A DNA stretch of 64,000 nucleotides, from assembly GCA_002372275.1 (NCBI GenBank), contig DFFP01000009.1, positions 5,833-69,832 on the forward strand. Direction: 5' to 3'. This document shows, one piece after another, positions 1-64,000 of this stretch (the stretch's first letter is position 1; each line of letters begins with the position of its first letter). The notes under the pieces are model-generated. The model made no database searches and had not been told where the DNA came from. It saw nothing but the letters and a program-made list of their open reading frames with translations. The position numbers and the translations under genes are program-made. The stretch is from Alphaproteobacteria bacterium UBA3773 (GTDB taxonomy: Bacteria > Pseudomonadota > Alphaproteobacteria > RF32 > CAG-239).

Positions 1-1063
1 CTTTGCTGATTTGATTTCGCATTGAAGGAGTAAGTTCTAAGGCTTTTTTAATGACGCTTGCTAGACTTTCGGCATCGCCCGCTTTGAAATGAAAGCCTGT
101 AATGCCGTCTTTAATCGTTTCAAGCGAGCCGCCGATGTCGGAGGCCACCACAATTCGCCCCATGGCTTCAGCTTCGGCAGAAATACGCCCGAATGCCTCA
201 GGGTCAAGAGAGGCTGAAACCACAATGTCGGAAATCATCATCATGGCAGGAACATCCGTGATGTTTCGGATAAAAGCAAAACGACCTTCCATTCCTTTGC
301 TTTCAATTGCTTCTTTTAATTCATCGGTGTAGTATTGTCGCCCTTGGTCATCACCAACAAAAACACAGCAAAAATCCATGTCCTTGATTTTTTCAAGCGC
401 ATCAATTAACAGGCGTTGGCCTTTCCAGCGTGTTAAACGCCCGATAAGCAAAATAATCGGCTTGTCATCAGGCAGATGATATTCTTCCATCAATTTAATC
501 ATGCGCTCGGGCGTGACCTTTGAGGAGTCGAATTTTTCAACGTCAACGCAGCGGTATATCAAACGAAGTTTATTTTCGTCACAACCGTAGTTTTCTAAAA
601 TGTGTTTTTTGATGTGCTCGGAGATGGCAATCACTAAATCACCTTTTGTCATAACGCTGTTGTATCTGAGTTTTAACCATCTCGGTTTAAGACCGTATGT
701 GCCGTGAAACGTTGTTAAAAAGGCAGCACCCGCTTTTTTTGCAGCCCAGTAGGCACTCCAAGCCGGTGCGCGAGAGCGGGCGTGAACAATATTGATGTTG
801 TTTTCTTTGATGATTTTATAAAGTTTTTTCGCATTCCACCAAATCTTAAGAGGATTCTTTGTTTTAAGTGGAAGCGTAAAATGTTTGACATGCAAATGTT
901 CAAGTTGATATGCCAAGCGACCGCCTTCGGAAGCGACAAAATTGGTAATCCCTCTTTTTTGGAGATCGCCCGCAATTTCAATCGTTCCACGCTCGACGCC
1001 ACCTTGCCCGAGCTCGGGTAAAACTTGAAGAACAACAGGATTTTTTTCTTTATTTTTAACCAT
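1..1063 (-). CDS. Glycosyltransferase family 4 (group 1); the C-terminus lies beyond the window edge
   Basis: Reverse-strand ORF starting at the ATG at 1063 (MVKNKEKNPVVLQVLPELGQGGVERG...). GT4 N- and C-domain pattern ending GRFAFIRNITDVPAMMMISDIVVSAS. It is absent from the ORF track because it has no stop codon inside the window. Confidence 0.75.
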   Translation of the reverse strand, partial: MVKNKEKNPVVLQVLPELGQGGVERGTIEIAGDLQKRGITNFVASEGGRLAYQLEHLHVKHFTLPLKTKNPLKIWWNAKKLYKIIKENNINIVHARSRAPAWSAYWAAKKAGAAFLTTFHGTYGLKPRWLKLRYNSVMTKGDLVIAISEHIKKHILENYGCDENKLRLIYRCVDVEKFDSSKVTPERMIKLMEEYHLPDDKPIILLIGRLTRWKGQRLLIDALEKIKDMDFCCVFVGDDQGRQYYTDELKEAIESKGMEGRFAFIRNITDVPAMMMISDIVVSASLDPEAFGRISAEAEAMGRIVVASDIGGSLETIKDGITGFHFKAGDAESLASVIKKALELTPSMRNQISK

Positions 1064-1107
1064 TTTCAACTTATATTCCCAGTTAAAGATTTTATTTTTC
1101 TAAAAAG

Positions 1108-1860
1108 GTGCTTTACATGATTTCACATATTTATCACACCGGTTTTACGACAAATTTAGAGTATTTTATTTCAAATCAAAACAAAAAGCCAAAATTTACG
1201 ATCGTTTATACACACGGTTTTTGTTCGGACCCGTGGGGACGCAAGCCTGAAGAGGTCAAAAAATGGTGTGCCGAAAACGGGATTGATTTTTTACGCTATG
1301 AGCTGGCAGGCCATGGCTCGGATATGGATCGTTTCGAAGAAGCGGATATGAATATTTGGAAAGCTCAGATTTTAGAGCTGATTGATGAAGTTATCAAAGG
1401 AGATGTCGTTGTTGTGGGCTCATCGCTCGGTGGCTGGCTTTCGCTGATTGCGGCTATTCAAAGGCCAAACCGTGTCAAAGGCGTTTTGGGACTGGCTGCC
1501 GCGCCTGATTTTACGGCTGACTACGAAAAATCTGCCAGGCCTGAAATTAAACAAGCACTTAAAGAAAACGGAAAATTTTCGTATGAAGGTTCCGGTATGA
1601 CTTTCACAATCACCAAAAAACTTTTGGACAGCGGAAATGAAAATCTGATTTTAGATAAGCCCTCTATTCCCGTTATTTGTCCGGTTGTTTTGATTCAGGG
1701 AATGAAAGATGAAAGTGTGCCCTACCAAAAGGCTATTAAAATCGAAACGCTTTTGGAAAGTCAAAATGTTGTCTTAAAACTCTTAAAAACAGCGACGCAT
1801 CGCTTGAACGAAGATCAGAATATTAAAGAAATTTTATCGGCGCTTGACTCTTTTTTATGA
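1108..1860 (+). CDS. Alpha/beta-fold hydrolase (esterase or lipase-like)
   Basis: Nucleophile-elbow motif GSSLGGW with an HG oxyanion motif. Length is about 250 aa. The true start may be the MISHIY at 1117. Confidence 0.7.
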   Translation: MLYMISHIYHTGFTTNLEYFISNQNKKPKFTIVYTHGFCSDPWGRKPEEVKKWCAENGIDFLRYELAGHGSDMDRFEEADMNIWKAQILELIDEVIKGDVVVVGSSLGGWLSLIAAIQRPNRVKGVLGLAAAPDFTADYEKSARPEIKQALKENGKFSYEGSGMTFTITKKLLDSGNENLILDKPSIPVICPVVLIQGMKDESVPYQKAIKIETLLESQNVVLKLLKTATHRLNEDQNIKEILSALDSFL

Positions 1861-2829
1861 GTTTTTTAGATTTTGTTTAAGAGCATTTTGCTTTTGTAAT
1901 GTGTTGCGCTCCCAAAAAACGCCGTCGGTATAGCCTTGGATGGATTTGTCATTGTCAGCTGCTTTGAGACGCTTTAATGAGAGCATGGCATATTCTTCAT
2001 CTATTTCGATGCCACAGTATTTTCTGTTTAATTTTTTAGCAACAACGCTGCTTGTGCCGCTTCCTAAAAACGGGTCAAAAACCATATCGCCCTCTTTGGA
2101 AGAGGCTAAAATCAGTTTGGCATATAATTTTTCGGGCTTTTGGGTCGGGTGAGGGGTGTTTTCGCTCATGGACCAAAAGGGAATACTGATGTCATCCCAA
2201 AAATTGGAGGGACATGTGTCGCGAAAATTGCCGCCTGCGGTGGCTTGCCAATCTTTAGGCAAACCGTCTTTTTTGTATGGTGCGAGGACACTGCGTCGGA
2301 TTTTAACGGCTTCTAAATTAAAATAGTAGGATTTTGGGTTTTTAACGGCAAACCAAATATCTTCCATGCCGTTTTTCCAATTGTTTGCAGCACCTCTTCC
2401 TTTTTCGCGTTGCCATGTGATTCGATTTAAAATGAAAAGACCCTCTTTTTCAATGGCTCTTTGAAGGCAGGACGTGCATTTGTAATCACCGCATAGGTAA
2501 AGTGAGCCGGTGTCTTTGAGCTTGAGGCAGACTTGATGAAACCATGAATCAAGGTATTTTTCATACGCTTTCGTATTCATGGCGTTAAAAGTTCGATTAC
2601 CGAAATTTTTGGTTAAGTTATAGGGAGGATCAATGATGATAAGATCGGCAAATTCGTTTGGTAAATAAGAAAGTGCCTTAAAAGTATCGGCACAAATTGT
2701 GGTGTTTGTTATATCAGGATGTTGTTTTAAGTCAGATAAAGTGATAAGCCTGTTTTTGAAAACGGATTTGTCTTCCACCGTCAGGGCCATTGTTTTATTG
2801 CGAGATGAATTTTTTTTATTCGTAATCAT
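1855..2829 (-). CDS. Beta-class N6-adenine/N4-cytosine DNA methyltransferase, CcrM/M.HinfI-like
   Basis: IIDPPYNL catalytic motif, then HPTQKPEKL and FDPFLGSGTS (AdoMet-binding). Collinear with CcrM-family MTases but lacks their roughly 80-aa C-terminal extension. Confidence 0.85.
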   Translation of the reverse strand: MITNKKNSSRNKTMALTVEDKSVFKNRLITLSDLKQHPDITNTTICADTFKALSYLPNEFADLIIIDPPYNLTKNFGNRTFNAMNTKAYEKYLDSWFHQVCLKLKDTGSLYLCGDYKCTSCLQRAIEKEGLFILNRITWQREKGRGAANNWKNGMEDIWFAVKNPKSYYFNLEAVKIRRSVLAPYKKDGLPKDWQATAGGNFRDTCPSNFWDDISIPFWSMSENTPHPTQKPEKLYAKLILASSKEGDMVFDPFLGSGTSSVVAKKLNRKYCGIEIDEEYAMLSLKRLKAADNDKSIQGYTDGVFWERNTLQKQNALKQNLKNS

Positions 2830-2879
2830 TTTATTTTCTCTTTTTTCTTTTTAGCATAGGATTTTTTTTCAGTCAAACG

Positions 2880-2921
2880 CAAAAAAAAATCCGTCTGCTT
2901 TTTGATAACAGGCGGATTTTT
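2880..2921. terminator. Bidirectional rho-independent terminator
   Basis: Stem atccgtctg/caggcggat flanked by an A9 run and a T5 run. Lies between the 175-aa gene and the MTase gene. Confidence 0.6.
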
Positions 2922-2929
2922 CTTAAATT

Positions 2930-3457
2930 TCAAGATTGTTTGTGAAAAGCCAGATTGATAACTTCGGCAAATGTCGGATTATATGACATTTGATCATGAG
3001 AAAAATCAGCTCCGACAAACTTAAACAGTTGCATGACCGCAGAAGTGACAGATACTTTTTTGTTGCCATACTTCGCAGGGATACCATCAAGCACGCGGCA
3101 GTTAATGATATCAGGATTTTCCTGATATGCTTTTGAAAGCCCGAGATTGTCTAAAAAAAACTGTTTAACATCTTCAACCGTCTTGTGCTGTTTGTCGTAA
3201 ACAAGGTCGATGACATCGTTGATGGAATACTTCTCAGGTAAACTCTTAAGTAACGAGAGGTTGTCCATAATTTTGATGCCGACGGATTGAAAAATGTCTT
3301 CAATAGCAAAAGCTACACCAAACGATGGTAAGTCTTCGTTGTCAATCAGTCTGGACAACAGTTGCGAATCGCTCAGATAACCTTCTTCTTTACAGACAGA
3401 GCTCGGAAGCTTTAATGCACCTAAAAAGGTGTTTAAAAGTTCAGATTTGCTTTTCAT
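2930..3457 (-). CDS. Hypothetical protein (175 aa), upstream of and co-directional with the MTase
   Basis: ORF with no recognisable motif. Codon usage matches its neighbours. Confidence 0.5.
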   Translation of the reverse strand: MKSKSELLNTFLGALKLPSSVCKEEGYLSDSQLLSRLIDNEDLPSFGVAFAIEDIFQSVGIKIMDNLSLLKSLPEKYSINDVIDLVYDKQHKTVEDVKQFFLDNLGLSKAYQENPDIINCRVLDGIPAKYGNKKVSVTSAVMQLFKFVGADFSHDQMSYNPTFAEVINLAFHKQS

Positions 3458-3611
3458 AATGATTTAATATTTTTAGTGAATTAATTGTAAAATATTGCAA
3501 CTATAATATATTTAAATTTATTTTTTGTCAATTATAAAAAGTAAAAAAAACTTGTATTGTTCGGATTGCTTTGTTATAAGAACTTTACTTTAATATATAA
3601 GGGATTATACA

Positions 3612-5429
3612 ATGCAAATTCAGAATTTATTCAGAAAACATAATGTCGGTCTGTTTTTAATTCATTTTTTTGTTTTTTATGTGCTGGTTATGTTTGCTCG
3701 GTTTTTGACGACATCCGGTAAGCTTGATCTTTGTATGTGGCAGGGATATCAACTTTCGTTTGCTCTTGCATTTGCATCTGTTTCTGCTCTTTTTGATTAT
3801 AATAAAAAAAATACCGTTCTCTTTTTATTTGTCTCATTTTTGTGGGGTGCGGCATGCTTGTGTAAAATAGGGGTTGGGATGGTGTTATCCGAACGCGAAA
3901 TTGTGCAAACAATCGGGTTTGGAACAGTCTCGTATGTTCTTTTTTCTGTTTTGCTTTATCTCACTCTTTTGGTTAAAAATAAATTCTTTGCTTTGCTCTT
4001 AAAGTGTTTTGTTTTGATTTTATTTGCTATTGTACTTTTGCCGCCGCTTTTGGTTATCGGCTATTATGTGGTCAGTGATGGACATATGCTTTCAAGTAAT
4101 ATTTTGCTGACCTTGTTTCAAACAAATGTTGGAGAGGTTTATGCTTATTTGGCTGAACAAAATGTTTGGCTTTGGGGTGTTTCGGTAACGGCAATCGTTG
4201 TCGTTTCTGTTCTTGTTTCTTATTTATTGGGGCATATCCGAGTGCAGGCTCATTTAGGAAAACTTCTTGTTTTTAATTTAATTTTGATTGTTTATTTAAT
4301 TTTCAGCGTTGTGCCGAAGCTCAGTTCGAGTTTTGCAGTTAATATGTTTGTTCGTGTTGCTGATACATTAAAAGAATATAAATCATATGCGTTGAAAAGT
4401 TCAGAACGTGAGGCCAGACTTAAAACGCTCAAAGATGTATTAAGAACAGATGATGAGGCAGGACTTCATGTCTTGGTGATGGGCGAATCAACAGTCAGAC
4501 ATCACTTGGGCGCTTTCGGATATAAGAGAAATACAACGCCGTGGCTTTCTAAAATGGTTGGTGAAAACAAAAATACGATTATTTATCCGAAAGCCTATTC
4601 AAGTAATATCCAAACAGTGATGTCCATTCAATTTGCTTTAACTTCGCAAAATCAGTATAATGGTGTGTCGCTCGGGGATTCATATAGTTTAACGGAAGTG
4701 GCAACTGCTGCCGGTTATGAGACATATTGGATTTCAAATCAGATGCATTTTAATGCTTATGATACACCGATCAGTTCTATTTTTAACGGCGCTGATCACC
4801 GTATTTTTATTAATGATTATTTCGGGACAAGATTGCTCACAACTTATTATGATGAAAAATTGGCAGAAAAATTTCCGAAACTTGATGAAAATAAAAAGAC
4901 ACTGATTGTTTTTCATTTAATGGGATGTCATAACCTTTATATTGACAGATATCCGGCCGATTTTAAAACATTTACGGATGGCGATGATCCGCGTGTTGAC
5001 AGCTATGATGATTGTATTTTGTATAATGACTATGTTTTGTCGCTTTTGTATCAAAAGGCCATACAAAATAAAAATTTCATGTCATTTACGTTTTTATCCG
5101 ATCATGGGGAAGATCCGGATAATGGTTTAACACATGACTATTCAAAATTTACGTGGCGTATGCCTCATATTCCGTTTGTGACAATTTTTTCAAATGATTA
5201 CGCCTTAAAGCATGAAGATATTGTTGGGACACTTCAAGAACATAAAAACAGCTATTGGACGAGTGATTTATTGTTTAATTTGATGACCCATATTTTGGGA
5301 ATTGAAAATGTGCCGCATGATGCGCCGAAGTTTGATCTTTCAAAGCCGGAGTATGCAATGACTAAAGATAATTTGACGATTATTGAGGGCTCACTTCGCG
5401 TGGCAGATGATGATAGCAAGGACAGATAA
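3612..5429 (+). CDS. Phosphoethanolamine transferase (EptA/sulfatase-family LPS or lipid A modifying enzyme)
   Basis: N-terminal polytopic membrane domain, then a C-terminal sulfatase-like domain with HLMGCH and LSDHGE motifs. Confidence 0.8.
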   Translation: MQIQNLFRKHNVGLFLIHFFVFYVLVMFARFLTTSGKLDLCMWQGYQLSFALAFASVSALFDYNKKNTVLFLFVSFLWGAACLCKIGVGMVLSEREIVQTIGFGTVSYVLFSVLLYLTLLVKNKFFALLLKCFVLILFAIVLLPPLLVIGYYVVSDGHMLSSNILLTLFQTNVGEVYAYLAEQNVWLWGVSVTAIVVVSVLVSYLLGHIRVQAHLGKLLVFNLILIVYLIFSVVPKLSSSFAVNMFVRVADTLKEYKSYALKSSEREARLKTLKDVLRTDDEAGLHVLVMGESTVRHHLGAFGYKRNTTPWLSKMVGENKNTIIYPKAYSSNIQTVMSIQFALTSQNQYNGVSLGDSYSLTEVATAAGYETYWISNQMHFNAYDTPISSIFNGADHRIFINDYFGTRLLTTYYDEKLAEKFPKLDENKKTLIVFHLMGCHNLYIDRYPADFKTFTDGDDPRVDSYDDCILYNDYVLSLLYQKAIQNKNFMSFTFLSDHGEDPDNGLTHDYSKFTWRMPHIPFVTIFSNDYALKHEDIVGTLQEHKNSYWTSDLLFNLMTHILGIENVPHDAPKFDLSKPEYAMTKDNLTIIEGSLRVADDDSKDR

Positions 5430-5440
5430 ATTGCAGAAAA

Positions 5441-5787
5441 AAATGCCATTATGAGCATTTTTTTATCCTCGAGCCCTTTCGGGTTCGATTTCCACGGTAC
5501 AACATCAATAAACAAAAAAAAACACTCTTTGGGTGTTTCTTGTTTATTGGAGCAGACAACGGGAATATGTAGCTAAAGCTACTCGCTAATCAAAAATCTA
5601 AATTCGTTGCGGGCGTTTGCACACTTCCTTACTCATTAAAATTTTTGATCCTCTTGCGGTAAAAAATGCCATCTCGGGCATTTTTTATCCTCGAGCCCTT
5701 TCGGGTTCGATTTCCACTGTACAACATCAATAAACAAAAAAAACACCCTTTGGGTGTTCTTTGTTTATTGGAGCAGACAACGGGAAT
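5441..5787. repeat. Two-copy imperfect direct repeat (about 125 bp per copy, period 221 bp). It contains terminator hairpins and the last 19 nt of tRNA-Gly.
   Basis: 5441..5566 aligns with 5661..5787 at about 93% identity. Copy 2 continues into the intact tRNA. Copy 1 ends at ...tggagcagacaacgggaat and then diverges. Confidence 0.85.
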
Positions 5788-5842
5788 CGAACCCGCATTA
5801 AAAGCTTGGGAAGCTCTCATTCTACCATTGAATTATGTCTGC
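5769..5842 (-). tRNA. tRNA-Gly (anticodon CCC)
   Basis: Minus-strand read GCAGACATAATTCAATGGTAGAATGAGAGCTTCCCAAGCTTTTAATGCGGGTTCGATTCCCGTTGTCTGCTCCA. It has a 7-bp acceptor stem, a D-arm, anticodon loop TTCCCAA, a T-arm GGTTCGATTCC and a CCA end. Confidence 0.9.
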
Positions 5843-5892
5843 AACGGTACTCTGTATATAGCACCCTTTTGATATAAAAATCAAGTAGTTTT

Positions 5893-6537
5893 TTATATGA
5901 GCTTTTCTGTTTTAAAAGCAAATGATATTTTTCCGATGATTTTTAATTTTTTGAGACTGCAGGTTGTGCTTTGATACTTTGCGTTGTCTAAAATAACGGC
6001 ACACTCGGATGAGGATATTTGTTGCAGGCGGCGGACATGCCAGCCGTTTGGTAGCTCAATGAGATATAAGCCGTCTGAAGTTAATGAGTTAACAGATGTG
6101 TCAAGAAAAACATAATCGCCGTCTTTTAAGGTAGGAAACATGGAATCTCCCGTGATGCGAAACATCTTTGTTGTTTGAGCAGGGGCTGACGAAAAATTAG
6201 AAAAATCGGATAAAGGAATTGATAGGTAACCTGAAGTTTTTGCTTCAAAATTTTTTGTGGGGGCGAGAGAAATCAATTCAATCAAGGCTGATGATTTTGG
6301 ATCGGTATTATATGTCGATTTTGGAAGAATAATGTCGGTCAATTCTTGTTCTTCGACATCTAAAAGTTCAGCTAACTTGCGGCGCTCGCTTTCCGGTAAA
6401 CGTAAGGGAGAGCCTTTGTTAATAAATTGGTGTAAGTATGCCTCGTTTTTGCCGATGGCAAGCGAAAGAGAACGATAATTTTTGTTCTTTTCTTTGATTA
6501 ATGCGTCAATATGCGCGCGGATTTGGTCGATGTTCAT
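5893..6537 (-). CDS. Prophage CI/LexA-like repressor (HTH plus S24 peptidase)
   Basis: C-terminal GDSMFPTLKDGDYVFLD S24 autoprotease motif. The likely start is MNIDQIRAHID at 6537. Transcribed divergently from the early genes. Confidence 0.8.
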   Translation of the reverse strand: MNIDQIRAHIDALIKEKNKNYRSLSLAIGKNEAYLHQFINKGSPLRLPESERRKLAELLDVEEQELTDIILPKSTYNTDPKSSALIELISLAPTKNFEAKTSGYLSIPLSDFSNFSSAPAQTTKMFRITGDSMFPTLKDGDYVFLDTSVNSLTSDGLYLIELPNGWHVRRLQQISSSECAVILDNAKYQSTTCSLKKLKIIGKISFAFKTEKLI

Positions 6538-6665
6538 GAAGATTCTCCGGTTTTTATGAAGATATAAGATATCTATCATAAAAAAAATATCTGTGCAAAT
6601 AATAAATTTCTTATTGTATTTATAATAAAAATATCATATTTATCCAGGACGAAAGGAGAAAATAT

Positions 6666-7064
6666 ATGATAAAAACTAATTTTGAACGATTATATCATAA
6701 AGGATGGCTAAAATCTAAAACAAGTATGTGGAGAGAAACAGACAGATTTACGGCCGGACAGAAATTATATTTTTCTTATGAAAAAAGTCAGGATTATTCT
6801 GTGGGAGTTATCGATCCGACAAGGTTATATGTTAATTCTTTTTCGATTGAAAAGGGTTTAGGAAATTTTTCGCAAGAAAAAGAAAAATTTATAAAAGCAT
6901 ACGGCGCCGTTCCGATTGGACTTAGAAAAATCATAGAGAATTTGATTTTGAAAAATATTGCCCCAGCTTTGAACGATAAAAAAGAAGTGGCGCAATACAA
7001 AGAAAAACTTTGTTTGGCACTTGATTGTTTGGTTTGTCATTATGTCAGAGGAAATCAAAAATGA
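6666..7064 (+). CDS. Phage early protein, hypothetical
   Basis: First ORF transcribed divergently from the repressor. RBS aggagaa upstream. Confidence 0.5.
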   Translation: MIKTNFERLYHKGWLKSKTSMWRETDRFTAGQKLYFSYEKSQDYSVGVIDPTRLYVNSFSIEKGLGNFSQEKEKFIKAYGAVPIGLRKIIENLILKNIAPALNDKKEVAQYKEKLCLALDCLVCHYVRGNQK

Positions 7065-7366
7065 TTGAAGAAGAAATGGTGAGACGCCAAACGGAATGTA
7101 TACGAATTTGCAGGCTATTTCGGGCTGTGTTGCAGAAAGCCGTTTCTGATGCGTTTGGGCCGAAATGCAGGCTTTCAAAAAGGAGAAAACTGAAAGAAAA
7201 AGCACGCGCATTTTTAAGTGATAATGAAGATTTTAGGCTGATTTGTAAGATGGCTTTTGTGGATCCGATGTGGATTTTAAGCGTTGTTGAACAGCCAAAA
7301 TTAAAAAATAAAGAAAAATATGAGCAAATACTTTTAAATATAAAGGATAATTATTATTATTTTTAA
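7061..7366 (+). CDS. Phage early protein, hypothetical (basic; possible regulator)
   Basis: ATGA start/stop overlap with the preceding ORF. Lys/Arg-rich, 102 aa. Confidence 0.45.
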   Translation: MIEEEMVRRQTECIRICRLFRAVLQKAVSDAFGPKCRLSKRRKLKEKARAFLSDNEDFRLICKMAFVDPMWILSVVEQPKLKNKEKYEQILLNIKDNYYYF

Positions 7367-7458
7367 GATATTTCATATATTTAAGCCTGTTTTCCACAGG
7401 GGATTGACACGTATAATAAAAATCTTATATATATAAGACAATTGATGAAAAAAACGGA

Positions 7459-7488
7459 AACGCAACGAATTATGTTGCGTTTTTTTTG
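7459..7488 (+). terminator. Rho-independent terminator after the early genes
   Basis: Stem aacgcaac/gttgcgtt, then a T7 run. Confidence 0.6.
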
Positions 7489-7632
7489 ATGTTTAATTGG
7501 GTTGCGGCAGAAATGTCTGTTTAACGGGTTTGGGTGGGAAAACGAGAAAATCGGGCTTGAATGTGAGGATATGAATTTGGAAAGAAAAAATGTTGTTCAA
7601 ATAACAATTTTTTAAAAAATGAAAGGAAAATA

Positions 7633-8358
7633 ATGGTTGGAATTTTGGATATTTGTCGTTCGGCTGCGGATATAACGGCATCGCAGAGGCCGGATGATTT
7701 GTTTAGAGTTGATACGCAACATAATGCGATTTTTTTATCAATCGCCGAAAATGAATTGGAGAGTTTACTCAGGTATGGAAATTGGCCCGAATTGATTAAA
7801 GAAGGGCGTTTTAGAACACAGCCGAACAAAACTTATTATGCATTTGATCAAATTACTGCGGATTTCTATTGTTTAACCCATAATACGCTCTTTATTAAAG
7901 ACAGAAATGAACGCGTTTTAGGCTCATTCACGTATGAAGAAGCGATGCAAAGAAAGTATTTAAAAACTTCTTCGGGGGAACTTGAATTTAGAATTGAAAA
8001 TAACGGTTTGCGCTTTTTAAAAGCACCTCTGGCGAATTTGAGTGTTGTGTTTTTGTATCGCTCAAATACGATTTGCTATGACGCGGTGACAGGCGAAGAA
8101 AAATGCAAATTGGAAAAAAATGATGATGTGCCTGTGTTTGATCAGTATATCGTTAAACTCGGTATTATATGGAGATGGCTTAAGCGTAGCGGGATGGATT
8201 ATGCCCAGGAATATAACGATTATCAAAATGAACTGAAAAGAAAATATGCACTAACGCTTGAAACACATGATATTTCGCTTGTTAGCGGATATGAACCTTC
8301 AAGATTTAACAATACAATCAATTTATGTGTCGGTGGAGACGGGTATGACAGAAGTTGA
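7633..8358 (+). CDS. Phage protein, hypothetical (241 aa)
   Basis: ORF overlapping the portal-like gene start by 14 nt. No recognisable motif. Confidence 0.5.
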   Translation: MVGILDICRSAADITASQRPDDLFRVDTQHNAIFLSIAENELESLLRYGNWPELIKEGRFRTQPNKTYYAFDQITADFYCLTHNTLFIKDRNERVLGSFTYEEAMQRKYLKTSSGELEFRIENNGLRFLKAPLANLSVVFLYRSNTICYDAVTGEEKCKLEKNDDVPVFDQYIVKLGIIWRWLKRSGMDYAQEYNDYQNELKRKYALTLETHDISLVSGYEPSRFNNTINLCVGGDGYDRS

Positions 8359-10117
8359 AATTTGGATTGAAAAAATACGTCGATCGGAAAAAAAATATGC
8401 TGATTATTTTGATAAAATTAAAACGATACGTCGCTATTATAAAAATGAAAATTCAAGAAATAAACAAAATATTTTTTGGGCAACGATTGAAACCTTAAAA
8501 CCGTTCTTGTATTTTAAGGAACCGAAAGTATTTATCAAGCAAAAAGAAAAATCAGGGCCGCTTGCGCTTTCGGTCGCTTGTCGAATTTTAGAAAAAGCTT
8601 TGGCTTGGAATATGGAACAAATCGATTTTGACAGCGTGATGAAATATGTCAGAAACGACTTTTTGCTTTTTGGATTTGGGGCCGCTTTTGAAAGGTATGT
8701 GCCGACATTTAAGACGTGTCACGTCAATGAAAACGGACATGATGTTTCACTACAACTCTTAAAAGATGAAAAAATTGAAACGGTTTATATCCCTCCGGAA
8801 GATTTTTTGGCCGATACGGAAAAAGTCAATGTGTGGGAAGATTGCGGGTGGATTGCACGTAAAATCGTTATGAGTTTGTCTGAAATTCGCGCCCAATTCG
8901 GTGAAGAAATTTTTCAAAAAATTGTGCAAAAAAACGGTGCCGACAAAATGGACTCCATGACGGTTTATGAAATATGGGATAAGAAAAGTAAGCGTATTTT
9001 ATATTTGGCTTTGGAATTTGCGTTTGAATTTTTGAAAATCAAAGAAGATGCGTTCGGACTTGAAGGATTTTGGGCCTTTCCGAAACCGTTGTTTGGGACG
9101 CTCGCAAATGACGGGATTATTCCGACACCTGATTTTGACCAATTAAAGCCTCTGCTTGATGAACTCTCCGGTGTGACGGGACGTATGCAACTTTTGATGC
9201 AAGCCATGAAGGTCACAGGGGCATATGACAGCAGTTTTCCGGAACTTGCAAATATCTTAAATAAAGATGTGACATTGGTTGCATTGTCGGATTTTGAGCG
9301 TTTAAAAGAAAACGGCGGTATTAAAGGAGTTGTGGATTTCGCCCCGATTGAACAATATGTGTCGGCGTTAACTGTTTTGGCATCAAGACGCGAGGATATC
9401 ATGACACAAATTTATGATATGACCGGGGTCAGCGATATTATGAGAGGAATGTCGGATAAAACGGAAACGGCAACCGCAGTTGAGAAAAAAACGAACTTCG
9501 GGACACTTCGCAATCAGGACAGACAAAATGATATGGTGCGCTTGATGACAAACCTCTTTCAGATGAAAGCTGAAATGATTTGCAGTTGTTTTGATGCAGA
9601 GCACTTGAAAATGTTTGCAGATTCTGAAACGCCTGATGATGTTGTTCAAACAGCTATTCTAATCTTAAAAGAACAAAAATTACGCGGAATGATTTTGGGA
9701 GTGGAAACAGATACGGCATTTGCGCAAAGTCATATCTTAGAGCAAACGCAAAAAAGTATTTTAGCTGTGCATGGCTTGATTAAAGAGGCATTTGAAATGG
9801 TTTCGATTCAACCTTCGCTGTTGGGGCTGTATCGACAGATGATTTCGACACTTGTTTCGACGATGCCTTGCGCCAGACAATATGAGCCCGTGATGGAGAA
9901 AGTATTTGAACAAATTGATGAAGCTCTTCGTTTGCCGAGTCCGCCTACGCAAGATATTTTGGCCTTGCAGCTCAATCAGCAAAAACAAAAAATGTGGCTC
10001 GACTATGATATTAAAACTAAAGAACTCGCTTTGAAAAAAGAAGAGGTTGAAATCAAAAAAACGGAAGCACTTCATAAGGTTTGTGCCAAAGAACATACCT
10101 TAAAAACAAAGAAGTGA
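8345..10117 (+). CDS. Putative portal (head-tail connector) protein
   Basis: Size (about 590 aa), a position in the head module, and a coiled-coil-like C-terminal tail. This is an architectural assignment only. Start placed at the ATG at 8345. Confidence 0.45.
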   Translation: MTEVEIWIEKIRRSEKKYADYFDKIKTIRRYYKNENSRNKQNIFWATIETLKPFLYFKEPKVFIKQKEKSGPLALSVACRILEKALAWNMEQIDFDSVMKYVRNDFLLFGFGAAFERYVPTFKTCHVNENGHDVSLQLLKDEKIETVYIPPEDFLADTEKVNVWEDCGWIARKIVMSLSEIRAQFGEEIFQKIVQKNGADKMDSMTVYEIWDKKSKRILYLALEFAFEFLKIKEDAFGLEGFWAFPKPLFGTLANDGIIPTPDFDQLKPLLDELSGVTGRMQLLMQAMKVTGAYDSSFPELANILNKDVTLVALSDFERLKENGGIKGVVDFAPIEQYVSALTVLASRREDIMTQIYDMTGVSDIMRGMSDKTETATAVEKKTNFGTLRNQDRQNDMVRLMTNLFQMKAEMICSCFDAEHLKMFADSETPDDVVQTAILILKEQKLRGMILGVETDTAFAQSHILEQTQKSILAVHGLIKEAFEMVSIQPSLLGLYRQMISTLVSTMPCARQYEPVMEKVFEQIDEALRLPSPPTQDILALQLNQQKQKMWLDYDIKTKELALKKEEVEIKKTEALHKVCAKEHTLKTKK

Positions 10118-10140
10118 TGTATGTTTGCAAAGGAATAAAA

Positions 10141-11700
10141 ATGATTAAAAAAAATGTCAACAGGTCTGTGAAATCTTTAGACTTTATTTTGCCGGCGCCT
10201 GTTGGAGGACTCAATAAAAAAGATCCGCTCTCGGATATGCCCCAAAATGATGCCGTGGTGATGGAAAACTATATTCCGATGAACAGTGTGGTCCAATTAA
10301 GGCCCGGATATGAAAAATATGTGTCGCTCGGAGATTTTGTAAATGGCAAAAAAGTGGAAACTCTTTGTTCGTGTCATATGGAAAATAAAAGTAAGATGAT
10401 AGCTGTTTATGACGGATATGCTTATGATGTATCAACAGCCTCAGCGCGCCGATTTGAAAATGTTCAATTTAGCCGTAGCTTATGTCAAACGGTTTGTTAT
10501 CGGGGGCATCTTTATTTTATGAATGGTGCGGATACGCCAAAAGTTTATTATATTGATGACCAGCAAGCAGAACATTTTGAGGATTGGGGATTTGTGGGAG
10601 AGGGGCTTCCTTCGCACAATATTGTTAGTGCCGGCGTCAGTCATGAATTTTTGTGGTTTATTGAACAAAATTCAACGCACGCTTGGGTTTCGGAAGTTGC
10701 CGGAAATATCGCAGGGACACTCAAACTGTTTGATGTTGCGCAAATCTTAAAATGGGGCGGACATTTGATGGCAGTTTTTAACTGGACAATCGACGGCGGG
10801 GAAGGTTTGGATGATTATACCTGTTTAATCAGTAGCGAAGGTGAACTGCTTATCTATCAGGGATATAACCCAAATGATGCAAATCATTTTACATTGATGG
10901 GGTCTTATAAATTTTCAAAGCCGATCGGATATCAATGTGTTCTTCCTTTGAAGGGTGATGTCATTATCATTTCAGAAGACGGTTATTTGCCGCTTTCGCA
11001 AGTCTTAAGCGCCAATAATACGCCCGGAACATTGGCCGCGTTTTCGGATAAAATAAATAATCTTGTGATGGAACGTGCGGCGCTTTATAAAAAAAATGAC
11101 GGGTGGCAAGGAATCATCTACCCAAAAAAAGGGTATGGCATATTTAATGTGCCCGTCAGTAACACATTTGAGCAACATGTAGTTAATCTGCAAACAGGGG
11201 CATGGTGCGTTTTTAAGAATATTCGCTCATTTTGTTGGTGTCTTTATGATGAAAATTTGTTTTTCGGAACGGACTGCGGTATTTGTCGCTTTGATAAGGG
11301 GTATTCGGATAACGGTTTGGCAATTGAAGGACGCATTGAGCAAGCTTATACGAATTTGGGCACAAATGCTTTAAAAAAAATCACACTGATCAAACCACGA
11401 GTGAAGGCAACAGGTAATTTTTTATTGGTCATCGGGACGGATATGGATTTTGAAGACAGAAAAATTTCCGATTCCGTTCAAATGGAATTTGAAAATAAAA
11501 AATTTGCAGTTTGGAATCAGGCGGTTTGGAATGCGGATTTTTGGCAGTCGTCAGGTAAGGGAAAAATACAGGGAAAATGGATTGCAAATTCGGCAACCGG
11601 ATTTAAGGCAAGTGTTGTGTTTGAAACAAAAACAAATGCCAATGATATTCAATGGTATGAAACAGCTCTTCGGATGGAAACGGGAACGGGAATTTTGTAG
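10141..11700 (+). CDS. Phage structural protein, function unknown (about 520 aa)
   Basis: Large ORF between the portal-like gene and the GroES-like gene. No recognisable motif. It could be a tail-tube or nozzle-type protein. Confidence 0.4.
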   Translation: MIKKNVNRSVKSLDFILPAPVGGLNKKDPLSDMPQNDAVVMENYIPMNSVVQLRPGYEKYVSLGDFVNGKKVETLCSCHMENKSKMIAVYDGYAYDVSTASARRFENVQFSRSLCQTVCYRGHLYFMNGADTPKVYYIDDQQAEHFEDWGFVGEGLPSHNIVSAGVSHEFLWFIEQNSTHAWVSEVAGNIAGTLKLFDVAQILKWGGHLMAVFNWTIDGGEGLDDYTCLISSEGELLIYQGYNPNDANHFTLMGSYKFSKPIGYQCVLPLKGDVIIISEDGYLPLSQVLSANNTPGTLAAFSDKINNLVMERAALYKKNDGWQGIIYPKKGYGIFNVPVSNTFEQHVVNLQTGAWCVFKNIRSFCWCLYDENLFFGTDCGICRFDKGYSDNGLAIEGRIEQAYTNLGTNALKKITLIKPRVKATGNFLLVIGTDMDFEDRKISDSVQMEFENKKFAVWNQAVWNADFWQSSGKGKIQGKWIANSATGFKASVVFETKTNANDIQWYETALRMETGTGIL

Positions 11701-11708
11701 GAGGAACG

Positions 11709-11951
11709 ATGAAAGCAATAACAGACAGAGTGTTAATTATGCTTGATGAACAAAATGATGGAAATCTTTTAATTCCTGAAACGATTGAGCGGCCTCAAAC
11801 AACAGGAATTGTGATTTCGGTCGGAAATAAAGTGAAAGATATTCAAAAAGGTGATCATGTCGTTTTTCACGCTTTTGATGAAGTACCTTGTTTGGAAAAT
11901 AGAGTGGTTGCCGTGAGGGATAAATCTATTTTGGCCATATTGGAAGAATGA
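11709..11951 (+). CDS. Phage-encoded GroES-like co-chaperonin (Cpn10 family)
   Basis: The 80-aa protein aligns along its whole length with GroES. ITDRVLIMLDE matches LHDRVIVKRKE, TTGIVISVGNK matches the region around EVLAVGNG, and IQKGDHVVFHAF...ILAILEE matches VKVGDIVIFNDG...DILAIVE. Confidence 0.7.
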   Translation: MKAITDRVLIMLDEQNDGNLLIPETIERPQTTGIVISVGNKVKDIQKGDHVVFHAFDEVPCLENRVVAVRDKSILAILEE

Positions 11952-12184
11952 TGGAAAAAACATTGAAAGAAATATTGGAAAAAATGATGAGGAAAAAAAC
12001 AGTTCGAGAAAGAATTTGTGCTATGCTCATCGGAGAGGCTCAAAACGGGAATTTTAAGGCCTTGGACGCTATTAGAGATATTATAGGCGATAAAGATAAA
12101 TCGCATCGCGATGAGCCTGAGCCGGTGACAAATATCAAAATCGAGGTGATCGATGGGACGCATTATCAAAATCAAGATTGCTAA
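11948..12184 (+). CDS. Small phage protein, possibly the small terminase subunit
   Basis: 78-aa ORF immediately upstream of and overlapping TerL. The assignment rests on position only. Confidence 0.3.
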   Translation: MMEKTLKEILEKMMRKKTVRERICAMLIGEAQNGNFKALDAIRDIIGDKDKSHRDEPEPVTNIKIEVIDGTHYQNQDC

Positions 12185-13472
12185 GCCTTTTTTGCCGCTG
12201 ATCAGCACAAACAAAAGAATTAAATTGTATTGGGGCGGGCGCGGCGGCGGAAAGAGCTATGCATTTGCCGATGCACTTTTGCTTAAAGGGTTGGAGAAAA
12301 AACTTTTAATTGCATGCGTGCGTGAAATTCAAGACACAATTAAAGATTCCGTTCATCGCTTACTTTCAGACCGAATTGAATTTTATGACTTAAAAGAATA
12401 TGAAGTCAAAGAAAGCGAAATTGTAAATACCTTAAACGGGACACGCTTTATTTTTAAGGGTCTGCGCAATCAGGATGCACATAAAATTAAATCGCTTGAA
12501 GGCGTGGATATTGTTTGGATTGAGGAAGCCCAGACCATTACAAAAAAATCGTGGGAGATTTTGTCGCCGACCATTCGAAAAGACGGGTCGGAAATTTGGA
12601 TTTCGATGAACAGAGAAGAAGAAAATGATCCGCTTTGGGTGCTTTTAGGCAGCCATCAAGATGAGCGTACGCTCATTGAAAAAGTCAACTTTTATGATAA
12701 CCCTTTTTGTCCTGAAGAACTGAAACTGCAAGCCAAAGAATGTCTGGCTCATGATGAAAGCACCTATCGGCATATTTGGCTCGGAGAGCCGCTTTCTCAA
12801 GGGGCACACAAGTTGATTGATGCCGGACTTGTGAAACATGCAATGCAACCGAAAATTTCGGAAAGTACCTCGCCACTTATCATCGGGCTTGATGTGGCGC
12901 GTTTCGGAGATGACCAAACTGTTTTTTGCTTGCGCAAAGGGCGAAAATGTTTGTCTTTTTTATCTTTTGAAAAAAAAGATAATGTCGAAGTGGCAAATAT
13001 TGCGACAAATTTGATTGAAACAAAACGTCCCTTACGTATTTTTTTGGATGCAGGCGGTGTGGGCGGCGGTGTGTTTGATATCTTAAAAGACAGAGGTTTT
13101 AAGGATATCATAAGAGGTGTTAATTTCGGCTCTAAAGCGATTAATGAAGAGCGTTATGCCAACAGAAGAGCCGAAATGTGGGATCATCTGCGGCAATGGC
13201 TGACAGAAGAAGTCGAGTTGCCAAATAATGGTATGCTCTATGATGAATTGTGTACCGTGCGCAAAAAATATGATGCGCTTGGAAGACTCTTACTCGAAGA
13301 AAAAGAAGAAATAAAAAAAAGAATAGGGCGTTCGACCGATTGGGCAGATGCCCTCGCGTTGACTTTTGCAGAGCCTGTTTATGATAAAGGACACACCAGA
13401 TTTTATGGTAACGGGCAGGTTTGTTTGGAAGAAATGTTTCAGGCTTCAAATCAGCGTATGCCGGTGTGGTGA
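12153..13472 (+). CDS. Terminase large subunit
   Basis: Walker A YWGGRGGGKSYAFA, Walker B DIVWIEEAQ, and a C-terminal nuclease-like domain. Length 439 aa. Confidence 0.85.
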   Translation: MGRIIKIKIAKPFLPLISTNKRIKLYWGGRGGGKSYAFADALLLKGLEKKLLIACVREIQDTIKDSVHRLLSDRIEFYDLKEYEVKESEIVNTLNGTRFIFKGLRNQDAHKIKSLEGVDIVWIEEAQTITKKSWEILSPTIRKDGSEIWISMNREEENDPLWVLLGSHQDERTLIEKVNFYDNPFCPEELKLQAKECLAHDESTYRHIWLGEPLSQGAHKLIDAGLVKHAMQPKISESTSPLIIGLDVARFGDDQTVFCLRKGRKCLSFLSFEKKDNVEVANIATNLIETKRPLRIFLDAGGVGGGVFDILKDRGFKDIIRGVNFGSKAINEERYANRRAEMWDHLRQWLTEEVELPNNGMLYDELCTVRKKYDALGRLLLEEKEEIKKRIGRSTDWADALALTFAEPVYDKGHTRFYGNGQVCLEEMFQASNQRMPVW

Positions 13473-13486
13473 TAAGGAATAATCAA

Positions 13487-13696
13487 ATGTTTGAAGAGAT
13501 TTTGTTGCCGGGTGGGGCTGTGGCCTCGTCGGCACAAGAGCTGGATGCTTACCTTAAAGAAAATCAGGTGGCACTTTCAGCAGATTACAGCTTAGCATAT
13601 TTGAAAAATGTGCGGCAGAAAATTAAAGCCGATCAAAGAAGAGAGGCTTTTGAAGATTTCGTTAACGAATATAAAAAAAGGATTTGGAATGAGTGA
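13487..13696 (+). CDS. Small phage protein, hypothetical
   Basis: ORF between TerL and the scaffold gene. Confidence 0.35.
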   Translation: MFEEILLPGGAVASSAQELDAYLKENQVALSADYSLAYLKNVRQKIKADQRREAFEDFVNEYKKRIWNE

Positions 13697-14552
13697 TAAT
13701 CTCAGGGAAGAATTAAAAGAAAATTTTGCTTCGGCTGATTTGCAAAGCAAAGAAAATGTGGCAGATAATACAGAGGAAGGAATTTCGCAAGATCAAAGTC
13801 TGGCGGAAAATTCGATTCCCGCGCCTCAAAGTTATCCGAAAGAATTTCAGGAACTTTTTAAGACGCTTTCGCCAAAATGGCAGGGATATTTGCTTGAGCG
13901 CGAAAAACAAGTCGAAAAAGGTTTTTCTGAACTTGGAAATAAAGTAAGCAGCTATAAATGGTCAGACCAAATTTTTGAAGACAGAAAGGAAAGATTAAAG
14001 GCACTCGGATATAACGGCGCAAAAGATTATATCCAAAAATTGATTTCAATTGATGATGCCTTGTATCAAAATCCGGCAGAAACTTTGAAAAAAATAAATG
14101 ACATTTACAGCTCACAAACAGTCAATAACAATGTTTCTATGACAGATGAGCAAAGAAAAATTTGGGAAAATATTGCGCTTGCTTCAAAAATGTTTGAACA
14201 AAAACAAAATGAGGCCGCAATGTTTGATTTGAAGCGATTTCAAGATGCTGTGACAGAGGACGGAAAATTAAAACATCCTTTTTATAAAGAGCTTGGCTCT
14301 GAAATGATCGGTGTTTTGAAAAGCGGGGCAGCCGGCAATTTGGAAGAAGCTTATCAAAAAGCTTTGTGGCTCAATCCTGCTACGCGTGAAAAAATGATTG
14401 AAGAGAAAATAGGAAATGTTTTGGAAGAAAAATTTTTGGCTGCTCAAAAAGCAACCGAAGCCTCTTTTTCGCCTTCATCAAAAACAGAACAAAAAGTTCA
14501 AGAACTTTCTTTGCGCGAAGAATTGGAAGCAGCTTTTAGAAAGGAAATTTAA
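13689..14552 (+). CDS. Putative scaffolding protein
   Basis: Acidic, Gln/Glu/Lys-rich, predicted helical protein located immediately upstream of the capsid gene. Confidence 0.5.
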   Translation: MSDNLREELKENFASADLQSKENVADNTEEGISQDQSLAENSIPAPQSYPKEFQELFKTLSPKWQGYLLEREKQVEKGFSELGNKVSSYKWSDQIFEDRKERLKALGYNGAKDYIQKLISIDDALYQNPAETLKKINDIYSSQTVNNNVSMTDEQRKIWENIALASKMFEQKQNEAAMFDLKRFQDAVTEDGKLKHPFYKELGSEMIGVLKSGAAGNLEEAYQKALWLNPATREKMIEEKIGNVLEEKFLAAQKATEASFSPSSKTEQKVQELSLREELEAAFRKEI

Positions 14553-14555
14553 TTT

Positions 14556-15539
14556 ATGACAGTCAATACAAATTATGATGCGATTTTTACAACAACAATT
14601 GAAAATCGCTCAAAAAAACTGGCCGATAATGTAACAAAAAATAATGCCTTGTTGCAAAGATTATCGGCAAAAGATAAAATCAGAACCGTAGACGGCGGCT
14701 CGAAAATTTTGGAAGAATTGGAGTATGGCAACGGTGATCTTGTATGGTATTCGGGATTTGATACAATTTCGTACAGCGGTCCGGAGCTCTTCTCGGCAGC
14801 CGAATATGCTTTGAAACTTTGTGCTGTTCCGGTAGCCGTTTCGGGTGAAGAAATGCTTAAAAACGCCGGCACTGAACGGATGATCGATTTGTTTGAAAAA
14901 CGTATTCAAAATGCCGAAAAAACAATGGCAAATAAAATTTCGGAAGCTCTTTATTCTGACGGCACAGGCAGCTCCGGTAAGGAAATCGGCGGTTTAAAAC
15001 TTTTGGTGGCGGATTCTCCTTCAACAGGAACAGTCGGTGGGATTAACCGTGCAACCACCGGAAACGAATTTTGGCGCAATCAATCAAGCGTTATTTCTTC
15101 TGCTGCCGGCGCACTTTCATCATCAACCATCTTAAAAAAAATGAATGATGTGTATTTGGCTTGTTCAAGAGGAACAGATAAGCCCGATTTGATTGTGACG
15201 GACGATTATTTATATGATATGTTTGAAAGTGCTTTGCAACCATCACAACGCTTTTGTGACCCGAAACTTGCCGACGCCGGATTTCAATGCTTGAAATATA
15301 AAGGCGCTGATGTGATTTTTGACGGTGGACAGGGCGGAAGTTGTCCTTCAAAGCATATGTATTTCTTAAATACGAATTATCTCTATTTAAGACCGCACAA
15401 AGATCGTAACTTTAAGGTTATCGGTGGCGAAAGACTTTCGATTAACTCTGATGCCATTTACAAAATCATCGGCTGGGCAGGAAATTTAACTATGTCTAAT
15501 GCTGCGCTTCAAGGTGTTCTCGTCGATTACATCGCTTAA
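14556..15539 (+). CDS. Major capsid protein
   Basis: 327 aa. Position after the scaffold gene, with a composition typical of HK97-fold coat proteins. Followed by a strongly structured repeat. Confidence 0.65.
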   Translation: MTVNTNYDAIFTTTIENRSKKLADNVTKNNALLQRLSAKDKIRTVDGGSKILEELEYGNGDLVWYSGFDTISYSGPELFSAAEYALKLCAVPVAVSGEEMLKNAGTERMIDLFEKRIQNAEKTMANKISEALYSDGTGSSGKEIGGLKLLVADSPSTGTVGGINRATTGNEFWRNQSSVISSAAGALSSSTILKKMNDVYLACSRGTDKPDLIVTDDYLYDMFESALQPSQRFCDPKLADAGFQCLKYKGADVIFDGGQGGSCPSKHMYFLNTNYLYLRPHKDRNFKVIGGERLSINSDAIYKIIGWAGNLTMSNAALQGVLVDYIA

Positions 15540-15540
15540 A

Positions 15541-15842
15541 AAACGCGTCTAGCTGGTATCTAATACAAAAAAGTCTGTTTGCGTTCGGTCGTGTACGAAT
15601 AAGTACACTCGTCTCACTCAAGCAGACTTTTCTTATTATATACGCACGCCATCCGTGTTTTTTTGCATTTATAGTGGAAGTTCTATTCTGCGCACCCTTA
15701 AAAAATGTTCGCTCTTTTGGTGAAAACGCGTCTAGCCGGTATCTAATACAAAAAAGTCTGTTTGCGTTCGGTTGTGTACGAATAAGTACACTCGTCTCAC
15801 TCAAGCAGACTTTTCTTATTATATACGCACGCCATCCGTGTT
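15541..15842. repeat. Two near-identical 119-bp tandem direct repeats (period 183 bp), each forming a long nested hairpin
   Basis: 15541..15659 and 15724..15842 differ at about 2 positions. Each copy has a 13-bp stem aaaagtctgtttg/caagcagactttt enclosing a gtgtac...gtacac hairpin. Confidence 0.9.
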
Positions 15843-15873
15843 ATGACGCTTTTTAGAAAAGGAGTATTCATCA

Positions 15874-16896
15874 ATGGCAAGAATGGATGAACAAACATAT
15901 AAAATCATACGTGGTATGAAAACAATTCAAAGACAGCACCCTCAAAAAGGGGAGAGTAAGTGGTATTATTTGGATCCGCGGGGTGCAACAAGAATAGCCG
16001 ATATGGGGGTGATAGACGTTGAAAGTGAGTATGCGCCTAACCCTTATGCAAGAGAAATTTTAATAGATGATATGAAACGCCATGAAGAAGATTATTATAT
16101 TTGGCGGACAAAAGGTGATGAAAAAGTAAGGGCCAGTCATGAAGAGCGTGAAGGAAAAGTTTATAATAGAAATTTGCCGCCTGATGGGGGTAATCCGGGA
16201 GAAGAACATAACTGCAGGTGTTGGGAAGAGGAATTTAAGTTTGAGAAGATGAAAAATGTTGATATGATTGATCTATTGGAAGAAATTGGTGCAGAATTAT
16301 CAGATGATGAGTTATATGACCGAATGTGGGAGAATATTAAAAGATTTGAAGATATTAAAACGTATCCATACCTTGACACAAAAGGATTAATTACAATTGG
16401 TGCCGGTGCAAATGTAAACAATTTGGATGTTTTTTTGAGTTTAAATTTGACAGTCAACGGATTTTCGGCAACAAGAGAACAAAAGTTAGAAGCATATAAA
16501 CAGTTGAAATGGTTGAGTGAACAAAAAGATGAGAAAGGAATGTATCTATATTATAATAGAAGAGCAAAATTTTTTGAAAAAGAAACAAATGTCCGTTTAC
16601 CTGATGTAGAAATACGGCAATTAGCACAAAGGCATATGACAAGTGATTTAAAACATTTGCGGCAAGAATTTGAAAGTTTTGACGAATTTCCTTTACCGTT
16701 AAAAGAAATATTACTGGATATTCAATATAATGTCGCAGGTGGATTGAGTGAAAAAAAATGGCCGAAGTTATACAGAGCTATACGTCAAAAAGATATGTTA
16801 GGCAAAGAAGGAATTGCAGAAAATGTGAATAGGCCGGATGTCGGAAAAAGTCGTAATGATTGGGCAAAAGGAATGGCGCGTTCAATCAGATTCTAA
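15874..16896 (+). CDS. MuF-motif minor head protein fused to a GH24 phage-lysozyme domain
   Basis: N-terminal region carries DEKVRASHEEREGKVY...PGEEHNCRCW, the C-terminal signature of the Phage_Mu_F/gp7 domain. The C-terminal region carries FEDIKTYPYLDTKGLITIGAGA, matching the T4-lysozyme E...D...TIGxG motif. Confidence 0.6.
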   Translation: MARMDEQTYKIIRGMKTIQRQHPQKGESKWYYLDPRGATRIADMGVIDVESEYAPNPYAREILIDDMKRHEEDYYIWRTKGDEKVRASHEEREGKVYNRNLPPDGGNPGEEHNCRCWEEEFKFEKMKNVDMIDLLEEIGAELSDDELYDRMWENIKRFEDIKTYPYLDTKGLITIGAGANVNNLDVFLSLNLTVNGFSATREQKLEAYKQLKWLSEQKDEKGMYLYYNRRAKFFEKETNVRLPDVEIRQLAQRHMTSDLKHLRQEFESFDEFPLPLKEILLDIQYNVAGGLSEKKWPKLYRAIRQKDMLGKEGIAENVNRPDVGKSRNDWAKGMARSIRF

Positions 16897-17319
16897 TTTA
16901 TCGGGAGGTGTGACGCAATATATATCATTTGCAAACTCCTGTTCTTGTGTGTAGTCTTCCCATATATCAAAGTCATTTTCTGCTATTCTTAAACAATCTT
17001 GCGTAATCCGTTCTGTTATTTTAAAAACAAAATATTGTTTAGGACCTTTTTTATCGGGATTATGCCAATACAAATCACATAAAAGAGTGATACGATTTTG
17101 GGTGTTTTCAATAAGTTGACAGTCTCCGGTCATAGCTACCAGATTGTCATCTAAAGGAGTTCGGCTATCAATAGATGTGGGGGTAATGTATGTTAAAGTA
17201 GAGCTTCTGCCTAAAGGCTTCAGAGGCTGATTAAAAATAGGATTAACAAACTGCTCCTTAGCGTTTGCGGTCAAAATAAAAAGAAAAACAAAAATGAAAA
17301 GAAAGAACATTTTTTTCAT
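16882..17319 (-). CDS. Secreted moron protein (signal peptide, Cys-containing), paralog A
   Basis: MKKMFFLFIFVFLFILTANA signal peptide. Shares the C.LIEN...LLC motif and a conserved upstream sequence with 17720..18139. Confidence 0.6.
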   Translation of the reverse strand: MKKMFFLFIFVFLFILTANAKEQFVNPIFNQPLKPLGRSSTLTYITPTSIDSRTPLDDNLVAMTGDCQLIENTQNRITLLCDLYWHNPDKKGPKQYFVFKITERITQDCLRIAENDFDIWEDYTQEQEFANDIYCVTPPDKLESD

Positions 17320-17354
17320 TCATTATACCTCGCTTTAAAGATTCTATATAGGGT

Positions 17355-17726
17355 TTGTTAAAATATGATAAAGGAAATTATGTAAATCATAATAAACGAG
17401 CGACAGCTTTTATTAATGATAGCCCTTTGCGAATTTCAAAAGAGTATATGATTGAACGGATGATGAATCATTTAAGAGAAGATTTAAAACGGGCAAAATC
17501 TAAAAGGAAAGATTTTGATACATACCCAACTCCATTAAAACTTATTATATTAGATTTTTATTATAATAAAGGTAGTTTTTATAATCAACCAGGATTACCT
17601 CAAGCATTAGATGAACGAAATGCGATATTATTTCAAGAAAAAATGGTAAGACATATGAGAGATAGAGATGAATGGACGCAACGACAATTTAACCGTATAA
17701 ATCAAAATTTTTGGAAAATTTATTGA
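17355..17726 (+). pseudogene. Lysozyme C-terminal fragment, a remnant of a module duplication
   Basis: The ORF uses a TTG start inside the repeated promoter sequence. Its product aligns only with the C-terminal half of the lysozyme domain of 15874..16896 (PLKxIxLDxxYN) and lacks the catalytic N-terminus. Confidence 0.5.
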
Positions 17727-18139
17727 TAAGGAGGAATAGTTATTAAACCATCATTTGTGAGGATTTCCTCAAAAATTATGTTTCCAAGATTATCGTAAAT
17801 TTTATGATTAATAATGTATTGTTCCGGTGTCGTTTGGTCTTTTGTTAAAGAAAAAGAGTGATTTGTATTTGTGTGAGATGTACATTCAAGGTTAAGGCAC
17901 TCATTACAAAGCATTTTTATATAAGATTCTTGATTTTCAATAAGAGAACAAGGAATATTTAAGGTAATATTGTTTCGCGAATTTTCATAATATTTCGAAC
18001 TTGGTGTTAAAACATAAAATGCTTCTTTGTCAGAAGTTACTAATTTTTGATAGAAAACAGGATGTAAAAAAAACGTTTTAGTTTGAGCATAAGCATTGAT
18101 GCTCACAATAAAAATGAAAAGAAAGAAAAATTTTTTCAT
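17720..18139 (-). CDS. Secreted moron protein, paralog B
   Basis: MKKFFFLFIFIVSINAYA signal peptide. The same 45-bp upstream element (agattctatatagggtttgttaaaatatgataaag) occurs at 17322..17380. Confidence 0.6.
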   Translation of the reverse strand: MKKFFFLFIFIVSINAYAQTKTFFLHPVFYQKLVTSDKEAFYVLTPSSKYYENSRNNITLNIPCSLIENQESYIKMLCNECLNLECTSHTNTNHSFSLTKDQTTPEQYIINHKIYDNLGNIIFEEILTNDGLITIPPYQ

Positions 18140-18204
18140 CTATGACACCTCGCCTTAGAGATTCTATATAGGGTTTGTTAAAATATGATAAAGAGGGGAT
18201 GAAT

Positions 18205-18453
18205 TGTATGAGCTGTTTTTTTGATTTTGATTGACAATTTTTGTAAATTGTGCCATCCTTAAAATAAGGCAGGGTGGTATCTGCCCCGAGGATTAGAACC
18301 CTCTCACTCGTTGCTAATGAAAGCGTAAAATTTCCTTCCGGTTAAGGCTGGAAGGAGGCTAATAATCGATTATTGAAAATATGCCCGCTATTTCGAGTGA
18401 ATAGGTTCTAACTTCCAGTCGCCTTACCAAGGCGAATTTTTTTATGGAGGCAT
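18205..18453 (+). promoter_or_regulatory. Structured 5' leader with an intrinsic terminator just upstream of the RBS (attenuator- or riboswitch-like)
   Basis: TTGACA at about 18229. Long-range helix ggattagaacc...tcactcg/cgagtga...ggttctaa. Hairpin ccttccggttaaggctggaagg. Terminator cgccttaccaaggcg plus a T8 run ending at 18445. The gene's ATG is at 18454. The antiterminator candidate ggctggaag/cttccagtc overlaps the terminator. Confidence 0.5.
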
Positions 18454-19176
18454 ATGATGAAAAAAATATTTATTATCGGGATATTCAGCTTTATGATTAA
18501 TTTTTCTGCACATGCAGAAATTATAATAGGTTCGGATTGCAATAATAAATGTACTTGGTTTTATGATACGCAAACGCAAGATTTAAGAATTGCTCCAAAT
18601 GCAGGCGCATCAGGGGATTTAGTTGTTGGAAATGGTGGTTCATCTTTTGGAGGTATCACAATCAACAATGTGACAATTGAAGAAGGAATTACAGGTTTTA
18701 ATGCTAACAGATTTAACACGGGGATGGGAACAGGATATACAGGAAAAGGAACATTAAAACTGCCGGAAAGTTTGAAGATGACAACAGCATCCGGAAATAT
18801 AGATTTGGCTTTTCAAGCTCTTGATTTGACGGCGACAAATTTGCAAAGCGTCGATTCACTGTCTATACGGCGTTTGCAAAATGTTATCTTAACACCTAAA
18901 GAAGGTTTTGTATTTCCGAGTAATTTTTTGGGAAGATGGAGAAACAGTAAATATACCGGTGCTTATATTGAAGGGGATATCACTATTCAGTGCCGCGGGG
19001 AAATGGCGCTTTGTGAGCAAATGATGGCTAAAGTGAAAGAATACGAAAATAGTCTCGGGGTTGATTTTTTTGTTCGTTATTTTGATAATAGAAAACGCCG
19101 AATTTATACGATTGACGAGGCTGTTGAGGCTCTGGGTAAGAATAATAAAAATACGTTTAGGTTAAAGTATCGGTAA
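18454..19176 (+). CDS. Secreted protein, paralog of 30952..31809 (conserved KRRIYxIDEA...KNxxTFxLKYR C-terminus)
   Basis: Signal peptide MMKKIFIIGIFSFMINFSAHA. Shares a GS[DE]C...CT[WY].YD N-terminal motif and the C-terminal about 25 aa with the ORF at 30952..31809. Confidence 0.7.
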   Translation: MMKKIFIIGIFSFMINFSAHAEIIIGSDCNNKCTWFYDTQTQDLRIAPNAGASGDLVVGNGGSSFGGITINNVTIEEGITGFNANRFNTGMGTGYTGKGTLKLPESLKMTTASGNIDLAFQALDLTATNLQSVDSLSIRRLQNVILTPKEGFVFPSNFLGRWRNSKYTGAYIEGDITIQCRGEMALCEQMMAKVKEYENSLGVDFFVRYFDNRKRRIYTIDEAVEALGKNNKNTFRLKYR

Positions 19177-19400
19177 GGGAAAAAATAAGGAAAAATCGCC
19201 TTTGAAAGCGCAAAAGCGCGGGCGATTAAGCTCAGATCCCTTAATGACCTGACGCGCCGCGCAGGTCAAGGGATGACAGGGTAAGGTGAAGATGCCTGAC
19301 GCTTTGCTTTTGGCATTACCGGTATGACAGAAAAGAGGATGGCGGTTTCAATATTTTATGTGCACGCTGAAATTTTTTTTAGCGTGTTTTTTTAATACTA

Positions 19401-19961
19401 ATGAAAGGAAAGAAAATGAGCGTTGAATTTTCAATGTTTCAAAGTGCGGTCAGTTCGCAAAATACAAATAACGGTGTTTTTGCAAGGTTTTATGATCGGT
19501 ATGTTAAAACAGGCGAGATGTTAAAAAACGGATTGCCGGAATTTAAAACAAAACTTTATGTCGAAATCAAGGTTAAAGATCAATATGACGTTTTTGATCA
19601 GCCGGCAGAAGAAATACACATCAGGCGTTTTCCAAAAGCGTATGAAATGTATTTACATGAGAAAAAAGAATTACAAAGCGGTACGCCGCTTTTTTTGTTT
19701 GCTTTTTTGGATCAGGGACAAATTGAAACATGTCGGTTTCGGGGAATATATACCGTTGAAAAATTAGCTTCGTTGAATGATTTGGATGCAAAAAATTTGG
19801 GGCTTGAAAAAGAAAAAAAATTGGCACTGAAATTTTTGAAAGCCTCTCAAAATAATCTGGCTGTTTTAAAAGCACAAAATAAAGAAGAATACTACTTGGC
19901 GGAAATTCAAAAACTCAAAGATGAAATTTCGGAGCTGAAAAAAAATGCCGTCCAAATGTGA
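19401..19961 (+). CDS. Phage protein, hypothetical (C-terminal coiled coil)
   Basis: 186-aa ORF whose 3' end overlaps the GNAT gene. Confidence 0.45.
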   Translation: MKGKKMSVEFSMFQSAVSSQNTNNGVFARFYDRYVKTGEMLKNGLPEFKTKLYVEIKVKDQYDVFDQPAEEIHIRRFPKAYEMYLHEKKELQSGTPLFLFAFLDQGQIETCRFRGIYTVEKLASLNDLDAKNLGLEKEKKLALKFLKASQNNLAVLKAQNKEEYYLAEIQKLKDEISELKKNAVQM

Positions 19962-20385
19962 GATTATTTCGGATTTATCAGGCGAAGTGGTGCACTTTGT
20001 GTGTCGGGGATTAAATGAAAATGAAGATTGGGTGGGGCAAAATATTACGCTCGGCATCAAATTAAATCATGAGTTAATTGCAGGAATTATTATCAACGAT
20101 ATCAGAGCAGGTCTTGATTGTTGGCTCACCATTTTTTCGTGCGATAAGAGGTGGTGCAACAAAAGAGTGCTGAGGGCCGTTTTTGATGTGGTTTTTGATT
20201 TTTTAAAATGCAAGCGCGTCGGGGTTATGGTTGATGTTCAAAATGCCAAAAGCCGGACATTGGTCGAGAGGCTCGGATTTCAAAAAGAAGGAATTTTGCG
20301 CGCCTTCTTAAATAACGGACATGATGCGCTGATTTATTCAATGTTAAAAAAGGAATGTCAATGGAGGACAAAAGATAATGAGTAA
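19945..20385 (+). CDS. GNAT-family N-acetyltransferase
   Basis: LVERLGFQKEGILRAF is the acetyl-CoA-binding motif A of GNAT enzymes. Length 146 aa. Confidence 0.7.
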   Translation: MPSKCEIISDLSGEVVHFVCRGLNENEDWVGQNITLGIKLNHELIAGIIINDIRAGLDCWLTIFSCDKRWCNKRVLRAVFDVVFDFLKCKRVGVMVDVQNAKSRTLVERLGFQKEGILRAFLNNGHDALIYSMLKKECQWRTKDNE

Positions 20386-21058
20386 AAGTTTAAACGTTTT
20401 CAGTAAGGTAGGTAATGGTTTGAAAGTTGGCTATAACAGTCAACCGACAAACGATTTTTTGAATTACTTAAATAATTATAATACTTCAAATGTGGATCAT
20501 ACCTTAAACAATTTAACAAGCTGGGCATCAAGGGCCAGCGATAATTTGCAAAATATGGGCGGGTATACATTTCAGATTGACGGCTCGGAAGATTTGAAAA
20601 ATAATATCACAAATGCAATGTATCAAAATTATTTAAGTAAACTTTTGCCGCAATATGAAGCCGAGCAAAATGATTTGCAAACAAGGCTCTTAAATCAGGG
20701 ATTGGGGGTGAATACTGCCGCCTATCAAAATGCGATGAATAATTTGGTATCGGCTCAAAACGGGGCCTTAAATGATGCGATTTCAGAGGCAGTTAATGCC
20801 GGAAATACGGCATATAACAATGATATTCAAAATCAAATAGCTATTGGAAATTTTCAAAATAATGCGGCGCAAAATTATATCAATTTATTGCTTTCGGCGC
20901 TCGAAAATTCGCTCAGCTCTTATGATGTGGCACAAAATAAATATGAGGCCGGAAATAATTTATCGGCAGCGCAAAGCAAAGCGCAAAATCAATCGGTTCA
21001 AAATCAATTAAAGGCTATTAAGATTGCTGCGGATACGGCAAAATCTTTGTGGAGCTAA
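20378..21058 (+). CDS. Asn/Gln-rich phage tail-associated protein
   Basis: Low-complexity N/Q/A-rich 226-aa ORF immediately upstream of the tail-collar fibre gene. Confidence 0.4.
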   Translation: MSKSLNVFSKVGNGLKVGYNSQPTNDFLNYLNNYNTSNVDHTLNNLTSWASRASDNLQNMGGYTFQIDGSEDLKNNITNAMYQNYLSKLLPQYEAEQNDLQTRLLNQGLGVNTAAYQNAMNNLVSAQNGALNDAISEAVNAGNTAYNNDIQNQIAIGNFQNNAAQNYINLLLSALENSLSSYDVAQNKYEAGNNLSAAQSKAQNQSVQNQLKAIKIAADTAKSLWS

Positions 21059-21069
21059 AGGAGGATAAA

Positions 21070-21828
21070 ATGGCTTTTGACAGTGAGGGTAATTTTACAC
21101 GTTTGCATAATTGGGAAAATGATAGATTAAACGATATTGCAATTATTGCAGACAGACACGATGAAGAAGATAACGGCTTTGCACAAGGGTTAAATGAGTG
21201 TTTTTTAAGAGATGGTCGTGTGAGCCTTTCAGGTTCGCTTAAAATGGGAGATCATCAGATTAAAAATTTGGCACCGGCAACTGTTTCAACAGATGCCGTG
21301 AACAAGGCTCAGCTTGAAAATGCATCATCCAATGTGACTGAGGCTTTAACAATTTTGCTCAATAAACTTTTTAAGATCGGCGATATCAAAGCCTCAACAA
21401 GGGCAGCTAATCACGATCACTGGTTTTTGTGTAACGGGCAGGCCATCTCTCGAACAGCGTATTCACAATTGTTTGCACTTATCGGAACAAATTTTGGGGC
21501 AGGTGACGGGACAACAACATTTAATTTGCCGGATTATAGAGGAAAATTTTTGCGCGGCCTTGGCGGGGATTCTGAAGCTGATATTTATACAACCCAAGCC
21601 GAGGGACTACCTAATATTACGGGTTCAGCTTATGTTTATTCGAGAGTGAGCGGTGAGGGCGCTTTTGAAGGTAGCAATAATCAGGCTGGCGGTATTGATA
21701 ATAATGGTTCAGGTAATAAAACTCTTTCATTTGATGCCTCGCGTTCATCAGCGATTTACGGAGCATCAGAGCATGTGACGCCCATCAACCAGGCCGTCAA
21801 TTATTTTATAAAAGTTTTGGAGGAATAA
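21070..21828 (+). CDS. Tail fibre protein with a phage tail-collar domain
   Basis: TTFNLPDYRGKFLRGLG matches the tail-collar motif (FxLPDLRGRF). RBS aaggagg before the ATG at 21070. Confidence 0.75.
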   Translation: MAFDSEGNFTRLHNWENDRLNDIAIIADRHDEEDNGFAQGLNECFLRDGRVSLSGSLKMGDHQIKNLAPATVSTDAVNKAQLENASSNVTEALTILLNKLFKIGDIKASTRAANHDHWFLCNGQAISRTAYSQLFALIGTNFGAGDGTTTFNLPDYRGKFLRGLGGDSEADIYTTQAEGLPNITGSAYVYSRVSGEGAFEGSNNQAGGIDNNGSGNKTLSFDASRSSAIYGASEHVTPINQAVNYFIKVLEE

Positions 21829-21829
21829 T

Positions 21830-22189
21830 ATGACAGGTGTGATTAGAGAAAATGGCAATTTAATTGAAGTCAGGCAAGGGGACAGTTTTGAAATCGACAT
21901 TTGTATCTGTAAAGAAAATGAAAATGTAGATTTAACAGGCGCGACCATAAAAATGCAATGTCGTCAAAAAAGTGATGATGCACTTGTATGGAGCTTAACC
22001 GGCACAGCAGTTGATGTTTTGCATGGGAAAATTTCGCTGATTTTAACACCTGAAAATACTTCGATTGATGTTGGGGATTATAAAACGGATATTGAGGTTC
22101 GATTTTCAGATGGGACAGTTCATACGATTTTTCCGCAGGATGTAAATAAAATCGGAACACTTCGGATAACTGAGCAGGTGACAAAATGA
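21830..22189 (+). CDS. Phage tail-associated protein, hypothetical
   Basis: 119-aa ORF within the tail-fibre cluster. Confidence 0.4.
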   Translation: MTGVIRENGNLIEVRQGDSFEIDICICKENENVDLTGATIKMQCRQKSDDALVWSLTGTAVDVLHGKISLILTPENTSIDVGDYKTDIEVRFSDGTVHTIFPQDVNKIGTLRITEQVTK

Positions 22190-23046
22190 GAATAAAAGAT
22201 GAGAGTGCTCAATTAAATGCGGATCTATCATCAAAAAGTGAGATTATGGTTGATATTAAACCTCAACAAGCTTTTGAGATTGTGTGGCGTGAAGGTGCAC
22301 AAATAGATGTTAAAACCGCATTAAAATATATTAAGTCCGGTGAAAAAGAAATTGATGAATATGTTCAAACATCACTTGAAAGCGCCTTAGAAGCTAAGCA
22401 AGATGTAATCGAAGATTTAGAAAATATCAGATCGGGGGCAAATTTAGGAATAACTTCAGTTCAACCTTCTGATTTGATACTTGCGCTTGAGCAAAAACAA
22501 GACACACTTGTTTCAGGAACGAGTATTAAGACAATCAACAATCAATCTTTATTGGGAAGTGGTAATATTGATATTCAAGAAAGTGGAGCGGTTGACAGCG
22601 TCAATGGTAAAACAGGAACTGTTGTTTTAAGTACAAATGACTTAACAAATGACAGCGGATATATTACAACTTCGGCATTGGCACCTTATGCTTTATCATC
22701 AAGTCTTGCAAGCGTTGCTTTAAGCGGCGATTATGATGATTTGATTAACAAACCCGGTTTTATGCCTGATTACAGCGCAGGAGTAAGTGTTTCTACATCT
22801 CAAGGAAATACATATACGGTTCCTGCAGATGGTGTTATTAAAGCGAAAATAAATTGGAGTGGCTCAACGGTTCTTGATATACGTGAAAATAATAGTAGTG
22901 GAGAACAACTGATTTATTGTTGGCAACAAAACAACAACGGTTCAACTTGTTATATACCTGTCTCAAAAGATATGGTTCTTTATTTTACCGAAAGAAATGG
23001 TGCAGATGTTCAGTTTTATCCATACAAAGGAGTTCAAAATGCTTAA
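22186..23046 (+). CDS. Tail fibre protein
   Basis: VNGKTGTVVLSTNDLTNDSGYIT fibre-repeat motif. Position next to the tail-collar fibre. Confidence 0.6.
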   Translation: MRIKDESAQLNADLSSKSEIMVDIKPQQAFEIVWREGAQIDVKTALKYIKSGEKEIDEYVQTSLESALEAKQDVIEDLENIRSGANLGITSVQPSDLILALEQKQDTLVSGTSIKTINNQSLLGSGNIDIQESGAVDSVNGKTGTVVLSTNDLTNDSGYITTSALAPYALSSSLASVALSGDYDDLINKPGFMPDYSAGVSVSTSQGNTYTVPADGVIKAKINWSGSTVLDIRENNSSGEQLIYCWQQNNNGSTCYIPVSKDMVLYFTERNGADVQFYPYKGVQNA

Positions 23047-23389
23047 ATACGCAAAAATATCAGAAGAACAAACAAAAAAATGTGATGTTGGTTTAGGTTC
23101 TAATATAGCTTTTTATAAATCTATCGGTATGACAGAGATGGATGTTGAACAAGCCTATAACGGGCAGTGGTATGTGAAAGGATATGCACCGTTAAAACCT
23201 GAGCCGACAGATGAAGAACAAAAACAAAAAAGAGCGGCAGCTTATCAAGCAGAAGTTGACCCGATAACGGCACATATTCAAAGGCTTCGTGATGAAGAGG
23301 GAGAGGAAGAAAAAATCAAAGAGCTTATTGAACAGCGCAAACAAAAAGTCGAGGAAATTAAAGAGCGCTACCCTTATAAAGGAGAATAA
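23039..23389 (+). CDS. Putative tail-fibre assembly or chaperone protein
   Basis: Small acidic ORF directly downstream of and overlapping the fibre gene. Confidence 0.35.
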   Translation: MLKYAKISEEQTKKCDVGLGSNIAFYKSIGMTEMDVEQAYNGQWYVKGYAPLKPEPTDEEQKQKRAAAYQAEVDPITAHIQRLRDEEGEEEKIKELIEQRKQKVEEIKERYPYKGE

Positions 23390-23392
23390 ATA

Positions 23393-23668
23393 ATGAACGA
23401 TATTAAGATACTTTGGTTTATTGTGATGGCGGCGATTGTTTCCGCCATTTTGCGTTTTAAAAACATAACTCAGCTCTGCTTTGACGGATTGCTCGGTTTT
23501 GTGATGGGCTATTCTTTTTATCTGCTCTTGGGTTATTGGATTGCAGATGGGGCAACAAGGGCCGGCTTTACGGGGGTGATTATTTTATGTTCACGCCCGT
23601 TATATGACGGGCTTAATCACATTCTTTCAAGCAGGCTTGAAGATTTATTGGAACGGTATTTAAGATAA
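23393..23668 (+). CDS. Putative holin
   Basis: 91 aa with 2 to 3 predicted transmembrane segments, immediately upstream of the spanin pair. Confidence 0.5.
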   Translation: MNDIKILWFIVMAAIVSAILRFKNITQLCFDGLLGFVMGYSFYLLLGYWIADGATRAGFTGVIILCSRPLYDGLNHILSSRLEDLLERYLR

Positions 23669-23895
23669 TGAAACGTTTGCTCTTTTTATTTTTAAGTGTT
23701 TCGTGTTTGTGCCTTTTTTCGTATTTGGCGGGATATAATAGAGCGTTCCAAAAAATGAAAAATGCACATATCAAAGAGCTTGAACAAAAAACTGAGGTGA
23801 TTAAAAATGAAAATCAAAAACGCGCTCAAATATGGGCTCAGCCTCATGCTTTACATCATGAGCTTATCGGGTTGTTCCTGCAAAACAAATTATGA
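23668..23895 (+). CDS. i-spanin (Rz-like)
   Basis: N-terminal transmembrane segment plus a coiled coil. ATGA overlap with the holin stop. Confidence 0.6.
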   Translation: MKRLLFLFLSVSCLCLFSYLAGYNRAFQKMKNAHIKELEQKTEVIKNENQKRAQIWAQPHALHHELIGLFLQNKL

Positions 23896-24049
23896 GTATT
23901 GCCCCGTTTATCCTTTGGGTGGCGAAAAGGTCGGGCATGAACTTGAAAAACTAAACGGGGAAGAATTTGAAGCCACATTTGAGTGGATAGCCAGAATAAA
24001 TAAACTAAGGCTTGAGCTTGAAGAATGTCAAAATAAACAAATGAAATAA
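23807..24049 (+). CDS. o-spanin (Rz1-like lipoprotein) overlapping the i-spanin out of frame
   Basis: Lipobox LSGC, a second Cys, and a start embedded in the Rz-like gene in a different frame. The true start may be the internal Met at 23849. Confidence 0.6.
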   Translation: MKIKNALKYGLSLMLYIMSLSGCSCKTNYEYCPVYPLGGEKVGHELEKLNGEEFEATFEWIARINKLRLELEECQNKQMK

Positions 24050-24050
24050 A

Positions 24051-24084
24051 AAAAGACGACTTCTTATAAGAAATCGTCTTTTTC
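24051..24084. terminator. Bidirectional terminator between the convergent o-spanin and outer-membrane-protein genes
   Basis: Stem aagacga/tcgtctt with an A-run and a T-run flanking it. Confidence 0.6.
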
Positions 24085-24086
24085 AT

Positions 24087-24614
24087 CTAAATCGGGAATT
24101 TCAAACCAAGTTCAGGTGTGAGCATGGTCACATCAAATTTCCCGGCAAAGCGTGCCTTAAAACCTGCCGTGAGGTAGACGTTTTGGTGCAGACGCCACTC
24201 GGTTGCAAGCCCGACACTTAAAAGAAAGGCAGCGCCTAAAGGCTTGGCATCCGAATCTAATACGACGTATGCTCCTGTCTCAATCACAGGACCGAACAAA
24301 CCGTATTTACCGGCTGTTATCATGTCTTGAAACCTCAGACCTGTGGCAACAGCATAGCGCCACGCATAACTCGTGCCGTAATCGGCAAACGCACTTAAGG
24401 TCAGAACACCGTCGTGAAAGGTGTTAAAGCCTCGGCCGACTTCAAGTGATCCTTGAAAACAGGGATCTCCGATACGTTTTTCTCTGTCAATGGAGGCAGC
24501 GTGGAGTTCTGCACGGCCAGCAATAAACCAACGGTTCATGTACGGCGCTTCGTTTTGTGCATGCAAAAGAAGCGAAGCCATTACGCAAATGGCTGATAAA
24601 AATAATTTCTTCAT
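24087..24614 (-). CDS. Small outer-membrane beta-barrel protein (Opacity/OmpX/PagL-like)
   Basis: Signal peptide, alternating amphipathic beta-strands with aromatic girdles. 175 aa. Locally higher GC content. Confidence 0.55.
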   Translation of the reverse strand: MKKLFLSAICVMASLLLHAQNEAPYMNRWFIAGRAELHAASIDREKRIGDPCFQGSLEVGRGFNTFHDGVLTLSAFADYGTSYAWRYAVATGLRFQDMITAGKYGLFGPVIETGAYVVLDSDAKPLGAAFLLSVGLATEWRLHQNVYLTAGFKARFAGKFDVTMLTPELGLKFPI

Positions 24615-24772
24615 GATTTAATAAATTTAAATTGATGGTGTCATTGTAAACGAAAAAAAATTTTTGTCCAGTATTTTTTTTAAAAGAAAGGATTTTTTTT
24701 TAATAATATTGGACTTGAATTTTTCAAAGGTATGTCATAATATGTAACAAATTTTGAAAAGAAGGTTTATCA

Positions 24773-25741
24773 ATGAAAAAAGTTTTATGGGTTTTGACAG
24801 ATAATAGAATGGGCAGTGTCGGGCAAGCAAGAGGCATTACGGCACAGCTCAATGCCGCGCATTTTGAAGTGCTTGAAAAAAAAATAGAATACACGAAACT
24901 TTCAGGATTGCCGAATTTTATTCGTCAAAAAACTTTAATCGGTTTAAGCTCAAATTCTAAAAAAGAAATCGTTTCGCCGTGGCCGGATATGGTTTTATCT
25001 ATCAGCAGAAGAACGGTGCCCGTGGCCAGATATATTAAAAAGAACTCGCCAAGCACAAAACTTATTCAGTTGATGTATCCGGGAGAAACAGGACTTGATG
25101 ATTTTTCACTCGTTATTTTGCCGGAGCATGATAAAGATAAGCCTTATCACAAAAGTTTCAGGTATATTATCGGGGCGCCGCACCGCGTGACAGATAAGGT
25201 CTTAAAAGAGGCAGCCTTAAAATGGAAGAAAGCATTTGAAAAATTGCCGAAACCATGGACGGCTCTGATTGTCGGCGGAAGTGTGAAAGGAAGACCCTTT
25301 TCACTTGAAAATATTGATGAATTTGCAAAAAAAGTGGCCGCTTTTAAAAAATCAACAGGTGGATCGCTTTTGATAACAACATCGCGCCGAACAGGATCGG
25401 ACGCCGAACAAATCATTTTAGATGCCTTAAAAGATGTGCCATCCTATAATTATCTTTGGGGGGATACGTCAGAAAATCCGTATCTCGGATTTTTAGCGCT
25501 TGCAGACAACATTATCGCCACAGGCGATTCTGTTTCGATGGTTTCGGAAGCCTGCGGAACGGGAAAACCTGTTTTCGTGTTTGAGGGGAAAAGCTGGCTT
25601 TCAAAAAAGCATTATCGCTTTATTCATGCCCTTTATGAAAACGGATATGCTGCGCCGCTTGATGTACGCTACAAAAACTTTCAACCGACAAACACCTTAA
25701 ACGCTGCAATCGACGCCGCGCGCGAAATTGAACGACTTTAG
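24773..25741 (+). CDS. ELM1/DUF1022-family protein
   Basis: WTALIVGGSVKGRPF...GGSLLITTSRRT pattern, typical of the mitochondrial-fission ELM1-like family common in alphaproteobacteria. Confidence 0.6.
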   Translation: MKKVLWVLTDNRMGSVGQARGITAQLNAAHFEVLEKKIEYTKLSGLPNFIRQKTLIGLSSNSKKEIVSPWPDMVLSISRRTVPVARYIKKNSPSTKLIQLMYPGETGLDDFSLVILPEHDKDKPYHKSFRYIIGAPHRVTDKVLKEAALKWKKAFEKLPKPWTALIVGGSVKGRPFSLENIDEFAKKVAAFKKSTGGSLLITTSRRTGSDAEQIILDALKDVPSYNYLWGDTSENPYLGFLALADNIIATGDSVSMVSEACGTGKPVFVFEGKSWLSKKHYRFIHALYENGYAAPLDVRYKNFQPTNTLNAAIDAAREIERL

Positions 25742-26832
25742 ATTTTTTCAAAGTTGATTCGGGGATCAACCAGAAAATACGTGATGTCGCTGATAAGTTT
25801 TAAGACAAGTCCTAAAAGCGCAAAAATGTAAAGTGTGCCGAAAATAACGGGATAATCGCGAGTCATAATGGCTTCATAGCCAAGTAAGCCTATACCATTG
25901 AGCGAAAACACAACTTCAATTAACACAGAGCCCGTGAAAAGCATCTTGATTAAAACGGACGGAAAGCCCGCAATAATAATCAGCATGGCATTTTTGAAAA
26001 TGTGTTTATATAAAATCGCTTTTTCAGATAAGCCTTTGGCTCTGGCCGTGACCACATACGGTTTTGAAATCTCATCTAAAAACGAATTTTTGGTCAGCAT
26101 CGTCAGGCCCGCAAATCCGCCGATTGAAATTGAAATAACGGGAAGCGTGATATGCCAAAAATAATCTTTTATTTTAGCAAACAGGGTCAGCGATTCAAAA
26201 TTATCGGAAGTCAGCCCGCGCAAAGGAAACCATTGAAGATATGTGCCGCCGGCTAAAAAGACAATTAAAAACACGGCAAACAAAAAGACAGGAATCGCCG
26301 AGCCGATTGTTAACACCAGTGTTGTCGTCAGATCAAAATTTGAGCCGTCTTTGAGCGCTTTTTTCACCCCAAGCGGGATTGAGATAAGGTAAATTAAAAG
26401 TGTGGACCAGAGCCCAAGCGAGATTGAAACGGGCAGGCGCTCGCCAATCAGCTCTAAAACGGTTTTATCCTGATAATAACTTTTGCCGAAATCAAAGCGC
26501 GCATAATCTTTAACCATTTTATAAAAGCGTGTGTACCATGGCTTGTCAAAGCCGAACTGCTTGTTGAGTTCATCAACTAAATCTTGTGGGACACCGCGTG
26601 CGCCTTGGTAGGTAGAGGAAGATTTTGAAGCACCGGCTGAAGGGGTAGATGTAAATTGTGCTTTGCTGTCGGTGTTCATGCCCTGATATTTGGCTAAAAT
26701 ATATTCAACCGGGCCACCGGGGGCAAATTGGATGATGGCAAAGTTGATAATCAAAATGCCAAGGAGCGTGACCGGAATGAGAAGAAGTCTTTTGATGATA
26801 TATGCACGCATGATTATTTTTCCTTTTCCCAC
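25738..26832 (-). CDS. yejB: ABC transporter permease, YejB-like (oligopeptide or microcin C family)
   Basis: 364 aa, six predicted transmembrane segments, BPD-transporter signature. Follows yejA. Confidence 0.8.
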   Translation of the reverse strand: MGKGKIIMRAYIIKRLLLIPVTLLGILIINFAIIQFAPGGPVEYILAKYQGMNTDSKAQFTSTPSAGASKSSSTYQGARGVPQDLVDELNKQFGFDKPWYTRFYKMVKDYARFDFGKSYYQDKTVLELIGERLPVSISLGLWSTLLIYLISIPLGVKKALKDGSNFDLTTTLVLTIGSAIPVFLFAVFLIVFLAGGTYLQWFPLRGLTSDNFESLTLFAKIKDYFWHITLPVISISIGGFAGLTMLTKNSFLDEISKPYVVTARAKGLSEKAILYKHIFKNAMLIIIAGFPSVLIKMLFTGSVLIEVVFSLNGIGLLGYEAIMTRDYPVIFGTLYIFALLGLVLKLISDITYFLVDPRINFEKI

Positions 26833-28649
26833 CAGGTGAGGGGTTGAAAACCGACTTTTTCATTTGTTTTTGGAATACCGAACTTGTTTTTATAGCCCAC
26901 TCTGTTGTTTTTCGAATACCACTGAAAAATCAGGTAATACTCGTGAAGAAGAACGCGATCAAGCGCTTTAACATAAGCCTCATATTCTTCTTTTTGATCG
27001 CTTGCGATGATTTTTTCAATCAGGCTGTCGACAACTTCATTTTTAATTCCCATAATGTTATAGCTGCCCGGGGTATCGGCAGATTGACTGCCATAGAGTT
27101 CTTTGAGTTCATTTCCGGGCATGGCGCTTGTTCTGTATGACATAATTGCCATATCATAATCAAAATGGTCCATACGATTTTTGAAAACGTTGACCTCTAA
27201 ATTGCGAAAAGTCATCTTCACGCCGATTTTTTTCAAATTATCAATAAACGGGAGCATCACACGCGTAAATGTGTGCCCATTGGCCGAGTTGCTCAAAACC
27301 TCAACTTCAAAAGGAAGGCCTGTTTGAATGTTTGTCATCACCTCATTTTGAATTTCGTAACCTGCCAGGCGGAAGAGTTCCACAGCTTTTTTTAAGTTAT
27401 CTCTGATTTTTTTGGGGCTTGAGTTATCGGGGAGTTCAAAGGGCTCAACAAAAACAGTAGGATCCAGTTTATCTTGATAATGGCTTAAAATTTCTTTCTC
27501 GATTCCTTGAGGAAGCGCAGTGGCTTCCATACCGGTGTTTGTAAAATAACTATATAGTCTTGTGTAGGTATGATAAAAAAGTTTGTCATTTGCCCAGTCA
27601 AAATTAAAAGCTAAATCAAGAGCGCGGCGAATGCGTTTATCTTTGAATTTTTCTTTTCGGGTGTTGATGGCAAAAAATTGTAAAACAGCCGGATTGTTAT
27701 GTTCAAATTCTTGTTTAATTACACGACCGCTTGAAACCTGGTCGTTATTGTAGCCGGTGGCCCAAATTTTGGCGATATATTCTTCTCTTAAATCAATATT
27801 TCCGGAAAATAAGGCTTGTAAGGTCACGGTTGTGTCTTGATAATAATCAATGCGGATTTCATCAAAATTGAAAAAACCTTTGCGTGAGGGGAGATCTTTG
27901 GCCCAATAATTTTTGTTGCGCTCTAAAATAATGTATTTTCCGGCTTTGAAATCTTTGATTTTATAAGGCCCAGAACCAAGCGGAATTTGAAGCGACGGTT
28001 TGGAAAAATCTCTATTCTCCCAATCTTTTTTCGGAAAAATTTTAAATTCGGTTAAAATCAAAGGAAGCTCTCTGTTTTTTACCATGGGGTCAAAATAAAA
28101 ACGAACGATGTGATCTGAAATTTTTTTCACATCTTTAATGTCGGCAAAATAAATTTTATAAATCGGGGCGCCTTTTTCAAGCAGAATATTAAAACTGAAT
28201 ATTACATCATCTGCCAAAATCGGGCTACCATCTTCAAAAACGGCTTTTTCATTTAAGATAAAATCAATATGGTCTTCTTTTAAATCAAAAGCCTTGGCAA
28301 TTAACGGGTAGGCAACCGAAATGTCATCAGAAGGTGTTACGGCTAAACTGTCCCATATCAGATTTGCAACCGTGCTTGAAGCTGTGCCTTTGAAAATGTA
28401 AGGGTTAAAATTATCAAATCCGCCGTATTCAGGCATGACCAGTCTGCCGCCTTTGGGGGCGTTCTCATTGACATATGAAAATGATTGAAAATTATCCGGA
28501 TATTTGGCGGCTCCATATAACGCGAGCTTATAATCTTTGGCCGATAAAACACATGGCTCTAAAAGCAGGCATAAAACAAATATGAGATACTTAATCTTTC
28601 GAAACATCTGTCCAACCGTTAAAAGGATAAGCCAAATTTTCATTATCAT
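26814..28649 (-). CDS. yejA: ABC transporter periplasmic substrate-binding protein, family 5 (YejA-like)
   Basis: 611 aa, signal peptide, SBP_bac_5 architecture. Confidence 0.8.
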   Translation of the reverse strand: MIMKIWLILLTVGQMFRKIKYLIFVLCLLLEPCVLSAKDYKLALYGAAKYPDNFQSFSYVNENAPKGGRLVMPEYGGFDNFNPYIFKGTASSTVANLIWDSLAVTPSDDISVAYPLIAKAFDLKEDHIDFILNEKAVFEDGSPILADDVIFSFNILLEKGAPIYKIYFADIKDVKKISDHIVRFYFDPMVKNRELPLILTEFKIFPKKDWENRDFSKPSLQIPLGSGPYKIKDFKAGKYIILERNKNYWAKDLPSRKGFFNFDEIRIDYYQDTTVTLQALFSGNIDLREEYIAKIWATGYNNDQVSSGRVIKQEFEHNNPAVLQFFAINTRKEKFKDKRIRRALDLAFNFDWANDKLFYHTYTRLYSYFTNTGMEATALPQGIEKEILSHYQDKLDPTVFVEPFELPDNSSPKKIRDNLKKAVELFRLAGYEIQNEVMTNIQTGLPFEVEVLSNSANGHTFTRVMLPFIDNLKKIGVKMTFRNLEVNVFKNRMDHFDYDMAIMSYRTSAMPGNELKELYGSQSADTPGSYNIMGIKNEVVDSLIEKIIASDQKEEYEAYVKALDRVLLHEYYLIFQWYSKNNRVGYKNKFGIPKTNEKVGFQPLTWWEKEK

Positions 28650-29781
28650 CGTCGTTCGGATCGTCTGTTGTCGGCGTTTCTTCTAAAAAGGCTTTGAGGC
28701 TTTTCTCTTGGTGGGATTGTAACTCTTGAGAAGAAAAAGCCTTTTCATCATCAAAGGGTGTTTGCGAAATTTGAAGCCGAGGCTCATCTGAATTTTCGAT
28801 ACTTTGGGCGTTTAGATGCGGCTCGTTTTCATTCGTTTCGGCCATACGTTGTTTGAGGGTTGAAAAAAAAGCATCGTCATCTGTTTCGGGCGAAAAGGTG
28901 CTTTTTTGTTTTTCTTTGACAGGACGTTTGGCAAGTGTGGATAATTTTTTAAATACGGAAACCGGTGCTTCGTCGGTTGGGGCTTTGATGGCACTTATTT
29001 CGGCTGAAATTTCAGCTGCCTCTGCCGTTTCGGTTTGTAGAGCAATTTCTTCTTTGTTTTCTTCTTCTTTTTGAAGAACAGGTGCGGTCAATTCTGAAAC
29101 AACCGGGGCAAACATGGAATAAACCTTTCCCATCACACCTGTTTCTAAAATGGTGATAAATACGCGCTCGCGGTCATGTTGCTCAAGCAGATTTGATAAG
29201 TTTTGATAGCGCGAGCAAAACTCCAAAAGTGTTCCCTTAAAAACAGGGTCGCGTCCGGCTTTGTCTTTGAGATAGGTTTCAAAATTTTCGCGTGAATTGG
29301 CATTTTCGATAAAAGCTTTGGCAATACTCCAACGTTCGCCGTTTTTAACACGTTTCCACAGTTCGTCGATTTTAAGGGATGACGCTGTGTTTGAACGCTG
29401 AGCAATGTCGGCCAAAATTTCGTTCATATCGGCCACAAAAACATCAAATTTGCTCACAACAAATCCGTCTTTAATTTCGTGCTCGGCATCTAACATCACA
29501 CGAACCACTAAATCGGTGTAATCTTGATTTTTTTTCATTTGAGCAAAAAGTTGTTCGAGGCGCTTATTTGTTTCTTTGCTCTTAAAGTATTGATTGATGC
29601 TTGTAAAAATCTGCCACATCAGCCAAATCGGAAGCACAACAAGCCCTGCATAAAGCGCAAGTGTATATGCATCGACAGATGTGACATCAACCATGGAAAA
29701 ACGATTGTGAATAAATATTCCGACATAAATCAGCCACAAAAGTGACGAAAACATGGAAGCAAAAAATAAAAATGTGAGCAA
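28591..29781 (-). CDS. Membrane-anchored protein with an acidic C-terminal tail, hypothetical
   Basis: Two N-terminal transmembrane segments and a long Asp/Glu-rich C-terminus. Overlaps the yejA start by 59 nt. Confidence 0.45.
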   Translation of the reverse strand: MLTFLFFASMFSSLLWLIYVGIFIHNRFSMVDVTSVDAYTLALYAGLVVLPIWLMWQIFTSINQYFKSKETNKRLEQLFAQMKKNQDYTDLVVRVMLDAEHEIKDGFVVSKFDVFVADMNEILADIAQRSNTASSLKIDELWKRVKNGERWSIAKAFIENANSRENFETYLKDKAGRDPVFKGTLLEFCSRYQNLSNLLEQHDRERVFITILETGVMGKVYSMFAPVVSELTAPVLQKEEENKEEIALQTETAEAAEISAEISAIKAPTDEAPVSVFKKLSTLAKRPVKEKQKSTFSPETDDDAFFSTLKQRMAETNENEPHLNAQSIENSDEPRLQISQTPFDDEKAFSSQELQSHQEKSLKAFLEETPTTDDPNDDDNENLAYPFNGWTDVSKD

Positions 29782-29949
29782 GGAATGTCTCCAAAAAAAT
29801 CAAGATATAAACACCGATATGCTACATAATTTTATGTTTGTTTTCAACTTCGAGAATAAAAAAATCAACAGATAAGAAAATAAAACTGTTTTTTTCTTTT
29901 AAATGATGGTATGAAAAAAAGAACTTTGATAATTTAAAAAGGCAGATTT

Positions 29950-30948
29950 ATGGCTGAAGAAATCTCTAATGTGGTTCTTGATTTTGAACAAGAAATTGTG
30001 ACGGTTGAAGAAAAAATCGCACATCTTGAAGAACTTTCAAAAACAGAAGATATTGATGTTGCAAAAGAAATTAAGCGCTTAAAAACAAAGTTGAACCGCT
30101 TGCTCGGTGAAGTTTATCAGAACTTAACACCTTGGCAAAAAGCGCAAATTGCACGTCACCCGAATCGTCCGCATACGCTTGATTATATTGAGGCTTTGAT
30201 TGAAGATTTTGTGCCGCTTGCAGGTGACAGATGTTTTGCAGATGACGAGGCGATGATTGCCGGAATCGGAAAATTTGAGGGTATATCTGTTGTCGTTATC
30301 GGGCAAGAAAAAGGCTTTGATATGGCAACGCGTATGAAGCACAATTTCGGAATGGCCAGACCGGAAGGTTATCGAAAAGCACAAAGGTTGATGGATTTGG
30401 CCTCTCGTATGAATTTGCCTATTTTAACCTTTGTGGATACGGCAGGTGCGTATCCGGGGGTAGATGCCGAAGAAAGAGGACAGGCTGAAGCTATTGCCAA
30501 AACAATTGAAAAAAGTTTTCAAATTAAAACGCCGATTATTTCGACAATTATCGGTGAGGGCGGTTCCGGCGGGGCAATTGCCATTGCAACGGCAAATGTG
30601 GTTTTAATGCTCGAAAATTCAATTTATTCGGTGATTTCGCCTGAAGGATGTGCCTCTATTTTATGGCGTTCGGTGGATAAAGTCCAAGAAGCAACCGAAG
30701 CCCTCAAATTAACGGCAAATGACTTGAAAAAACTTAAAGTCATTGATGAAATTATTGCAGAACCCATCGGTGGGGCGCATCGAAATAGAAAAGCCGTGTT
30801 TGACAATTTAAGAGAAGCCATACGAAAGTATTTGAAAGAATTGCTTGCATTAACGCCTGCTGATTTAAAGAAAAAACGCAGCGAAAAATTTTTGGAAATG
30901 ACGCGTAACTTAAAACCAGCCACACCAACCCAGAAGAAAAAGAAATAG
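29950..30948 (+). CDS. accA: Acetyl-CoA carboxylase carboxyltransferase alpha subunit
   Basis: Whole-length AccA pattern (FVDTAGAYPGVDAEERGQAEAIA, GEGGSGGALA). Confidence 0.9.
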   Translation: MAEEISNVVLDFEQEIVTVEEKIAHLEELSKTEDIDVAKEIKRLKTKLNRLLGEVYQNLTPWQKAQIARHPNRPHTLDYIEALIEDFVPLAGDRCFADDEAMIAGIGKFEGISVVVIGQEKGFDMATRMKHNFGMARPEGYRKAQRLMDLASRMNLPILTFVDTAGAYPGVDAEERGQAEAIAKTIEKSFQIKTPIISTIIGEGGSGGAIAIATANVVLMLENSIYSVISPEGCASILWRSVDKVQEATEALKLTANDLKKLKVIDEIIAEPIGGAHRNRKAVFDNLREAIRKYLKELLALTPADLKKKRSEKFLEMTRNLKPATPTQKKKK

Positions 30949-30951
30949 GCT

Positions 30952-31809
30952 TTAACGATATTTTATCGAAAATGTGTTTTTACCTTCGGTGACGGCCGTT
31001 GCTTCATCAACACGATAGATGCGGCGTTTGGATCCATCGGCCATGAATGAACCTAAGAAATTTCCGTCTCCATCATATTTTTTATAGTCACCATTTGCTA
31101 AATACTTGTAGGAATAAGTCTTTTTGCCGTTTTCATCCCATATTTCTATTGGATTTCCGTTATTATCATACCCAATATAATATTCATAAGTTACGTTAGT
31201 ATTTCTGTTCTTTATCATGCTTTGACATTTTTGTATATCACCGCGACATTTGACTTGAATATGTTCAGGAAAACCCCAATTATTAGAATCATTACCATTA
31301 ATAAAACGTTCTATCGTATAATTCATATTATCAGATGCGGTTATAATTAATGTATGGGAGTTCGTCATTCCTAAAGGCATATATACTGTTTGTTCAGAAG
31401 TATTAGGAGAAACTTCAATGGTTCCGAAATTATTATCCCAAATTACAGGCAAATAGTTGCCCCACGTGGTGTGAACAAAGGTACTTGGAATTTTGAGTAT
31501 ACCATCACTGGTTCCCCAACCCATAGTAAATCCAACTGTAGCTCCCGTAATTCCTTCATTAATAATGAGATTTTTTACCAGCATTCCTTTTTTTTGCATA
31601 TATTCAAAAAAATCGTAACCTCCACCTCCGTTCGCTCGTGCTCCTGTTATATCACCGGTGCCGGAAAAGGTCATAGTATAAGTTTCCGAATCATATTCAT
31701 AAGTGCAAGTCCCGTGACATTCTGATCCGGTATATTTTTCTGCCCATGTATTTGCTGTCAATATGCTGTAACATAAAGAACATGATGCCAATAAAATAAA
31801 CTTTTTCAT
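30952..31809 (-). CDS. Secreted protein, paralog of 18454..19176
   Basis: Signal peptide. GSECHGTCTYEYDSETY N-terminal motif and C-terminal KRRIYRVDEA...KNTFSIKYR. Confidence 0.7.
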   Translation of the reverse strand: MKKFILLASCSLCYSILTANTWAEKYTGSECHGTCTYEYDSETYTMTFSGTGDITGARANGGGGYDFFEYMQKKGMLVKNLIINEGITGATVGFTMGWGTSDGILKIPSTFVHTTWGNYLPVIWDNNFGTIEVSPNTSEQTVYMPLGMTNSHTLIITASDNMNYTIERFINGNDSNNWGFPEHIQVKCRGDIQKCQSMIKNRNTNVTYEYYIGYDNNGNPIEIWDENGKKTYSYKYLANGDYKKYDGDGNFLGSFMADGSKRRIYRVDEATAVTEGKNTFSIKYR

Positions 31810-32150
31810 GAGTGTTCTCCTTATATTTTTCTGAGATTCCGAAACAAGTTCGGAATGACAATAGAGTTAAAAAAACCGCCCAATCAGGCGGTCGGAGAGT
31901 TGAACAATCATGTTAGGTGAAATGACTCTTTTGGCCTTTAGGAATACCTTGTACATTCGCCAAAAGCTCCCCGACCAACTGGATATCGGGGATAAATATG
32001 CATTCCTTTTAAAAATAAAAAGGACAGCACATATTGCAGTGTTATCCGGCACTGCACCTAACAAAGAGCTGTTCAAAGCTCCGCGCCTTATTTCAGGCAC
32101 TTGATATATTTCTATACCATGTCATCATATTAACATTTTTTATAAAAAAT
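31810..32150 (-). promoter_or_regulatory. Long structured leader with an intrinsic terminator about 60 nt upstream of the start of 30952..31809
   Basis: Minus-strand promoter TTTACA-N17-TAATAT (about 32140..32110). Stem-loops gcagtg/cactgc, ccccga/tcgggg and cttttggc/gccaaaag. Terminator ccgcctgattgggcgg plus a T7 run at about 31870..31895, then a further hairpin before the RBS. Confidence 0.5.
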
Positions 32151-32205
32151 GTAAAGAAAAAAACCGTCTTGTGTGTGGCAAGGCGGTTTTTTTAGTTTTA
32201 AGAGG

Positions 32206-32409
32206 TTATAAAATTTCGATATTTCCGGCAGCAATACGTCCGCGGTCATCATATGGTTCATAACTGACGCGTTGGCCGTCAATTAAGCGTCTTAAACCCT
32301 TTTCTTCAAGTTTTGTGATATGCACAAAAATGTCTTTGCCTCCTTTTTCAGGTTCAATAAAACCATATCCTTTGCGCGTATTAAACCATTTTACAGTTCC
32401 GGTCGTCAT
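32206..32409 (-). CDS. cspA: Cold-shock protein (CspA family)
   Basis: GTVKWFNTRKGYGFI RNP1-like motif. Bidirectional terminator downstream. Confidence 0.9.
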   Translation of the reverse strand: MTTGTVKWFNTRKGYGFIEPEKGGKDIFVHITKLEEKGLRRLIDGQRVSYEPYDDRGRIAAGNIEIL

Positions 32410-32538
32410 CAATGTTCCTTTCATTTAAGTTGAAGTTGATTTAAGTTTGCGGATAACCGCTCTTTCGTCACGGTTTAAATATATATCCGCTTTCATAAAA
32501 ATCAACTAAAAAGTTTAATGATATAAAATAGTATATTA

Positions 32539-32853
32539 TTAGTTGTGTATAACTTCAGAAAAGTTGTATATTTGAGTGAGTTTTTCAATATATGCGCGCC
32601 GTGAGGCTTTGAGGTGCTTTTGATAAAATGTTTCTTTCAAGATTTTTAAAATGGGCTCTTTTTCGTTTGTTTTATGTGCCGCGATGGCGCATAAATAATA
32701 AACGGCAGCTTCAAAAACGGCATCTTGCGGACTTTTAAGATCGCGTGCGATGAGAAGATAAGTCGGGGTATACCCAGACTGATTTTGTTCAACTTGAACA
32801 GTGGATTGTTGTTCTTTTAGAAAACAGATTTTTTTTATAAAATTTTCAAACAT
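32539..32853 (-). CDS. Hypothetical protein (104 aa)
   Basis: ORF only. Confidence 0.35.
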   Translation of the reverse strand: MFENFIKKICFLKEQQSTVQVEQNQSGYTPTYLLIARDLKSPQDAVFEAAVYYLCAIAAHKTNEKEPILKILKETFYQKHLKASRRAYIEKLTQIYNFSEVIHN

Positions 32854-32976
32854 GGAACCTCTCTTGTTTTGATTTAATTTAATATTCTAAAATTTGTTTG
32901 ACAAGAAAAAAACTTGATATTCAGTCGAATTTATGCAATTATAAATTATGTACTTATATGGTGAAAGAAAATAAAT

Positions 32977-34341
32977 ATGGTGAAAAATGTAGATGATTAT
33001 GTTAAGCGTTTTCAAAAATATATACCTGATAAATTTGAGGGTGATCGCGCTGAGCTTTTAATGGAATCAAGTTATGTCAAAGAAGATTACATTGCAGATC
33101 AAAAGTTAAAGATAAAACAAGAATTATCGGCATATGGTATTACAAGCGGGCAAGAACAGGGTGTGCCGGAATATAGCAACAGTAAAGCCAAATTTGTTTG
33201 GGAATCATTGAAGGTGAGGGATGTCATAAATTCTAATCAAGATGTTATTGAATATATGATGAATAATAAGTACTGGCGATCAGTTGCTGCTCATTCTATT
33301 GCGGCGACCGGCTTAAGAGATGGGTATAGACATCCTCTTGATATTATAAAGCAAGTCGGATCAAATTTATGGCATCAAAATGGATTTAAGGAAGATAAGC
33401 GTATCAAGGCAGATAAAATTTATGATCAAGCCCGTTACGATGAAAAGTATTTGATTGATTATGAAAATACTGTTCGCTTGATGGATTATTACAATTTTTA
33501 TAACGGTATTCCTCAAGAATTTAATACTTTAGATGTAAGTGCTTGGCGACCGCAGAATATTGCTCCAGACAATGATAAAGCGGATTTTTATAAAGATAAC
33601 AATATCAGTTCTACATTAAAAGAAAATTTATCAACAGTTTTGCTGAAATGTAAGGAAACTATGGAGAATCAGCCGCTTGATGCAAATAAAAACGAAGAAA
33701 AAGTTGTTAAAGGCCTTGCAACAGATATTATTGCCGAAGCATTATATTCTCAAAAATATAACGGAGCGACAGGTTGGGATTTATATACAAAATTAAATGA
33801 GCATGAGTTAAACACCGTTGGCGATCAACTCGGTCATTATTCTTTAAGCATCGGTCGTGATGAAAGAGGTTGTTATCTTTCATATTATGATAACTGGAAC
33901 CTCTCATTTGATGAGGCATGCACAGGTCAAAGAGTGTCGGAAGATAAAAACTTAGAGTGGGGCACACCGATGGAAATTTATGATCGAATTTATTTTGATC
34001 CGAAGACTTTACAGCCAATTGATGTCAGATCTCCGTTAGATATTGCCGAAGAAAGACATGAAAAAATACTTGCAGCATTAATTGAGTATGACAAAAAGTA
34101 TAGAAATGATATTAATTATGCGATGGAAAAGGAAAGCACGACATTAGCAGTCGATACGCCAGACAGAATGAAATTGGATATGGCCAGATATCAACAATTT
34201 ATTGATACAAGAACAGATTATCTTGAGGCGAATCTGTCTGAACTTAAACAAGAAAATTTAACAACAAATGAGCGAACAGAAGAACATGCTGCGGCTTCAA
34301 CGCCCGATGCTCGGACTTTTAAGCAATATTCCGGTCGATAA
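32977..34341 (+). CDS. Hypothetical protein (454 aa)
   Basis: Long ORF with no recognisable motif. Lies directly upstream of tRNA-Gln. Confidence 0.45.
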   Translation: MVKNVDDYVKRFQKYIPDKFEGDRAELLMESSYVKEDYIADQKLKIKQELSAYGITSGQEQGVPEYSNSKAKFVWESLKVRDVINSNQDVIEYMMNNKYWRSVAAHSIAATGLRDGYRHPLDIIKQVGSNLWHQNGFKEDKRIKADKIYDQARYDEKYLIDYENTVRLMDYYNFYNGIPQEFNTLDVSAWRPQNIAPDNDKADFYKDNNISSTLKENLSTVLLKCKETMENQPLDANKNEEKVVKGLATDIIAEALYSQKYNGATGWDLYTKLNEHELNTVGDQLGHYSLSIGRDERGCYLSYYDNWNLSFDEACTGQRVSEDKNLEWGTPMEIYDRIYFDPKTLQPIDVRSPLDIAEERHEKILAALIEYDKKYRNDINYAMEKESTTLAVDTPDRMKLDMARYQQFIDTRTDYLEANLSELKQENLTTNERTEEHAAASTPDARTFKQYSGR

Positions 34342-34437
34342 AGACAACAAAAAGGATCAAACACATCAGGTTTTGAGGAGAAAAAAGATTTGACTTTGAG
34401 TAAAAAAAAGCGTATATACTTGAGCGAGTTCGTTTGA

Positions 34438-34511
34438 TGCTTCATCGTCTAATGGTAGGACAGCGGATTCTGACTCCGTCAATATTGGTTCGAGTCCAGT
34501 TGAAGCAGCCA
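34438..34511 (+). tRNA. tRNA-Gln (anticodon CTG)
   Basis: TGCTTCATCGTCTAATGGTAGGACAGCGGATTCTGACTCCGTCAATATTGGTTCGAGTCCAGTTGAAGCAGCCA. Acceptor stem TGCTTCA/TGAAGCA, anticodon loop TTCTGAC, CCA end. Confidence 0.9.
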
Positions 34512-34750
34512 ATAAAAAAAAGCACCCTTGCGGTGCTTTTTTTGTTGGCTATTTCAATATGGGTGAAGAACCAATGGTTCGGAGCGGATAGTAGGTGAAA
34601 ACAAGCTTAAAAAGCGCCGTTTGAACCTTACGACGCGAGGAGGACCCGCTTGCGGGAGTACCCAGTCCAGTTGAAGCAGAGGGTAAAAAAAGCACCCTTT
34701 GAGGTGCTTTTTTTGTTGGCTATTTCAATATGGGTGAAGAACCAATAGGT
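34493..34750. repeat. Two-copy direct repeat (about 86 bp, period 171 bp) containing the last 16 nt of tRNA-Gln plus its terminator
   Basis: 34493..34578 aligns with 34664..34750 at about 90% identity. Copy 2 carries agtccagttgaagcag and then its own terminator hairpin. Confidence 0.85.
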
Positions 34751-34845
34751 TTGAATTTCAGAGAAAAAAACTTGACAGAAAAACAAAAGAAAGTAAAATA
34801 AAGTGAAATAAAGGTTCAGAAAAAGGTACATAAAGGGCTCTTAGC

Positions 34846-36117
34846 ATGCATATCATCGGGATTGAAAGCAAAATGACAGGCACGGATAATCAGATGCGCG
34901 GGGTTGTGGTACAGGGCGCAAAATTGCTCAAAAAAGGTGAAAAAGTACCTGTATCACGTGAGGCTTTGTTAAAAGCACCTGACGGCACAACTTTACACCC
35001 GAAAAATTTTTCTTCCCTATCTGATTTTAAAAAAGCCGTTGAGGTGCGTGTTGATGCTTATTTAAAAGAAAACAAAGCACCGGATTTTGTAGTTTTACCT
35101 TTTGACCAGTCTAAAAATAAAGAAGAAAACGAGGATGTAGACCTACTCTCTTTTGTTGTTAAAAAGGCTTTCAAAGCACGCGGCTATAAAGTTAAAACAA
35201 TGGTTTTGTTAAGTAACCTTTATGATTATAAAAATGTTGATTTAATCAATGTGGGTAAACATCAGCTCTCTGATTTGGATGAGGCTGTTTTGAAATCAAA
35301 TTTAAAGCTTAAATCCAGAGTGGTGGAAACACTGGGTGCCGCGAGTAATATTAATTGGAAAGCAATTCGAAATCTTGCTCATCAGCCGAACGCCGAGAAA
35401 GTCTTGGCAAAATATCGGTCTTCCAAAAAAGTTTCGGCTGAAAAGCCTCTTTTGGAAAAAGGTGTGGAAAGAAGCAAAAAAACAGTGTTGTTTTCTGTTG
35501 GGGGAATGACGAGTGATGGTGCCATCGATTTTGATATAAAAGATGCTGCCAAACTCATTAAGGCGGCACGCAAATTGCAGAAAAGGGGCTATAATGTTAT
35601 TTTCACGAACTCTCCGCGTACGCCTTCTGATGTGACCGATTATTTGTTTGAAAGGTGCAAACTCTATCGTATGGAATTTTTTAATTCCAAAAAAATTGCC
35701 CAAAATGATGAGGAGGCGAAAAATTTCCGCAATTACAGCGGAAAATATAAAAAGGAATTTGAAAAACAAGCAAAAAATATCGGTAATATTTATCCGGCCG
35801 CTTTGGATGTGTGTGAATTTGTGGTCAACACGCATGACAGTTTTTCATATACTTCGGATGTGGCGGCCTTGGGGATTGTGAGCGTTGTTTATACAGGAAA
35901 TTTTATAGATAAAAAAAGGCGTCCTGACTGTTATAAGCTCTTTGATTTATGCCACGAGAAAGGATATGTGATTTCGCTTGATGAAGCAATGGAAAGGATT
36001 GAACGCGGTGAAGAGATAAAAACAAAAAAGATGGACGATGTTTCAACCCAGCTTGTGGCGGCAATGACAAAATCTTTGGGCCTTGAACGCCAAAATGCAA
36101 ACGGTGTTTGCAGATAA
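34846..36117 (+). CDS. ELM1/DUF1022-like protein, second paralog with an N-terminal extension
   Basis: VLFSVGGMTSDGAIDF...YNVIFTNSPRTPSDV parallels ALIVGGSVKGRPF...SLLITTSRRTGSD of 24773..25741. Confidence 0.45.
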   Translation: MHIIGIESKMTGTDNQMRGVVVQGAKLLKKGEKVPVSREALLKAPDGTTLHPKNFSSLSDFKKAVEVRVDAYLKENKAPDFVVLPFDQSKNKEENEDVDLLSFVVKKAFKARGYKVKTMVLLSNLYDYKNVDLINVGKHQLSDLDEAVLKSNLKLKSRVVETLGAASNINWKAIRNLAHQPNAEKVLAKYRSSKKVSAEKPLLEKGVERSKKTVLFSVGGMTSDGAIDFDIKDAAKLIKAARKLQKRGYNVIFTNSPRTPSDVTDYLFERCKLYRMEFFNSKKIAQNDEEAKNFRNYSGKYKKEFEKQAKNIGNIYPAALDVCEFVVNTHDSFSYTSDVAALGIVSVVYTGNFIDKKRRPDCYKLFDLCHEKGYVISLDEAMERIERGEEIKTKKMDDVSTQLVAAMTKSLGLERQNANGVCR

Positions 36118-36187
36118 AAGAGTTTAAAAAATTATATATGTTTTGAACGAAACACTACCGGCTCACGCCGGTAGTGTTTCATTTCTC

Positions 36188-37945
36188 TTACAAGAGTTTT
36201 TCGATGTCTTCAATGATTAAAGGCGTTGTGAGGCGAAGCTCTTCAAGTAAATGCTGTGGGTTATAGCGGTCATAAAATTCTTTTTTGAGGCCGTAGTTTT
36301 TAACTTTCATCTTTGAAGAACTGTAAAACGCCGCGATTTTTTGCCCGAAACCGCCATCTAACACGCCGTCTTCAAGGGTGATGACGATGTCATGATTTTT
36401 TTGTAAATTCTTAAGCATTTTTTCATCTACCCCGTTTGCAAAACGCGGATTAATCAGCGTTGGCGTAAAGCCGAATTTTTTCTGAACGGCTTGAGCCAAT
36501 TCTTCGCCTTTTTGATAAAAATCACCGAGGGCTAAGATGGCGATTTTTTCGCCTTGTTGTTCTATTTTGAAAGTGTTGATAGCGCTGAAATCTTGATCGG
36601 CATCGCGTGATGTGACGGCATTTCCGGGCATTAAAATCATCACCGGGTGCTCTTTTTGTTCAATCGACCATTCAAGCATATTTAAGTATTCTTCTTTAGA
36701 GGTTGGCGCTAAAATCACTAAATTCGGGATATTTGAAAACGCAGACAAAGCAAAAATACCCAAGTGCGTGACATCCGTTAAACTGTCAAATGAAGCAAAA
36801 TTGAGTAAAATTGTGACCGGCGTGTTGTTGATACAAACGTCTTGCGAGATTTGGTCATAAGTGCGCTGAATAAAGGTGGAAGCCGTTCCGAGAAGCGGTT
36901 TTGCACCGGCTTTGGCAATACCGGAAGCAAAGGCAACCGCGTGTTCTTCGGCAATACCTGTATCCACATATTGTGCGCCCATGCCGGCACGCAATTCGGG
37001 CGATAAAGCAAAAATGTTCGGCATGGCGGGCGTAATAAACACAAAATCTTTATCTGACTTTGCTTTGTTTAGGATATATTCAGCTGTAAGCGACGGATAA
37101 CTCTCAAGAGGAAATCTGCCTTTTGAGATGCCTGTTTTTCTATCAAACGGCATGCACCAGTGCCAGGCTTCTTTGTTTTCTTCGGCTATTTTGTAACCTT
37201 TGCCTTTTTTTGTGTTGATATGAACAACAATCGGGTGATCAATGTCTTTAACTTTTTGAAGGACCTTAATCATCGCTTCAATGTCGTTGCCGTTTTCTTC
37301 ATAAATATAGTCAAGCCCGAATGCTTTGAAAATATTGTTTTTTGCTTCACCCTTGCTTTCGCGAAGCTCGTTTAAGTTCTGATAGAGCCCGCCGTGAACT
37401 TCGGCAATAGACTGTTGATTGTCGTTTATAATAATGATGAAATTTGACTTGATTTCAGAGCCTGCAAAATCAAGCGCTTCCAATGCTTCGCCACCGCTCA
37501 GCGATCCGTCCCCGATTAGGGCTATAACATTATATTTTTCTTTTTTCAAATCACGCGCTTTGACCAAACCGGATGCCAGTGAAACAGAAGTTGAGGTATG
37601 GCCGATGTTAAACAAATCATGTTCACTCTCAAGAGGGTTCGTGTAGCCGGAATCTTCGGCAAAACAAGCATCATCGATATAGCCTTGTTTGCGCCCCGTC
37701 AACATTTTGTGCGTATAGCTTTGGTGTGAAACGTCAAATACAAATTTGTCTTTCGGGCTGTCAAAAACATAGTGCATGGCAATTGTGGCCTCGACAATTC
37801 CGAAATTCGGCCCAAAATGTCCGCCGATTTTGGTCAATCTGTTAAAAAGAGCTTCGCGGATGTCAGAGGCTAAGATGTTTAATTGATCAATATTTAATTT
37901 TTTGACATCTGCGGGAGAATTGATTGTTTTTAAAATATCGTACAT
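36188..37945 (-). CDS. 1-deoxy-D-xylulose-5-phosphate synthase-like transketolase
   Basis: GHFGPNFG, VSHQSYTHKMLTGR, GHTSTSVS, LIGDGSLSGGEALEAL and IINDNQQSI are collinear with DXS. It is 585 aa, shorter than canonical DXS. The N-terminus resembles Firmicutes-type DXS more than alphaproteobacterial DXS. Confidence 0.7.
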   Translation of the reverse strand: MYDILKTINSPADVKKLNIDQLNILASDIREALFNRLTKIGGHFGPNFGIVEATIAMHYVFDSPKDKFVFDVSHQSYTHKMLTGRKQGYIDDACFAEDSGYTNPLESEHDLFNIGHTSTSVSLASGLVKARDLKKEKYNVIALIGDGSLSGGEALEALDFAGSEIKSNFIIIINDNQQSIAEVHGGLYQNLNELRESKGEAKNNIFKAFGLDYIYEENGNDIEAMIKVLQKVKDIDHPIVVHINTKKGKGYKIAEENKEAWHWCMPFDRKTGISKGRFPLESYPSLTAEYILNKAKSDKDFVFITPAMPNIFALSPELRAGMGAQYVDTGIAEEHAVAFASGIAKAGAKPLLGTASTFIQRTYDQISQDVCINNTPVTILLNFASFDSLTDVTHLGIFALSAFSNIPNLVILAPTSKEEYLNMLEWSIEQKEHPVMILMPGNAVTSRDADQDFSAINTFKIEQQGEKIAILALGDFYQKGEELAQAVQKKFGFTPTLINPRFANGVDEKMLKNLQKNHDIVITLEDGVLDGGFGQKIAAFYSSSKMKVKNYGLKKEFYDRYNPQHLLEELRLTTPLIIEDIEKLL

Positions 37946-38051
37946 GTTTTTCCTTTCATTTTATTTTTTTTAAATAAGGCGATATGTTTGCCGAGCTCAA
38001 CGCTTTTTGCAAATGCTCTAGAAATTGCTCGTCTTTGATGGTCGGTGTGTA

Positions 38052-38564
38052 TTACAGGTTTTGGGCAAATTCTCTGATTTCATTTAACTTGGCCTCCGAT
38101 CCGTTTTCACGACCGGCTGCCGTTATCACACCTTTATCTTCAAGGCCCATATAGCTCATGATGTCACGATAAATCGAAATGGCACCGGTATAAACACCGC
38201 GCGAGGCCGAGCTCAAAAGCAAGGCAGCCTTGGTGGCTTTTGTGGGTTTTCCGATAGCATAAATTCTTTGCATGACAGCTGTGAGTTGTGCCGAAAGGTT
38301 AAAATAATAAATAGGCGACGCATAAACAATCATGTCCGCAGTTAAATAGGCCGGCATGACTTTGGTCATATCATCTTTTTGAATGCATTGACCGTTTCCT
38401 TTGTTGTGGCAGTATTCACAAGCCAGACAACCTGCAATTTTCATTTTACCGACGTGCAAAACTTCAACTTCATGTCCGGCTTTTGTGGCGCCCTCAACAA
38501 AAGCTTTGACCATGGCTGTGGTATTCATGTTTCGCGGACTGCCGTTTAAAATTGCAATTTTCAT
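38052..38564 (-). CDS. Flavodoxin-like fold NAD(P)H-dependent FMN reductase or iron-sulfur flavoprotein
   Basis: MKIAILNGSPR N-terminus. CLACEYC cysteine cluster. Confidence 0.6.
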   Translation of the reverse strand: MKIAILNGSPRNMNTTAMVKAFVEGATKAGHEVEVLHVGKMKIAGCLACEYCHNKGNGQCIQKDDMTKVMPAYLTADMIVYASPIYYFNLSAQLTAVMQRIYAIGKPTKATKAALLLSSASRGVYTGAISIYRDIMSYMGLEDKGVITAAGRENGSEAKLNEIREFAQNL

Positions 38565-38713
38565 ATTATTTTCCTTTTTTATTTTAATGATATATAAGCT
38601 TATTTTTCTTATATTTTTTTAACAATATAAGCCATTCGTGTCAATGTTTTTGTGAAGATTTTTGTTTTAGAGCTTATCGGTCGGAAAAAAACTTAATTGA
38701 AGTTTAAAATTTT

Positions 38714-39487
38714 TTATTTTTCGTTCCATATTTTAGGGTAAATATCTTGCCAATTTTTGTTATGTGTGGCATTTTTTAGTTTATAAATTAATCGATCGTT
38801 TTGAAGAAATTTTTCGGTCAGTTCATAAGGAACAACCTCATCTTTTTGGCCGACATAGTGCATTTGAGGAATTTTGATAAATTGAGAATAATAATTTTGT
38901 AAATTCATTGAATCTTTTAAGCTTGGCAGATGATGATAGTTTGTCCATGACCTGTGGTCGAGATTGCCGGCAATAGTGATGAGTTTTTTAACGTTTAGAT
39001 CTTTTTTTGTAACAGCAACCAGTGAGGCTACCAAGGCGCCGCCTGAAAAACCGATTAAAATCACATCATTGTTGCCTGCAATACTTTTGATGGCTTCATA
39101 CGAACTTTCAATGACTTCAGGCGAAAAACGTGCGGTTGTCCAATATTTTTGTTCGCACATTTTGCTTTTTTGATATTGGCAAGGTCTGGCCAAATAAATA
39201 ACGTTTGCACTCGGATCCGAAAATGCAATCTCGCGCATCAAGACCCCTTTAGGCGTCGGGTCAGATGTCGGAAGGCCGTGTGCGTTGAAAGCATAACCGT
39301 CACCTTCAATATATATTTTATAGACGCTTTTTTCAGAGGTTATCTTTTGAAAAGATGTGAGGGTAAAATATTTCGTTTGAATATCGTAACGAGTATATGC
39401 CGTCGGCACCTGAACAGATGCGCAGGCACTGATTAAAAAAAATGTTAAAATGAAAATCATCTGTTTCATAGGGCAATCATATCGCAA
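38714..39487 (-). CDS. Lipoprotein alpha/beta hydrolase
   Basis: Lipobox LISAC. GFSGGA nucleophile elbow. Confidence 0.6.
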   Translation of the reverse strand: MRYDCPMKQMIFILTFFLISACASVQVPTAYTRYDIQTKYFTLTSFQKITSEKSVYKIYIEGDGYAFNAHGLPTSDPTPKGVLMREIAFSDPSANVIYLARPCQYQKSKMCEQKYWTTARFSPEVIESSYEAIKSIAGNNDVILIGFSGGALVASLVAVTKKDLNVKKLITIAGNLDHRSWTNYHHLPSLKDSMNLQNYYSQFIKIPQMHYVGQKDEVVPYELTEKFLQNDRLIYKLKNATHNKNWQDIYPKIWNEK

Positions 39488-39558
39488 AATTAAAAAAAAG
39501 AAACTTTATTTTTTTAAAATATTTTATATACTTTAGAAAAAAAATAAGGAGAAAAAAA

Positions 39559-39975
39559 TTGAAAAAAATTTTTTGTTTTGCCATTTTAAGTATTTTTTTA
39601 AGTTCTTCGGCTCAATCGCAGATGACGGATGCCCTTGGCGCACTTGCCATCGGCGGCGCGATGGGGGTGGGTGATATGCAAATGATCTCCAAAGGGCAGG
39701 GCGCGATGAATAATTTGCGCTTTCAAGAAGATTTAACGCGTTTGATGACGGATGCCCAACTTTATGGTGCCGGCCAAAGCACCTCGTTTGACGGTTTTAG
39801 GGGGCTTGATTGGAACATTTCAAGCGAGGGCTCTGAAACGGTTCTTGAATTTAATCATTTAAATGCGGCACTTTGTTTGATTTGCAAACAAAATGAGCCG
39901 GCCGTGAACCGCATTGAAATCAACGGCGGAAGTGCGTGTGGGGCAGAAGATAATCACGTTAAAATATATTTTTAA
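39559..39975 (+). CDS. Secreted hypothetical protein (138 aa)
   Basis: Signal peptide. Gly/Ala-rich. Confidence 0.4.
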   Translation: MKKIFCFAILSIFLSSSAQSQMTDALGALAIGGAMGVGDMQMISKGQGAMNNLRFQEDLTRLMTDAQLYGAGQSTSFDGFRGLDWNISSEGSETVLEFNHLNAALCLICKQNEPAVNRIEINGGSACGAEDNHVKIYF

Positions 39976-40039
39976 GTTTTGCGCACCACATAAAAAAACC
40001 GCCCGTAAAAACGGACGGTTTTTTTTTAAGATTTAAATC

Positions 40040-41725
40040 TTAGTTTGCTTTTTTCAAAGCTTCGCCTAAAGCATCACCGAGTGAAGTGTTGGCATTGTCA
40101 GAATTAGAGTATTCTTCCAAAGCTTTTTTCTCTTCGTCGATTTCAAAGGCTTTGACTGAAACACCGAGTTTGCCGTTTTTCTTATCGACAGATGTCAATT
40201 TGGCCTCTAAAACATCACCTTCGTGATAATTTTCAGGGTTTTGACCTTCTTTGTCTTTCGAAAGATCGGCTTTTTTGATGACAGCCGGAATACCTTCAAC
40301 TTCAACGTTGACACCTTTGTCATCAATAGAGGTGACAATAGCTTTGACAACATCACCTTTTTTGAGGTTTTCAAGTGCTAAAGCAGCATTGTTTTCATCA
40401 AGTTGTTTGATGCCTAAACTGATGCGTTCTTTATCAACATCAACATCAATGATTTTAGCTTTAATGACTTGACCTTTTTCATAATTTTTAACAGCCTCTT
40501 CGCCGGCAACACCCCATGCAATGTCTGAAAGGTGAATCATACCGTCGATTTCATCTGTTAAGCCAATGAACAAACCGAATTCTGTGATGTTTTTGATTGT
40601 TCCTTCAATAACAGAACCTGCCGGATGTTCTTCAATGTAGGCAGCCCAAGGATTGGGTTGGCATTGTTTGATACCAAGGCTGATTCTTCTCTTTTCGGGA
40701 TCAACTTCCAAAATTTTGACTTCAACTTCTTCAGAGGTTGAAACAATTTTGCCCGGGTGAACGTTTTTGCGTGTCCAGCTCATTTCAGAAACGTGGACTA
40801 AACCTTCAACACCGTCTTCGAGTTCAACAAATGCACCATAATCGGTGATGTTGGTGACAATACCTTTGACAACATCACCAACGTGATATTTTTCTGTCAC
40901 GGCTTCCCAAGGATCATTTTCAAGTTGTTTCATACCCAAGCTGATACGTTGTGTATCTTCGTTGAATTTAATAACTTGAACTTTAATGGTTTGTCCGACA
41001 GACAAAACTTCAGACGGGTGATTGATACGTTTCCAAGAAATGTCGGTCACGTGTAACAATCCGTCAACACCGCCTAAATCAATGAATGCACCGTAATCTG
41101 TGATGTTTTTAACAATACCGTCTAAAACAGCACCTTCTTTGATGGCACCAATGAGTTCGCTTCTGGCTTCAGCTCTGGTTTCTTCCAAAACAACGCGGCG
41201 AGAAACAACGATGTTGCCTCTTTCACGATCCATTTTCAAAATTTGGAACGGTTGAGAAATACCCATTAAAGGTGAAATGTCTTTAATCGGGCGAATATCA
41301 ATTTGTGAACCGGGCAAGAAAGCAATAGCGCCTTGCAGGTCAACCGTAAAGCCGCCTTTAACACGGCCGAAAATAATACCGTTGACGCGTTCGCCGGCAT
41401 TCATGGATTTTTCAAGTTCAACCCATGCTTCTTCTCTGCGTGCTTTTTCACGTGAAAGAACAATGTTGCCTTCTCTGTCTTCATAGCGATCGACCATGAC
41501 TTCAACTTTATCGCCGACTTTGAGTTCCGGATTTTGACCGAATTCACGAAGCGGAATGCGACCTTCGGATTTCAAACCGACATCAACTGTGACATAGTCA
41601 TCTGTTAAACGTACAACGGTTCCTTTAACAACACGACCGACTAAACCTTGATCACCGAATTGTTCGTTCAAGAGTTCTTCAAAATTTTCTGTTGTTTCGG
41701 GAATTTTAAATTCTGTATTTGTCAT
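40040..41725 (-). CDS. rpsA: 30S ribosomal protein S1
   Basis: Six S1 repeats. 561 aa. Confidence 0.95.
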   Translation of the reverse strand: MTNTEFKIPETTENFEELLNEQFGDQGLVGRVVKGTVVRLTDDYVTVDVGLKSEGRIPLREFGQNPELKVGDKVEVMVDRYEDREGNIVLSREKARREEAWVELEKSMNAGERVNGIIFGRVKGGFTVDLQGAIAFLPGSQIDIRPIKDISPLMGISQPFQILKMDRERGNIVVSRRVVLEETRAEARSELIGAIKEGAVLDGIVKNITDYGAFIDLGGVDGLLHVTDISWKRINHPSEVLSVGQTIKVQVIKFNEDTQRISLGMKQLENDPWEAVTEKYHVGDVVKGIVTNITDYGAFVELEDGVEGLVHVSEMSWTRKNVHPGKIVSTSEEVEVKILEVDPEKRRISLGIKQCQPNPWAAYIEEHPAGSVIEGTIKNITEFGLFIGLTDEIDGMIHLSDIAWGVAGEEAVKNYEKGQVIKAKIIDVDVDKERISLGIKQLDENNAALALENLKKGDVVKAIVTSIDDKGVNVEVEGIPAVIKKADLSKDKEGQNPENYHEGDVLEAKLTSVDKKNGKLGVSVKAFEIDEEKKALEEYSNSDNANTSLGDALGEALKKAN

Positions 41726-41886
41726 AAAAAATATATTTCAAAAAAATGCCAGACCTTAATAGATAAGCGGACTTGTGCGTGTGAAAAAACTTTTAAAAAA
41801 CCGCACCGTTTGATTAAAAGATGCGTTCTTTATACACGAAAAATTTAATTTTTCAAGCTTTTTATGATTGAAAGATCATAAATTTT

Positions 41887-42627
41887 TCAGTATGTGACTT
41901 TTGCAAAATAAAGCCCGCATGCCGGTGCCGTGACGCCGGCCTCGGCGCGTTTTTTGAGTTTTAAGATTTTTTCAACGTCTTGCGGGGTTAAATGTCCGTC
42001 GCCGACCATTTTTAAGGTGCCGACCATATTTCGAACCTGATGATATAAAAACGATTTGGCTTCCGTTTTAAAAATTATTTCATCACCCTCTTTTGTGATC
42101 TCGAGCTTGTCGAGCGTTTTTAAGGGAGATTTTGCTTGGCAACCTGCCCCTCGAAAAGAGCTGAAATCGTGATAGCCGATGAGGTATTTTGCGCCCTCGA
42201 TCATTTTTTGAACATCTAAAGGGTAGTTCACATGCCATACTCTGTTTTCCAGCAAAACAGAAGGGGCACGACGGTTTAAAATGCGGTAGATATAACTTCG
42301 TTTTAAGGCCGAAAAACGTGCGTTAAAATCAGGGCTGACCTGCTCGACCTCAATCACATTGACGGGGGCATTTTTTTCTCTGAGTTTGGCGTTAAAGGCC
42401 TCTCTGATATGGTATAAATCCATATTCAAGGTCGCATCAAAGTGCGCCACCTGCGCAAGCGCATGCACGCCGGCATCCGTTCGGCCGGCAGCCGTCATCA
42501 AGGCCTTTTGGTGCGAAAAAGCAAAAAGTGCTTCTTCTAAATCTTGCTGAACACTTTCACCCACCTCTTGACGCTGCCAACCGACGAGATTTGTGCCGTC
42601 GTATTCTATGTTAATTTTGTATCGCAT
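41887..42627 (-). CDS. truA: tRNA pseudouridine(38-40) synthase TruA
   Basis: MRYKINIEYDGTNLVGWQRQ N-terminus, with the catalytic Asp and RTDAGVHA. Start placed at the ATG at 42627. Confidence 0.85.
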   Translation of the reverse strand: MRYKINIEYDGTNLVGWQRQEVGESVQQDLEEALFAFSHQKALMTAAGRTDAGVHALAQVAHFDATLNMDLYHIREAFNAKLREKNAPVNVIEVEQVSPDFNARFSALKRSYIYRILNRRAPSVLLENRVWHVNYPLDVQKMIEGAKYLIGYHDFSSFRGAGCQAKSPLKTLDKLEITKEGDEIIFKTEAKSFLYHQVRNMVGTLKMVGDGHLTPQDVEKILKLKKRAEAGVTAPACGLYFAKVTY

Positions 42628-42917
42628 TTTCTTTATTCTAAATTTTAATGTATCATTGATAATTGATATTTGGCAAAAAAGCAAGAAGATATCCAAAAAA
42701 ACTTGACTGATTTGTAAAAAAATATTATACTGAAATCAATAAAAAGTATTTATGTTAATTGTTTGGTTTATTAGTAGTCTGTTTTTTGGGTTTTCTCAAA
42801 GAAGAGCTGGTATGTGCTAAATGATTGATTTTAATATAACATCCTTGTCCTGGATGATAATTTATTTAGCTCATACAAAGGACAATTGTATGAGTACACC
42901 TTATTAAATTTTTTTTT

Positions 42918-43166
42918 ATGGAAGCTGTAATTTTTTACGTTGTCTATTTTGCTCTGTTGTGTCTTGGTTATTGCTTAGTAAGTAAAACATATAAGATCAA
43001 ACAGAACTGGTTGAGAAGCACTCTTCGGATTATAGGTATAATTATAAACATAATTTGCTACATCTTTGCATTTTATTTTATGATAGAACCTGATGGTTGT
43101 TATTCCTGCATGATGAGTGGTTTTATTTTGTTTGGTATGACTTTCTTGTATGGAAGCATGGTATAA
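42918..43166 (+). CDS. Small membrane protein (82 aa, 2 transmembrane segments) inside a 619-bp insertion
   Basis: Hydrophobic ORF followed by its own terminator at about 43190..43240. Confidence 0.4.
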   Translation: MEAVIFYVVYFALLCLGYCLVSKTYKIKQNWLRSTLRIIGIIINIICYIFAFYFMIEPDGCYSCMMSGFILFGMTFLYGSMV

Positions 43167-43246
43167 GCAGAATAATTTTACCCAACGAACTAAAAAATAA
43201 CCCTCGATAGCTTAAAACTATCAGGGGTTATTTTTTTTAGTTATTT

Positions 43247-43296
43247 TCAACCGACGAGATTTGTGCCGTCATATTCAATCGTTAGCTTAAAACGTG
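43247..43296 (-). pseudogene. Displaced duplicate of the truA 5' end (start codon plus 16 codons)
   Basis: Minus-strand atgacacgttttaagctaacgattgaatatgacggcacaaatctcgtcggttg translates to MTRFKLTIEYDGTNLVG, matching MRYKINIEYDGTNLVG of the intact truA. The DNA is about 94% identical over 33 bp. Confidence 0.7.
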
Positions 43297-43326
43297 TCAT
43301 ATGATATGAAAACCGTGAGAAAAGTT

Positions 43327-44340
43327 TTAAGCGGCCTTAACAAAAGATTGTGCCGAGCCTAAAAACCCGAGTTTACGCTCGATTTCCCAAATGACTTTTA
43401 AGGCCTCTAACGCGCGCTCACCCGTGACGCGTGGTGTGGTCCTGCCGCAGACGCAATCAATAAAGTGTTTTTGTTCTGAAAACAGAGGTTGAGCCGAGGG
43501 GATGAATAAGTCTTCGGATGTGCCTTTCAGGCCATAGTTCATCCATTCGGGCAAGTTTTCTTTGTTGACGTAGTTAGATCTGCCTTGCCAACAAACTTTA
43601 ATGCTTTGATTGATGAAATCCATATCCATATAGTTTTCATCTGTGGTGACGGTTAGGGTGCGAACGCGCGATTGTGTGATTCGGCTGGCCGTTAAGTTGG
43701 CGGTCACACCATTTTCAAACTGAAGAAGTGCTGAAATATAATCTTTGCCTTCGGGCTTATCAGCAGTTTTAACGGACATGGCTTCAACGTTAATGACTTT
43801 GGATTTAACAAGTGATTGAACCACTTCAACATCATGAATCATCAAATCCATTGCCACATCAACATCAGTAATTCTGCCGCTGGCCGCTGACATACGCTGG
43901 GTTGTGATTGAGCGGATTTTAGACGGATCATTCAAAATCTTGCTCATTTGTTCAACAGCCGGATTAAATTGTTCGATATGACCGACGAGCAAAACGGCAC
44001 CGCTCTTTTGAGCGGCATTAATCAATCTTTGGCACTCAATTTCTGTGGTGGCAAGCGGTTTTTCCATCAAACAATGAATGCCTTTATTTAAAAAGAATTC
44101 CCCCACATCCGCGTGCGTGACAGAGGTTGTCACAACGCTGACGGCATCAACATTTGAAGCCACTTCTTCAAGTGATGAAAAGGCTTTAATATGAAAAGTT
44201 TCAGCAGCACTTAAAGCAGCTTCCTTAATAACATCATAAACGCCGACGAGCTCAACACCCGGAACGGTTTGATATGTTTTGATGTGATTTTTTCCCATCA
44301 TACCTGCGCCGATAACGGCAACGCGAACATTATTTGTCAT
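43327..44340 (-). CDS. Gfo/Idh/MocA-family oxidoreductase
   Basis: N-terminal Rossmann motif VAVIGAGMMGKNH. 337 aa. Confidence 0.8.
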   Translation of the reverse strand: MTNNVRVAVIGAGMMGKNHIKTYQTVPGVELVGVYDVIKEAALSAAETFHIKAFSSLEEVASNVDAVSVVTTSVTHADVGEFFLNKGIHCLMEKPLATTEIECQRLINAAQKSGAVLLVGHIEQFNPAVEQMSKILNDPSKIRSITTQRMSAASGRITDVDVAMDLMIHDVEVVQSLVKSKVINVEAMSVKTADKPEGKDYISALLQFENGVTANLTASRITQSRVRTLTVTTDENYMDMDFINQSIKVCWQGRSNYVNKENLPEWMNYGLKGTSEDLFIPSAQPLFSEQKHFIDCVCGRTTPRVTGERALEALKVIWEIERKLGFLGSAQSFVKAA

Positions 44341-44516
44341 TTGATTAAAATTCCTTTTAAAATGTTATGAACTGGAGAGTTATATACCACTTTTTAAGAT
44401 TAGATGTGACTAAAAATATGTTACATTTTATTTCATGAAAAAATCCATAAAAATTTTTGCTCATTTATTTAAAATCAGTTTCATGCGGATTACATCGTTT
44501 TTGAAAGGAGAAAAAA

Positions 44517-44945
44517 ATGTCCATATTATCGCCGTTTTTATTTGTTGTTCTTGCTTCTGCCGAAGTTTCGGGCTCTGAAGTCACCATTGTCGGTTCGGCC
44601 TCAACGCCGAGCGGAAAAGAAATTAAAGAAGAAATGACTTTGCCCTCTGATGATACATATGCTCCGTTTCCAAACGTGGTCAAAGAAAGTCCAAGTGCGC
44701 CAACAAAGACACCGACCTTAAATGTGCAACATCAAAATGAACCCTTAAAAGAAGTGAACGAGTGGTCAGAGCAAAACCCCAAACCTTTTTCTATTTCGCC
44801 CCAAAAACAAGAAAACGAAATCGAAAATACACTTTATGAAGGTGGGGATCGCATTTATGATGTTCAATCTTATCCGATTAAGGACATTCAAACCATCACG
44901 GAGCCAAACATTGATCCGACAATTACAAATTATCCGGCATATTAA
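44517..44945 (+). CDS. Secreted hypothetical protein (Pro/Ser/Thr-rich)
   Basis: Signal peptide. Low complexity. Confidence 0.4.
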   Translation: MSILSPFLFVVLASAEVSGSEVTIVGSASTPSGKEIKEEMTLPSDDTYAPFPNVVKESPSAPTKTPTLNVQHQNEPLKEVNEWSEQNPKPFSISPQKQENEIENTLYEGGDRIYDVQSYPIKDIQTITEPNIDPTITNYPAY

Positions 44946-45667
44946 ATTTTTTGATATTCAAAAAACACAGGGCGTCTGCCCTCATTTAAGGCCTTTTTTT
45001 GATATTTCGTTTCGACCCAGTCTTTCGGGGGATAGCGCCAATCATTTGAGCTTTTTGCGGTCCAGATAAAATCAGGGCATTCGTGCATGGTGCGCAGAAC
45101 GTGTGCTTTATAAACCGGGTGATCGGTTGCAATCTGTAAAATACCGCCTTTTTTTAAGATTCGAGCCAATTCTTTTAAATTATCCGGGTTGATAAAGCGT
45201 CTTTTGGCATGGCGTTTTTTGGGCCACGGGTCCGGAAACAGTAAATATATTTTATCAAGAGAATGACTTTTAATACGTTCAAACAAAAGCCGAACATCAT
45301 CATCAAAAATGCGGATATTATCGGCTCGATCTGAGGTCAGCGAAACATCATCCGTGATGGCTTCGGCATTTTTTATGCCGGTTAAAGATGTTAAAAGGGA
45401 GGCTACGCCGTTTTTAAAAACCTCAACACCGATAAAACCTGTTGTTTTTTCTTTAAGCGCAAGGCCTGCCAAATGGGCCCCGTCGCCAAACCCGATTTCA
45501 AGACAGATTTTTTGAAATTGAGAGGAAAATAACGTATCAAAATCGAGCATTCCTTGCTTGGGCACACTGATTTGAGATAAAAACTCATCAAGCAAAAAAC
45601 TTTTGGCTTTTCGGATGACACGGCCTTTGCGGCGTCCGAAAAATTTCGGGGTTTGTATTTCGTTCAC
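44942..45667 (-). CDS. trmB: tRNA (guanine46-N7)-methyltransferase
   Basis: LEIGFGDG AdoMet-binding motif, and ...PDPWPKKRH... Confidence 0.85.
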   Translation of the reverse strand: MNEIQTPKFFGRRKGRVIRKAKSFLLDEFLSQISVPKQGMLDFDTLFSSQFQKICLEIGFGDGAHLAGLALKEKTTGFIGVEVFKNGVASLLTSLTGIKNAEAITDDVSLTSDRADNIRIFDDDVRLLFERIKSHSLDKIYLLFPDPWPKKRHAKRRFINPDNLKELARILKKGGILQIATDHPVYKAHVLRTMHECPDFIWTAKSSNDWRYPPKDWVETKYQKKALNEGRRPVFFEYQKI

Positions 45668-45670
45668 AAT

Positions 45671-46171
45671 TCAGCTCCGTTTGGTTTGATTTTCTTCGCT
45701 TAAATTGACGTCTGATTTTGAAACGGCGACAATTAAATCAAACAAATATTTTGCGATTTTTCGATTGTTGATTTTGTAGTAAGCCGTGACGAGTTCAAGC
45801 GTTTCTTTGCGCTTCATCGGGTCATAATCAATCTCGGGGGCGTCTTCGTTGAAATCATTCAAAGGCTTTGAGGTGAGCATCATCGGGCTTTGTTCTTCAA
45901 TCTCAAGGGGCATATCGGCAAAGAAAAAATCCATCGACACACCTAAAACGCGACTGATATCCCACAGGCGGCTGGCCCCCACTCTGTTCAGGCCTTTTTC
46001 ATATTTTTGAATTTGTTGAAACGTCAGCCCCATTTTTTCGGCCATTTGTTGTTGGCTCATATGTAAAACTTTGCGACGCAACTTAATCCGGTTGCCGACG
46101 TGTGTGTCAATCGGGTTCGGTGCACCGGCTGTTAAGCGCCCGCGTGGTGATTTTGTTTGTGTTTCTGTCAT
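45671..46171 (-). CDS. XRE-family HTH transcriptional regulator
   Basis: HTH KLRRKVLHMSQQQMAEKMGLTFQQIQKYEKGLNRV. Confidence 0.7.
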   Translation of the reverse strand: MTETQTKSPRGRLTAGAPNPIDTHVGNRIKLRRKVLHMSQQQMAEKMGLTFQQIQKYEKGLNRVGASRLWDISRVLGVSMDFFFADMPLEIEEQSPMMLTSKPLNDFNEDAPEIDYDPMKRKETLELVTAYYKINNRKIAKYLFDLIVAVSKSDVNLSEENQTKRS

Positions 46172-46240
46172 TGTTCTTTGTTCCTAAAATACAACTATTA
46201 GTTTGTATATAAAATATTATCGCATTTATGTCAACTTATC

Positions 46241-47749
46241 TCAACGTTTATACACTATTGCTTTACATAACAGAAAAACTAAAAATCCGATGAGTACAAT
46301 TAAAAAGTAAATCGAAAAATTGCAGTTGGCGTAAAATGTCGAAACATTGAGCGTTTGGGGCAGATAAACATCTTGAAAGGCTTTTTGATTAAGCTCTATT
46401 TTGGCAATGACACGCCCCATGGGGTCAATGACGGCGCTGATGCCGTTGTTGGCGCTTCGAATAATGGTGATACCTTCTTCAACGGCGCGCATTTTAGCCG
46501 AGCTTAAATGTTGATAAGGGCCGAAACTGTTGCCGTACCAACCATCGTTGCTGACCAAAACAATAAATGAGGGTTTGTTTTGGCGATCAAGAACTTGATC
46601 GGGGAAAATGATTTCATAACAAATGAGGGCTGCAAAAGGGGGTAAATTTTTGAGATTTAATTGTTTATATTTTTGCGTTGTCGAAATATCGGTAATTAAA
46701 TTGGTGACAGGTCGTAAAAAGCTTGGAAGATATTTTCGAAAAGGGATATATTCACCAAACGGAACAAGATGATTTTTATCATAAAAATCAATCATTTGTC
46801 CCTTATCGTCAAAAACCCCCATGGCATTATATATTTTTTTGCTTTTTTCATCAAAACGCAGCATACCTGTCATTAAATATCCGTTTTGAGGGATTGCTCG
46901 TTTAATTTTTGCCTGAAAATAAGGCGAGTGTTCCAAATCAAAAGCGGTCGCCGTTTCACCCCACACAACAAACCGGACATTGTTGAAAGGTTCTTTGGCA
47001 CTCATATCAATATAGGTTTGAAGATTGTTTTCAAGCGCGTTTTCATCCCATTTTAAGGATTGAGAAATGCTCGGTTGAACAAGCCGCACTTTAATCTCTG
47101 AATCGTTTTGTGATATTGATTTTAAGCGCAAGGTCCCAAATGAAAACATTAAAATCATCAATATACTTAAAACGGATATGCCGCTTTTATATTGTTTTTT
47201 GAGGGTAGCATAACAGCTTGCGCTGATGATGCAGACAATAAATGATAAGCCATATGTTCCGATAACCGAAGCACTTTGAATAAACGTGTCTGAAAAGGCA
47301 AAGACGGTGCCTGCCATATTCCACGGAAAGCCTGTGAAAATATATGCTCTTAAATATTCCATCAAAACAAAAGATGAGCTGAAGGCTAAAAGGCGTATCC
47401 ATAAATTTTGATTTTGAAAAAAGCGCCAAATCAAAAACGGAAAAATAAAAAATATACCAAAAACGGCACCTATACCAAACAAGGCGACAGGATAGAGCCA
47501 TCCAAAGGTTGGAATATCAATAAGCAAAGCATTTGAAATCCAATAAAAACCGACCATAAAGTGACCAAAACCGAACAAATAGCCGGTGAGAGCTGTTTTT
47601 TTATAACTTTGAATTTCACTTAAAATTTGCCACATCAGCACAAACGCAATGACAAAACAAAACAACCAATAAAGCGGTGCAAATGAAAGAGCCGATAAGG
47701 CTCCCAAAAAAAATGCACTGCTTAAAGGGTGTTTTTGTAAAAATTCCAT
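46241..47749 (-). CDS. lnt: Apolipoprotein N-acyltransferase
   Basis: N-terminal polytopic membrane domain plus a C-terminal nitrilase-like domain. 502 aa. Confidence 0.85.
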   Translation of the reverse strand: MEFLQKHPLSSAFFLGALSALSFAPLYWLFCFVIAFVLMWQILSEIQSYKKTALTGYLFGFGHFMVGFYWISNALLIDIPTFGWLYPVALFGIGAVFGIFFIFPFLIWRFFQNQNLWIRLLAFSSSFVLMEYLRAYIFTGFPWNMAGTVFAFSDTFIQSASVIGTYGLSFIVCIISASCYATLKKQYKSGISVLSILMILMFSFGTLRLKSISQNDSEIKVRLVQPSISQSLKWDENALENNLQTYIDMSAKEPFNNVRFVVWGETATAFDLEHSPYFQAKIKRAIPQNGYLMTGMLRFDEKSKKIYNAMGVFDDKGQMIDFYDKNHLVPFGEYIPFRKYLPSFLRPVTNLITDISTTQKYKQLNLKNLPPFAALICYEIIFPDQVLDRQNKPSFIVLVSNDGWYGNSFGPYQHLSSAKMRAVEEGITIIRSANNGISAVIDPMGRVIAKIELNQKAFQDVYLPQTLNVSTFYANCNFSIYFLIVLIGFLVFLLCKAIVYKR

Positions 47750-47752
47750 CTT

Positions 47753-48265
47753 TTATTCCTGATACGGATCGGGCACGCCAAGAAGTGATAAAATATCAAT
47801 CTCGATTTTTTCCATCTCTAAGCGCTCGTCATCATCGATGTGATCATAACCTAAAATATGAAGAATGCCGTGTGTTAAAAGATGCTCAAAATGGTCTTTG
47901 AAAGGTATATCGAGTTCTTTAGCCTCAGCTTGCAAGCGTTCAAACGAAATGATGATGTCGCCGAGCTCAATGTCCGTTTGCTTTTCTAAATTATCTTCAA
48001 AATCTTCGCCGTCAATGTTGGCAAACGAAAGAACGTTTGTCGGTTTATCCATGTTTCGAAAGGTTTTATTTAAATGGTGAACCGTTTCGTCGTTGCTCAA
48101 ACAAAGGTTGATGGAAAAATTTTTGTTTTCTTTTAAAAACCAAACCAAATCCGTAACGACTTTTAGCGTGCTGTTTTTCACACTTTCAATCGTTTCTGAA
48201 ACGGAAAACGAAAGAGTTTCCCACGCTTTGTCATCAATGTTATAAAAAATGTCGAATTTATTCAT
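47753..48265 (-). CDS. ybeY: rRNA maturation endoribonuclease YbeY
   Basis: HGILHILGYDH zinc-binding motif. The start is probably MNKFDIF, 2 nt after the phoH stop. Confidence 0.8.
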   Translation of the reverse strand: MNKFDIFYNIDDKAWETLSFSVSETIESVKNSTLKVVTDLVWFLKENKNFSINLCLSNDETVHHLNKTFRNMDKPTNVLSFANIDGEDFEDNLEKQTDIELGDIIISFERLQAEAKELDIPFKDHFEHLLTHGILHILGYDHIDDDERLEMEKIEIDILSLLGVPDPYQE

Positions 48266-49229
48266 TTTCTTTTTTCTGTAATTCTTTATAGCGGTTTTCA
48301 TATGCTTGAACGATTTTGGCAACTAAACCATGGCGCACAACATCTTTTGAAGAAAATTCAACAGATGAAACACCCGCAACATTTTTTAAGATACCCAAAG
48401 CATCTTTTAAGCCGGAAATAACACCTCGCGGCAAGTCAATTTGGCTTAAATCGCCGTTGACGACCATGCGTGAATTTTCACCCAAACGCGTTAAAAACAT
48501 TTTCATTTGCATCGGGGTTGTGTTTTGAGCTTCGTCCAAAATCACAAATGCGTTGGCAAGGGTGCGCCCGCGCATAAAAGCCAGCGGGGCAATTTCAATT
48601 TCGCCAAGCGAGAGTTTTTTATCCACCGTTTCGGCCGGCAACATTTCATACAAAGCGTCGTATAAAGGTCTTAAATACGGATCGACCTTTTCTTTCAAAT
48701 CGCCCGGTAAAAAGCCGAGATTTTCGCCTGCTTCAACGGCCGGTCTGGATAAAATAATTTTATCGATTGTGCCCTCAAGCATCATCGAAACAGCCAGTGC
48801 AACGGCTAAATAAGTTTTACCGGTTCCGGCAGGTCCCAAACCGAAAACGAGTTCGTTTTTCATCATGGCTTCAATGTATTTTGCTTGTGTGGCAGATCTG
48901 GGGTAAATATAACGTTTTTTTGTTTTGAGGACAATTTCGTTTAAATTGTGCGCTTCGGTTTCATTTGTTGTTCCGCCCGACATACGAATGGCCGCTTTGA
49001 CTTCTTCTTCGCCGATATTAATGTTTTTGCTTGCTTTGTCATAAAGAAGCATGAGGGCTGTTTTGGCATAATCTATATCTTGTTTGTTGCCTTTGATTGT
49101 AATCTCGTTTCCGAAATTTAAAATTTCGACGTTAAGCATTTTTTCAATCAACCTTAAATTGGCGTCTGCCGCGCCGACAAGTTTTTGAATGAGTTGATTG
49201 TTGTATAATTCAAAGTTCAGTTCTGCCAT
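48258..49229 (-). CDS. phoH: PhoH-like ATPase (YbeZ)
   Basis: Walker A GPAGTGKT. 323 aa. Confidence 0.9.
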   Translation of the reverse strand: MAELNFELYNNQLIQKLVGAADANLRLIEKMLNVEILNFGNEITIKGNKQDIDYAKTALMLLYDKASKNINIGEEEVKAAIRMSGGTTNETEAHNLNEIVLKTKKRYIYPRSATQAKYIEAMMKNELVFGLGPAGTGKTYLAVALAVSMMLEGTIDKIILSRPAVEAGENLGFLPGDLKEKVDPYLRPLYDALYEMLPAETVDKKLSLGEIEIAPLAFMRGRTLANAFVILDEAQNTTPMQMKMFLTRLGENSRMVVNGDLSQIDLPRGVISGLKDALGILKNVAGVSSVEFSSKDVVRHGLVAKIVQAYENRYKELQKKENE

Positions 49230-49231
49230 TT

Positions 49232-50563
49232 TTAAATAACCTTTCCTTTCAGTGAATTTGTTGTGGCGTCTTCAATCAAAACTTTTTGAATATGAAACAT
49301 GTTTTCTTCATTTGTGACAACATGAACATTTTGCATATAAGGTGTGCGACCGATGAGCTGCCCCTTATGACGTCCTTTTTCTTCAAATAAAACATCCATA
49401 ACCTTTCCGATGCTTGCTTTGTTGAAATTTTCTTGCAAGGTAAACAGTTTGTTTTGCAAAATATCAAGGCGCTCTTTTTTGACTTTTTCTTCAACCTGAT
49501 TTTCCATCACGGCAGCCGGTGTGCCGGGGCGTTTGCTGTATTTGAAAGAAAAAGCCTGAATGTATTGAACCTTTTGGACCAAATCGAGTGTTTGCTCAAA
49601 ATCTTCATCCGTTTCTGAGGGAAATCCGACAATAAAATCTGACGACATTTCAAGTTTGGAATTGGCCTCTTTTAATTTTTGAACGGTTTCAAGATATGTT
49701 TCGCGCGTGTGGCGTCTGTTCATCAATTTTAAAATGCGATTGGAGCCTGATTGAACAGGTAAATGCAAATAAGGCATTAAAATTTCAATATTATGGTGGC
49801 AAGCAATTAATTCGTCCGTTACATCTGCCGGATAAGAGGTTGTGTAACGAAGCCTTTTGAGCCCGTCTATTTCGGCAACTTTATTGAGTAAATATGCCAG
49901 TGACCTTTCATGTCCGTTTTCATCTTCACCATGATATGAGTTCACATTTTGCCCGAGTAAATTAAGCTCGAGTGCACCGCTTGAAACCAATCTTTTGGCC
50001 TCACTAATAACATCTGCAATGGGCCTTGAGTATTCAGCACCTCTGGTGTAAGGCACGACGCAATAGGTGCAAAAATTGTTGCATCCCTCTTGTATGGCTA
50101 AAAAGGCTGTGCCACCGTGAGCTTTATTTTCAGGTAAGAAATCAAATTTTGACACAGCCGGAAAATCGGTATCTAAAACGTTTTCGGCTTTCTTTTCTTT
50201 GATTTTTTTCAAAATTTCGGGCAGCCTGTGATAGGTTAAGGGACCGAATGCAAAATCAACGTAAGGGGCACGCTTAAAAATTTCTTCATCTTCGGCCTGA
50301 ACAACACAACCGGCTACGCCAATCACGGTTTTTAAACCTTTTTCCAAGCGTTCGTTTTTAATAAGTAAAGCACGTCCTAAATCCGAAAAAAGTTTTTCGG
50401 CAGCCTTTTCTCTGATGTGGCATGTGTTAAACAATACGAGGTCTGCCTCGCTCTGTTTTTCGGTTTTTTCATACCCCATGGCTTCAAGCATAGAGGCCAT
50501 GCGGGCGCTGTCATAAACATTCATTTGACAGCCGTATGTTTTGATAAAATATTTTTCACTCAT
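49232..50563 (-). CDS. miaB: tRNA-2-methylthio-N6-dimethylallyladenosine synthase MiaB
   Basis: YFIKTYGCQMN N-terminal MTTase motif, radical-SAM CxxxCxxC (CNNFCTYC) and a TRAM domain. Confidence 0.9.
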   Translation of the reverse strand: MSEKYFIKTYGCQMNVYDSARMASMLEAMGYEKTEKQSEADLVLFNTCHIREKAAEKLFSDLGRALLIKNERLEKGLKTVIGVAGCVVQAEDEEIFKRAPYVDFAFGPLTYHRLPEILKKIKEKKAENVLDTDFPAVSKFDFLPENKAHGGTAFLAIQEGCNNFCTYCVVPYTRGAEYSRPIADVISEAKRLVSSGALELNLLGQNVNSYHGEDENGHERSLAYLLNKVAEIDGLKRLRYTTSYPADVTDELIACHHNIEILMPYLHLPVQSGSNRILKLMNRRHTRETYLETVQKLKEANSKLEMSSDFIVGFPSETDEDFEQTLDLVQKVQYIQAFSFKYSKRPGTPAAVMENQVEEKVKKERLDILQNKLFTLQENFNKASIGKVMDVLFEEKGRHKGQLIGRTPYMQNVHVVTNEENMFHIQKVLIEDATTNSLKGKVI

Positions 50564-50660
50564 GTTTTTTCTTTTCACTTTGGTAAATATGCTACGGCAA
50601 AGCTTAATTTTTTTCAAACATTTTTTATGATAATTGCGCTTTTTTTTCAGGTAAAGTTTT

Positions 50661-51224
50661 TTATTTGAAGATAATTTCTTTTAAAACGGCTTTGAAAGGC
50701 TGGCCTTGGGGCGCTGCGATATAAGCTCCGGCTTTGAGTTCATCATCGGCTCCTTTTAAATAAAATTGACGCAACCTGACGTAATTTTGCCCGTCAAAGG
50801 AATAAGAACACACAAAATCATCCTCTTGACGCTTGAGTTTATAATAAATCTCCTGAGGCATACGTTTGATTTTGGCACCTGCCCAGTCGGAGTGTCCGGA
50901 TAGGGTCAGGCATGTGCCGATTTCAATATGATTTTCATCGGCTGACATCAGTGAGGCCTTAAACCAGTTTCGCTCATCAATTCGGACCATGATGCCGCAC
51001 TGATTAAAATTGATTGCGTTTTCAAACGACCATTTCAGGGTCAGATTGAAATTATTTGTTGTTCTTTTGAAAAAAAATGAGCCGTTGTCTTTTTTGAGCC
51101 CATGATGAACAGATTGCCAAAAGTCTGTGTTTGCAGCTGCCTCAACACTCATTTGCCCGTTTGAGAGAACGACATTTTCAGGCTCATTTAACCATTCAAA
51201 ATCAAGAAGACCTTCCAGTATCAT
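50661..51224 (-). CDS. DUF1349-like (concanavalin-fold) hypothetical protein
   Basis: WLNEPE...TDFW pattern. 187 aa. Confidence 0.4.
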   Translation of the reverse strand: MILEGLLDFEWLNEPENVVLSNGQMSVEAAANTDFWQSVHHGLKKDNGSFFFKRTTNNFNLTLKWSFENAINFNQCGIMVRIDERNWFKASLMSADENHIEIGTCLTLSGHSDWAGAKIKRMPQEIYYKLKRQEDDFVCSYSFDGQNYVRLRQFYLKGADDELKAGAYIAAPQGQPFKAVLKEIIFK

Positions 51225-52159
51225 TAAAAGTTCCTTTTCGCTGCCTCACCCGTTTCGTTTAAGACTTGTTCCAAAAGCTGATTTTTTTCGCTTGGGGCGA
51301 CAATTTTTAAGGTAATGATTTCATCGCCCGATCCTTTTGCAGAAGAAAGGCCTTTGCCTTTTAACCTTAATTTTTCGCCGGATGATGAATAAGGCGGAAC
51401 AGTGATTTTAACTTTTCCGCTGACGGTCGGAACAGTGATTTTTGCACCCAATACGGCTTCTTTGATTGAGATCGGAAGCTCTAATTCCACATTTAAGCCC
51501 GAAAGCGTAAAATAGGGATGCGGACGCATTCTTATTGTGATGAGAACATCGCCTGGTTGACCGCCGTAAGGGCTTGGGTTTCCCAAGCCTTTGAGACGTA
51601 AAACCCCACCGTTTTCAAAACCGGCCGGAATTTTGACATTTACGTTTTTACCATTGATATTGAGCTTTTTTTCAGCGCCTTTGGCAATATCTAATAAATC
51701 AACATCTAGAGTATAAGAAATATCTTGTCCTTTCGGCGCAGCTGACCCAAACGGATTTTGAGCACCGCTTGTTCTTCTTTTCGCGCCACTAAAAGCGCTC
51801 ATAATATCATCGCCGAAAATAGAAGAAAAATCAAATCCGCCCGCCCTAAACGGGTTCGAAGAACTCGAATATGTGCGGTATGTACCGCCGGTAAAAGGAT
51901 TTTCACCGCCGAACCCGCCGGCACCGAAACCGGTCGGTTTGCCTGAGGCGTCAATTTCGCCTGCATCATATTTTTGGCGTTTGTCTTTGTCTCCTAATAT
52001 TTCATAGGCGGATGAAACTTCTTTAAATTTTTCGGCGGCTGCTTTGTCGTCTTTATTTAAATCCGGATGATAACGGCGCGCCAGTTTTCGAAATGCAGAC
52101 TTAATTTCTGCATCTGTTGCGGACCTTGAAACACCTAAAACATCATATAAATCTGCCAT
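51224..52159 (-). CDS. DnaJ-family co-chaperone lacking a zinc finger (CbpA-like)
   Basis: J-domain DLYDVLGV...HPD with KFKEVSSAYEILGDKDKRQKYD. The C-terminal DnaJ_C part has no CxxCxGxG repeats. Confidence 0.8.
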   Translation of the reverse strand: MADLYDVLGVSRSATDAEIKSAFRKLARRYHPDLNKDDKAAAEKFKEVSSAYEILGDKDKRQKYDAGEIDASGKPTGFGAGGFGGENPFTGGTYRTYSSSSNPFRAGGFDFSSIFGDDIMSAFSGAKRRTSGAQNPFGSAAPKGQDISYTLDVDLLDIAKGAEKKLNINGKNVNVKIPAGFENGGVLRLKGLGNPSPYGGQPGDVLITIRMRPHPYFTLSGLNVELELPISIKEAVLGAKITVPTVSGKVKITVPPYSSSGEKLRLKGKGLSSAKGSGDEIITLKIVAPSEKNQLLEQVLNETGEAAKRNF

Positions 52160-52217
52160 TTTATTAAAGCCTTTAAAAACATTCATTCCTAAAGGTTTAT
52201 ATAGGAAATTTTATTTT

Positions 52218-52601
52218 CTATTGCAAGTCAACGCAATCAAATGTTGCAAGTCTTGAATGATTTTCGCGCATGACAATTTCACGAAGCTTAGCTGTTTGTT
52301 TTTGATTTTTTTGATTGCAATAATGTGCGGCCAAAGGCGTCAGTTCATCTATTCTGACATCACGATATTCATAAGAAACAGAGGTTTCATTGCGACGTTT
52401 TTCAACAATGTTTTCTTTATATCTATTAAGGTCAATGTCTGAAATATAATTTTTTTCTTCCATACGCACATTTGTTTCATCGCTTTGCGCCGGCATGTTT
52501 GAATATGAAACGTTGTTATCGTCTTTAATCAGCGGACCTTGTCTGATACAACCGGTTAAAGCAAAAAACATAAATGCGGCCATGATTTTTTTGATGTTCA
52601 T
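52218..52601 (-). CDS. Lipoprotein, hypothetical
   Basis: Lipobox LTGC. Confidence 0.4.
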   Translation of the reverse strand: MNIKKIMAAFMFFALTGCIRQGPLIKDDNNVSYSNMPAQSDETNVRMEEKNYISDIDLNRYKENIVEKRRNETSVSYEYRDVRIDELTPLAAHYCNQKNQKQTAKLREIVMRENHSRLATFDCVDLQ

Positions 52602-52664
52602 CTTTTTACCCTTTATAAATGGTTTTATTTTGGGTCAGTCTAGCAAAGATATCTAAAGAAATTG

Positions 52665-52985
52665 TTAATTCAGCTGGTTATAAATTTGAGCACCCGAATC
52701 ATGTAAAATGTTATAAATATTTTGGTTTTTGCCGTTTTTATTTTTGGCGTTTGAAAGTTCTGACAAAGATTTTTCAAGCCATTCGTTGAACTTTTTATTT
52801 TGCCTTAATTTTTCAAGGTCATCTTTAATTTTTTCATCTTGCATTTTATAATCTAAAACGGCTTTAAGCGTGGCAAAATAAGCCGCTTCTTTTTGCGAAC
52901 TCATGACAGGCGCTGCAAAAACCGAAAAAGCGAGTAATTGAAAAATGGCGATAATAAAGATCAGTTTTTTCATTTCAGAACTCAA
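52665..52985 (-). CDS. Secreted hypothetical protein
   Basis: Signal peptide. 106 aa. Confidence 0.35.
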   Translation of the reverse strand: MSSEMKKLIFIIAIFQLLAFSVFAAPVMSSQKEAAYFATLKAVLDYKMQDEKIKDDLEKLRQNKKFNEWLEKSLSELSNAKNKNGKNQNIYNILHDSGAQIYNQLN

Positions 52986-54420
52986 TAAAATTTGAATTTT
53001 TTTGTTTCGTTTTTGTTTTGATATTGGAGTTCTGTTTTGAAGAAATTTTTAATTTTTTTAAGATTCTGTCTTTAACGCGAGAAAATGCTTTTTCATTTGC
53101 TTTCATTTTGTTTTCATGCTCGGTAATGTTGCCACGCCCCAATCCCCATTGTTTCATTTTTTCGAACCATTTATTTTTAGGCATTTTCCATCCCATGGAC
53201 AGAATATCATTCGGTACGATTCCTTTAATTTTGACACGTAAATTATGCGCTGATTTTTTGATTTGTTCATCAACGATTTTTGGGTCTTCCCATTTGTTGA
53301 ATTTGTGTTGCATGGCAGATAAAATTTTCAGAACCGAGGCGACCTTTGTATCTGTTCCGGCAAGCTCATTTGCAACGTTTGGATACGAATACACAAGAGA
53401 AATCGGAAGTAAGCACTTGTATTCATCAGGATATTCTCCCAGATTTGAATGATATCTGGTTTCGGGATCATCACGATAAGGGTGAGCCAAACAATTGCCG
53501 ATGATGATATCTTTGGCAATACCGTCTAAATTGTCATAAGAAAAATATCTTTTCTTTTCATCGGTTTCAACAGGTGTATCTGCAATATAAAAATTCGTTC
53601 CGGCAACTTTTTTCTCATCTTCCATTTGTTGAAATTTAAGCGAAAATTCAGATGCAATACGCGTCTGATAAGCCGGATATGTGAACATCATGAAATTGAC
53701 GTCTTTCTTTTGATCAAAAAATTTATTACGAATTTCGCCAAGTAATTTAATATTGTCTGCCGCTGAAACATCATTCGGTGTGACCAAACATTCTTTTAAA
53801 ATGTCTTTACTAACACCGAGTGCTTCAAAATAATGCTTATACATCTCAACTTCGGAACCGACATTAAATTTGAGATCTTTATTTTCAAAATTGGTGTTAC
53901 CTTGATTATCGTGCAAACCGAGGAAAATAATTTTTTTAGGCTTTCCCGTTTTTAAAAAGTCATTATACCAAGACCAAACGGCGGCCTCAGCAGACCCGGG
54001 GTGACCCGAAAACACGACAAGCGCATCCACTTCTTGAGGAACATCCATATAATCTGCTCCTTTGATCTCACGCTTATAACCATCATAACGAATCGTTTCG
54101 CCTGCTTTGATGCGTCCTTTGTCTTCAGCTTCTAAAACGGTTTTCTTTTCAGCATCCGTTAAATGAAAAGTGAGCATATCCTTTAATTTATTTTCTTGAA
54201 CGTGCTCTTTTGCCATATTAGCTAAAGCCACAATTCCTTTGTCCTGATTATTTTCAACCAAAGAAAGAGCATATTTAATATCTCTTTTAAGGAGAATAAA
54301 ATCTTTTTGTGTATGTCCGCGCTCAGCCCATTCTTTTTGATCATAAGCGCTTAACGGTAAATCTTTTCCGTTTGTCATGTCTGTGACGATTTGTTCATAA
54401 ATTGTGGGCGTATAAGACAT
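52975..54420 (-). CDS. DUF218 (YdcF/ElyC-like) domain protein
   Basis: VVFSGHPGS...KIIFLGL pattern. 481 aa. Confidence 0.45.
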   Translation of the reverse strand: MSYTPTIYEQIVTDMTNGKDLPLSAYDQKEWAERGHTQKDFILLKRDIKYALSLVENNQDKGIVALANMAKEHVQENKLKDMLTFHLTDAEKKTVLEAEDKGRIKAGETIRYDGYKREIKGADYMDVPQEVDALVVFSGHPGSAEAAVWSWYNDFLKTGKPKKIIFLGLHDNQGNTNFENKDLKFNVGSEVEMYKHYFEALGVSKDILKECLVTPNDVSAADNIKLLGEIRNKFFDQKKDVNFMMFTYPAYQTRIASEFSLKFQQMEDEKKVAGTNFYIADTPVETDEKKRYFSYDNLDGIAKDIIIGNCLAHPYRDDPETRYHSNLGEYPDEYKCLLPISLVYSYPNVANELAGTDTKVASVLKILSAMQHKFNKWEDPKIVDEQIKKSAHNLRVKIKGIVPNDILSMGWKMPKNKWFEKMKQWGLGRGNITEHENKMKANEKAFSRVKDRILKKLKISSKQNSNIKTKTKQKNSNFIEF

Positions 54421-54485
54421 CGAATTTCTCCTTTGATGCGAAATTTAATGTCAGTATACATATTTTTTGACAAAAATCAAGGATT

Positions 54486-55604
54486 TTAAACAAATTTTTC
54501 CGTGCGGAAATCTAAAATTTTTTGTTTGAACTCTTTATCTTTTTTCAAAGTTTCAAATGAGGGCATATCAGTGGCATGAAGAGATTTTTGAATTTCAAAA
54601 TTAAGACGCAGACGCTCGATATTTTTTTGTAAAATTTCTTTTAAGAATACTTTGTTTTCATCTGCTTCTAATTCTGTTAAAGCCGCTTCAAAAACCGATT
54701 CAAGACGTTCTTTGTTTTGAAACCGAGAAACATGATTTAGAAATAAAATCATGTCTTTTGCAAAGGGGGACTTTTCAAATAAAATATCTTTGTTTTGATG
54801 ATAACATTTTGCAAAGTCGGAATATATTTTAGGGATTTTTAGGCGTTTTTCAATGTTTTGAATTTGCTCAAATGTTAAATCAGAAACAAACAGAGCGTAT
54901 TTGATGACGGGTTTTAAAACTGAATCGTTTTGAAAGAGTTTTTGCCATTTTTGGATATGGCTTTGATATAAAAGTTCAATTTCGGGCAAAATTTCGTTTA
55001 AGGCAAAGCACTCATGCATCGAAATGAGAAATTTTTCAAAATGCTTGGTTGTGAGTGCCTTTTCAAATTCTTGAAAAATACGCTCGGGCGACAAATTTTT
55101 CAAATCACCCTTTGTGACCATTATTTTTGCGAGCTCTAACGTTTGAGAGGCAATTTCAAAGTCAAGCTGTGCAGAAAATCGACACATTCGAAGAACACGC
55201 AAGGGGTCTTCGGGAAAGTGTTTATCCGTGATATGGCGGATTATTTTGTTTTCAATATCGATTTTACCTCCGACCAAATCAATGAGTTCATGATTTTGCT
55301 CGTTATACATTAAAGCATTCATCGTAAAATCGCGGCGCAAAACATCTTCTTCTTTTGTAACGTCTTTGGAAAAATCAAACTTAAAATCGGTATGTTTTAA
55401 ACCCGTTTTAATTTCGCGTCTGGCAAGAGCATATTCTTCTTTTGTAACGGGGTGCAAAAAGACCGGAAAATTTTTGCCGACCTCGATAAAACCGAGGTTT
55501 TTCATTTCATCGGGTGTTGCCCCGAAAACGACATAATCTTTGTCGCTTTGAGGGAGTTTTAAGAGCATATCGCGTACAGCACCGCCGACTAAATATATTT
55601 GCAT
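54486..55604 (-). CDS. CCA tRNA nucleotidyltransferase/poly(A) polymerase family protein
   Basis: IYLVGGAVRDMLL...DKDYVV nucleotidyltransferase head motif. Confidence 0.8.
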   Translation of the reverse strand: MQIYLVGGAVRDMLLKLPQSDKDYVVFGATPDEMKNLGFIEVGKNFPVFLHPVTKEEYALARREIKTGLKHTDFKFDFSKDVTKEEDVLRRDFTMNALMYNEQNHELIDLVGGKIDIENKIIRHITDKHFPEDPLRVLRMCRFSAQLDFEIASQTLELAKIMVTKGDLKNLSPERIFQEFEKALTTKHFEKFLISMHECFALNEILPEIELLYQSHIQKWQKLFQNDSVLKPVIKYALFVSDLTFEQIQNIEKRLKIPKIYSDFAKCYHQNKDILFEKSPFAKDMILFLNHVSRFQNKERLESVFEAALTELEADENKVFLKEILQKNIERLRLNFEIQKSLHATDMPSFETLKKDKEFKQKILDFRTEKFV

Positions 55605-55758
55605 TGACACCTTCTTTCAAACGAAAGATTAATGCATCTTATTGATAAAATCAATTTTTAAATAGCATTGAGCTGATGCGAAAAATTAAATGCTTGACTA
55701 TTGACTTGAAATGTCTTAAGAAAAAAATCAGTTTTAATCAATGGAGTGTGTAAACAAA

Positions 55759-56253
55759 ATGAAAAACTTTTTAAATGAATTCAAAAAATTTGCCATGCGC
55801 GGTAATGTGATTGACATGGCCGTCGGTATCATTATCGGTGCCGCTTTCGGTAAAATCGTTAATTCACTCGTAGAAGATGTTTTAATGCCCCCGATCGGAC
55901 TTATTTTGGGTAAAGTTGATTTTTCAAATTTACAGCTGAATTTGTCTGAAGGTGTTGCTATTCGTTACGGTGCATTTATCAATGCTTTAATCAGCTTTTT
56001 GATTGTGGCTTTTGCTGTGTTTTTGCTCATTAAAGCCATTAACACCATGCAAGAAAGATTGGATAAAAAAGAAGCCGCAGCTGAGGCAAAGGCGCCGACA
56101 ACAAAAACATGTCCTTATTGCATGAGTGAAATTGCAATTGCTGCGACACGTTGTCCGCATTGTACATCTGAATTAAAAGATAAAACACAGCTGGCCTCAA
56201 AGGCTGCGCCTGCCACAGCAAAGCGCCGTCCCGGTCGTCCGAAGAAAAAATAA
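55759..56253 (+). CDS. mscL: Large-conductance mechanosensitive channel MscL with a C-terminal Cys4 extension
   Basis: [24 protein letters not shown] is the MscL TM1 signature. The extra C-terminus carries CPYC...CPHC. Confidence 0.85.
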
Positions 56254-56296
56254 ATAAGGTTCAAGCGCCTGTGATCAAACAGGCGTTTTTTTTGCC

Positions 56297-57382
56297 ATGT
56301 TCAAACCGCTGTCCGTTTATTTTCACTGGCCTTATTGCAAGAGCAAATGCCCTTATTGCGACTTTTTTAAAAAAGTCCAAAAAAATGTTGATGAAACAAG
56401 CTTGGTAAAAGAATATATAAGTGAGCTTGAGTATTATCAAAATCTTGTGCCTCAAAGAAAAGTGCAATCAATTTTTTTTGGTGGCGGAACACCCTCGCTG
56501 ATGAACCCTAAAACGGTCGAAAAATTGATTGAAACGGTTTTTTGTCTTTGGAAACCTCAAGAAAATCTCGAAATTACCTTAGAGGCTAATCCGAATTCTG
56601 ACAGGCCTCATTTGTTTTCTGATTTAAAAAATGCGGGGGTGAACAGGTTATCGCTTGGGGTGCAGGCCTTAAATGAAAGTGATTTGAAGTTTTTGGGGCG
56701 GACACATACATTAAAAGAGGCATACAAAAGCATTGATGAGGTGTTAAAAGTTTTTGATAATCACTCCATCGATTTAATTTATTCAAGACCGCATCAAAAG
56801 CTTGAAGATTGGGAAAAAGAACTTCAACAGGCAGTTTCATTTGGTTTTAAGCATCTTTCGCTTTATCAGCTGACTATTGAGGAAGGAACTGTTTTTTTTA
56901 ATAAAGGCGTGCAAGCGCTTGAAGATGAAAAAGCTTCAAAAATGTATCAAACAACGGTTGATTTTTTAAGAGAACATGGTTATCCGCGTTATGAAGTTTC
57001 AAATTTTGCAATGCCTGTTTATGAATCTATACACAATAAATGTTACTGGCAAGGTGATGATTATATCGGAATAGGTGAGAGTGCACATGGCAGATTAAAT
57101 ATAAGTGAGCAAAATTTTGCTTATGTTCATCCGCATATTTCAGAAAAATTAAGCTCTCATGAACGCGCCGAAGAATTGCTGATTATGGGCTTGAGGCTTC
57201 AAAAGGGAATAAATAAAACGCATTTTAAAGAAATTTGCGGCTTGGATTTTGACACTTTCATCGATCAGGAAAAACTTCACACGCTTGTGGCGGAAGGATT
57301 TTTAATCGACAAGCCAAATGTTTTGAGAGCAACCGATCAGGGATTTTTAGTCCTTGATAAGCTCGTTTTGGAACTTTTTTGA
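56297..57382 (+). CDS. hemW: Radical-SAM HemW-type heme chaperone (coproporphyrinogen oxidase-like)
   Basis: YFHWPYCKSKCPYCDF radical-SAM motif plus a HemN_C domain. Confidence 0.8.
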   Translation: MFKPLSVYFHWPYCKSKCPYCDFFKKVQKNVDETSLVKEYISELEYYQNLVPQRKVQSIFFGGGTPSLMNPKTVEKLIETVFCLWKPQENLEITLEANPNSDRPHLFSDLKNAGVNRLSLGVQALNESDLKFLGRTHTLKEAYKSIDEVLKVFDNHSIDLIYSRPHQKLEDWEKELQQAVSFGFKHLSLYQLTIEEGTVFFNKGVQALEDEKASKMYQTTVDFLREHGYPRYEVSNFAMPVYESIHNKCYWQGDDYIGIGESAHGRLNISEQNFAYVHPHISEKLSSHERAEELLIMGLRLQKGINKTHFKEICGLDFDTFIDQEKLHTLVAEGFLIDKPNVLRATDQGFLVLDKLVLELF

Positions 57383-57450
57383 TAAAAAAAACGGTTTTAT
57401 AACTCAAAGACCTGCTTGAAATTATTTTAAAAAAATGTATACTTCTCGGT

Positions 57451-58749
57451 ATGGGACGAAAATTTAATAAATTCTTTCAAGTTTTAATTTCCTTGATCGT
57501 TTTGACGGCGGTTTTGGTGCCGCTCAAAGTTTGGGCCGAAGAAAGCGAAGAAACACCGCCCAAAGAATGGATGGATTTTTTAAGTAATCTCAAAAAAGAT
57601 ATGATTTCAAAAGGTATTTCTGAAAAAACGATCGAAAAAGCTTATGGCAACCGTTCGTATTATCACAAAAAACCTGAGGTTAAAGCGCTTGAACAAATGC
57701 AAGCCGAATTTATTTTAACTTCCACAGATTACATTAACAGAATTGTCACAAAATCAAGGGTTGAACAGGCACGCAAAAAATATAGAAAACTTCAAAAAAA
57801 ATATGGCAAAATTGAAGAAGAATACGGGGTGCCTCTTTCGTATTTAACGGCATTTTGGGCTGTTGAAACCAATTTCGGGCAAAATAAGGGAAAACATCAT
57901 TTAATTGATAGTTTAACAAATTTAAGCTATAAAGGAAGGCGTGCAAAATTTTTCAAAAACGAGCTCTATCACGTTTTGAAAATTATGGATAAATTTGACT
58001 TGTCGCATGAAAAAATCAAAGGCTCATGGGCCGGCGCTATGGGGCATTTTCAATTTATGCCCTCAACATATAACGCTTATGCCAAAGATTATGATGGCGA
58101 CGGGGTGGCTGATATTTGGGATGAGTTTTCAGACGCTTTGGCTTCAGCTGCCAACTATTTAAGCGATTTGAAGTGGAAAAAAGACGAACCTTGGGGACAA
58201 GTCGTTTCTTTGCCGTGGAATTTTGATTATCACCAGACGGGAAGAAATATTAAGAAAACAGTCAAAGAATGGAAAAAAATCGGGGTCACAAAACCGGACG
58301 GCAAACCTTTGGAAGTTGATGATGATTTGAAGGCCTCAATTATTATGCCGGACGGATATAAAGGGCCGACATATATCGTGTTTTCAAATTTTAACCGGAT
58401 TATGATTTGGAACAGATCGGATAATTATGCCTTGGCGATCGGAATTTTGGCAGATTATGTTTCATCTGATCAGCCCTATCAGCCTGTTGCAGGGCCTCAA
58501 AGACACGCTTTAACCAATAAAGATATTGCAGTTGTTCAAAAATTTTCAAATAAGTTTTTCAAAACGAATTTAAAAGTAGATGGAAAATTGGGTCCCAAAA
58601 CAAAAGAGGCCGTTAAAAAAATTCAGAAAAAAGCAAAAATGCCCGAAGACGGTGTGCCGAGTTATAGGTTGTTGCAGCAAATTAAAAATTATAATCCGAA
58701 AACCGGATTTGCCCCGCCGCTTCCGGAAAAAAAGAAAATTTTAAAATAG
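57451..58749 (+). CDS. Lytic murein transglycosylase (MltB family) with a C-terminal peptidoglycan-binding domain
   Basis: Signal peptide. AFWAVETNFGQN catalytic region. PG_binding-like C-terminus. Confidence 0.75.
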   Translation: MGRKFNKFFQVLISLIVLTAVLVPLKVWAEESEETPPKEWMDFLSNLKKDMISKGISEKTIEKAYGNRSYYHKKPEVKALEQMQAEFILTSTDYINRIVTKSRVEQARKKYRKLQKKYGKIEEEYGVPLSYLTAFWAVETNFGQNKGKHHLIDSLTNLSYKGRRAKFFKNELYHVLKIMDKFDLSHEKIKGSWAGAMGHFQFMPSTYNAYAKDYDGDGVADIWDEFSDALASAANYLSDLKWKKDEPWGQVVSLPWNFDYHQTGRNIKKTVKEWKKIGVTKPDGKPLEVDDDLKASIIMPDGYKGPTYIVFSNFNRIMIWNRSDNYALAIGILADYVSSDQPYQPVAGPQRHALTNKDIAVVQKFSNKFFKTNLKVDGKLGPKTKEAVKKIQKKAKMPEDGVPSYRLLQQIKNYNPKTGFAPPLPEKKKILK

Positions 58750-58833
58750 TTGTATAAGCTTGAAATCTTGCTTGATGAAAGCAAAAAAAAAAGATACTCT
58801 CTTTTTGAACTTTAATAACAGAAAACAGTGATA

Positions 58834-59652
58834 ATGAAAAAAAACTTTTTATTCTTATCTTTGAGCCTTGTTTTACTCGGTTGCTCTAATGCCGGAACGC
58901 CCGAGGTCGGCAATTTGTCGCCTAAAGCGCAAGCTGTTGTGATTAAGCAATACGGCGGTGTTTATAAGGTGGGTAATCCCTATCAAATTATGGGGCGTTG
59001 GTATTATCCGAAAGAAGATTATAATTACTCCGAAGTCGGTATGGCCAGCTGGTATGGTGATGATTTTCATGCCAAAAAAACGGCAAATGGTGAAAAGTAT
59101 GATATGAACACTTTAACGGCAGCGCACCGCACCTTACCGCTTCCATCTATTGTGAAAGTGACAAATTTAGAAAACGGAAGGTCGCTTGTGGTGCGGGTCA
59201 ATGACAGAGGTCCGTATGTGAAAGAACGTATCATCGATCTTTCAAAACGTGCGGCAAGTCTGCTCGGCTATCAAACCAAAGGAACGGCAAAAGTTAAAGT
59301 CGAGGTGTTGGAAAAAGAAAGCAAAGCCTTAAAAGCCGCCATGCTCGGCCAGGAATATTCCGCAGGTGTTCTTCAAGCAGATTCCGTTATGCCGTCAAAC
59401 GAGGACCTAAATACGCAATTTTCATTTGATGATTATTTTATACAGGTTGGTTCATTTCGAGAAAAATCTTTGGCAAACAACTTTGAAGCAAAACTTAAAA
59501 AATTCGGACATACAAATGTTGCAAGCGCCGAGGTAAACGGTGCAAAATATTATCGTGTGCGCGTCGGGCCTATTCCAACCAAAGATATTGCCGAAGAAAA
59601 ACTTTCGGAAATTCAATCCAAAGGCTTTCATGATGCCAGAATCGTACATTAA
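58834..59652 (+). CDS. rlpA: Septal ring lytic transglycosylase RlpA (DPBB plus SPOR domains)
   Basis: Lipobox LLGC. MASWYGDDFHAKKTANGEKYD and VRVNDRGPY (DPBB). C-terminal SPOR domain. Confidence 0.85.
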   Translation: MKKNFLFLSLSLVLLGCSNAGTPEVGNLSPKAQAVVIKQYGGVYKVGNPYQIMGRWYYPKEDYNYSEVGMASWYGDDFHAKKTANGEKYDMNTLTAAHRTLPLPSIVKVTNLENGRSLVVRVNDRGPYVKERIIDLSKRAASLLGYQTKGTAKVKVEVLEKESKALKAAMLGQEYSAGVLQADSVMPSNEDLNTQFSFDDYFIQVGSFREKSLANNFEAKLKKFGHTNVASAEVNGAKYYRVRVGPIPTKDIAEEKLSEIQSKGFHDARIVH

Positions 59653-59668
59653 ATAAAGGAGAAAAAAA

Positions 59669-60802
59669 TTGAAGAAAATTTTATTGATTTTGGGAATTTT
59701 GTCGGCGTATGCCGGTATGGCTGAAGCTTTTGAAACAAAGGCAGAAAATGCCATTTTGGTCGATTATGATACAGGCGCTTATATTTTTGCGAAAAATCAT
59801 GATGTGCAATTACCGCCGGCTTCAATGAGCAAACTCATGACCATTTATATTATTTTCGATAAACTTCAAAAAGGCGAGTTGTCGCTTGATGATGAATTTT
59901 TAACAAGCGAAAATGCTTGGCGCAAAGGTGGTGCGGCAAGCGGCGGTTCGACTATGTTTTTAAATATCGGTGAAAAAGTTAAAATAGATGATTTAATCAG
60001 AGGAATTATCATTCAATCGGGAAATGATGCTTGTATTGTGGCAGCGGAAAATATTGCAGGCAGTGAAGAAGATTTTGCAAAGCTTATGAATGAAACGGCC
60101 GAAAAAATAGGGTTGAAAAATTCGATTTTTGCCAATTCAACGGGACTTCCTGATGAAAACCAGAGAATGTCGGCTGAAGATTTGGCAATCCTTGCACATC
60201 GCTTAATCAGTCAGTTTCCGGAGTATTATCATATTTTCAAAGAAAAAGAATTTACACATAACGGCATTAAACAAGGTAACCGCAACCCGCTTTTATATTC
60301 TATGGAAGGGGCAGACGGACTTAAAACAGGACATACGGAAGAAGCCGGTTTTTGTTTAACGGCCTCGGCTGAGCGTGGTGGCCGCCGTTTGATTGAGGTT
60401 TTGGCAGGGCTTTCAAGTAATCAGGAGCGTTCGGAAGAATCTGAAAATTTGATGAGTTACGGCTTCAGGGAATTTGATAATTATCAACTGCTTCAAAAGG
60501 GTGAGGTGGTCGCTTCAGCCTCTGTTTGGTATGGCGTTGAAAATGCAGTTGATTTAGAGGTCAGTCAATCGATTGTTGAAACCCTGAAAAGAAATACGCA
60601 AAAAGGATATACTTATAAAGTTGTTTATGATGAGCCGTTAACAGCGCCTGTTTACAAAGGGCAGGTTGCCGGTTATGTTGCGTTAACTTCGCCTGACGGT
60701 AAAGAAAAAAAGATAAATCTCGTTGCGGCCAAAGATGTGGCAAGAATCGGTTTGGTGCAAAAGTTTTGGAAAAACCTTAAATATTATGTGGGCATAAAAT
60801 AA
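59669..60802 (+). CDS. dacC: D-alanyl-D-alanine carboxypeptidase (PBP5/6 family)
   Basis: SMSKLMT (SxxK), SGN and KTG motifs. Confidence 0.9.
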   Translation: MKKILLILGILSAYAGMAEAFETKAENAILVDYDTGAYIFAKNHDVQLPPASMSKLMTIYIIFDKLQKGELSLDDEFLTSENAWRKGGAASGGSTMFLNIGEKVKIDDLIRGIIIQSGNDACIVAAENIAGSEEDFAKLMNETAEKIGLKNSIFANSTGLPDENQRMSAEDLAILAHRLISQFPEYYHIFKEKEFTHNGIKQGNRNPLLYSMEGADGLKTGHTEEAGFCLTASAERGGRRLIEVLAGLSSNQERSEESENLMSYGFREFDNYQLLQKGEVVASASVWYGVENAVDLEVSQSIVETLKRNTQKGYTYKVVYDEPLTAPVYKGQVAGYVALTSPDGKEKKINLVAAKDVARIGLVQKFWKNLKYYVGIK

Positions 60803-61449
60803 TGAAATTTAAGGCTCCTTTTATTACTTTTGAAGGCGGCGAGGGAAGTGGAAAATCGACACAAATTCAGCTCTTGCAGACTTTTTTAAATCAAAAAGGA
60901 AAAGATGTACTTCTCACCAAAGAACCGGGCGGCACACCGCTCGGCGTTCATTTGAGGCATATCCTTGTTGAGGGAAGTACAGATAAAATGGATGCGAAAA
61001 CAGAAGCGCTTCTCTTTTTTGCAGACCGGCGTGCTCATTTACAAAATAAAATTTGGCCGGCCTTAAAAAGCGGACAATGGGTTTTAAGCGACAGATATGC
61101 CGATTCAACAATGGCTTATCAGTATTATGCTTATAACAGAAGACTTTTCAAAACGGATATTGAGCGGTTATATCGCTTTGTTGCCGGAAATTTTGAGCCG
61201 GATTTGACGCTTATTTTAGATATTGAGCCTTCAATCGGCTTAAAAAGATCTTTTGCTAAAGCAGAACAAATGGAAATTAAAGAAACACGTTTTGAAAATC
61301 ACGTTTTGGAATGGCATCAAAAATTGCGTGAAGGCTATATCAAAATTGCTCAAAATAACCCGAAACGGTGCGTACTCTTAAACGCAAATCAAACAGTTGA
61401 AGATTTAGCAAGTGATATTCAAAAAGTTGTTTTGGAAAGGCTGCTTTAG
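60802..61449 (+). CDS. tmk: Thymidylate kinase
   Basis: FITFEGGEGSGKST P-loop with the DRY motif. Confidence 0.9.
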   Translation: MKFKAPFITFEGGEGSGKSTQIQLLQTFLNQKGKDVLLTKEPGGTPLGVHLRHILVEGSTDKMDAKTEALLFFADRRAHLQNKIWPALKSGQWVLSDRYADSTMAYQYYAYNRRLFKTDIERLYRFVAGNFEPDLTLILDIEPSIGLKRSFAKAEQMEIKETRFENHVLEWHQKLREGYIKIAQNNPKRCVLLNANQTVEDLASDIQKVVLERLL

Positions 61450-62499
61450 ATGGAGATTGAGCCTCGAAATAATCCGTATTTCATCGGCCACGAAAAAGCT
61501 GAAAATGCTTTTTTGGAAGCTTTTTCAAGAGGCGCTCTGCATCATGCCATTTTAATTGACGGCATTGAGGGAATAGGAAAAGCCACTTTTGCGTATCGGA
61601 TTGCACGTTTTTTACTTGATAAAGCCTCTGAAACACAAACATATCATTCACTTGCCGTGTCGCCGACCAGCGCCGCCTTTGTTCAGGTTGCAAGCGGTTC
61701 AAACCCGAATTTTAAGGTTATTGAAAGAGGCTTTACCGAAACGGACACCAAAAAAATTATCAAAGCCATTCAAAACGGCACACCGATGAGCTCAAATGAA
61801 CTGCAGGATTTGAAAAGATCATCGGTGATTAAAATTGATGAAATTCGCGAAATTAATGAGTTTTTGAGTAAAAAATCGTTTGATGGTTCGTGGCGCATTG
61901 TGCTGATTGACAGTGTTGATGATTTAAATGCGGCCTCATCAAATGCGATTTTAAAAATTTTGGAAGAGCCGCCTTTGAAAACGCTTTTGCTTTTGGTTTC
62001 GCATCAGCCGGCAACGTTACTTCCGACTATTCGCTCGCGGTGTATTAAATTTCATTTAGAACCTCTATCTCAAGACGATATTGCTTCACTTTTGCGTCGA
62101 TATATGCCCGAACTGAACCCAAAATCTGTGAATGGTTTGGCTCTCATCAGCGGCGGAAGCATCGGTAAAGCCTTGAAATATGCTTCAAACCATGGTTTGG
62201 AAATGTATGAAAAATTACAGGCTGTGTTTTATAAAGGTGCAAAATACGACTTAAATATTGCACTGGAACTCGCCTCAGAAGTTTCATCAAACGAAGAAGT
62301 GTGGTATTTGATGATTGATTTGATTTTGGAATTTGTTTCAAATTTAGCTCGGAGTGGTTCAAATGCAGAGGAGTTACTTGCTTTGTATGATGAAGTTTCG
62401 GCTGCGGCAAGTGAGGTTGTGCGCCTCAATATGGATAAAAGGCAAGCGCTGATTTGTTTGCTCGATAAAATTGCAAAGGTGACGGAAAATGCTTGTTGA
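61450..62499 (+). CDS. holB: DNA polymerase III delta-prime subunit
   Basis: AAA+ clamp-loader pattern GIGKATFA...EEPP...SRC. Confidence 0.8.
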   Translation: MEIEPRNNPYFIGHEKAENAFLEAFSRGALHHAILIDGIEGIGKATFAYRIARFLLDKASETQTYHSLAVSPTSAAFVQVASGSNPNFKVIERGFTETDTKKIIKAIQNGTPMSSNELQDLKRSSVIKIDEIREINEFLSKKSFDGSWRIVLIDSVDDLNAASSNAILKILEEPPLKTLLLLVSHQPATLLPTIRSRCIKFHLEPLSQDDIASLLRRYMPELNPKSVNGLALISGGSIGKALKYASNHGLEMYEKLQAVFYKGAKYDLNIALELASEVSSNEEVWYLMIDLILEFVSNLARSGSNAEELLALYDEVSAAASEVVRLNMDKRQALICLLDKIAKVTENAC

Positions 62500-63271
62500 C
62501 AGCCATTGTCATTTATCATCGCCTGAATTATATAATGACTTAGAAAATGTGATGGAACGTGCAAAATCAGCCGGCGTTTCGTACATTTTAAATGCGGGTG
62601 GAAAGTTTGACGAACTTGATAAACAGCTCGAAATTTCAGCGCGTTTTGAAAATGTTTGGACTGTGGCGGGCGTACATCCGCATGATAGCTTGGAAGCTCA
62701 AAGTGTGACGGCTGACGATGTTTTGAAAAAAACGCTGCACAAGAAAGTTGTGGCCATCGGAGAATGCGGGCTTGATTATTTTTATGATTTTTCGCCGCGT
62801 GATGTGCAAATCAAAGTGTTCAGAGAAATGATTAAAGCCGCGCAAGAAAGCAAACTTCCTTTGATTGTGCATACAAGAGAAGCAGAATCTGATACGATGG
62901 ACCTCATTTTTGATGCTTATCAAAAAAAGCCGTTTTCAGGTGTGATACATTGTTACAGCTCGTCATATGAGCTGGCCAAAGAGATGCTTTCTGTCGGGTT
63001 TTACATTTCAGCTTCCGGCATGATTACTTTTAAAAATGCCGAAGATTTGCGAGAGTCTTTTAAAAAGGTGCCGCTTGAAAAACTGCTTATTGAAACAGAC
63101 AGTCCTTATTTAGCTCCCGTTCCGATGCGAGGAAAGGTCAATGAACCCTCTTATGTGGTGCACACGGCTGAGGTTCTTTCTCAAATAAAAGGGCTTGAAT
63201 TTCAAAAACTTTCGGCTATAACAACAGAAAACTTTTTTAAGTTGTTTTCAAAGGCAAAGGTTCATGAGTAG
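62489..63271 (+). CDS. tatD: TatD-family metal-dependent hydrolase
   Basis: DSHCHL, GECGLDY and HTREA motifs. Confidence 0.9.
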   Translation: MLVDSHCHLSSPELYNDLENVMERAKSAGVSYILNAGGKFDELDKQLEISARFENVWTVAGVHPHDSLEAQSVTADDVLKKTLHKKVVAIGECGLDYFYDFSPRDVQIKVFREMIKAAQESKLPLIVHTREAESDTMDLIFDAYQKKPFSGVIHCYSSSYELAKEMLSVGFYISASGMITFKNAEDLRESFKKVPLEKLLIETDSPYLAPVPMRGKVNEPSYVVHTAEVLSQIKGLEFQKLSAITTENFFKLFSKAKVHE

Positions 63272-64000
63272 AGTCATCATTACAGGTTCGGGGGCGTCAC
63301 CGGGGGTTCCGTCTGTTTCAAGAGGTTGGGGAGAATGTAACCCGCATAATCCGAAAAATTGTCGCCGACGCACAGGAACATACGTTCAAATCGGTTCGGC
63401 TTCGATTTTGATTGATACATCGCCTGATTTAAGGATGCAGCTTCTTGATAACCAGATCAAATATGTGGATGCAATTTTATATACGCATGCGCATGCCGAT
63501 CATGTCAACGGCATTGATGATGTGCGCGAACTTAATCGCGTCATGGGAAAACCGATTGATTTTTATACCATTAAAGAAAGCATGAGCGAAATTGCAGGGC
63601 GCTTTAATTATTTGGTTGATAGCGGTGATACGGGCGGATATCGTGCCAATTTAATCCCTCATGTTGTGAACTCGGAACACGATTTTTATATCAAAGATGT
63701 CAAAATAGGTGTTTTACCTCTTGAAGGGCATAATGTGCCTTCAACCGGATATATTTTTAATGACGGGCAGTTGGTTTATATCGGAGATTGTCGGGATATA
63801 TCTCAAGCAGCGCTTTTAAAAATTAAGGTTCGGCCGAAATTGATGATTATGCCGCTGACCATTCTTAAATCCGACTGTGTCGAAAAAATTCATATGGGTC
63901 TTGATAAAGTTTTGAAATATGTTAATCTGATTAAACCTGAAAAAACCATTGTCAATCATATGGCTGCCGAATGTGATTATGATAACGTGAACAAATTGAC
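63264..64000 (+). CDS. MBL-fold metallo-hydrolase; the C-terminus lies beyond the window edge
   Basis: YTHAHADHVNGIDD (HxHxDH) motif. The ORF runs off the window end. Confidence 0.7.
   Translation, partial: MSRVIITGSGASPGVPSVSRGWGECNPHNPKNCRRRTGTYVQIGSASILIDTSPDLRMQLLDNQIKYVDAILYTHAHADHVNGIDDVRELNRVMGKPIDFYTIKESMSEIAGRFNYLVDSGDTGGYRANLIPHVVNSEHDFYIKDVKIGVLPLEGHNVPSTGYIFNDGQLVYIGDCRDISQAALLKIKVRPKLMIMPLTILKSDCVEKIHMGLDKVLKYVNLIKPEKTIVNHMAAECDYDNVNKL

Follow-up and report, generated by a model that had tools for sequence, protein, structure and literature searches.

The 80-residue open reading frame at positions 11709..11951 on the forward strand of the window, as we call the whole 64,000-nucleotide stretch of Alphaproteobacteria bacterium UBA3773 DNA analysed here, genuinely encodes a phage form of the chaperonin lid GroES/Cpn10, albeit a divergent one. 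Comparison with its homologues indicates that this gene, hereafter cpn10, defines a separate roofless Cpn10 subfamily with an FHxFDEL signature. Its carriers belong to one family of temperate, Mx8-like podophages, which reside in Alphaproteobacteria MAGs from gut and rumen that represent at least 124 species. The role that we favour, with moderate confidence, is that of a late-expressed co-chaperonin, which would form a GroES-like ring capping the host GroEL and would aid the folding or assembly of head proteins; its oligomerisation, its binding to GroEL and the identity of its client are properties that we infer.

In agreement with the initial annotation, the ORF was found on the forward strand between a structural gene and the terminase genes, and the neighbouring portal, TerL and capsid genes assign it to the head-gene module of a phage-derived element. 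The genes and signals identified in this region are as follows:

7633-8358: tail protein (PHROG 6013)
8258..10117, + strand: portal protein (PHROG 12082, E 5e-97), a gene that lies immediately downstream of cpn10 in most relatives
10081..11700, + strand: 539-residue virion-type protein, p539 (PHROG 5107, E 2e-75), homologue of Mx8 p52 ('amidase'), immediately upstream of cpn10
11699..11703, + strand: Shine-Dalgarno sequence GGAGG, read from the sequence, 5 nt before the cpn10 ATG and overlapping the stop of the 539-residue gene
11709..11951, + strand: cpn10, an 80-residue ORF of the Cpn10/GroES family with an ATG start (PF00166, PHROG 3188, AlphaFold2, Foldseek, dN/dS)
11948..12184, + strand: 78-residue ORF, p78 (PHROG 2412, unknown function, E 8.5e-6)
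12153..13472, + strand: TerL, the terminase large subunit (Pfam Terminase_3, E 9.5e-37)
13608..14552, + strand: putative scaffold protein, assigned by its conserved position before the capsid gene
14556..15539, + strand: major capsid protein of HK97 type, 327 residues, 36 kDa (PHROG 9953, E 1e-108; tblastn)
15874-16896: MuF-like protein (profile searches)

The gene string around cpn10 is co-directional and tightly packed. The spacing of cpn10 to both neighbours is a gap of at most 12 nt or an overlap, and its stop shares the ATGA at 11948-11951 with the start of p78. The latter gene precedes TerL in every locus with the gene order of the window and possibly encodes the small terminase subunit, as judged by position only. 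Searches with Pfam and PHROG profiles returned no family match for the scaffold candidate at 13608..14552. In this setting, cpn10 would be co-expressed with the other late genes, those for head, packaging and tail, and would probably be translationally coupled to its neighbours. A Cpn10 HMM run over all six frames of the window identified no second Cpn10.

The resemblance of the ORF to Cpn10 is, at the level of sequence, far beyond chance. Residues 2-77 match positions 3-92 of the 93 in the Pfam Cpn10 profile (PF00166; E 4.4e-10), scoring 39.9 bits where the gathering threshold is 21.1, and residues 1-79 match positions 3-95 of the 96 in the PHROG 3188 profile, annotated as 'co-chaperonin GroES' (E 4.7e-11). 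These full-length matches bear out the end-to-end alignment with Cpn10/GroES that had been read from the sequence. Among 1.84 billion representative proteins, 132 matches were obtained at E<=1e-3, and all the single-domain matches of up to 125 residues whose sequences were read proved to be Cpn10-like, most of them presenting 78-95 residues and a short roof. The PDB sequences matched by phmmer include Cpn20/Cpn11 and Thermus Cpn10; with the ORF as query, the 25 PDB sequences that reached E<=10 did not include T4 gp31. The NCBIfam models of cellular GroES (NF001527-NF001539) all scored below their cut-offs, the best of them reaching 28.9 bits against 122 and the remaining ones 17-25 bits against cut-offs of 96-142. 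With scores of 17-29 bits against cut-offs of 96-142, the ORF hence lies at a great distance from every GroES whose function is proven. The ORF was also considered as an ADH fragment, a candidate identity that was rejected: its match to the ADH_N 'GroES-like domain' (E 0.0012) falls below the cut-off, and both this match and the fold matches to oxidoreductases (E>0.01) reflect a shared superfold only.

The predicted fold of the ORF product is the GroES beta-barrel. An AlphaFold2 monomer model generated with 75 homologues presents a mean pLDDT of 89.2 and a pTM of 0.77, and its sole low-confidence stretch (residues 11-30, with 10-residue block means of 75 and 67) coincides with the site at which a disordered mobile loop is expected. 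In Foldseek searches against the PDB, the first 34 places are all occupied by Cpn10, GroES or gp31 chains (TMq 0.58-0.79). These include GroEL-bound GroES (1aon_O, with TMq 0.69, 4pkn and 8wuc) and T4 gp31 (1g31_A, with E 8e-4, TMq 0.67 and 17% identity, and 2cgt_O). Among the predicted viral structures of BFVD, the top named matches are viral proteins annotated as 'Co-chaperonin GroES'. The outcome that the initial annotation named as refuting it, a profile search without a Cpn10 match and a structure prediction without the GroES barrel, was thus not obtained.

Alignment with E. coli GroES located the following elements in the ORF:

11745..11804, + strand: mobile-loop region, residues 13-32, aligned with residues 15-37 of E. 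coli GroES and of low pLDDT
11760..11774, + strand: G18-N19-L20-L21-I22, counterpart of GroES G23-G24-I25-V26-L27, which contains the GroEL-binding tripeptide
11826..11840, + strand: site of the roof-hairpin deletion, N40-D44, with 9 residues fewer than N45-D58 of E. coli GroES (alignments)
11865..11885, + strand: F53-H-A-F-D-E-V59, the version in the window of the FHxFDEL signature common to the nearest HMMER matches

The window protein shares its fold, strands, core and tail with E. coli GroES (1AON chain O), and differs from it in that its gene is not located beside groEL. All the motifs singled out in the initial annotation (the N-terminal strand, the mobile loop and the KGDHVVF...SILAIL block) are present, KGDHVVF and SILAIL representing the GD-x-V-x-F core and the ILAI tail. 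The N-terminal strand reads KAITDRVLI against RPLHDRVIV in E. coli GroES, and the C-terminal strand SILAILEE against DILAIVEA; these two conserved strands are those that make the subunit interface in GroES. The N-arm of the mobile loop lacks 3 residues relative to E. coli GroES and the C-arm is of equal length, and the 10-residue spacing between the loop motif and the next invariant Gly is the same in both proteins. Overall, the ORF is 17 residues shorter than E. coli GroES (97 aa), the N-terminus accounting for 2 of them, the N-arm of the loop for 3, the roof for 9 and the stretch after F67 for 3.

The mobile-loop motif was evaluated in 90 unique sequences of the family, for which its two Gly positions are occupied by Gly in 66% and 68% of cases and the next three positions are hydrophobic in 90%, 97% and 100%; the Gly pair is absent from about a quarter to a third of the members. 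This Gly plus hydrophobic-tripeptide motif played no part in the collection of the 90 sequences, and the conservation of the tripeptide therefore indicates that the GroEL-docking element is under selection. A loop of this type was the functional criterion for viral GroES proteins in Marine et al. 2017 (PMC5649160).

The shortened roof hairpin described in the initial annotation was also recovered, with 9 residues fewer than in E. coli GroES. The roof comprises 8 residues from G39 to G48, as opposed to the 17 from G44 to G62 in E. coli GroES, and the AlphaFold2 model contains no strand between residues 39 and 49. This loss is compatible with a co-chaperonin function, since gp31, CocO and certain GroES clusters from viromes show it as well (PMC5649160). 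In the FHxFDEL region, the invariant His54 was considered as a natural equivalent of GroES Tyr71 and of the engineered GroES cavity mutant Y71H (PMC4791398). This equivalence was rejected as alignment-dependent: MAFFT and HMMER place H54 opposite Tyr71, whereas a gapless comparison with short Cpn10 proteins (F-x-K-Y/F-x-G against F-H-A-F-D-E) places F56 in that position instead.

The FHxFDEL(P) signature is common to the nearest homologues of the ORF. Searches with the FHxFDEL pattern identified 18 IMG/VR loci and at least 124 matching loci in species-representative genomes; it was the search pattern for loci L010-L109, and its invariance among them is partly an artefact and not a conservation statistic. 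The 80 loci listed of these 124 all derive from gut, rumen or faecal MAGs, and carry the labels Alphaproteobacteria, Azospirillum, Azospirillaceae or Rhodospirillaceae or, at a broader level, proteobacterium or Pseudomonadota. Among named relatives, the one nearest to the window protein comes from an Alphaproteobacteria MAG, in keeping with the alphaproteobacterial setting reported at the outset. The cpn10 gene is under purifying selection, with dN/dS values of 0.12-0.39 among orthologues, and its ORF is intact in 107 related loci with 34-70% identity, complete phages of 32-35 kb included. Against the collection of cultured phages, the best identity for the subfamily is at most about 45%, and the window protein matches the GroES of T4-like Campylobacter phages in this collection. 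Some Campylobacter phage records label the homologue as a 'putative capsid and scaffold protein', an annotation only.

The 107 loci outline a single phage family, with a common capsid protein (62-93% identity), portal, TerL and other genes, which occur in three different orders:

Order A (58 loci): repressor, TerL, cpn10, portal, p91, scaffold, capsid, p186, tail, p539, GNAT
Order B, that of the window (16-18 loci): repressor, tail, portal, p539, cpn10, p78, TerL, p91, scaffold, capsid
Order C (at least 14 loci): repressor, cpn10, portal, fibre and so on, then TerL

In all three orders cpn10 stays within the head module, and in 86 of the 107 loci it lies directly upstream of the portal gene.

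By capsid protein, the closest cultured relatives of the element are Mx8 (Myxococcus), ppBjS10J-1 (Bradyrhizobium) and BUCT555 (Stenotrophomonas), for which tblastn returned capsid proteins about 47-48% identical to that of the window. The head module gave no match when it was compared with the phage collection by megablast, indicating that the element lacks a close cultured relative at the DNA level. The module of Mx8 is similar in content to that of the window (TerL, portal, scaffold, capsid, tail protein, the 'amidase'-annotated p52 and GNAT), but in both Mx8 and ppBjS10J-1 the TerL and portal genes adjoin directly, without an intervening Cpn10 gene. The family HMM detected no Cpn10 in the ~19 kb around the capsid gene of either phage, and neither of them was among the matches when the phage collection was searched by tblastn with Cpn10 queries. 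Given that these two phages show none, cpn10 is not intrinsically required by this type of head, and it looks like a clade-specific addition to the Mx8-like head module.

The element that carries cpn10 spans 5.9-24.05 kb of the window (about 18 kb) and comprises a repressor, head, tail and packaging genes, and lysis genes. Its two ends are defined by the following features:

5893..6579, - strand: CI-like/S24 repressor at the left end (PHROG 4 and 6201; Peptidase_S24 in homologues)
23393..24049, + strand: putative lysis cassette at the right end, with a holin-like 91-residue membrane protein, a 75-residue ORF and an overlapping 80-residue ORF

The 80-residue ORF of the lysis cassette presents a lipobox-like LSGC, and the holin- and spanin-like assignments in this cassette derive from sequence features only. 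The element is bordered by genes of host type, a tRNA-Gly and a sulfatase-family gene in the left flank and ELM1-family and ABC permease genes in the right. The tRNA-Gly beside the repressor was examined as a possible att site, which it probably is not: the element lies on the 5' side of the tRNA, with the duplicated 3' end opposite.

Neither integrase nor replication genes were detected among the ORFs of the element by Pfam, PHROG and NCBIfam profile searches and in the ORF translations, and the description of the window copy as a 'small temperate or GTA-like element' was in this respect fair. A gene set that covers structure, packaging and lysis but lacks integration and replication functions is a trait of GTAs, and the structural ORFs of the window copy are full length; some sister copies carry split TerL, portal or p539 genes. 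Complete IMG/VR relatives of 32-35 kb, reached by a search with the p119 alignment, encode lysozyme, RNase H, ERF, VRR-NUC and a tyrosine integrase. The presence of integrase and replication-type genes in these complete relatives identifies the family as one of real temperate phages. The host genes located directly upstream of the repressor vary among relatives (MutS and PriA, DsbD, FlaF or a CCA-adding enzyme), and these differing flanks, together with the integrase, ERF, RNase H and VRR-NUC of the complete relatives, favour a reduced prophage rather than a domesticated GTA. The window copy itself may be a decaying prophage or an active GTA-like element.

No match to Cpn60/GroEL was obtained among the scanned ORFs of the element of about 110 aa or more, implying that any GroEL partner must be that of the host. 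The bacterium of the window presumably encodes a groEL gene of its own, GroE being described as present in nearly all bacteria (PMC13245659).

By homology, the ORF product would assemble into a GroES-like ring, which would dock on the apical domains of the host GroEL through G18-N19-L20-L21-I22 of the mobile loop and whose dome, on account of the missing roof hairpin, would be open or flattened. During particle production, such a ring could provide extra or specialised lid capacity for the GroEL-dependent folding or assembly of head proteins. The best-linked candidate client is the portal protein, the other candidate being the 36-kDa HK97-type capsid protein. The candidacy of the portal stems from the adjacency of cpn10 to its gene in most loci and echoes the case of lambda gpB, the portal protein B of lambda having been reported to need GroES/EL (PMC3224144). 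At about 70 kDa, the portal is too large for canonical encapsulation. The 327-residue capsid protein, on its part, fits the normal GroEL/GroES cage, and it is for this reason not evident why a special lid would be needed.

The extended mobile loop of gp31 yields a larger cage for the 56-kDa gp23. Like the window protein, T4 gp31 and RB49 CocO are roofless; they are phage-encoded lids for the host GroEL that are required for capsid protein folding, and the mobile loop of gp31 is longer than that of GroES, which enlarges the cage (PMC5649160). The loop of the window protein is, in contrast, shorter than that of GroES, only fold-level similarity to gp31 was detected, and gp31 is carried by a large lytic myovirus whereas the carrier in the window is a small temperate element of podophage type. 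Given the shorter loop and a capsid protein of only 327 residues, the 'bigger cage' logic of gp31 is not directly transferable to the window protein, and the shorter loop, the 36-kDa capsid protein and the existence of related phages without the gene weaken a simple analogy with gp31.

Among the alternatives to a co-chaperonin of host GroEL, the one that survives best is a morphogenetic factor operating independently of GroEL, in which a Cpn10-fold ring serves the portal or head-tail connector as a dedicated assembly chaperone or a transient cap, or is a minor virion component, and in which the FHxFDEL surface would mediate a phage-specific contact. The recurrent and tight adjacency to the portal gene (86/107 loci) and the location of cpn10 between structural genes in the window are consistent with such a factor, as are the H/D/E-containing motif of the nearest relatives, which is absent from typical GroES, the large distance of the ORF from cellular GroES and the annotation of the Campylobacter phage homologues as 'putative capsid and scaffold protein' (annotation only). 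The family-wide Gly plus hydrophobic-tripeptide loop, however, is hard to explain without GroEL, and every strong structural match is a co-chaperonin. To our knowledge, there is no Cpn10-fold virion protein, a further point against this alternative, which we consider unlikely.

A bolder and improbable proposal combines a portal-dedicated role for the FHxFDEL Cpn10 with a window copy that still produces GTA-like particles. With respect to its first part, the roofless lid, whose gene is fixed beside the portal gene in most members of the family, may enable the host GroEL, or act without it, to fold or ring-assemble a ~70-kDa portal that exceeds the capacity of a closed cage. With respect to the second, the 18-kb copy, with its intact structural and lysis genes and its repressor and without integrase or replication genes, could be a GTA-like particle producer, still active, that derives from an Mx8-like podophage.

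It is likewise improbable that the phage lid acts by taking over the host chaperonin. Here it would compete with the host GroES and monopolise or redirect GroEL, so that host clients are no longer folded or a host response that depends on GroEL is countered, and no particular phage client would need it. The observation that this type of head does not strictly depend on cpn10, none having been seen in Mx8 and ppBjS10J-1, is compatible with this scenario, but the gene is placed and coupled with late structural genes instead of early or takeover genes, and in a temperate element with a CI-type repressor the lid would not appear until the cycle is ending. Lastly, that cpn10 is a functionless passenger acquired from another phage and carried in a decaying prophage, as might be read from the lack of integrase and replication genes in the window element and from the split TerL, portal or p539 genes of some related copies, is very hard to credit in view of its dN/dS of 0.12-0.39, its conserved functional motif and its retention, intact and at 34-70% identity, in 107 loci and through three gene-order rearrangements.

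Viral GroES homologues comparable to the window protein are well documented. The homologues grouped in PHROG 3188 and in the clusters of PMC5649160 resemble the window protein in that they consist of a stand-alone Cpn10 domain of ~80-100 aa with no phage GroEL, and the viral GroES proteins of PMC5649160 share with it the Gly plus hydrophobic-tripeptide loop and a gene location near head genes; several virome clusters also lack the roof hairpin, as the window protein does. The carriers of the window subfamily are Mx8-like temperate podophages, unlike the marine virioplankton, T4-like or jumbo phages that carry other viral GroES. The one claim of the initial annotation that did not hold is that phage GroES homologues are rare outside T4-like phages. 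In 2017, GroES or gp31-type genes were already reported in 165 of 2178 GenBank phage genomes, and in marine viromes GroES-only viruses were found to be common, roofless clusters and putatively temperate contigs among them (PMC5649160). GroES annotations occur in some roseophage genomes of the CRP-901 type (PMC10149686), tblastn with a generic short Cpn10 identified GroES in jumbo, Bacteroides, Flavobacterium, Vibrio and Bacillus phages, and the prophages of at least 124 species add to these. It is fair to say that cultured carriers of phage GroES are mostly large, and that metagenomes are the main source of the known small temperate carriers.

Phage GroES homologues are hence an established category, and the identification of one more adds little in itself. 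What is new is a distinct roofless Cpn10 subfamily in widespread Mx8-like temperate phages of uncultured gut and rumen Alphaproteobacteria. The Mx8-type phages provide a natural comparison, with and without the gene, for the question of why a small phage whose HK97-type capsid protein is an ordinary one of 36 kDa would carry its own GroEL lid. If the portal, to which the linkage points, is confirmed as client, the system would offer a compact model for the client-specific tuning of a chaperonin lid. If the lid is indeed dedicated to the portal, the family would be a natural system in which to address the long-standing question of GroE in the assembly of lambda-type portals, and, if the 18-kb copy is an active GTA-like element, it would represent a new kind of GTA in gut Alphaproteobacteria.

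Searches with the 80-aa Cpn10/GroES-family protein of the window returned a single record with a full-length match in the phage collection, namely L009 (MT835830.1), a 16,998-bp sequence from human faecal samples deposited in GenBank as an unannotated "Bacteriophage sp." record. Its Cpn10 (4901-5161 of that record) is 46% identical to the window protein. L009 carries the same module as the window element, but arranged as repressor, TerL, cpn10, portal, p91, scaffold, capsid, p186, tail, p539 and GNAT. Among 1.84 billion representative proteins, the second-best match (P0008, E 4e-16) was a 2333-aa protein with nine Cpn10-like stretches, and several further matches in this library, of 160-330 aa, presented two or three Cpn10 domains in tandem.

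The features of the window discussed below are the following.

5769-5842, minus strand: tRNA-Gly(CCC)
5893-24049: phage-derived element, about 18 kb
15874-16896: MuF-like protein
16882-17319, minus strand: small protein, 145 aa, signal-peptide-like N-terminus
17355-17726: 123-aa ORF
17720-18139, minus strand: small protein, 139 aa, signal-peptide-like N-terminus
18454-19176: ORF with an N-terminus similar to those of the 145-aa and 139-aa proteins
19945-20385: GNAT acetyltransferase

The structural module of the element contains repeats and additional genes. The intergenic region that separates the capsid gene from the MuF-like gene carries a 131-nt direct repeat in two copies (15540-15670 and 15723-15853; 95% identical, 183 nt apart). 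Further downstream, an 87-nt sequence occurs twice with 90% identity (17287-17373 and 18107-18193), each time at the 5' end of one of the two minus-strand genes for the small proteins, whose N-termini are hydrophobic and signal-peptide-like. The region at 16882-18193 resembles a moron cassette that was duplicated and inserted into the structural module; most relatives lack this putative cassette. The MuF-like protein matched Phage_Mu_F at 29.5 bits, slightly below the cut-off, and its C-terminal half contains a T4-lysozyme-like E-x8-D-x5-T motif (…FEDIKTYPYLDTKGLIT…). Because of this motif, the protein may be a virion-borne lysozyme fusion. The 123-aa ORF, similar to the C-terminal portion of this domain, may represent a fragment.

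The GNAT acetyltransferase is conserved within the tail/virion module, as it likewise is in the Bradyrhizobium phage ppBjS10J-1 and in the Myxococcus phage Mx8, where it corresponds to p53, annotated as a "potential holin". In CRP-901-type roseophages, both GNAT and GroES have been annotated (PMC10149686).

On the opposite side of the tRNA-Gly(CCC) gene from the present element lies a tandem duplication of about 220 bp (5431-5566 and 5654-5787), comprising three repeat families with 82-98% identity and containing a second copy of the tRNA 3' end. This arrangement resembles a scar left by a past integration and excision event at the same tRNA.

Some sister loci present a TerL gene in two ORFs (L002, 6379-7699) or split portal and p539 genes (L005 and L006, 5835-9989), which reflects decay of these copies or else errors in assembly. 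In the window copy, the ORFs are full-length. The element encompasses a CI/S24 repressor, adjoined by host housekeeping genes in other genomes, together with holin- and spanin-like ORFs and with head, packaging and tail genes that look like a complete Mx8-like set. Neither integrase nor replication genes were detected within it, in contrast to the complete relatives of 32-35 kb, which carry integrase, ERF, RNase H and VRR-NUC genes. A reduced prophage and a GTA-like element are both possible readings of the window element.

Follow-up and report, generated by a model that had tools for sequence, protein, structure and literature searches.

The locus examined here raises the question of what two near-identical structured repeats are, where they came from, and what they do behind the major capsid gene of a phage-like gene cluster. 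The window, i.e. the whole 64,000-nt stretch of DNA that was analysed, carries a small cluster of this kind with genes for portal, amidase-like, Cpn10-like, large terminase, scaffold-like and major head proteins, and a tail-collar gene further on. The capsid stop codon (TAA at 15537–15539) is separated by a gap of 334 nt from the next ATG (15874), that of a MuF-like head-morphogenesis gene, and both repeats lie in this gap. Coordinates of the features are collected in Table 1.

Repeat search and pairwise alignment revealed that the two units, A and B, are direct copies that are identical at 118 of 120 nt and have a period of 183 nt. This agrees with an earlier reading of the sequence alone (the sequence-only reading), which gave about two differences and a unit length of 119 bp. 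The mismatches are T/C at 15574/15757 and C/T at 15590/15773. Identity between the units spans exactly AAAACGCG to CCGTGTT and stops at the hairpin base, and the flanks of both units are unrelated. The two inner stems described before were also found: in unit A, positions 15569–15581 pair with 15619–15631 to form a 13-bp stem with one G.U pair, and this stem encloses a perfect hairpin consisting of GTGTAC (15591–15596), the loop GAATAA and GTACAC (15603–15608). Beyond the inner stems, the entire 120-nt unit forms a single long imperfect hairpin, the base of which starts at, and includes, the capsid stop codon. The folding energy of the unit is −40.1 kcal/mol for the plus strand (z = −6.2, 0 of 200 shuffles as good) and −43.3 kcal/mol for the minus strand (z = −6.3, no shuffle as good). 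In a predicted fold of the whole gap (15520–15880) units A and B fold independently, and in the same minimum free energy fold the Shine-Dalgarno region of the MuF-like gene is predicted to pair with the spacer just upstream of unit B.

Table 1. Positions of the repeat units and neighbouring features in the window.
Feature	Position	Strand	Evidence or remark
Major capsid (head) protein gene	14556..15539	+	PHROG phrog_9953, major head protein, E = 1e-108
Antisense ORF, 102 aa, TTG start, across both units	15496..15804	-	No Pfam match; repeat artefact, not a gene
Unit A	15540..15659	+	Begins in the A-run into which the capsid TAA runs; covariance model 108 bits (minus), 34 bits (plus)
Unit A conserved core	15585-15610	+	TCGGTCGTGTAC-GAATAA-GTACACTC
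3.8-kb block without counterpart here in relatives	15540..19362	.	Synteny; between capsid stop and putative ancestral terminator
T-run (seven T) directly after unit A base	15658..15664	+	Sequence; terminator-like scan flags basal stem and T-run
Inter-unit spacer, 63 nt, not duplicated	15660..15722	+	Sequence comparison
Unit B	15723..15842	+	118/120 to unit A; core 15768-15793; covariance model 93 bits (minus), 23 bits (plus)
Shine-Dalgarno AAAAGGAG and ATG of MuF-like gene	15857..15876	+	Sequence
MuF-like head-morphogenesis gene, 340 aa	15874..16896	+	Pfam Phage_Mu_F 29.5 bits (cut-off 29.6); PHROG head morphogenesis, E = 8e-16
Ordinary intrinsic terminator (CACGCT, loop, AGCGTG, then seven T)	19363..19393	+	Sequence; just before RBS of the conserved next gene

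A 20-mer derived from the unit occurs at just two sites in the 64 kb, as compared with 0.01 expected by chance, and no third copy was found in the window by blastn with word size 7 or by a covariance-model search. Exact 20-mers and 26-mers of the unit gave zero matches in the viral and genome collections, and the exact unit sequence is therefore private to this lineage. The units also interrupt an independent short-read assembly whose capsid and MuF-like proteins are identical to those of the window: it breaks within them from both sides, one contig (L001) ending 45 nt after the capsid stop and another (L110) starting 61 nt before the MuF-like ATG, as assemblies do at repeats.

Capsid homologs with 63–88% identity were present at 80 loci in species-level MAGs of uncultured gut and rumen Alphaproteobacteria and on 28 viral contigs. 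A hairpin and T-run lie within 110 nt after the capsid stop in 86 of 94 homologous clusters, which bears out the earlier view that the gap is a terminator position. The relatives have a spacer of 50–100 nt with one GC-rich hairpin after the capsid gene, then an RBS and a conserved gene, and in L002, L032, L035, L038, L047 and L065 synteny identifies the gene right after the capsid as the homolog of window 19401–19961. In the window an ordinary intrinsic terminator still precedes this conserved gene; hence, about 3.8 kb (15540–19362) was inserted after the capsid stop, and the terminator at 19363–19393 is likely, judging from its sequence and from a position equivalent to that of the hairpin and T-run in the 86 homologs, to be the ancestral capsid terminator, displaced by 3.8 kb. 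Units A and B form the left edge of the inserted block. The MuF-like protein aligns end to end in a tblastn search with a homolog in L002 (2656–3687; 343 aa, 68.5% identity), whose gene is placed after the terminase gene and not after the capsid gene. The MuF-like gene has therefore been relocated, and the suggestion that recombination at the repeats had truncated it does not stand.

Across the homologous clusters, long units are confined to the window, L031, L053 and L065; their presence is sporadic, and they are not a conserved feature of the phage-like cluster. The sequence-only reading had named two findings that together would count against it, and one of them, absence of the repeat from homologous elements, is what most of these clusters display. 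The only nucleotide match to the window units among the relatives is in L031, where 81 nt corresponding to the right half of the unit are 91% identical. L031 has two units behind its capsid gene, of which the first has the same architecture and a wholly different, fully complementary outer stem. A search of the relatives with a covariance model, built from eight units of the alphaproteobacterial (alpha) type, detected a further unit in L053 (61 bits) and, with weaker scores, units in L065 and behind the terminase gene of L031. By this search the copy number appears low: the 64-kb window has one locus, and related sequence totalling about 1.1 Mb has four. The idea of a larger composite mobile element that has a unit at one end was rejected, as the DNA that follows the units shows no relation between the window, L031 and L053. 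The last 25 nt of the inter-unit spacer, 15698–15722 (TTAAAAAATGTTCGCTCTTTTGGTG), resemble the left end of the L031 and L053 units, with 14 of 16 matches to GTTCGCTCTTTGGGCG of L031; this stretch may be the remnant of a third unit, a reading that is ambiguous. The same stretch is also 89% complementary to 17297–17315.

The part common to four units, the two in the window and the two in L031, defined a core pattern consisting of TCGGTYRTGTAC, 4–9 nt and GTACACTC. The pattern matched at least 120 loci in metagenome contigs. In viral contigs, where the family is rare, it had no matches, and a relaxed apex pattern gave nine, about five of them real hairpins. Nearly all of the core-pattern loci listed can be extended to GTACACTCCCTC and form the tip of a long hairpin, and they are therefore not chance matches. 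In this sample, which was selected by the core sequence, the hairpin length is near constant (about 125 nt; median 123.5 nt, arms of 50 and 47.5 nt), and arm sequences are unrelated between groups of loci while complementarity is kept. The host contigs of the loci listed range in GC content from 0.32 to 0.67, and three 16S 3' fragments that adjoin units share 75–80% mutual identity. From sequence signatures, one of these 16S fragments presumably has an E. coli-type 3' end; we further take the 16S that starts in L156 to be of the Bacteroidota type, EF-Tu encoded in L112 to be of the alphaproteobacterial type and SecY encoded in L205 to be of the Firmicutes type. The window units, with their hairpin of about 125 nt, conserved apex and covarying arms (108 and 93 bits), belong to an alphaproteobacterial subfamily of this much larger family.

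In the better-folding strand the apex reads GA-GG-GAG-UGUAC-loop(4-9)-GUACA-YGA-CC-GA. It is composed of the pairs G.A, A.G, G-C, G-C, G.A, A.G and G.U, followed by five Watson-Crick pairs under a loop of variable length. The window apex is a slightly degenerate variant, GAGAC-GAG as compared with GAGG-GAG, common to L112 and L031 unit 2. Compensatory changes occur at 22 of 42 predicted pairs within the eight alpha-type units. In 120 copies across the metagenome loci, aligned with the covariance model, 86.9% of cells are paired, as compared with 58.5% after shuffling and 23–52% with slid partners, and both sides change at 39 of 42 pairs, counts that rest on an alignment fitted to the model. 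Copies outside the selection imposed by the search pattern keep the apex, and their 5-bp stem compensates (TGTAG/CTACA, TATAC/GTATA and TGTAT/ATACA). The ends of the alpha subfamily are TAAAAAC-NCG ... CGN-GTTTTTA, and in the wider family the ends are unrelated and the centre is conserved.

The two strands of the units are not equivalent. The strand reading GGAG-UGUAC...GUACA-UGAC is designated the F orientation and its complement the T orientation; the F strand, better-folding and purine-rich, corresponds to the minus strand of the window. It folds better in 97 of 104 units, by a mean of 11.4 kcal/mol (p = 7e-18), its internal loops are purine-rich, with 74% purine at unpaired positions, and its mismatches include 174 G.A and A.G as compared with 24 C.U and U.C. 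This strand asymmetry argues for a single-stranded functional form, either RNA or ssDNA, over a double-stranded protein site. An attC site, a dif/Xer site or a site for a dimeric dsDNA-binding protein was discarded in view of the variable loop spacing and the purine/purine asymmetry.

The position of the units relative to genes follows distinct rules. The genes next to units are housekeeping genes of diverse kinds, among them tuf, tsf, secY, pgk, guaB, uvrB, flhB and those for ABC permeases. Neighbouring protein genes at the left side of the element comprise 35 gene ends co-oriented with T as compared with nine gene starts on the opposite strand. In 31 of the 35 co-oriented genes the stop codon is located 42–54 nt from the core and 0–5 nt from the hairpin base; on its other side the element keeps no such tight spacing (28–108 nt). 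In the alpha subfamily TAA or TAG forms part of the basal stem, and units of this type start at the stop codon of tuf, pgk, ABC permease, capsid (window and L031) and tail (L053) genes, with one further unit starting right after a tRNA 3' end. The window units lie on the plus strand in the usual orientation of the family relative to the abutted gene. In rRNA and tRNA operons the element is found in the 16S-23S spacer or between tRNAs, always placed so that the F strand is the one transcribed, and a tRNA begins 0–9 nt after the end of the hairpin.

Given these rules of anatomy and position, the window units are probably dispersed palindromic repeats of a REP/MITE-like kind that serve here to terminate the capsid message by a long stem or to stabilise its 3' end. 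Since the insertion has left the capsid gene without its ancestral terminator, the most straightforward reading is that unit A, backed by unit B, ends or protects that message. Each unit would fold in the capsid transcript into a hairpin of about −40 kcal/mol. On the plus strand unit A has the anatomy of an intrinsic terminator (−40 kcal/mol, a basal CGCG/CGTG stem and seven T), with activity that is only predicted, and the alpha subfamily as a whole resembles a long-stem bidirectional terminator in having a GC-rich basal stem between A- and T-runs. Unit A, with its GC-rich basal stem and U7 tract, would then act as a long-stem intrinsic terminator, as a protective hairpin at the 3' end, or as both, and would restore the high capsid and low downstream expression formerly given by the displaced terminator. 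Unit B is followed on the plus strand by TTATGAC; it would provide a second barrier without a U-tract. Of the tandem terminator proposed from the sequence alone, unit A has the anatomy, a hairpin and seven T, and unit B lacks the T-run. Termination or transcript stabilisation by the window units is predicted from their sequence, and two features of the family speak against the terminator reading: the better-folding strand is opposite to the capsid message, and in rRNA and tRNA operons it is the F strand, opposite to the capsid-sense one, that is transcribed. Intrinsic termination as a family-wide role was rejected: a U-tract of at least five T in 8 nt was found in 2 of 73 units of the wider family in one direction and in 8 of 73 in the other, and, being so rare outside the alpha subfamily, U-tracts indicate that termination cannot be the common function of the family.

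The placement among REP/MITE-like repeats follows from comparison with known classes. REPs, BIMEs and REPINs are likewise dispersed, non-coding intergenic hairpins that combine lineage-specific stems with a short motif kept across phyla, are found singly or as dimers or clusters, and frequently adjoin or provide a stop codon. The short tags of REPs are conserved across eight phyla; REPs are situated mostly between co-directional or convergent genes, their ends often supply the stop codon, and roles of their RNA hairpins in termination and mRNA stability have been proposed (PMC3733652). More generally, REP and MITE repeats adjoin coding regions, are transcribed, and stabilise or destabilise mRNA (PMC3733652). 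However, a REP is a stem-loop of 20–40 nt whose stem has the unpaired tag (GTAG or CGTC) at its foot, whereas members of the present family are about 125 nt long and carry the motif at the apex. Neither GTAG nor CGTC is conserved as a tag in the family, and its surroundings revealed no RAYT gene. REPs are present in many copies per genome, and those of the GTAG type flank an associated RAYT transposase gene. For REPs an effect of a hairpin at the stop codon on translation termination of the preceding gene has also been proposed. The window unit is 120 nt long and contains no GTAG; CGTC occurs in it once, at 15546–15549, where other alpha-type units have CTCGTT, CCCGCT or CTCGTA.

MITEs such as ERIC, Correia/NEMIS, RUP and RPE-1 resemble the family in being imperfect palindromes over their whole length of about 100–170 bp, lying beside coding regions and being co-transcribed. 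RPEs occur in Alphaproteobacteria. The size range of MITEs (70–300 bp) and their non-coding nature fit the present units, but in MITE families, each confined to one genus or family, it is the terminal inverted repeats that are conserved, whereas here the ends vary, the centre is kept and the hosts are very distant bacteria; ends are shared within the alpha subfamily but unrelated family-wide. MITEs can terminate, stabilise or destabilise transcripts (PMC3733652).

Rho-independent terminators, such as T-phi of T7, share with unit A the GC-rich basal stem and the A-run and T-run flanks. T-phi follows the T7 capsid gene, and the likeness to it is by position only, directly after a highly expressed capsid gene. 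Stems of intrinsic terminators have 5–12 bp, whereas the unit has a stem of about 50 bp with internal loops and a conserved apex. Integron attC sites are imperfect palindromes too (57–141 nt), strand-specific, starting at the preceding stop codon and able to form arrays. In attC, however, the outer R''/R' boxes (RYYYAAC / GTTRRRY) are conserved and the tip is variable, the opposite of what is seen here, and the context is one of cassettes, as against housekeeping genes and rRNA operons with no integrase. The unit ends AAAAC ... GTTTT are followed by T or ATG, not by purines. The intervening sequences (IVSs) of rRNA and blocks in 16S-23S spacers are, like the family, sporadic hairpins of about 100–150 nt co-transcribed with rRNA. 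IVSs replace helix tips inside 23S rRNA, whereas the family, compared here by description only, is located in the spacer beside tRNAs and also outside rRNA operons; we know of no sequence relation between the two.

That the family may be a class of its own is the first of the other readings to be weighed. According to it, the units would belong to an undescribed class of structured nucleic acid present in multiple phyla: a hairpin fixed at about 125 nt, with a tandem-G.A apex, transcribed in rRNA and tRNA operons up to the 5' end of a tRNA and set a few nucleotides from stop codons. A widely conserved factor would bind or process the hairpin at its apex, and the members would be functional RNAs or RNA-level selfish elements, as opposed to one more lineage-specific repeat. 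Searches for described relatives gave none. With Rfam 15 at gathering thresholds the whole window yielded only two tRNAs, and the unit region at E ≤ 10 only chance miRNA and snoRNA matches below 18 bits; 25 family loci yielded only rRNA and tRNA at gathering and lenient thresholds. Literature searches by the core sequence returned only chance primer matches and those by descriptors (rRNA spacer loops, palindromes) nothing relevant, and BLAST of family units against plasmids and complete E. coli genomes found no members. Such a class is conceivable, and we put it forward tentatively.

Mobility bears on a second reading, in which the units are purely selfish DNA, each a hairpin signal in single-stranded DNA for a trans-acting copying enzyme, e.g. 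a Y1/HUH transposase of the RAYT/IS200 kind. They would then have no role in capsid expression, and their positions at gene ends would be tolerated insertion sites, although a side effect on transcription is compatible with this. The distribution of copies is as such a reading predicts. Lineages have subfamilies of their own, and several carry multiple copies with similar arms at unrelated loci. Tandem arrays are common, with examples in L156 (eight units between two rRNA operons), L172 (three) and L202, L138, L127 and L221 (two each); arrays and nested or chimeric copies, the latter including L031 unit 2, together involve L156, L172, L221, L202 and L031. Contigs break at units, the strand asymmetry fits a single-stranded substrate, and a precedent exists in the REP superfamilies, whose short tag is conserved across eight phyla (PMC3733652). 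Against this, all-against-all clustering of flanking ORFs from the 120 loci gave no recurrent neighbour gene such as a transposase or integrase, and no clean empty site, evident target-site duplication or cognate transposase was found, so that mobility is deduced from the distribution only. The T-A at both ends is part of the palindrome and is therefore indistinguishable from a TA duplication. Tolerance alone would hardly account for how closely one side of the element adjoins stop codons and tRNA ends, or for its strict orientation in rRNA operons, and we consider purely selfish DNA a rather doubtful description of the units.

The strand asymmetry also bears on the proposal that the units are genes for, or parts of, a structured minus-strand RNA with a function of its own, e.g. 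a protein-binding or processing hairpin, in which case their place beside the capsid gene would be a coincidence or would help to halt antisense transcription. The better fold, unpaired purines and G.A excess of the F strand are consistent with this, as is its transcription at no fewer than nine rRNA or tRNA operon loci, where RNase P would release a hairpin that ends so close to a tRNA. In the L156 array each unit, read in F orientation, is followed by U7, and the minus-strand hairpins of the window are followed by U6 (unit A) and U4 (unit B). The constant length and conserved apex across lineages as distant as the 16S 3' regions indicate point the same way. On the other hand, a promoter scan of 15300–16100 detected no sigma-70-type promoter on either strand, the nearest upstream minus-strand gene is 1 kb off and behind an opposing gene, and beside protein genes the orientation of the element puts the other strand in the mRNA. 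The RNA has no Rfam family, and the excess of G.U over A.C is just 1.45-fold. A minus-strand promoter formed by the conserved GATAAT/TATAAT of alpha-type units was considered and rejected, since this motif has no -35 partner and may equally well be a conserved part of the stem. A minus-strand RNA gene is, in our judgement, unlikely.

The sequence-only reading had explained the two copies by recent local tandem duplication or gene conversion of the element's own capsid terminator, which would make them an element-specific double terminator or attenuator. Two copies 98% identical, side by side at the terminator position, are what this explanation would give. It is nevertheless highly improbable, for the repeat is a dispersed one: units of this type also follow tuf, pgk and ABC permease genes and tRNAs in other genomes, and members of the family follow tsf and secY and lie in 16S-23S spacers. 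Homologous clusters have a short unrelated terminator, which survives in the window at 19363–19393. Moreover, the duplicated segment leaves out the spacer and stops precisely at the base of the hairpin, a boundary more in line with two copies of a discrete element than with a segmental tandem duplication.

A small protein, encoded by the antisense 102-aa ORF or by a 60-aa plus-strand ORF (15674–15856), can be dismissed almost outright: ORFs are present on both strands, but both are built from the repeat and have no Pfam matches, the antisense one being, as had been suspected, an artefact that spans both copies, and loop length (4–9 nt) and arm sequence vary among family members, so that no reading frame is conserved. 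A small peptide starting from the SD-like GGAG and AUG of the apex was likewise rejected, as a third of the copies have ACG and the ORFs comprise 4–20 codons.

For the window, dispersed palindromic repeats acting on the end of the capsid message would mean that a phage-like element has swapped a plain capsid terminator for two host-type hairpin repeats at the edge of a 3.8-kb insertion. The family as a whole may be regarded as a new variant of REP/MITE-like repeats, set apart by features of REPs, classical MITEs and attC sites that its sequences lack or do not display, and possibly as a third type of ancient palindromic repeat, conserved at the tip rather than at the foot. Its set of features is unusual, comprising a conserved centre, a fixed length despite unrelated arms, strand asymmetry, strict orientation in rRNA operons and one-sided abutment to genes. 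In practical terms, the units disrupt short-read assemblies and give rise to spurious ORFs. Should the apex be read by a common factor, the family would represent new and widely shared RNA or DNA biology; if there is no such factor, it would stand next to the GTAG and CGTC REPs as a third superfamily of ancient palindromic repeats. The family would also give a handle on why palindromic repeats hug stop codons.

The genes carried by the insertion downstream of the capsid gene are listed in the Table. The two small minus-strand genes encode products that we take, from our own reading of the sequence, to begin with signal-peptide-like starts, and the N-terminus of the 240-aa protein is of a similar kind. 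In L002, a homologous capsid cluster, the MuF-like gene follows the terminase gene and not the capsid gene, and its antisense partner lies there with it. The right edge of the insertion (window 19177-19360) is GC-rich and has an inverted repeat of its own (TGACCTG, 10 nt, CAGGTCA); it has no relation to the hairpin family.

Coordinates and properties of features in the window and at the comparison loci
Feature	Locus	Coordinates	Strand	Description
3.8-kb block	window	15540-19362		separates capsid gene from conserved next gene; relatives lack the block at this position; MuF-like gene, two small minus-strand genes, lysozyme/pesticin-like ORF, 240-aa protein
Second direct repeat	window	17287-17373, 18107-18193		87 nt, 90% identity, spacing 820 nt
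Non-coding stretch	window	18230-18450		220 nt, several hairpins
Tandem hairpin units	L156	60-1080		eight units, period 114-137 nt
Tandem pair of alpha-type units	L221	7803-8082		period 152 nt
Hairpin units	L065	1110-1330		two units after capsid gene
Dispersed intergenic repeats	L031	2650-2906, 4540-4770, 7236-7684		several further repeats in phage-like cluster
Phage-like cluster	window; L002-L109	about 6600-24000 (window)		portal, amidase-like, Cpn10-like, terminase, scaffold, capsid, tail collar
tRNA-Gly(CCC) gene	window	5769-5842	minus	just beyond left end of phage-like cluster

The second direct repeat spans the starts of the minus-strand genes 16882-17319 and 17720-18139 together with the sequence upstream of each, which makes this a duplicated gene module. 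L110, a contig of an independent assembly that encodes an identical MuF-like protein, stops within this repeat at about window position 17368. The non-coding stretch ends in a terminator-like CGCCTT-acc-AAGGCG followed by a T-run. Because this end lies immediately before the ATG at 18454, the stretch may be a cis-regulatory leader; Rfam gave no match for it.

At the metagenome locus L156, on a contig of low GC content (0.34), the units occupy the whole gap from the 5S rRNA terminator to the 16S rRNA gene that comes next. Their orientation is opposite to that of the rRNA genes, and a U7 tract follows every unit when read in this antisense direction. In the metagenome pair of L221 the spacer was duplicated along with the unit, whereas the two window copies have the unit alone in common. 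The units of L065, another homologous capsid cluster, include the tip GTGTAC-loop-GTACAC, are without GA-rich flanks, and scored 26.8 bits against the covariance model of alpha-type units; hence they belong either to a branch of the hairpin family that has diverged strongly or to a separate family. A weak hairpin-unit match (21.5 bits) was found in a third homologous cluster, L031, immediately 3′ of the terminase stop codon. The other repeats of L031 include three direct copies of CCCGTTAATGACAGA at 7340-7430 and a 72-nt repeat common to 4696-4767 and 7574-7645.

The tRNA-Gly(CCC) gene may be the integration site of the phage-like cluster. Among Alphaproteobacteria of gut and rumen, the gene order of the cluster is kept in at least 80 species-level MAGs, and one MAG (JAFSUB01) contains three copies. 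The cluster could represent a family of small prophages with a very wide distribution, or else a GTA-like element that has been domesticated.

Follow-up and report, generated by a model that had tools for sequence, protein, structure and literature searches.

The window, the whole 64,000-nucleotide stretch of contig DFFP01000009.1 analyzed here, holds a phage element with S24 repressor, portal, terminase, capsid, tail-fibre and spanin genes that adjoins a tRNA-Gly gene and looks like a podovirus. When the whole element was compared with GenBank phages by megablast, no match was returned. Within the structural block, after the capsid gene and not adjoining the portal gene, lies an open reading frame (ORF) that joins a MuF-type head-protein module to a lysozyme-like domain (hereafter MuF-lysozyme; Table 1). 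It has an ATG start with an AGGAG-like site 8-15 nt upstream, and we found no signal peptide or other export signal in its product. The gene belongs to an AT-rich insert of ~3.9 kb (15540-19400; cassette GC 0.32 vs about 0.39-0.41) that is absent from relatives. The insert also carries a convergent partner gene (imm1), a lysozyme fragment with a second partner gene (imm2) and a gene for a secreted protein with no match in Pfam, PHROGs, NCBIfam or PADLOC. PADLOC recognized no defence system among the island genes, and Rfam contained no family for the repeats or the island.

Table 1. Features of the MuF-lysozyme locus and of the lysis cassette (positions in the window; L numbers denote related loci).
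Feature	Position	Strand	Description
Two 131-nt direct repeats	15540-15670, 15723-15853		95% identical; separating the major capsid gene from the toxin candidate gene; left island edge
MuF-lysozyme gene	15874-16896	+	340 aa; mini-MuF module, linker, muramidase domain; polymorphic toxin candidate
Mini-MuF module	15874-16248	+	aa 1-125 of MuF-lysozyme
MuF/SPP1-gp7 core, conserved	16075-16221	+	aa 68-116 of MuF-lysozyme
Left recombination junction	16199-16269	+	~70 nt encoding GEEHNCRCWEEEFKFEKMKNVDM; from blastn breakpoints against L011
T4-lysozyme/pesticin-like muramidase domain	16294-16893	+	aa 141-340; catalytic candidates E159, D168, T174
imm1, candidate cognate immunity gene	16882-17319	-	145 aa; tail-to-tail with the toxin candidate gene, 15-nt overlap at its 3' end
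87-nt repeat, copy 1	17287-17373		imm1 5' end (signal-peptide codons) and upstream region
Orphan lysozyme fragment	17355-17726	+	123 aa; TTG start uncertain
imm2, putative orphan immunity paralogue	17720-18139	-	139 aa; predicted signal peptide (cleavage between …NAYA and QT); convergent with the lysozyme fragment, 7-nt overlap
87-nt repeat, copy 2	18107-18193		imm2 5' end; 90% identical to copy 1
Secreted 240-aa protein	18454-19176	+	last island gene; homologue at the same place in L055
Three-TM holin-like protein	23393-23668	+	91 aa; lysis cassette
Rz	23668-23895	+	lysis cassette
Rz1, lipoprotein	23807-24049	+	lysis cassette

As the original prediction had noted, the gene starts right after tandem repeats: the second of the two 131-nt copies stops 20 nt before the start codon. 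The first copy terminates in a terminator-like hairpin and T-run (15644-15658), and the repeats are kept at the same site in two related loci (L011 and L058).

The signature of a MuF/SPP1 gp7 domain, which had been read in the N-terminal region, was recovered by three profile libraries (D82.KVRASH89..EGKVY97....PP103..PG109..HNCRC116). PHROG 324 'head morphogenesis' matched with an E-value of 8e-16, positions 60-109 of the 112 in Pfam Phage_Mu_F (PF04233) aligned to residues 68-116 (E 1.4e-6; 29.5 bits against a gathering score of 29.6), and TIGR01641 (SPP1 gp7) gave 35.7 bits against a cutoff of 39.65. The Pfam and TIGR01641 scores are just below the curated cut-offs; homologues with the same N-terminal module pass Pfam Phage_Mu_F with 37-56 bits. 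With tblastn, matches of the protein to phages were restricted to residues 69-122 and fell in annotated minor head proteins. With just the C-terminal half of the MuF profile represented in it, MuF-lysozyme may no longer bind the portal.

The N-terminal bulk of the MuF domain had accordingly been described as missing, which is true of the profile match but not of the protein: the N-terminus is a conserved, confidently folded module of 125 residues (mini-MuF) and not a broken MuF. AlphaFold pLDDT is 74-92 over residues 1-120, and matches of the mini-MuF to MuF/minor capsid proteins among BFVD structures span ~70 residues. Profile and sequence searches found the mini-MuF on dozens of proteins, with identities of ~40-96% among relatives. 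Its first 65 residues form a separate conserved segment, found too on proteins without the MuF core. At least 26 full-length homologues have the same architecture as MuF-lysozyme at 43-75% identity, and in relatives the gene is placed after GroES or after terL.

A sharp domain boundary at residue ~141 separates the C-terminal part of the protein. MuF-lysozyme itself had no Pfam lysozyme match (PF16754, PF00959) at E <= 1, and PDB sequence searches, both with the protein and with a profile of the domain, returned nothing significant, so a fold search was needed. The top Foldseek matches of the AlphaFold model (pLDDT 87.7) were pesticin (4exm, 4epf, 4arq) and T4 lysozyme (T4L), at a probability of 0.96-1.0 and a TM of 0.62 normalised to T4L; the E-value was only ~0.02 because the query was the whole two-domain model. 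Using hhalign, residues E159, D168 and T174 fell on T4L E11, D20 and T26, and across 12 family members the catalytic E and D are invariant and the T nearly so. Homologues at 50-60% identity carry the Pfam Pesticin domain (PF16754), and one carries PF00959. These results agree with the T4-lysozyme-like C-terminal domain that had been proposed, and the model predicts a lysozyme-type muramidase fold with its catalytic residues in register, which is presumably active.

Lysozyme loci were searched with an alignment of the lysozyme domain alone (A2). The same domain occurs in more than 90 proteins (53-68% identity) behind unrelated N-termini, and in most family members these are N/Q-rich and disordered-looking. 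We considered whether the N/Q-rich N-termini derive from a phage virion protein (ORF 20378, with 'MSKSL' in common) and dropped the idea, the BLAST similarity not being significant.

The product of imm1 is predicted to carry a cleavable signal peptide (cleavage between …LTANA and KE) and to fold into an 8-stranded beta-barrel; it contains an F-V-N-P-I-F-N-Q-P-L motif and four conserved cysteines. The family has no Pfam entry. Foldseek with the imm1 model retrieved only weak avidin/lipocalin-like barrels, with no known lysozyme inhibitor and no T6SS immunity protein among them. For 43 of 49 distinct lysozyme ORFs, whatever their N-terminus, an imm1 homologue lies convergently with an overlapping 3' end (mostly 15 nt), and the same is true at the 3' end of 34 of the 37 full-length lysozyme ORFs. 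All 11 full-length loci read by eye have a partner with a signal peptide or lipobox, as do most of the listed partner N-termini. The identity matrices of lysozymes and partners are correlated (Spearman 0.57, Mantel p <= 5e-4), which could result from linkage alone. We infer that imm1 is an exported, disulfide-bonded beta-barrel that would neutralise its cognate muramidase in the lysogen periplasm.

Downstream of imm1, the orphan fragment aligns to residues 103-209 of a free 217-aa lysozyme (33% identity) and is missing the catalytic N-terminal half; its match to the C-terminal part of Pfam Pesticin is weak (E 2e-4, below the gathering score). The 87-nt repeat at the 5' ends of imm1 and imm2 is read as the right-hand homology delimiting each toxin/immunity module. 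A sister prophage (L011) is the same phage at the same site, its capsid protein being 96% identical. There, the lysozyme fused to the MuF head (96% identical) shares just 26% identity with that of the window and is accompanied by its own partner. Further downstream, the window-type lysozyme is present as a 210-aa orphan (97% identical) with imm1 (99%), followed by the same fragment and imm2. The ~70-nt left junction is doubled in the sister prophage, occurring in the full gene and again ahead of the displaced orphan lysozyme, whose called start corresponds to the ATG of M131 (16264) in the window. Just before this codon lies a promoter-like site (16241-16268). Cassette displacement is visible at the L011 locus, and the window also holds displacement relics, namely the lysozyme fragment and imm2.

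Across relatives, the same mini-MuF carries lysozyme variants A and B, GH108 with PG_binding_3, VgrG3-C-like domains and PF00959 muramidases. Cargo is exchanged among unrelated muramidase families on one mini-MuF, in line with the earlier statement that MuF domains carry exchangeable cargo, muralytic in this case. About half of the mini-MuF cargos have no Pfam match; all recognised ones are muralytic and belong to several families. One match to SLT was weak (E 0.0026, below the Pfam gathering score). The mini-MuF was not seen with any cytoplasmic toxin; the sole Colicin_E5 case is a more distant PG_binding_1+MuF protein. The loci with VgrG3-C-like (L058) and GH108 (L141) cargo also have a convergent secreted partner, from a different family in each.

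The cassette is an accessory, mobile unit. One relative (L001) lacks it, its capsid gene abutting the next structural gene; this relative has no MuF protein at all, so the capsid of this phage family does not need one. Within the family, cassettes occupy three different sites. Three pairs of MuF-lysozyme and partner are surrounded by housekeeping genes, without phage genes in the vicinity (L002, L176, L177); outside prophages, such a pair would depend on a capsid provided in trans. The majority of lysozyme/partner pairs lack a MuF and lie away from genes of this phage family, and for some there are no such genes within ~10 kb. T6SS genes were not found in the 14 loci with Pfam-annotated genes (L002-L012, L058, L176, L177), the remaining loci having been screened only with proteins of this phage family. 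The same arrangement recurs on contigs of other public runs and assemblies. Scanning IMG/VR with the mini-MuF identified one true relative only, which is the same prophage as L003/L004.

We favor, with moderate confidence, the explanation that this is a prophage-borne MuF-type polymorphic toxin/immunity locus whose toxin acts on the cell wall. The gene for a secreted candidate antidote and the leftover of an older toxin/antidote pair make the locus look like a weapon and shield that are exchanged as a cassette, and unlike the usual lysis gene of a phage. MuF-lysozyme would be made together with the virion genes, loaded into the capsid through its MuF module, as SPP1 gp7 is via the portal, and ejected into the envelope of the attacked cell, where it would cut murein. 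The imm1 protein, exported by Sec, would block the cognate muramidase in the periplasm of the lysogen. New lysozyme and immunity cassettes may enter by recombination between two conserved stretches, one closing the MuF module at its 3' end and the other opening the immunity gene (5' end/promoter), and whenever a cassette arrives the previous one would be shifted downstream. The catalytically decapitated lysozyme fragment and the still-intact imm2 would be the relic of one such displacement. Both the toxicity of MuF-lysozyme and its inhibition by imm1 are predictions from the makeup of the locus.

T7 gp16, with its transglycosylase domain, T4 gp5 lysozyme and phi29 gp13 are murein hydrolases or ejection proteins of the virion. 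In them a particle-borne muralytic domain acts at the envelope of the infected cell, as proposed here; these are, however, core structural proteins without immunity partner, polymorphism or orphans, whereas the MuF-lysozyme gene is accessory. Closer in organization are T6SS muramidase effectors such as V. cholerae VgrG3, which is countered by the periplasmic immunity protein TsiV3. In these effectors, as proposed for the window locus, an exchangeable muramidase is attached to a module for delivery and is encoded beside its periplasmic immunity protein (a candidate here), and a VgrG3-C-like domain even occurs on the same mini-MuF in sister loci. The proposed vehicle differs, being a phage capsid here and a spike in T6SS effectors. 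V. fluvialis TssI2-TsiI2 is another such pair, described in PMC9620997 as a T6SS toxin that has a pesticin domain and acts in the periplasm, together with its cognate immunity protein. Pesticin of Yersinia pestis is, like the toxin candidate of the window, a T4-lysozyme-fold muramidase with a periplasmic immunity partner and a modular, exchangeable activity domain; the partner, Pim, does not inhibit T4L (PMC3390615). Pesticin enters through FyuA/TonB by its own receptor and translocation domains, whereas the N-terminus of MuF-lysozyme is the mini-MuF. Sequence likeness to pesticin is faint, the Pfam match being found only in homologues of MuF-lysozyme. The family and structure database searches matched imm1 to nothing known and so gave no sign of a relation to Pim.

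The closest parallel is with the MuF polymorphic toxins of temperate phages (Zhang et al. 2012, PMC3482391; Jamet et al. 2017, PMC5576092). In common with these, the window locus has an N-terminal MuF-type head-protein module, a C-terminal domain that varies and is putatively toxic, a small candidate immunity ORF beside it, a prophage location within the structural genes and a proposed delivery by the capsid. Features of MuF-type systems found in the family are variable, unrelated C-termini, an adjacent candidate immunity gene, a temperate phage/prophage setting and downstream orphan tips with immunity genes. The cargo differs. The two papers (PMC3482391, PMC5576092) emphasise nucleases, ADP-ribosyltransferases, RelA-like enzymes and peptidases, and the words lysozyme, peptidoglycan, muramidase and pesticin are absent from Jamet et al. 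(PMC5576092). In place of a nuclease, ART or RelA-like enzyme, the family of the window locus carries T4L/pesticin-like, GH108, VgrG3-C-like and PF00959 muramidases, which would act in the periplasm. Further differences from described MuF toxins are a MuF part of only 125 aa (the mini-module), the presence of an orphan array, and an immunity protein that is predicted to be exported and is encoded convergently, overlapping the 3' end of the toxin gene; in the MuF toxins so far described, the small ORF comes after the toxin. Known MuF toxins occur mostly in Firmicutes, whereas the host here is a Gram-negative alphaproteobacterium of the gut. Our literature searches found no described case of MuF combined with virion-associated murein hydrolases, and no description of a MuF-type toxin/immunity locus with periplasm-acting cargo.

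The gene could instead serve lysis, and it had been suggested to encode the only lysin of the element. The cytoplasmic protein, or a 210-aa product expressed from the promoter-like site and started at M131, the start also called for the orphan in L011, would cross the holin lesion and replace the missing endolysin; canonical holins let out any folded cytoplasmic muramidase. Like the muramidases of canonical holin-endolysin-spanin cassettes, MuF-lysozyme is without a signal peptide, and the holin/Rz/Rz1 cassette of the element indeed lacks an endolysin, as first described. Searches of the element ORFs for known lysin families (PHROGs, Pfam, NCBIfam) gave a single match, a PHROG 'amidase', and tblastn with both endolysin types of relatives found no match in the window. 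The 'amidase' (PHROG 5107; a 539-aa ORF at 10081-11700) was rejected as a hidden endolysin: Pfam detects no amidase domain in it, and in Mx8, Sulfitobacter, Brucella and Rhizobium phages the annotations of its homologues are structural, stabilization, head-closure or tubular-tail protein. Five relatives do have an endolysin, PF00959-type or SleB-like (L001, L003, L030, L032, L040), just upstream of Rz/Rz1 in the four in which spanin genes were located (L003, L030, L032, L040). The endolysin-less arrangement recurs on other public contigs, for instance L054 (run SRR873606), and in four loci (L058, L059, L145, L146) a MuF-muramidase gene directly follows Rz/Rz1, which would suit a role in lysis. 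Nevertheless, we consider it unlikely that MuF-lysozyme is the sole endolysin. One closely related prophage (L003/L004) has a MuF-lysozyme together with a canonical holin/endolysin pair, and another (L030) has an endolysin together with the lysozyme/partner cassette. In the window, the gene is 6.5 kb upstream of the holin gene, and unlike canonical endolysins its product is fused to a head-protein module and paired with a secreted partner; acting as a cognate inhibitor in the periplasm, this partner would counteract lysis. Identical modules are also found between housekeeping genes, and polymorphism and orphan arrays typify conflict systems, not lysis genes. What stands of the suggestion is that no other lysin of a known family was recognised; its exclusive role is weakened by the coexisting endolysins, the housekeeping-gene settings and the candidate inhibitor.

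Other readings keep the protein outside of lysis. MuF-lysozyme may be a virion murein hydrolase that helps a short-tailed phage across the wall, while the secreted partner disarms the ejected lysin of related incoming phages in a phage-versus-phage arms race. The core mechanism would be as in the toxin/immunity reading and the purpose different. We regard this as possible but doubtful. The entirely muralytic recognised cargo, from several families and with no cytoplasmic toxin on the mini-MuF, fits an aid to entry, as does the podovirus-like element, since podoviruses eject internal proteins through the envelope, T7 gp16 with its transglycosylase domain being an example; intact orphan immunity genes beside dead toxins would broaden exclusion. 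An entry function is harder to reconcile with a gene that is dispensable in the family and found at variable sites, with pairs that occur without phage-family genes within 10 kb and mostly without MuF, and our literature search found no precedent for exclusion by inhibiting an ejected lysin. It is quite improbable that the protein is a soluble bacteriocin, freed when the prophage lyses its host and killing neighbours from outside like pesticin, with a MuF segment that is not a packaging tag. The pesticin fold of the model, the Pfam Pesticin matches of relatives and the candidate periplasmic immunity partner would agree with this, and the N/Q-rich, disordered-looking N-termini of most family members recall colicin translocation domains. 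MuF modules, however, are not known to bind receptors or cross the outer membrane, and the high conservation of the mini-MuF, at about 50-75% identity, while the cargo varies argues for a function of its own. Finally, a truncated MuF accidentally fused to a lysozyme pseudogene, a functionless remnant in decay, would account for the half-matched MuF profile and the truncated lysozyme next door, but is hardly credible. The intact ORF, the full-length homologues, the confident folding of both domains in the model, the invariant catalytic residues and the recurrence of the arrangement in other public runs and assemblies all speak against it, and this conservation already contradicts it.

We tentatively suggest, while holding it to be rather unlikely in full, that the mini-MuF (and its first ~60 residues) is a capsid-loading tag. 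The tag would turn a family of podovirus-like elements of ~18 kb, for which no integrase gene was detected, into injectors of exchangeable cell-wall toxins, including chromosomal toxins loaded in trans. The exported immunity proteins might in addition exclude superinfecting relatives, whose muramidase they would disarm once it is ejected, and swapping and orphan immunity genes might record a periplasmic phage-versus-phage arms race.

MuF toxins are widespread. The toxin candidate of the window has a cargo that can act only in the periplasm, and its antidote is predicted to be exported; if truly delivered by virions, it would demonstrate that ejection brings MuF cargo into contact with the periplasm. 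The secreted beta-barrel without a Pfam entry is a candidate for a new lysozyme-inhibitor family. The locus also raises the possibility that a phage having lost its endolysin borrows its toxin for lysis. In these uncultured gut and rumen Alphaproteobacteria, several muramidase families are shuffled on one phage-head tag.

The 340-aa product of the MuF-lysozyme gene, an intact reading frame with a Shine-Dalgarno-like site, is a genuine fusion of a MuF signature to a lysozyme domain, as the original prediction had claimed. The Pfam profile Phage_Mu_F recovers aa 68-116 (E 1.4e-6), covering only profile positions 60-109 of 112 and scoring 29.5 bits, just under the gathering score (29.6). The protein also matches PHROG 324 'head morphogenesis' (E 8e-16) and reaches 35.7 bits with TIGR01641 (SPP1 gp7; cutoff 39.65), and annotated minor head proteins match aa 69-122 only (tblastn, GenBank phages). 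The C-terminal 200 aa have no match of their own in Pfam or PDB sequence searches. We identify them as a lysozyme because PF16754 (Pesticin, 'bacterial toxin homologue of phage lysozyme') is present in homologues 50-60% identical and PF00959 in one, because pesticin and T4 lysozyme are the best PDB matches of the AlphaFold model, and because E159, D168 and T174, invariant or nearly so across the lysozyme family, align with E11, D20 and T26 of T4 lysozyme (profile alignment). The model (42 sequences, pLDDT 87.7) has two domains and a low-confidence linker at residues 130-140. In a comparison with predicted viral structures, MuF/minor capsid proteins were matched over about 70 aa and lysozymes over about 200 aa, and no structure among the matches listed spans both parts.

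The original prediction described this fusion and overlooked its setting: an insert, a convergent secreted partner, and a lysozyme fragment with a second partner. The host element is a podovirus-like prophage of ~18 kb adjoining tRNA-Gly. Judged by sequence comparison, 15540-19400 is an insert (the island); in the relatives L001 and L003 the homologue of ORF 19401 lies only 44-100 nt after the capsid gene. Its GC content is 0.32 vs about 0.39-0.41 on the flanks.

Features of the prophage and its island, in gene order
Feature	Position	Strand	Remark
S24 repressor	5893-6579	-	first in gene order
Tail protein			between S24 repressor and portal
Portal	8258-10117
539-aa structural protein	10081-11700
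GroES-like co-chaperonin	11709-11951		between structural genes and terminase
Large terminase	12153-13472
Scaffold			between large terminase and major capsid protein
Major capsid protein	14556-15539		island follows
Two 131-nt direct repeats	15540-15853		95% identical; between capsid and toxin genes
MuF-lysozyme	15874-16896	+
imm1 (candidate immunity gene)	16882-17319	-	convergent; 15-nt overlap with MuF-lysozyme gene
123-aa ORF	17355-17726
imm2 (orphan paralogue)	17720-18139	-	second convergent gene
Secreted 240-aa protein	18454-19176		last island gene
Further virion and tail-fibre genes			after island
GNAT acetyltransferase	19945-20385		among tail genes
91-aa three-TM holin-like protein	23393-23668		Rz and Rz1 next

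The 131-nt repeats each contain nested hairpins; a terminator-like stem and its T-run close copy 1, and the T-run is absent from copy 2. They are kept at the same site in L011, a sister prophage, and in L058, and have no further copy within the window and no Rfam family. An 87-nt repeat over the 5' end and upstream region of each immunity gene marks the other module edge. Since the 123-aa ORF aligns to a free lysozyme in the C-terminal half only, it lacks the catalytic residues. A terminator-like hairpin (18419-18435) precedes the gene of the secreted 240-aa protein, which has no family match and is conserved in L055.

The two candidate immunity genes are paralogues, and both encode products with cleavable signal peptides. 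The imm1 model is a predicted 8-stranded beta-barrel with four conserved cysteines; searches of Pfam, PADLOC and NCBIfam gave no match for imm1, and those of the PDB only weak generic barrel matches. A scan of one genome per GTDB species for the lysozyme domain yielded 41 loci. Every one is from a MAG of an uncultured proteobacterium, and almost all of these MAGs are labelled Alphaproteobacteria; the sources given in record titles are gut, faeces or rumen. The domain (aa ~141-340) occurs in >90 proteins at 53-68% identity, behind unrelated N-termini (N/Q-rich, short or MuF) and with a sharp boundary at aa 141-143. Across all loci, a convergent imm1-family gene follows 43 of the 49 distinct lysozyme ORFs (34 of the 37 that are full-length), usually overlapping by exactly 15 nt, and a lipobox is frequent on the partner. 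Lysozyme identity correlates with partner identity (Spearman 0.57, Mantel p <= 5e-4), although linkage alone could give the same result. Most pairs lack MuF, and genes of this phage family are absent within 10 kb of them. The pattern fits an effector/immunity pair and resembles pesticin, a lysozyme-type toxin whose immunity protein, Pim, is periplasmic and specific (PMC3390615).

In the technical sense of the word, this is a polymorphic locus. In the sister prophage L011, which is the same phage (96% identity in the capsid protein), the island occupies the same position. There the mini-MuF (aa 1-125 in the window) is 96% identical to the window's, whereas the attached lysozyme is only 26% identical and has its own convergent partner. 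Downstream lie the window-type lysozyme (97%), here a 210-aa orphan, and imm1 (99%), followed by the same fragment with imm2. In blastn, window 15540-16269 corresponds to the full L011 gene and 16199-18203 to the orphan block, so that L011 has two copies of ~70 nt from the end of the MuF module. The called start of the L011 orphan is equivalent to the M131 ATG (16264) of the window gene, just before which lies a sigma-70-like site (TTGAGA-16-TATGAT with extended TG, 16241-16268); an internal start might yield a free lysozyme domain.

In an exhaustive phmmer search with aa 1-135, ordinary MuF proteins match aa ~68-125 only, and the complete mini-MuF stands at the N-terminus of a smaller set. 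Pfam-recognised cargos of this set are GH108 with PG_binding_3, T6SS_VgrG3-like_C and Phage_lysozyme, plus one weak SLT match (E 0.0026, below gathering score); about half have no Pfam match. Colicin_E5 occurs on a more distant PG_binding_1+MuF protein. In L058 the cargo is VgrG3-C-like and the site, after the capsid gene, is the same; in L141 it is GH108, between GroES and terL. Each has a convergent secreted partner, of a different family in each case. In the phage family the cassette is found at three sites or more. A decayed copy at a fourth place in the relative prophage L003/L004 (L003 7774-8355, between GroES and a small-terminase-like gene) retains scraps of the MuF-lysozyme and an imm1 homologue that has 78-80% identity to the window's and is truncated to 83 aa as called; the intact cassette after terL is additional.

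The locus is likely to be a toxin/immunity cassette of some kind. Because of its architecture, cargo exchange, orphan array and prophage setting, it qualifies as a MuF polymorphic toxin in the sense of Zhang et al. 2012 and Jamet et al. 2017, and we favour, with moderate confidence for the whole chain including capsid delivery, a locus of muramidase toxins and exported immunity proteins. By analogy with SPP1 gp7, the mini-MuF would load the protein into capsids; ejection would place the protein in the attacked cell's envelope, where it would cut murein, and periplasmic imm1 would shield lysogens, as in pesticin/Pim and T6SS muramidase pairs.

The lysis genes bear on whether the protein is instead the element's sole endolysin. 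As predicted, we found no endolysin in the lysis cassette or elsewhere in the element, and the two types found in five relatives (PF00959-type or SleB-like) have no tblastn match in the window. One candidate, the 539-aa protein (PHROG 5107 'lysis: amidase'; RefSeq homologues so named), was rejected: since it has no Pfam amidase domain and its homologues were deposited in GenBank as structural, stabilization, head-closure or tubular-tail B proteins, the label is probably an error that has been propagated. In favour of such a role, the endolysin is missing exactly where relatives have one (directly upstream of Rz/Rz1 in the four with located spanin genes), and a MuF-muramidase directly follows Rz/Rz1 in L058, L059, L145 and L146. 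However, L003/L004 have both the MuF-lysozyme and a holin/endolysin pair, L030 has an endolysin plus the lysozyme/partner cassette, MuF-lysozyme/partner pairs lie among housekeeping genes in L002, L176 and L177, and a cognate periplasmic inhibitor would work against lysis. We therefore consider this role improbable. Lysis modules are highly mosaic in this family (23393-24049 vs L003, L030, L032, L040, L001), with unrelated holins of 64-146 aa, cassettes at differing genome positions, and Rz/Rz1 lacking an adjacent endolysin in the window and L058/L059.

Somewhat less unlikely is an entry lysin, with immunity serving superinfection exclusion: the mechanics would be those of the toxin, the purpose another. 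All recognised cargo is muralytic and orphan immunity genes are kept intact, as this reading would have it, but the gene is dispensable in the phage family and some copies lie outside prophages. A soluble bacteriocin is more doubtful still, and a decaying remnant highly implausible.

There are precedents for MuF toxins, for pesticin-like toxins and for periplasmic immunity proteins taken singly. Jamet et al. 2017 nowhere mention lysozyme, peptidoglycan or pesticin, the only cell-wall-directed MuF fusion mentioned by Iyer et al. is a zeta-toxin-like kinase, and we found no MuF-muramidase case in the literature searched. Unlike the MuF toxins described (Jamet et al. 2017), the window's cargo would act in the periplasm and is carried on a 125-aa mini-MuF. 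Also new are the convergent exported immunity protein of an undescribed family and the host clade, in which no such toxins were reported. The significance would grow if virion delivery or immunity-based exclusion were demonstrated.

Neither an integrase nor a recognisable replication gene was found in the element itself (5893-24050); just two small ORFs, both without matches, separate the S24 repressor from the first virion gene. The GroES-like and GNAT genes are kept across the phage family (L001, L003, L011). Chromosomal sites differ among relatives (L003 lies next to a PRA-PH gene), and MT835830.1, a relative of 17 kb, is a deposited phage scaffold from human faeces. These elements could be GTA-like or reliant on host functions.

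A large set of proteins of 226-378 aa (L157-L175, e.g. L175 2322-3203 and L168 9944-11080) has only mini-MuF aa ~4-62 in common (…G.RP..R…PGQSEWYYLDPRG…IDV..EN.PNP), which may be a delivery tag in its own right. This part is followed by 'EIQNYLY.ND.Y.YK.LYG.TPPP', an N/Q-rich linker and C-termini of various kinds, including one SAA-like domain and one GH108-like in appearance. Further toxin/immunity-like pairs and orphans lie beside lysozyme cassettes (L006 12033-12789, L058 6417-7628, L002 12572-14059, L176 193-1676). Such neighbours include a VgrG3-C-like fragment with a secreted protein whose signal peptide is that of the neighbouring immunity gene, a cysteine-rich ~175-209-aa protein that recurs paired with a secreted 'EIYHGI.IDAVY' protein, and a free GH108 with a convergent 247-aa gene.
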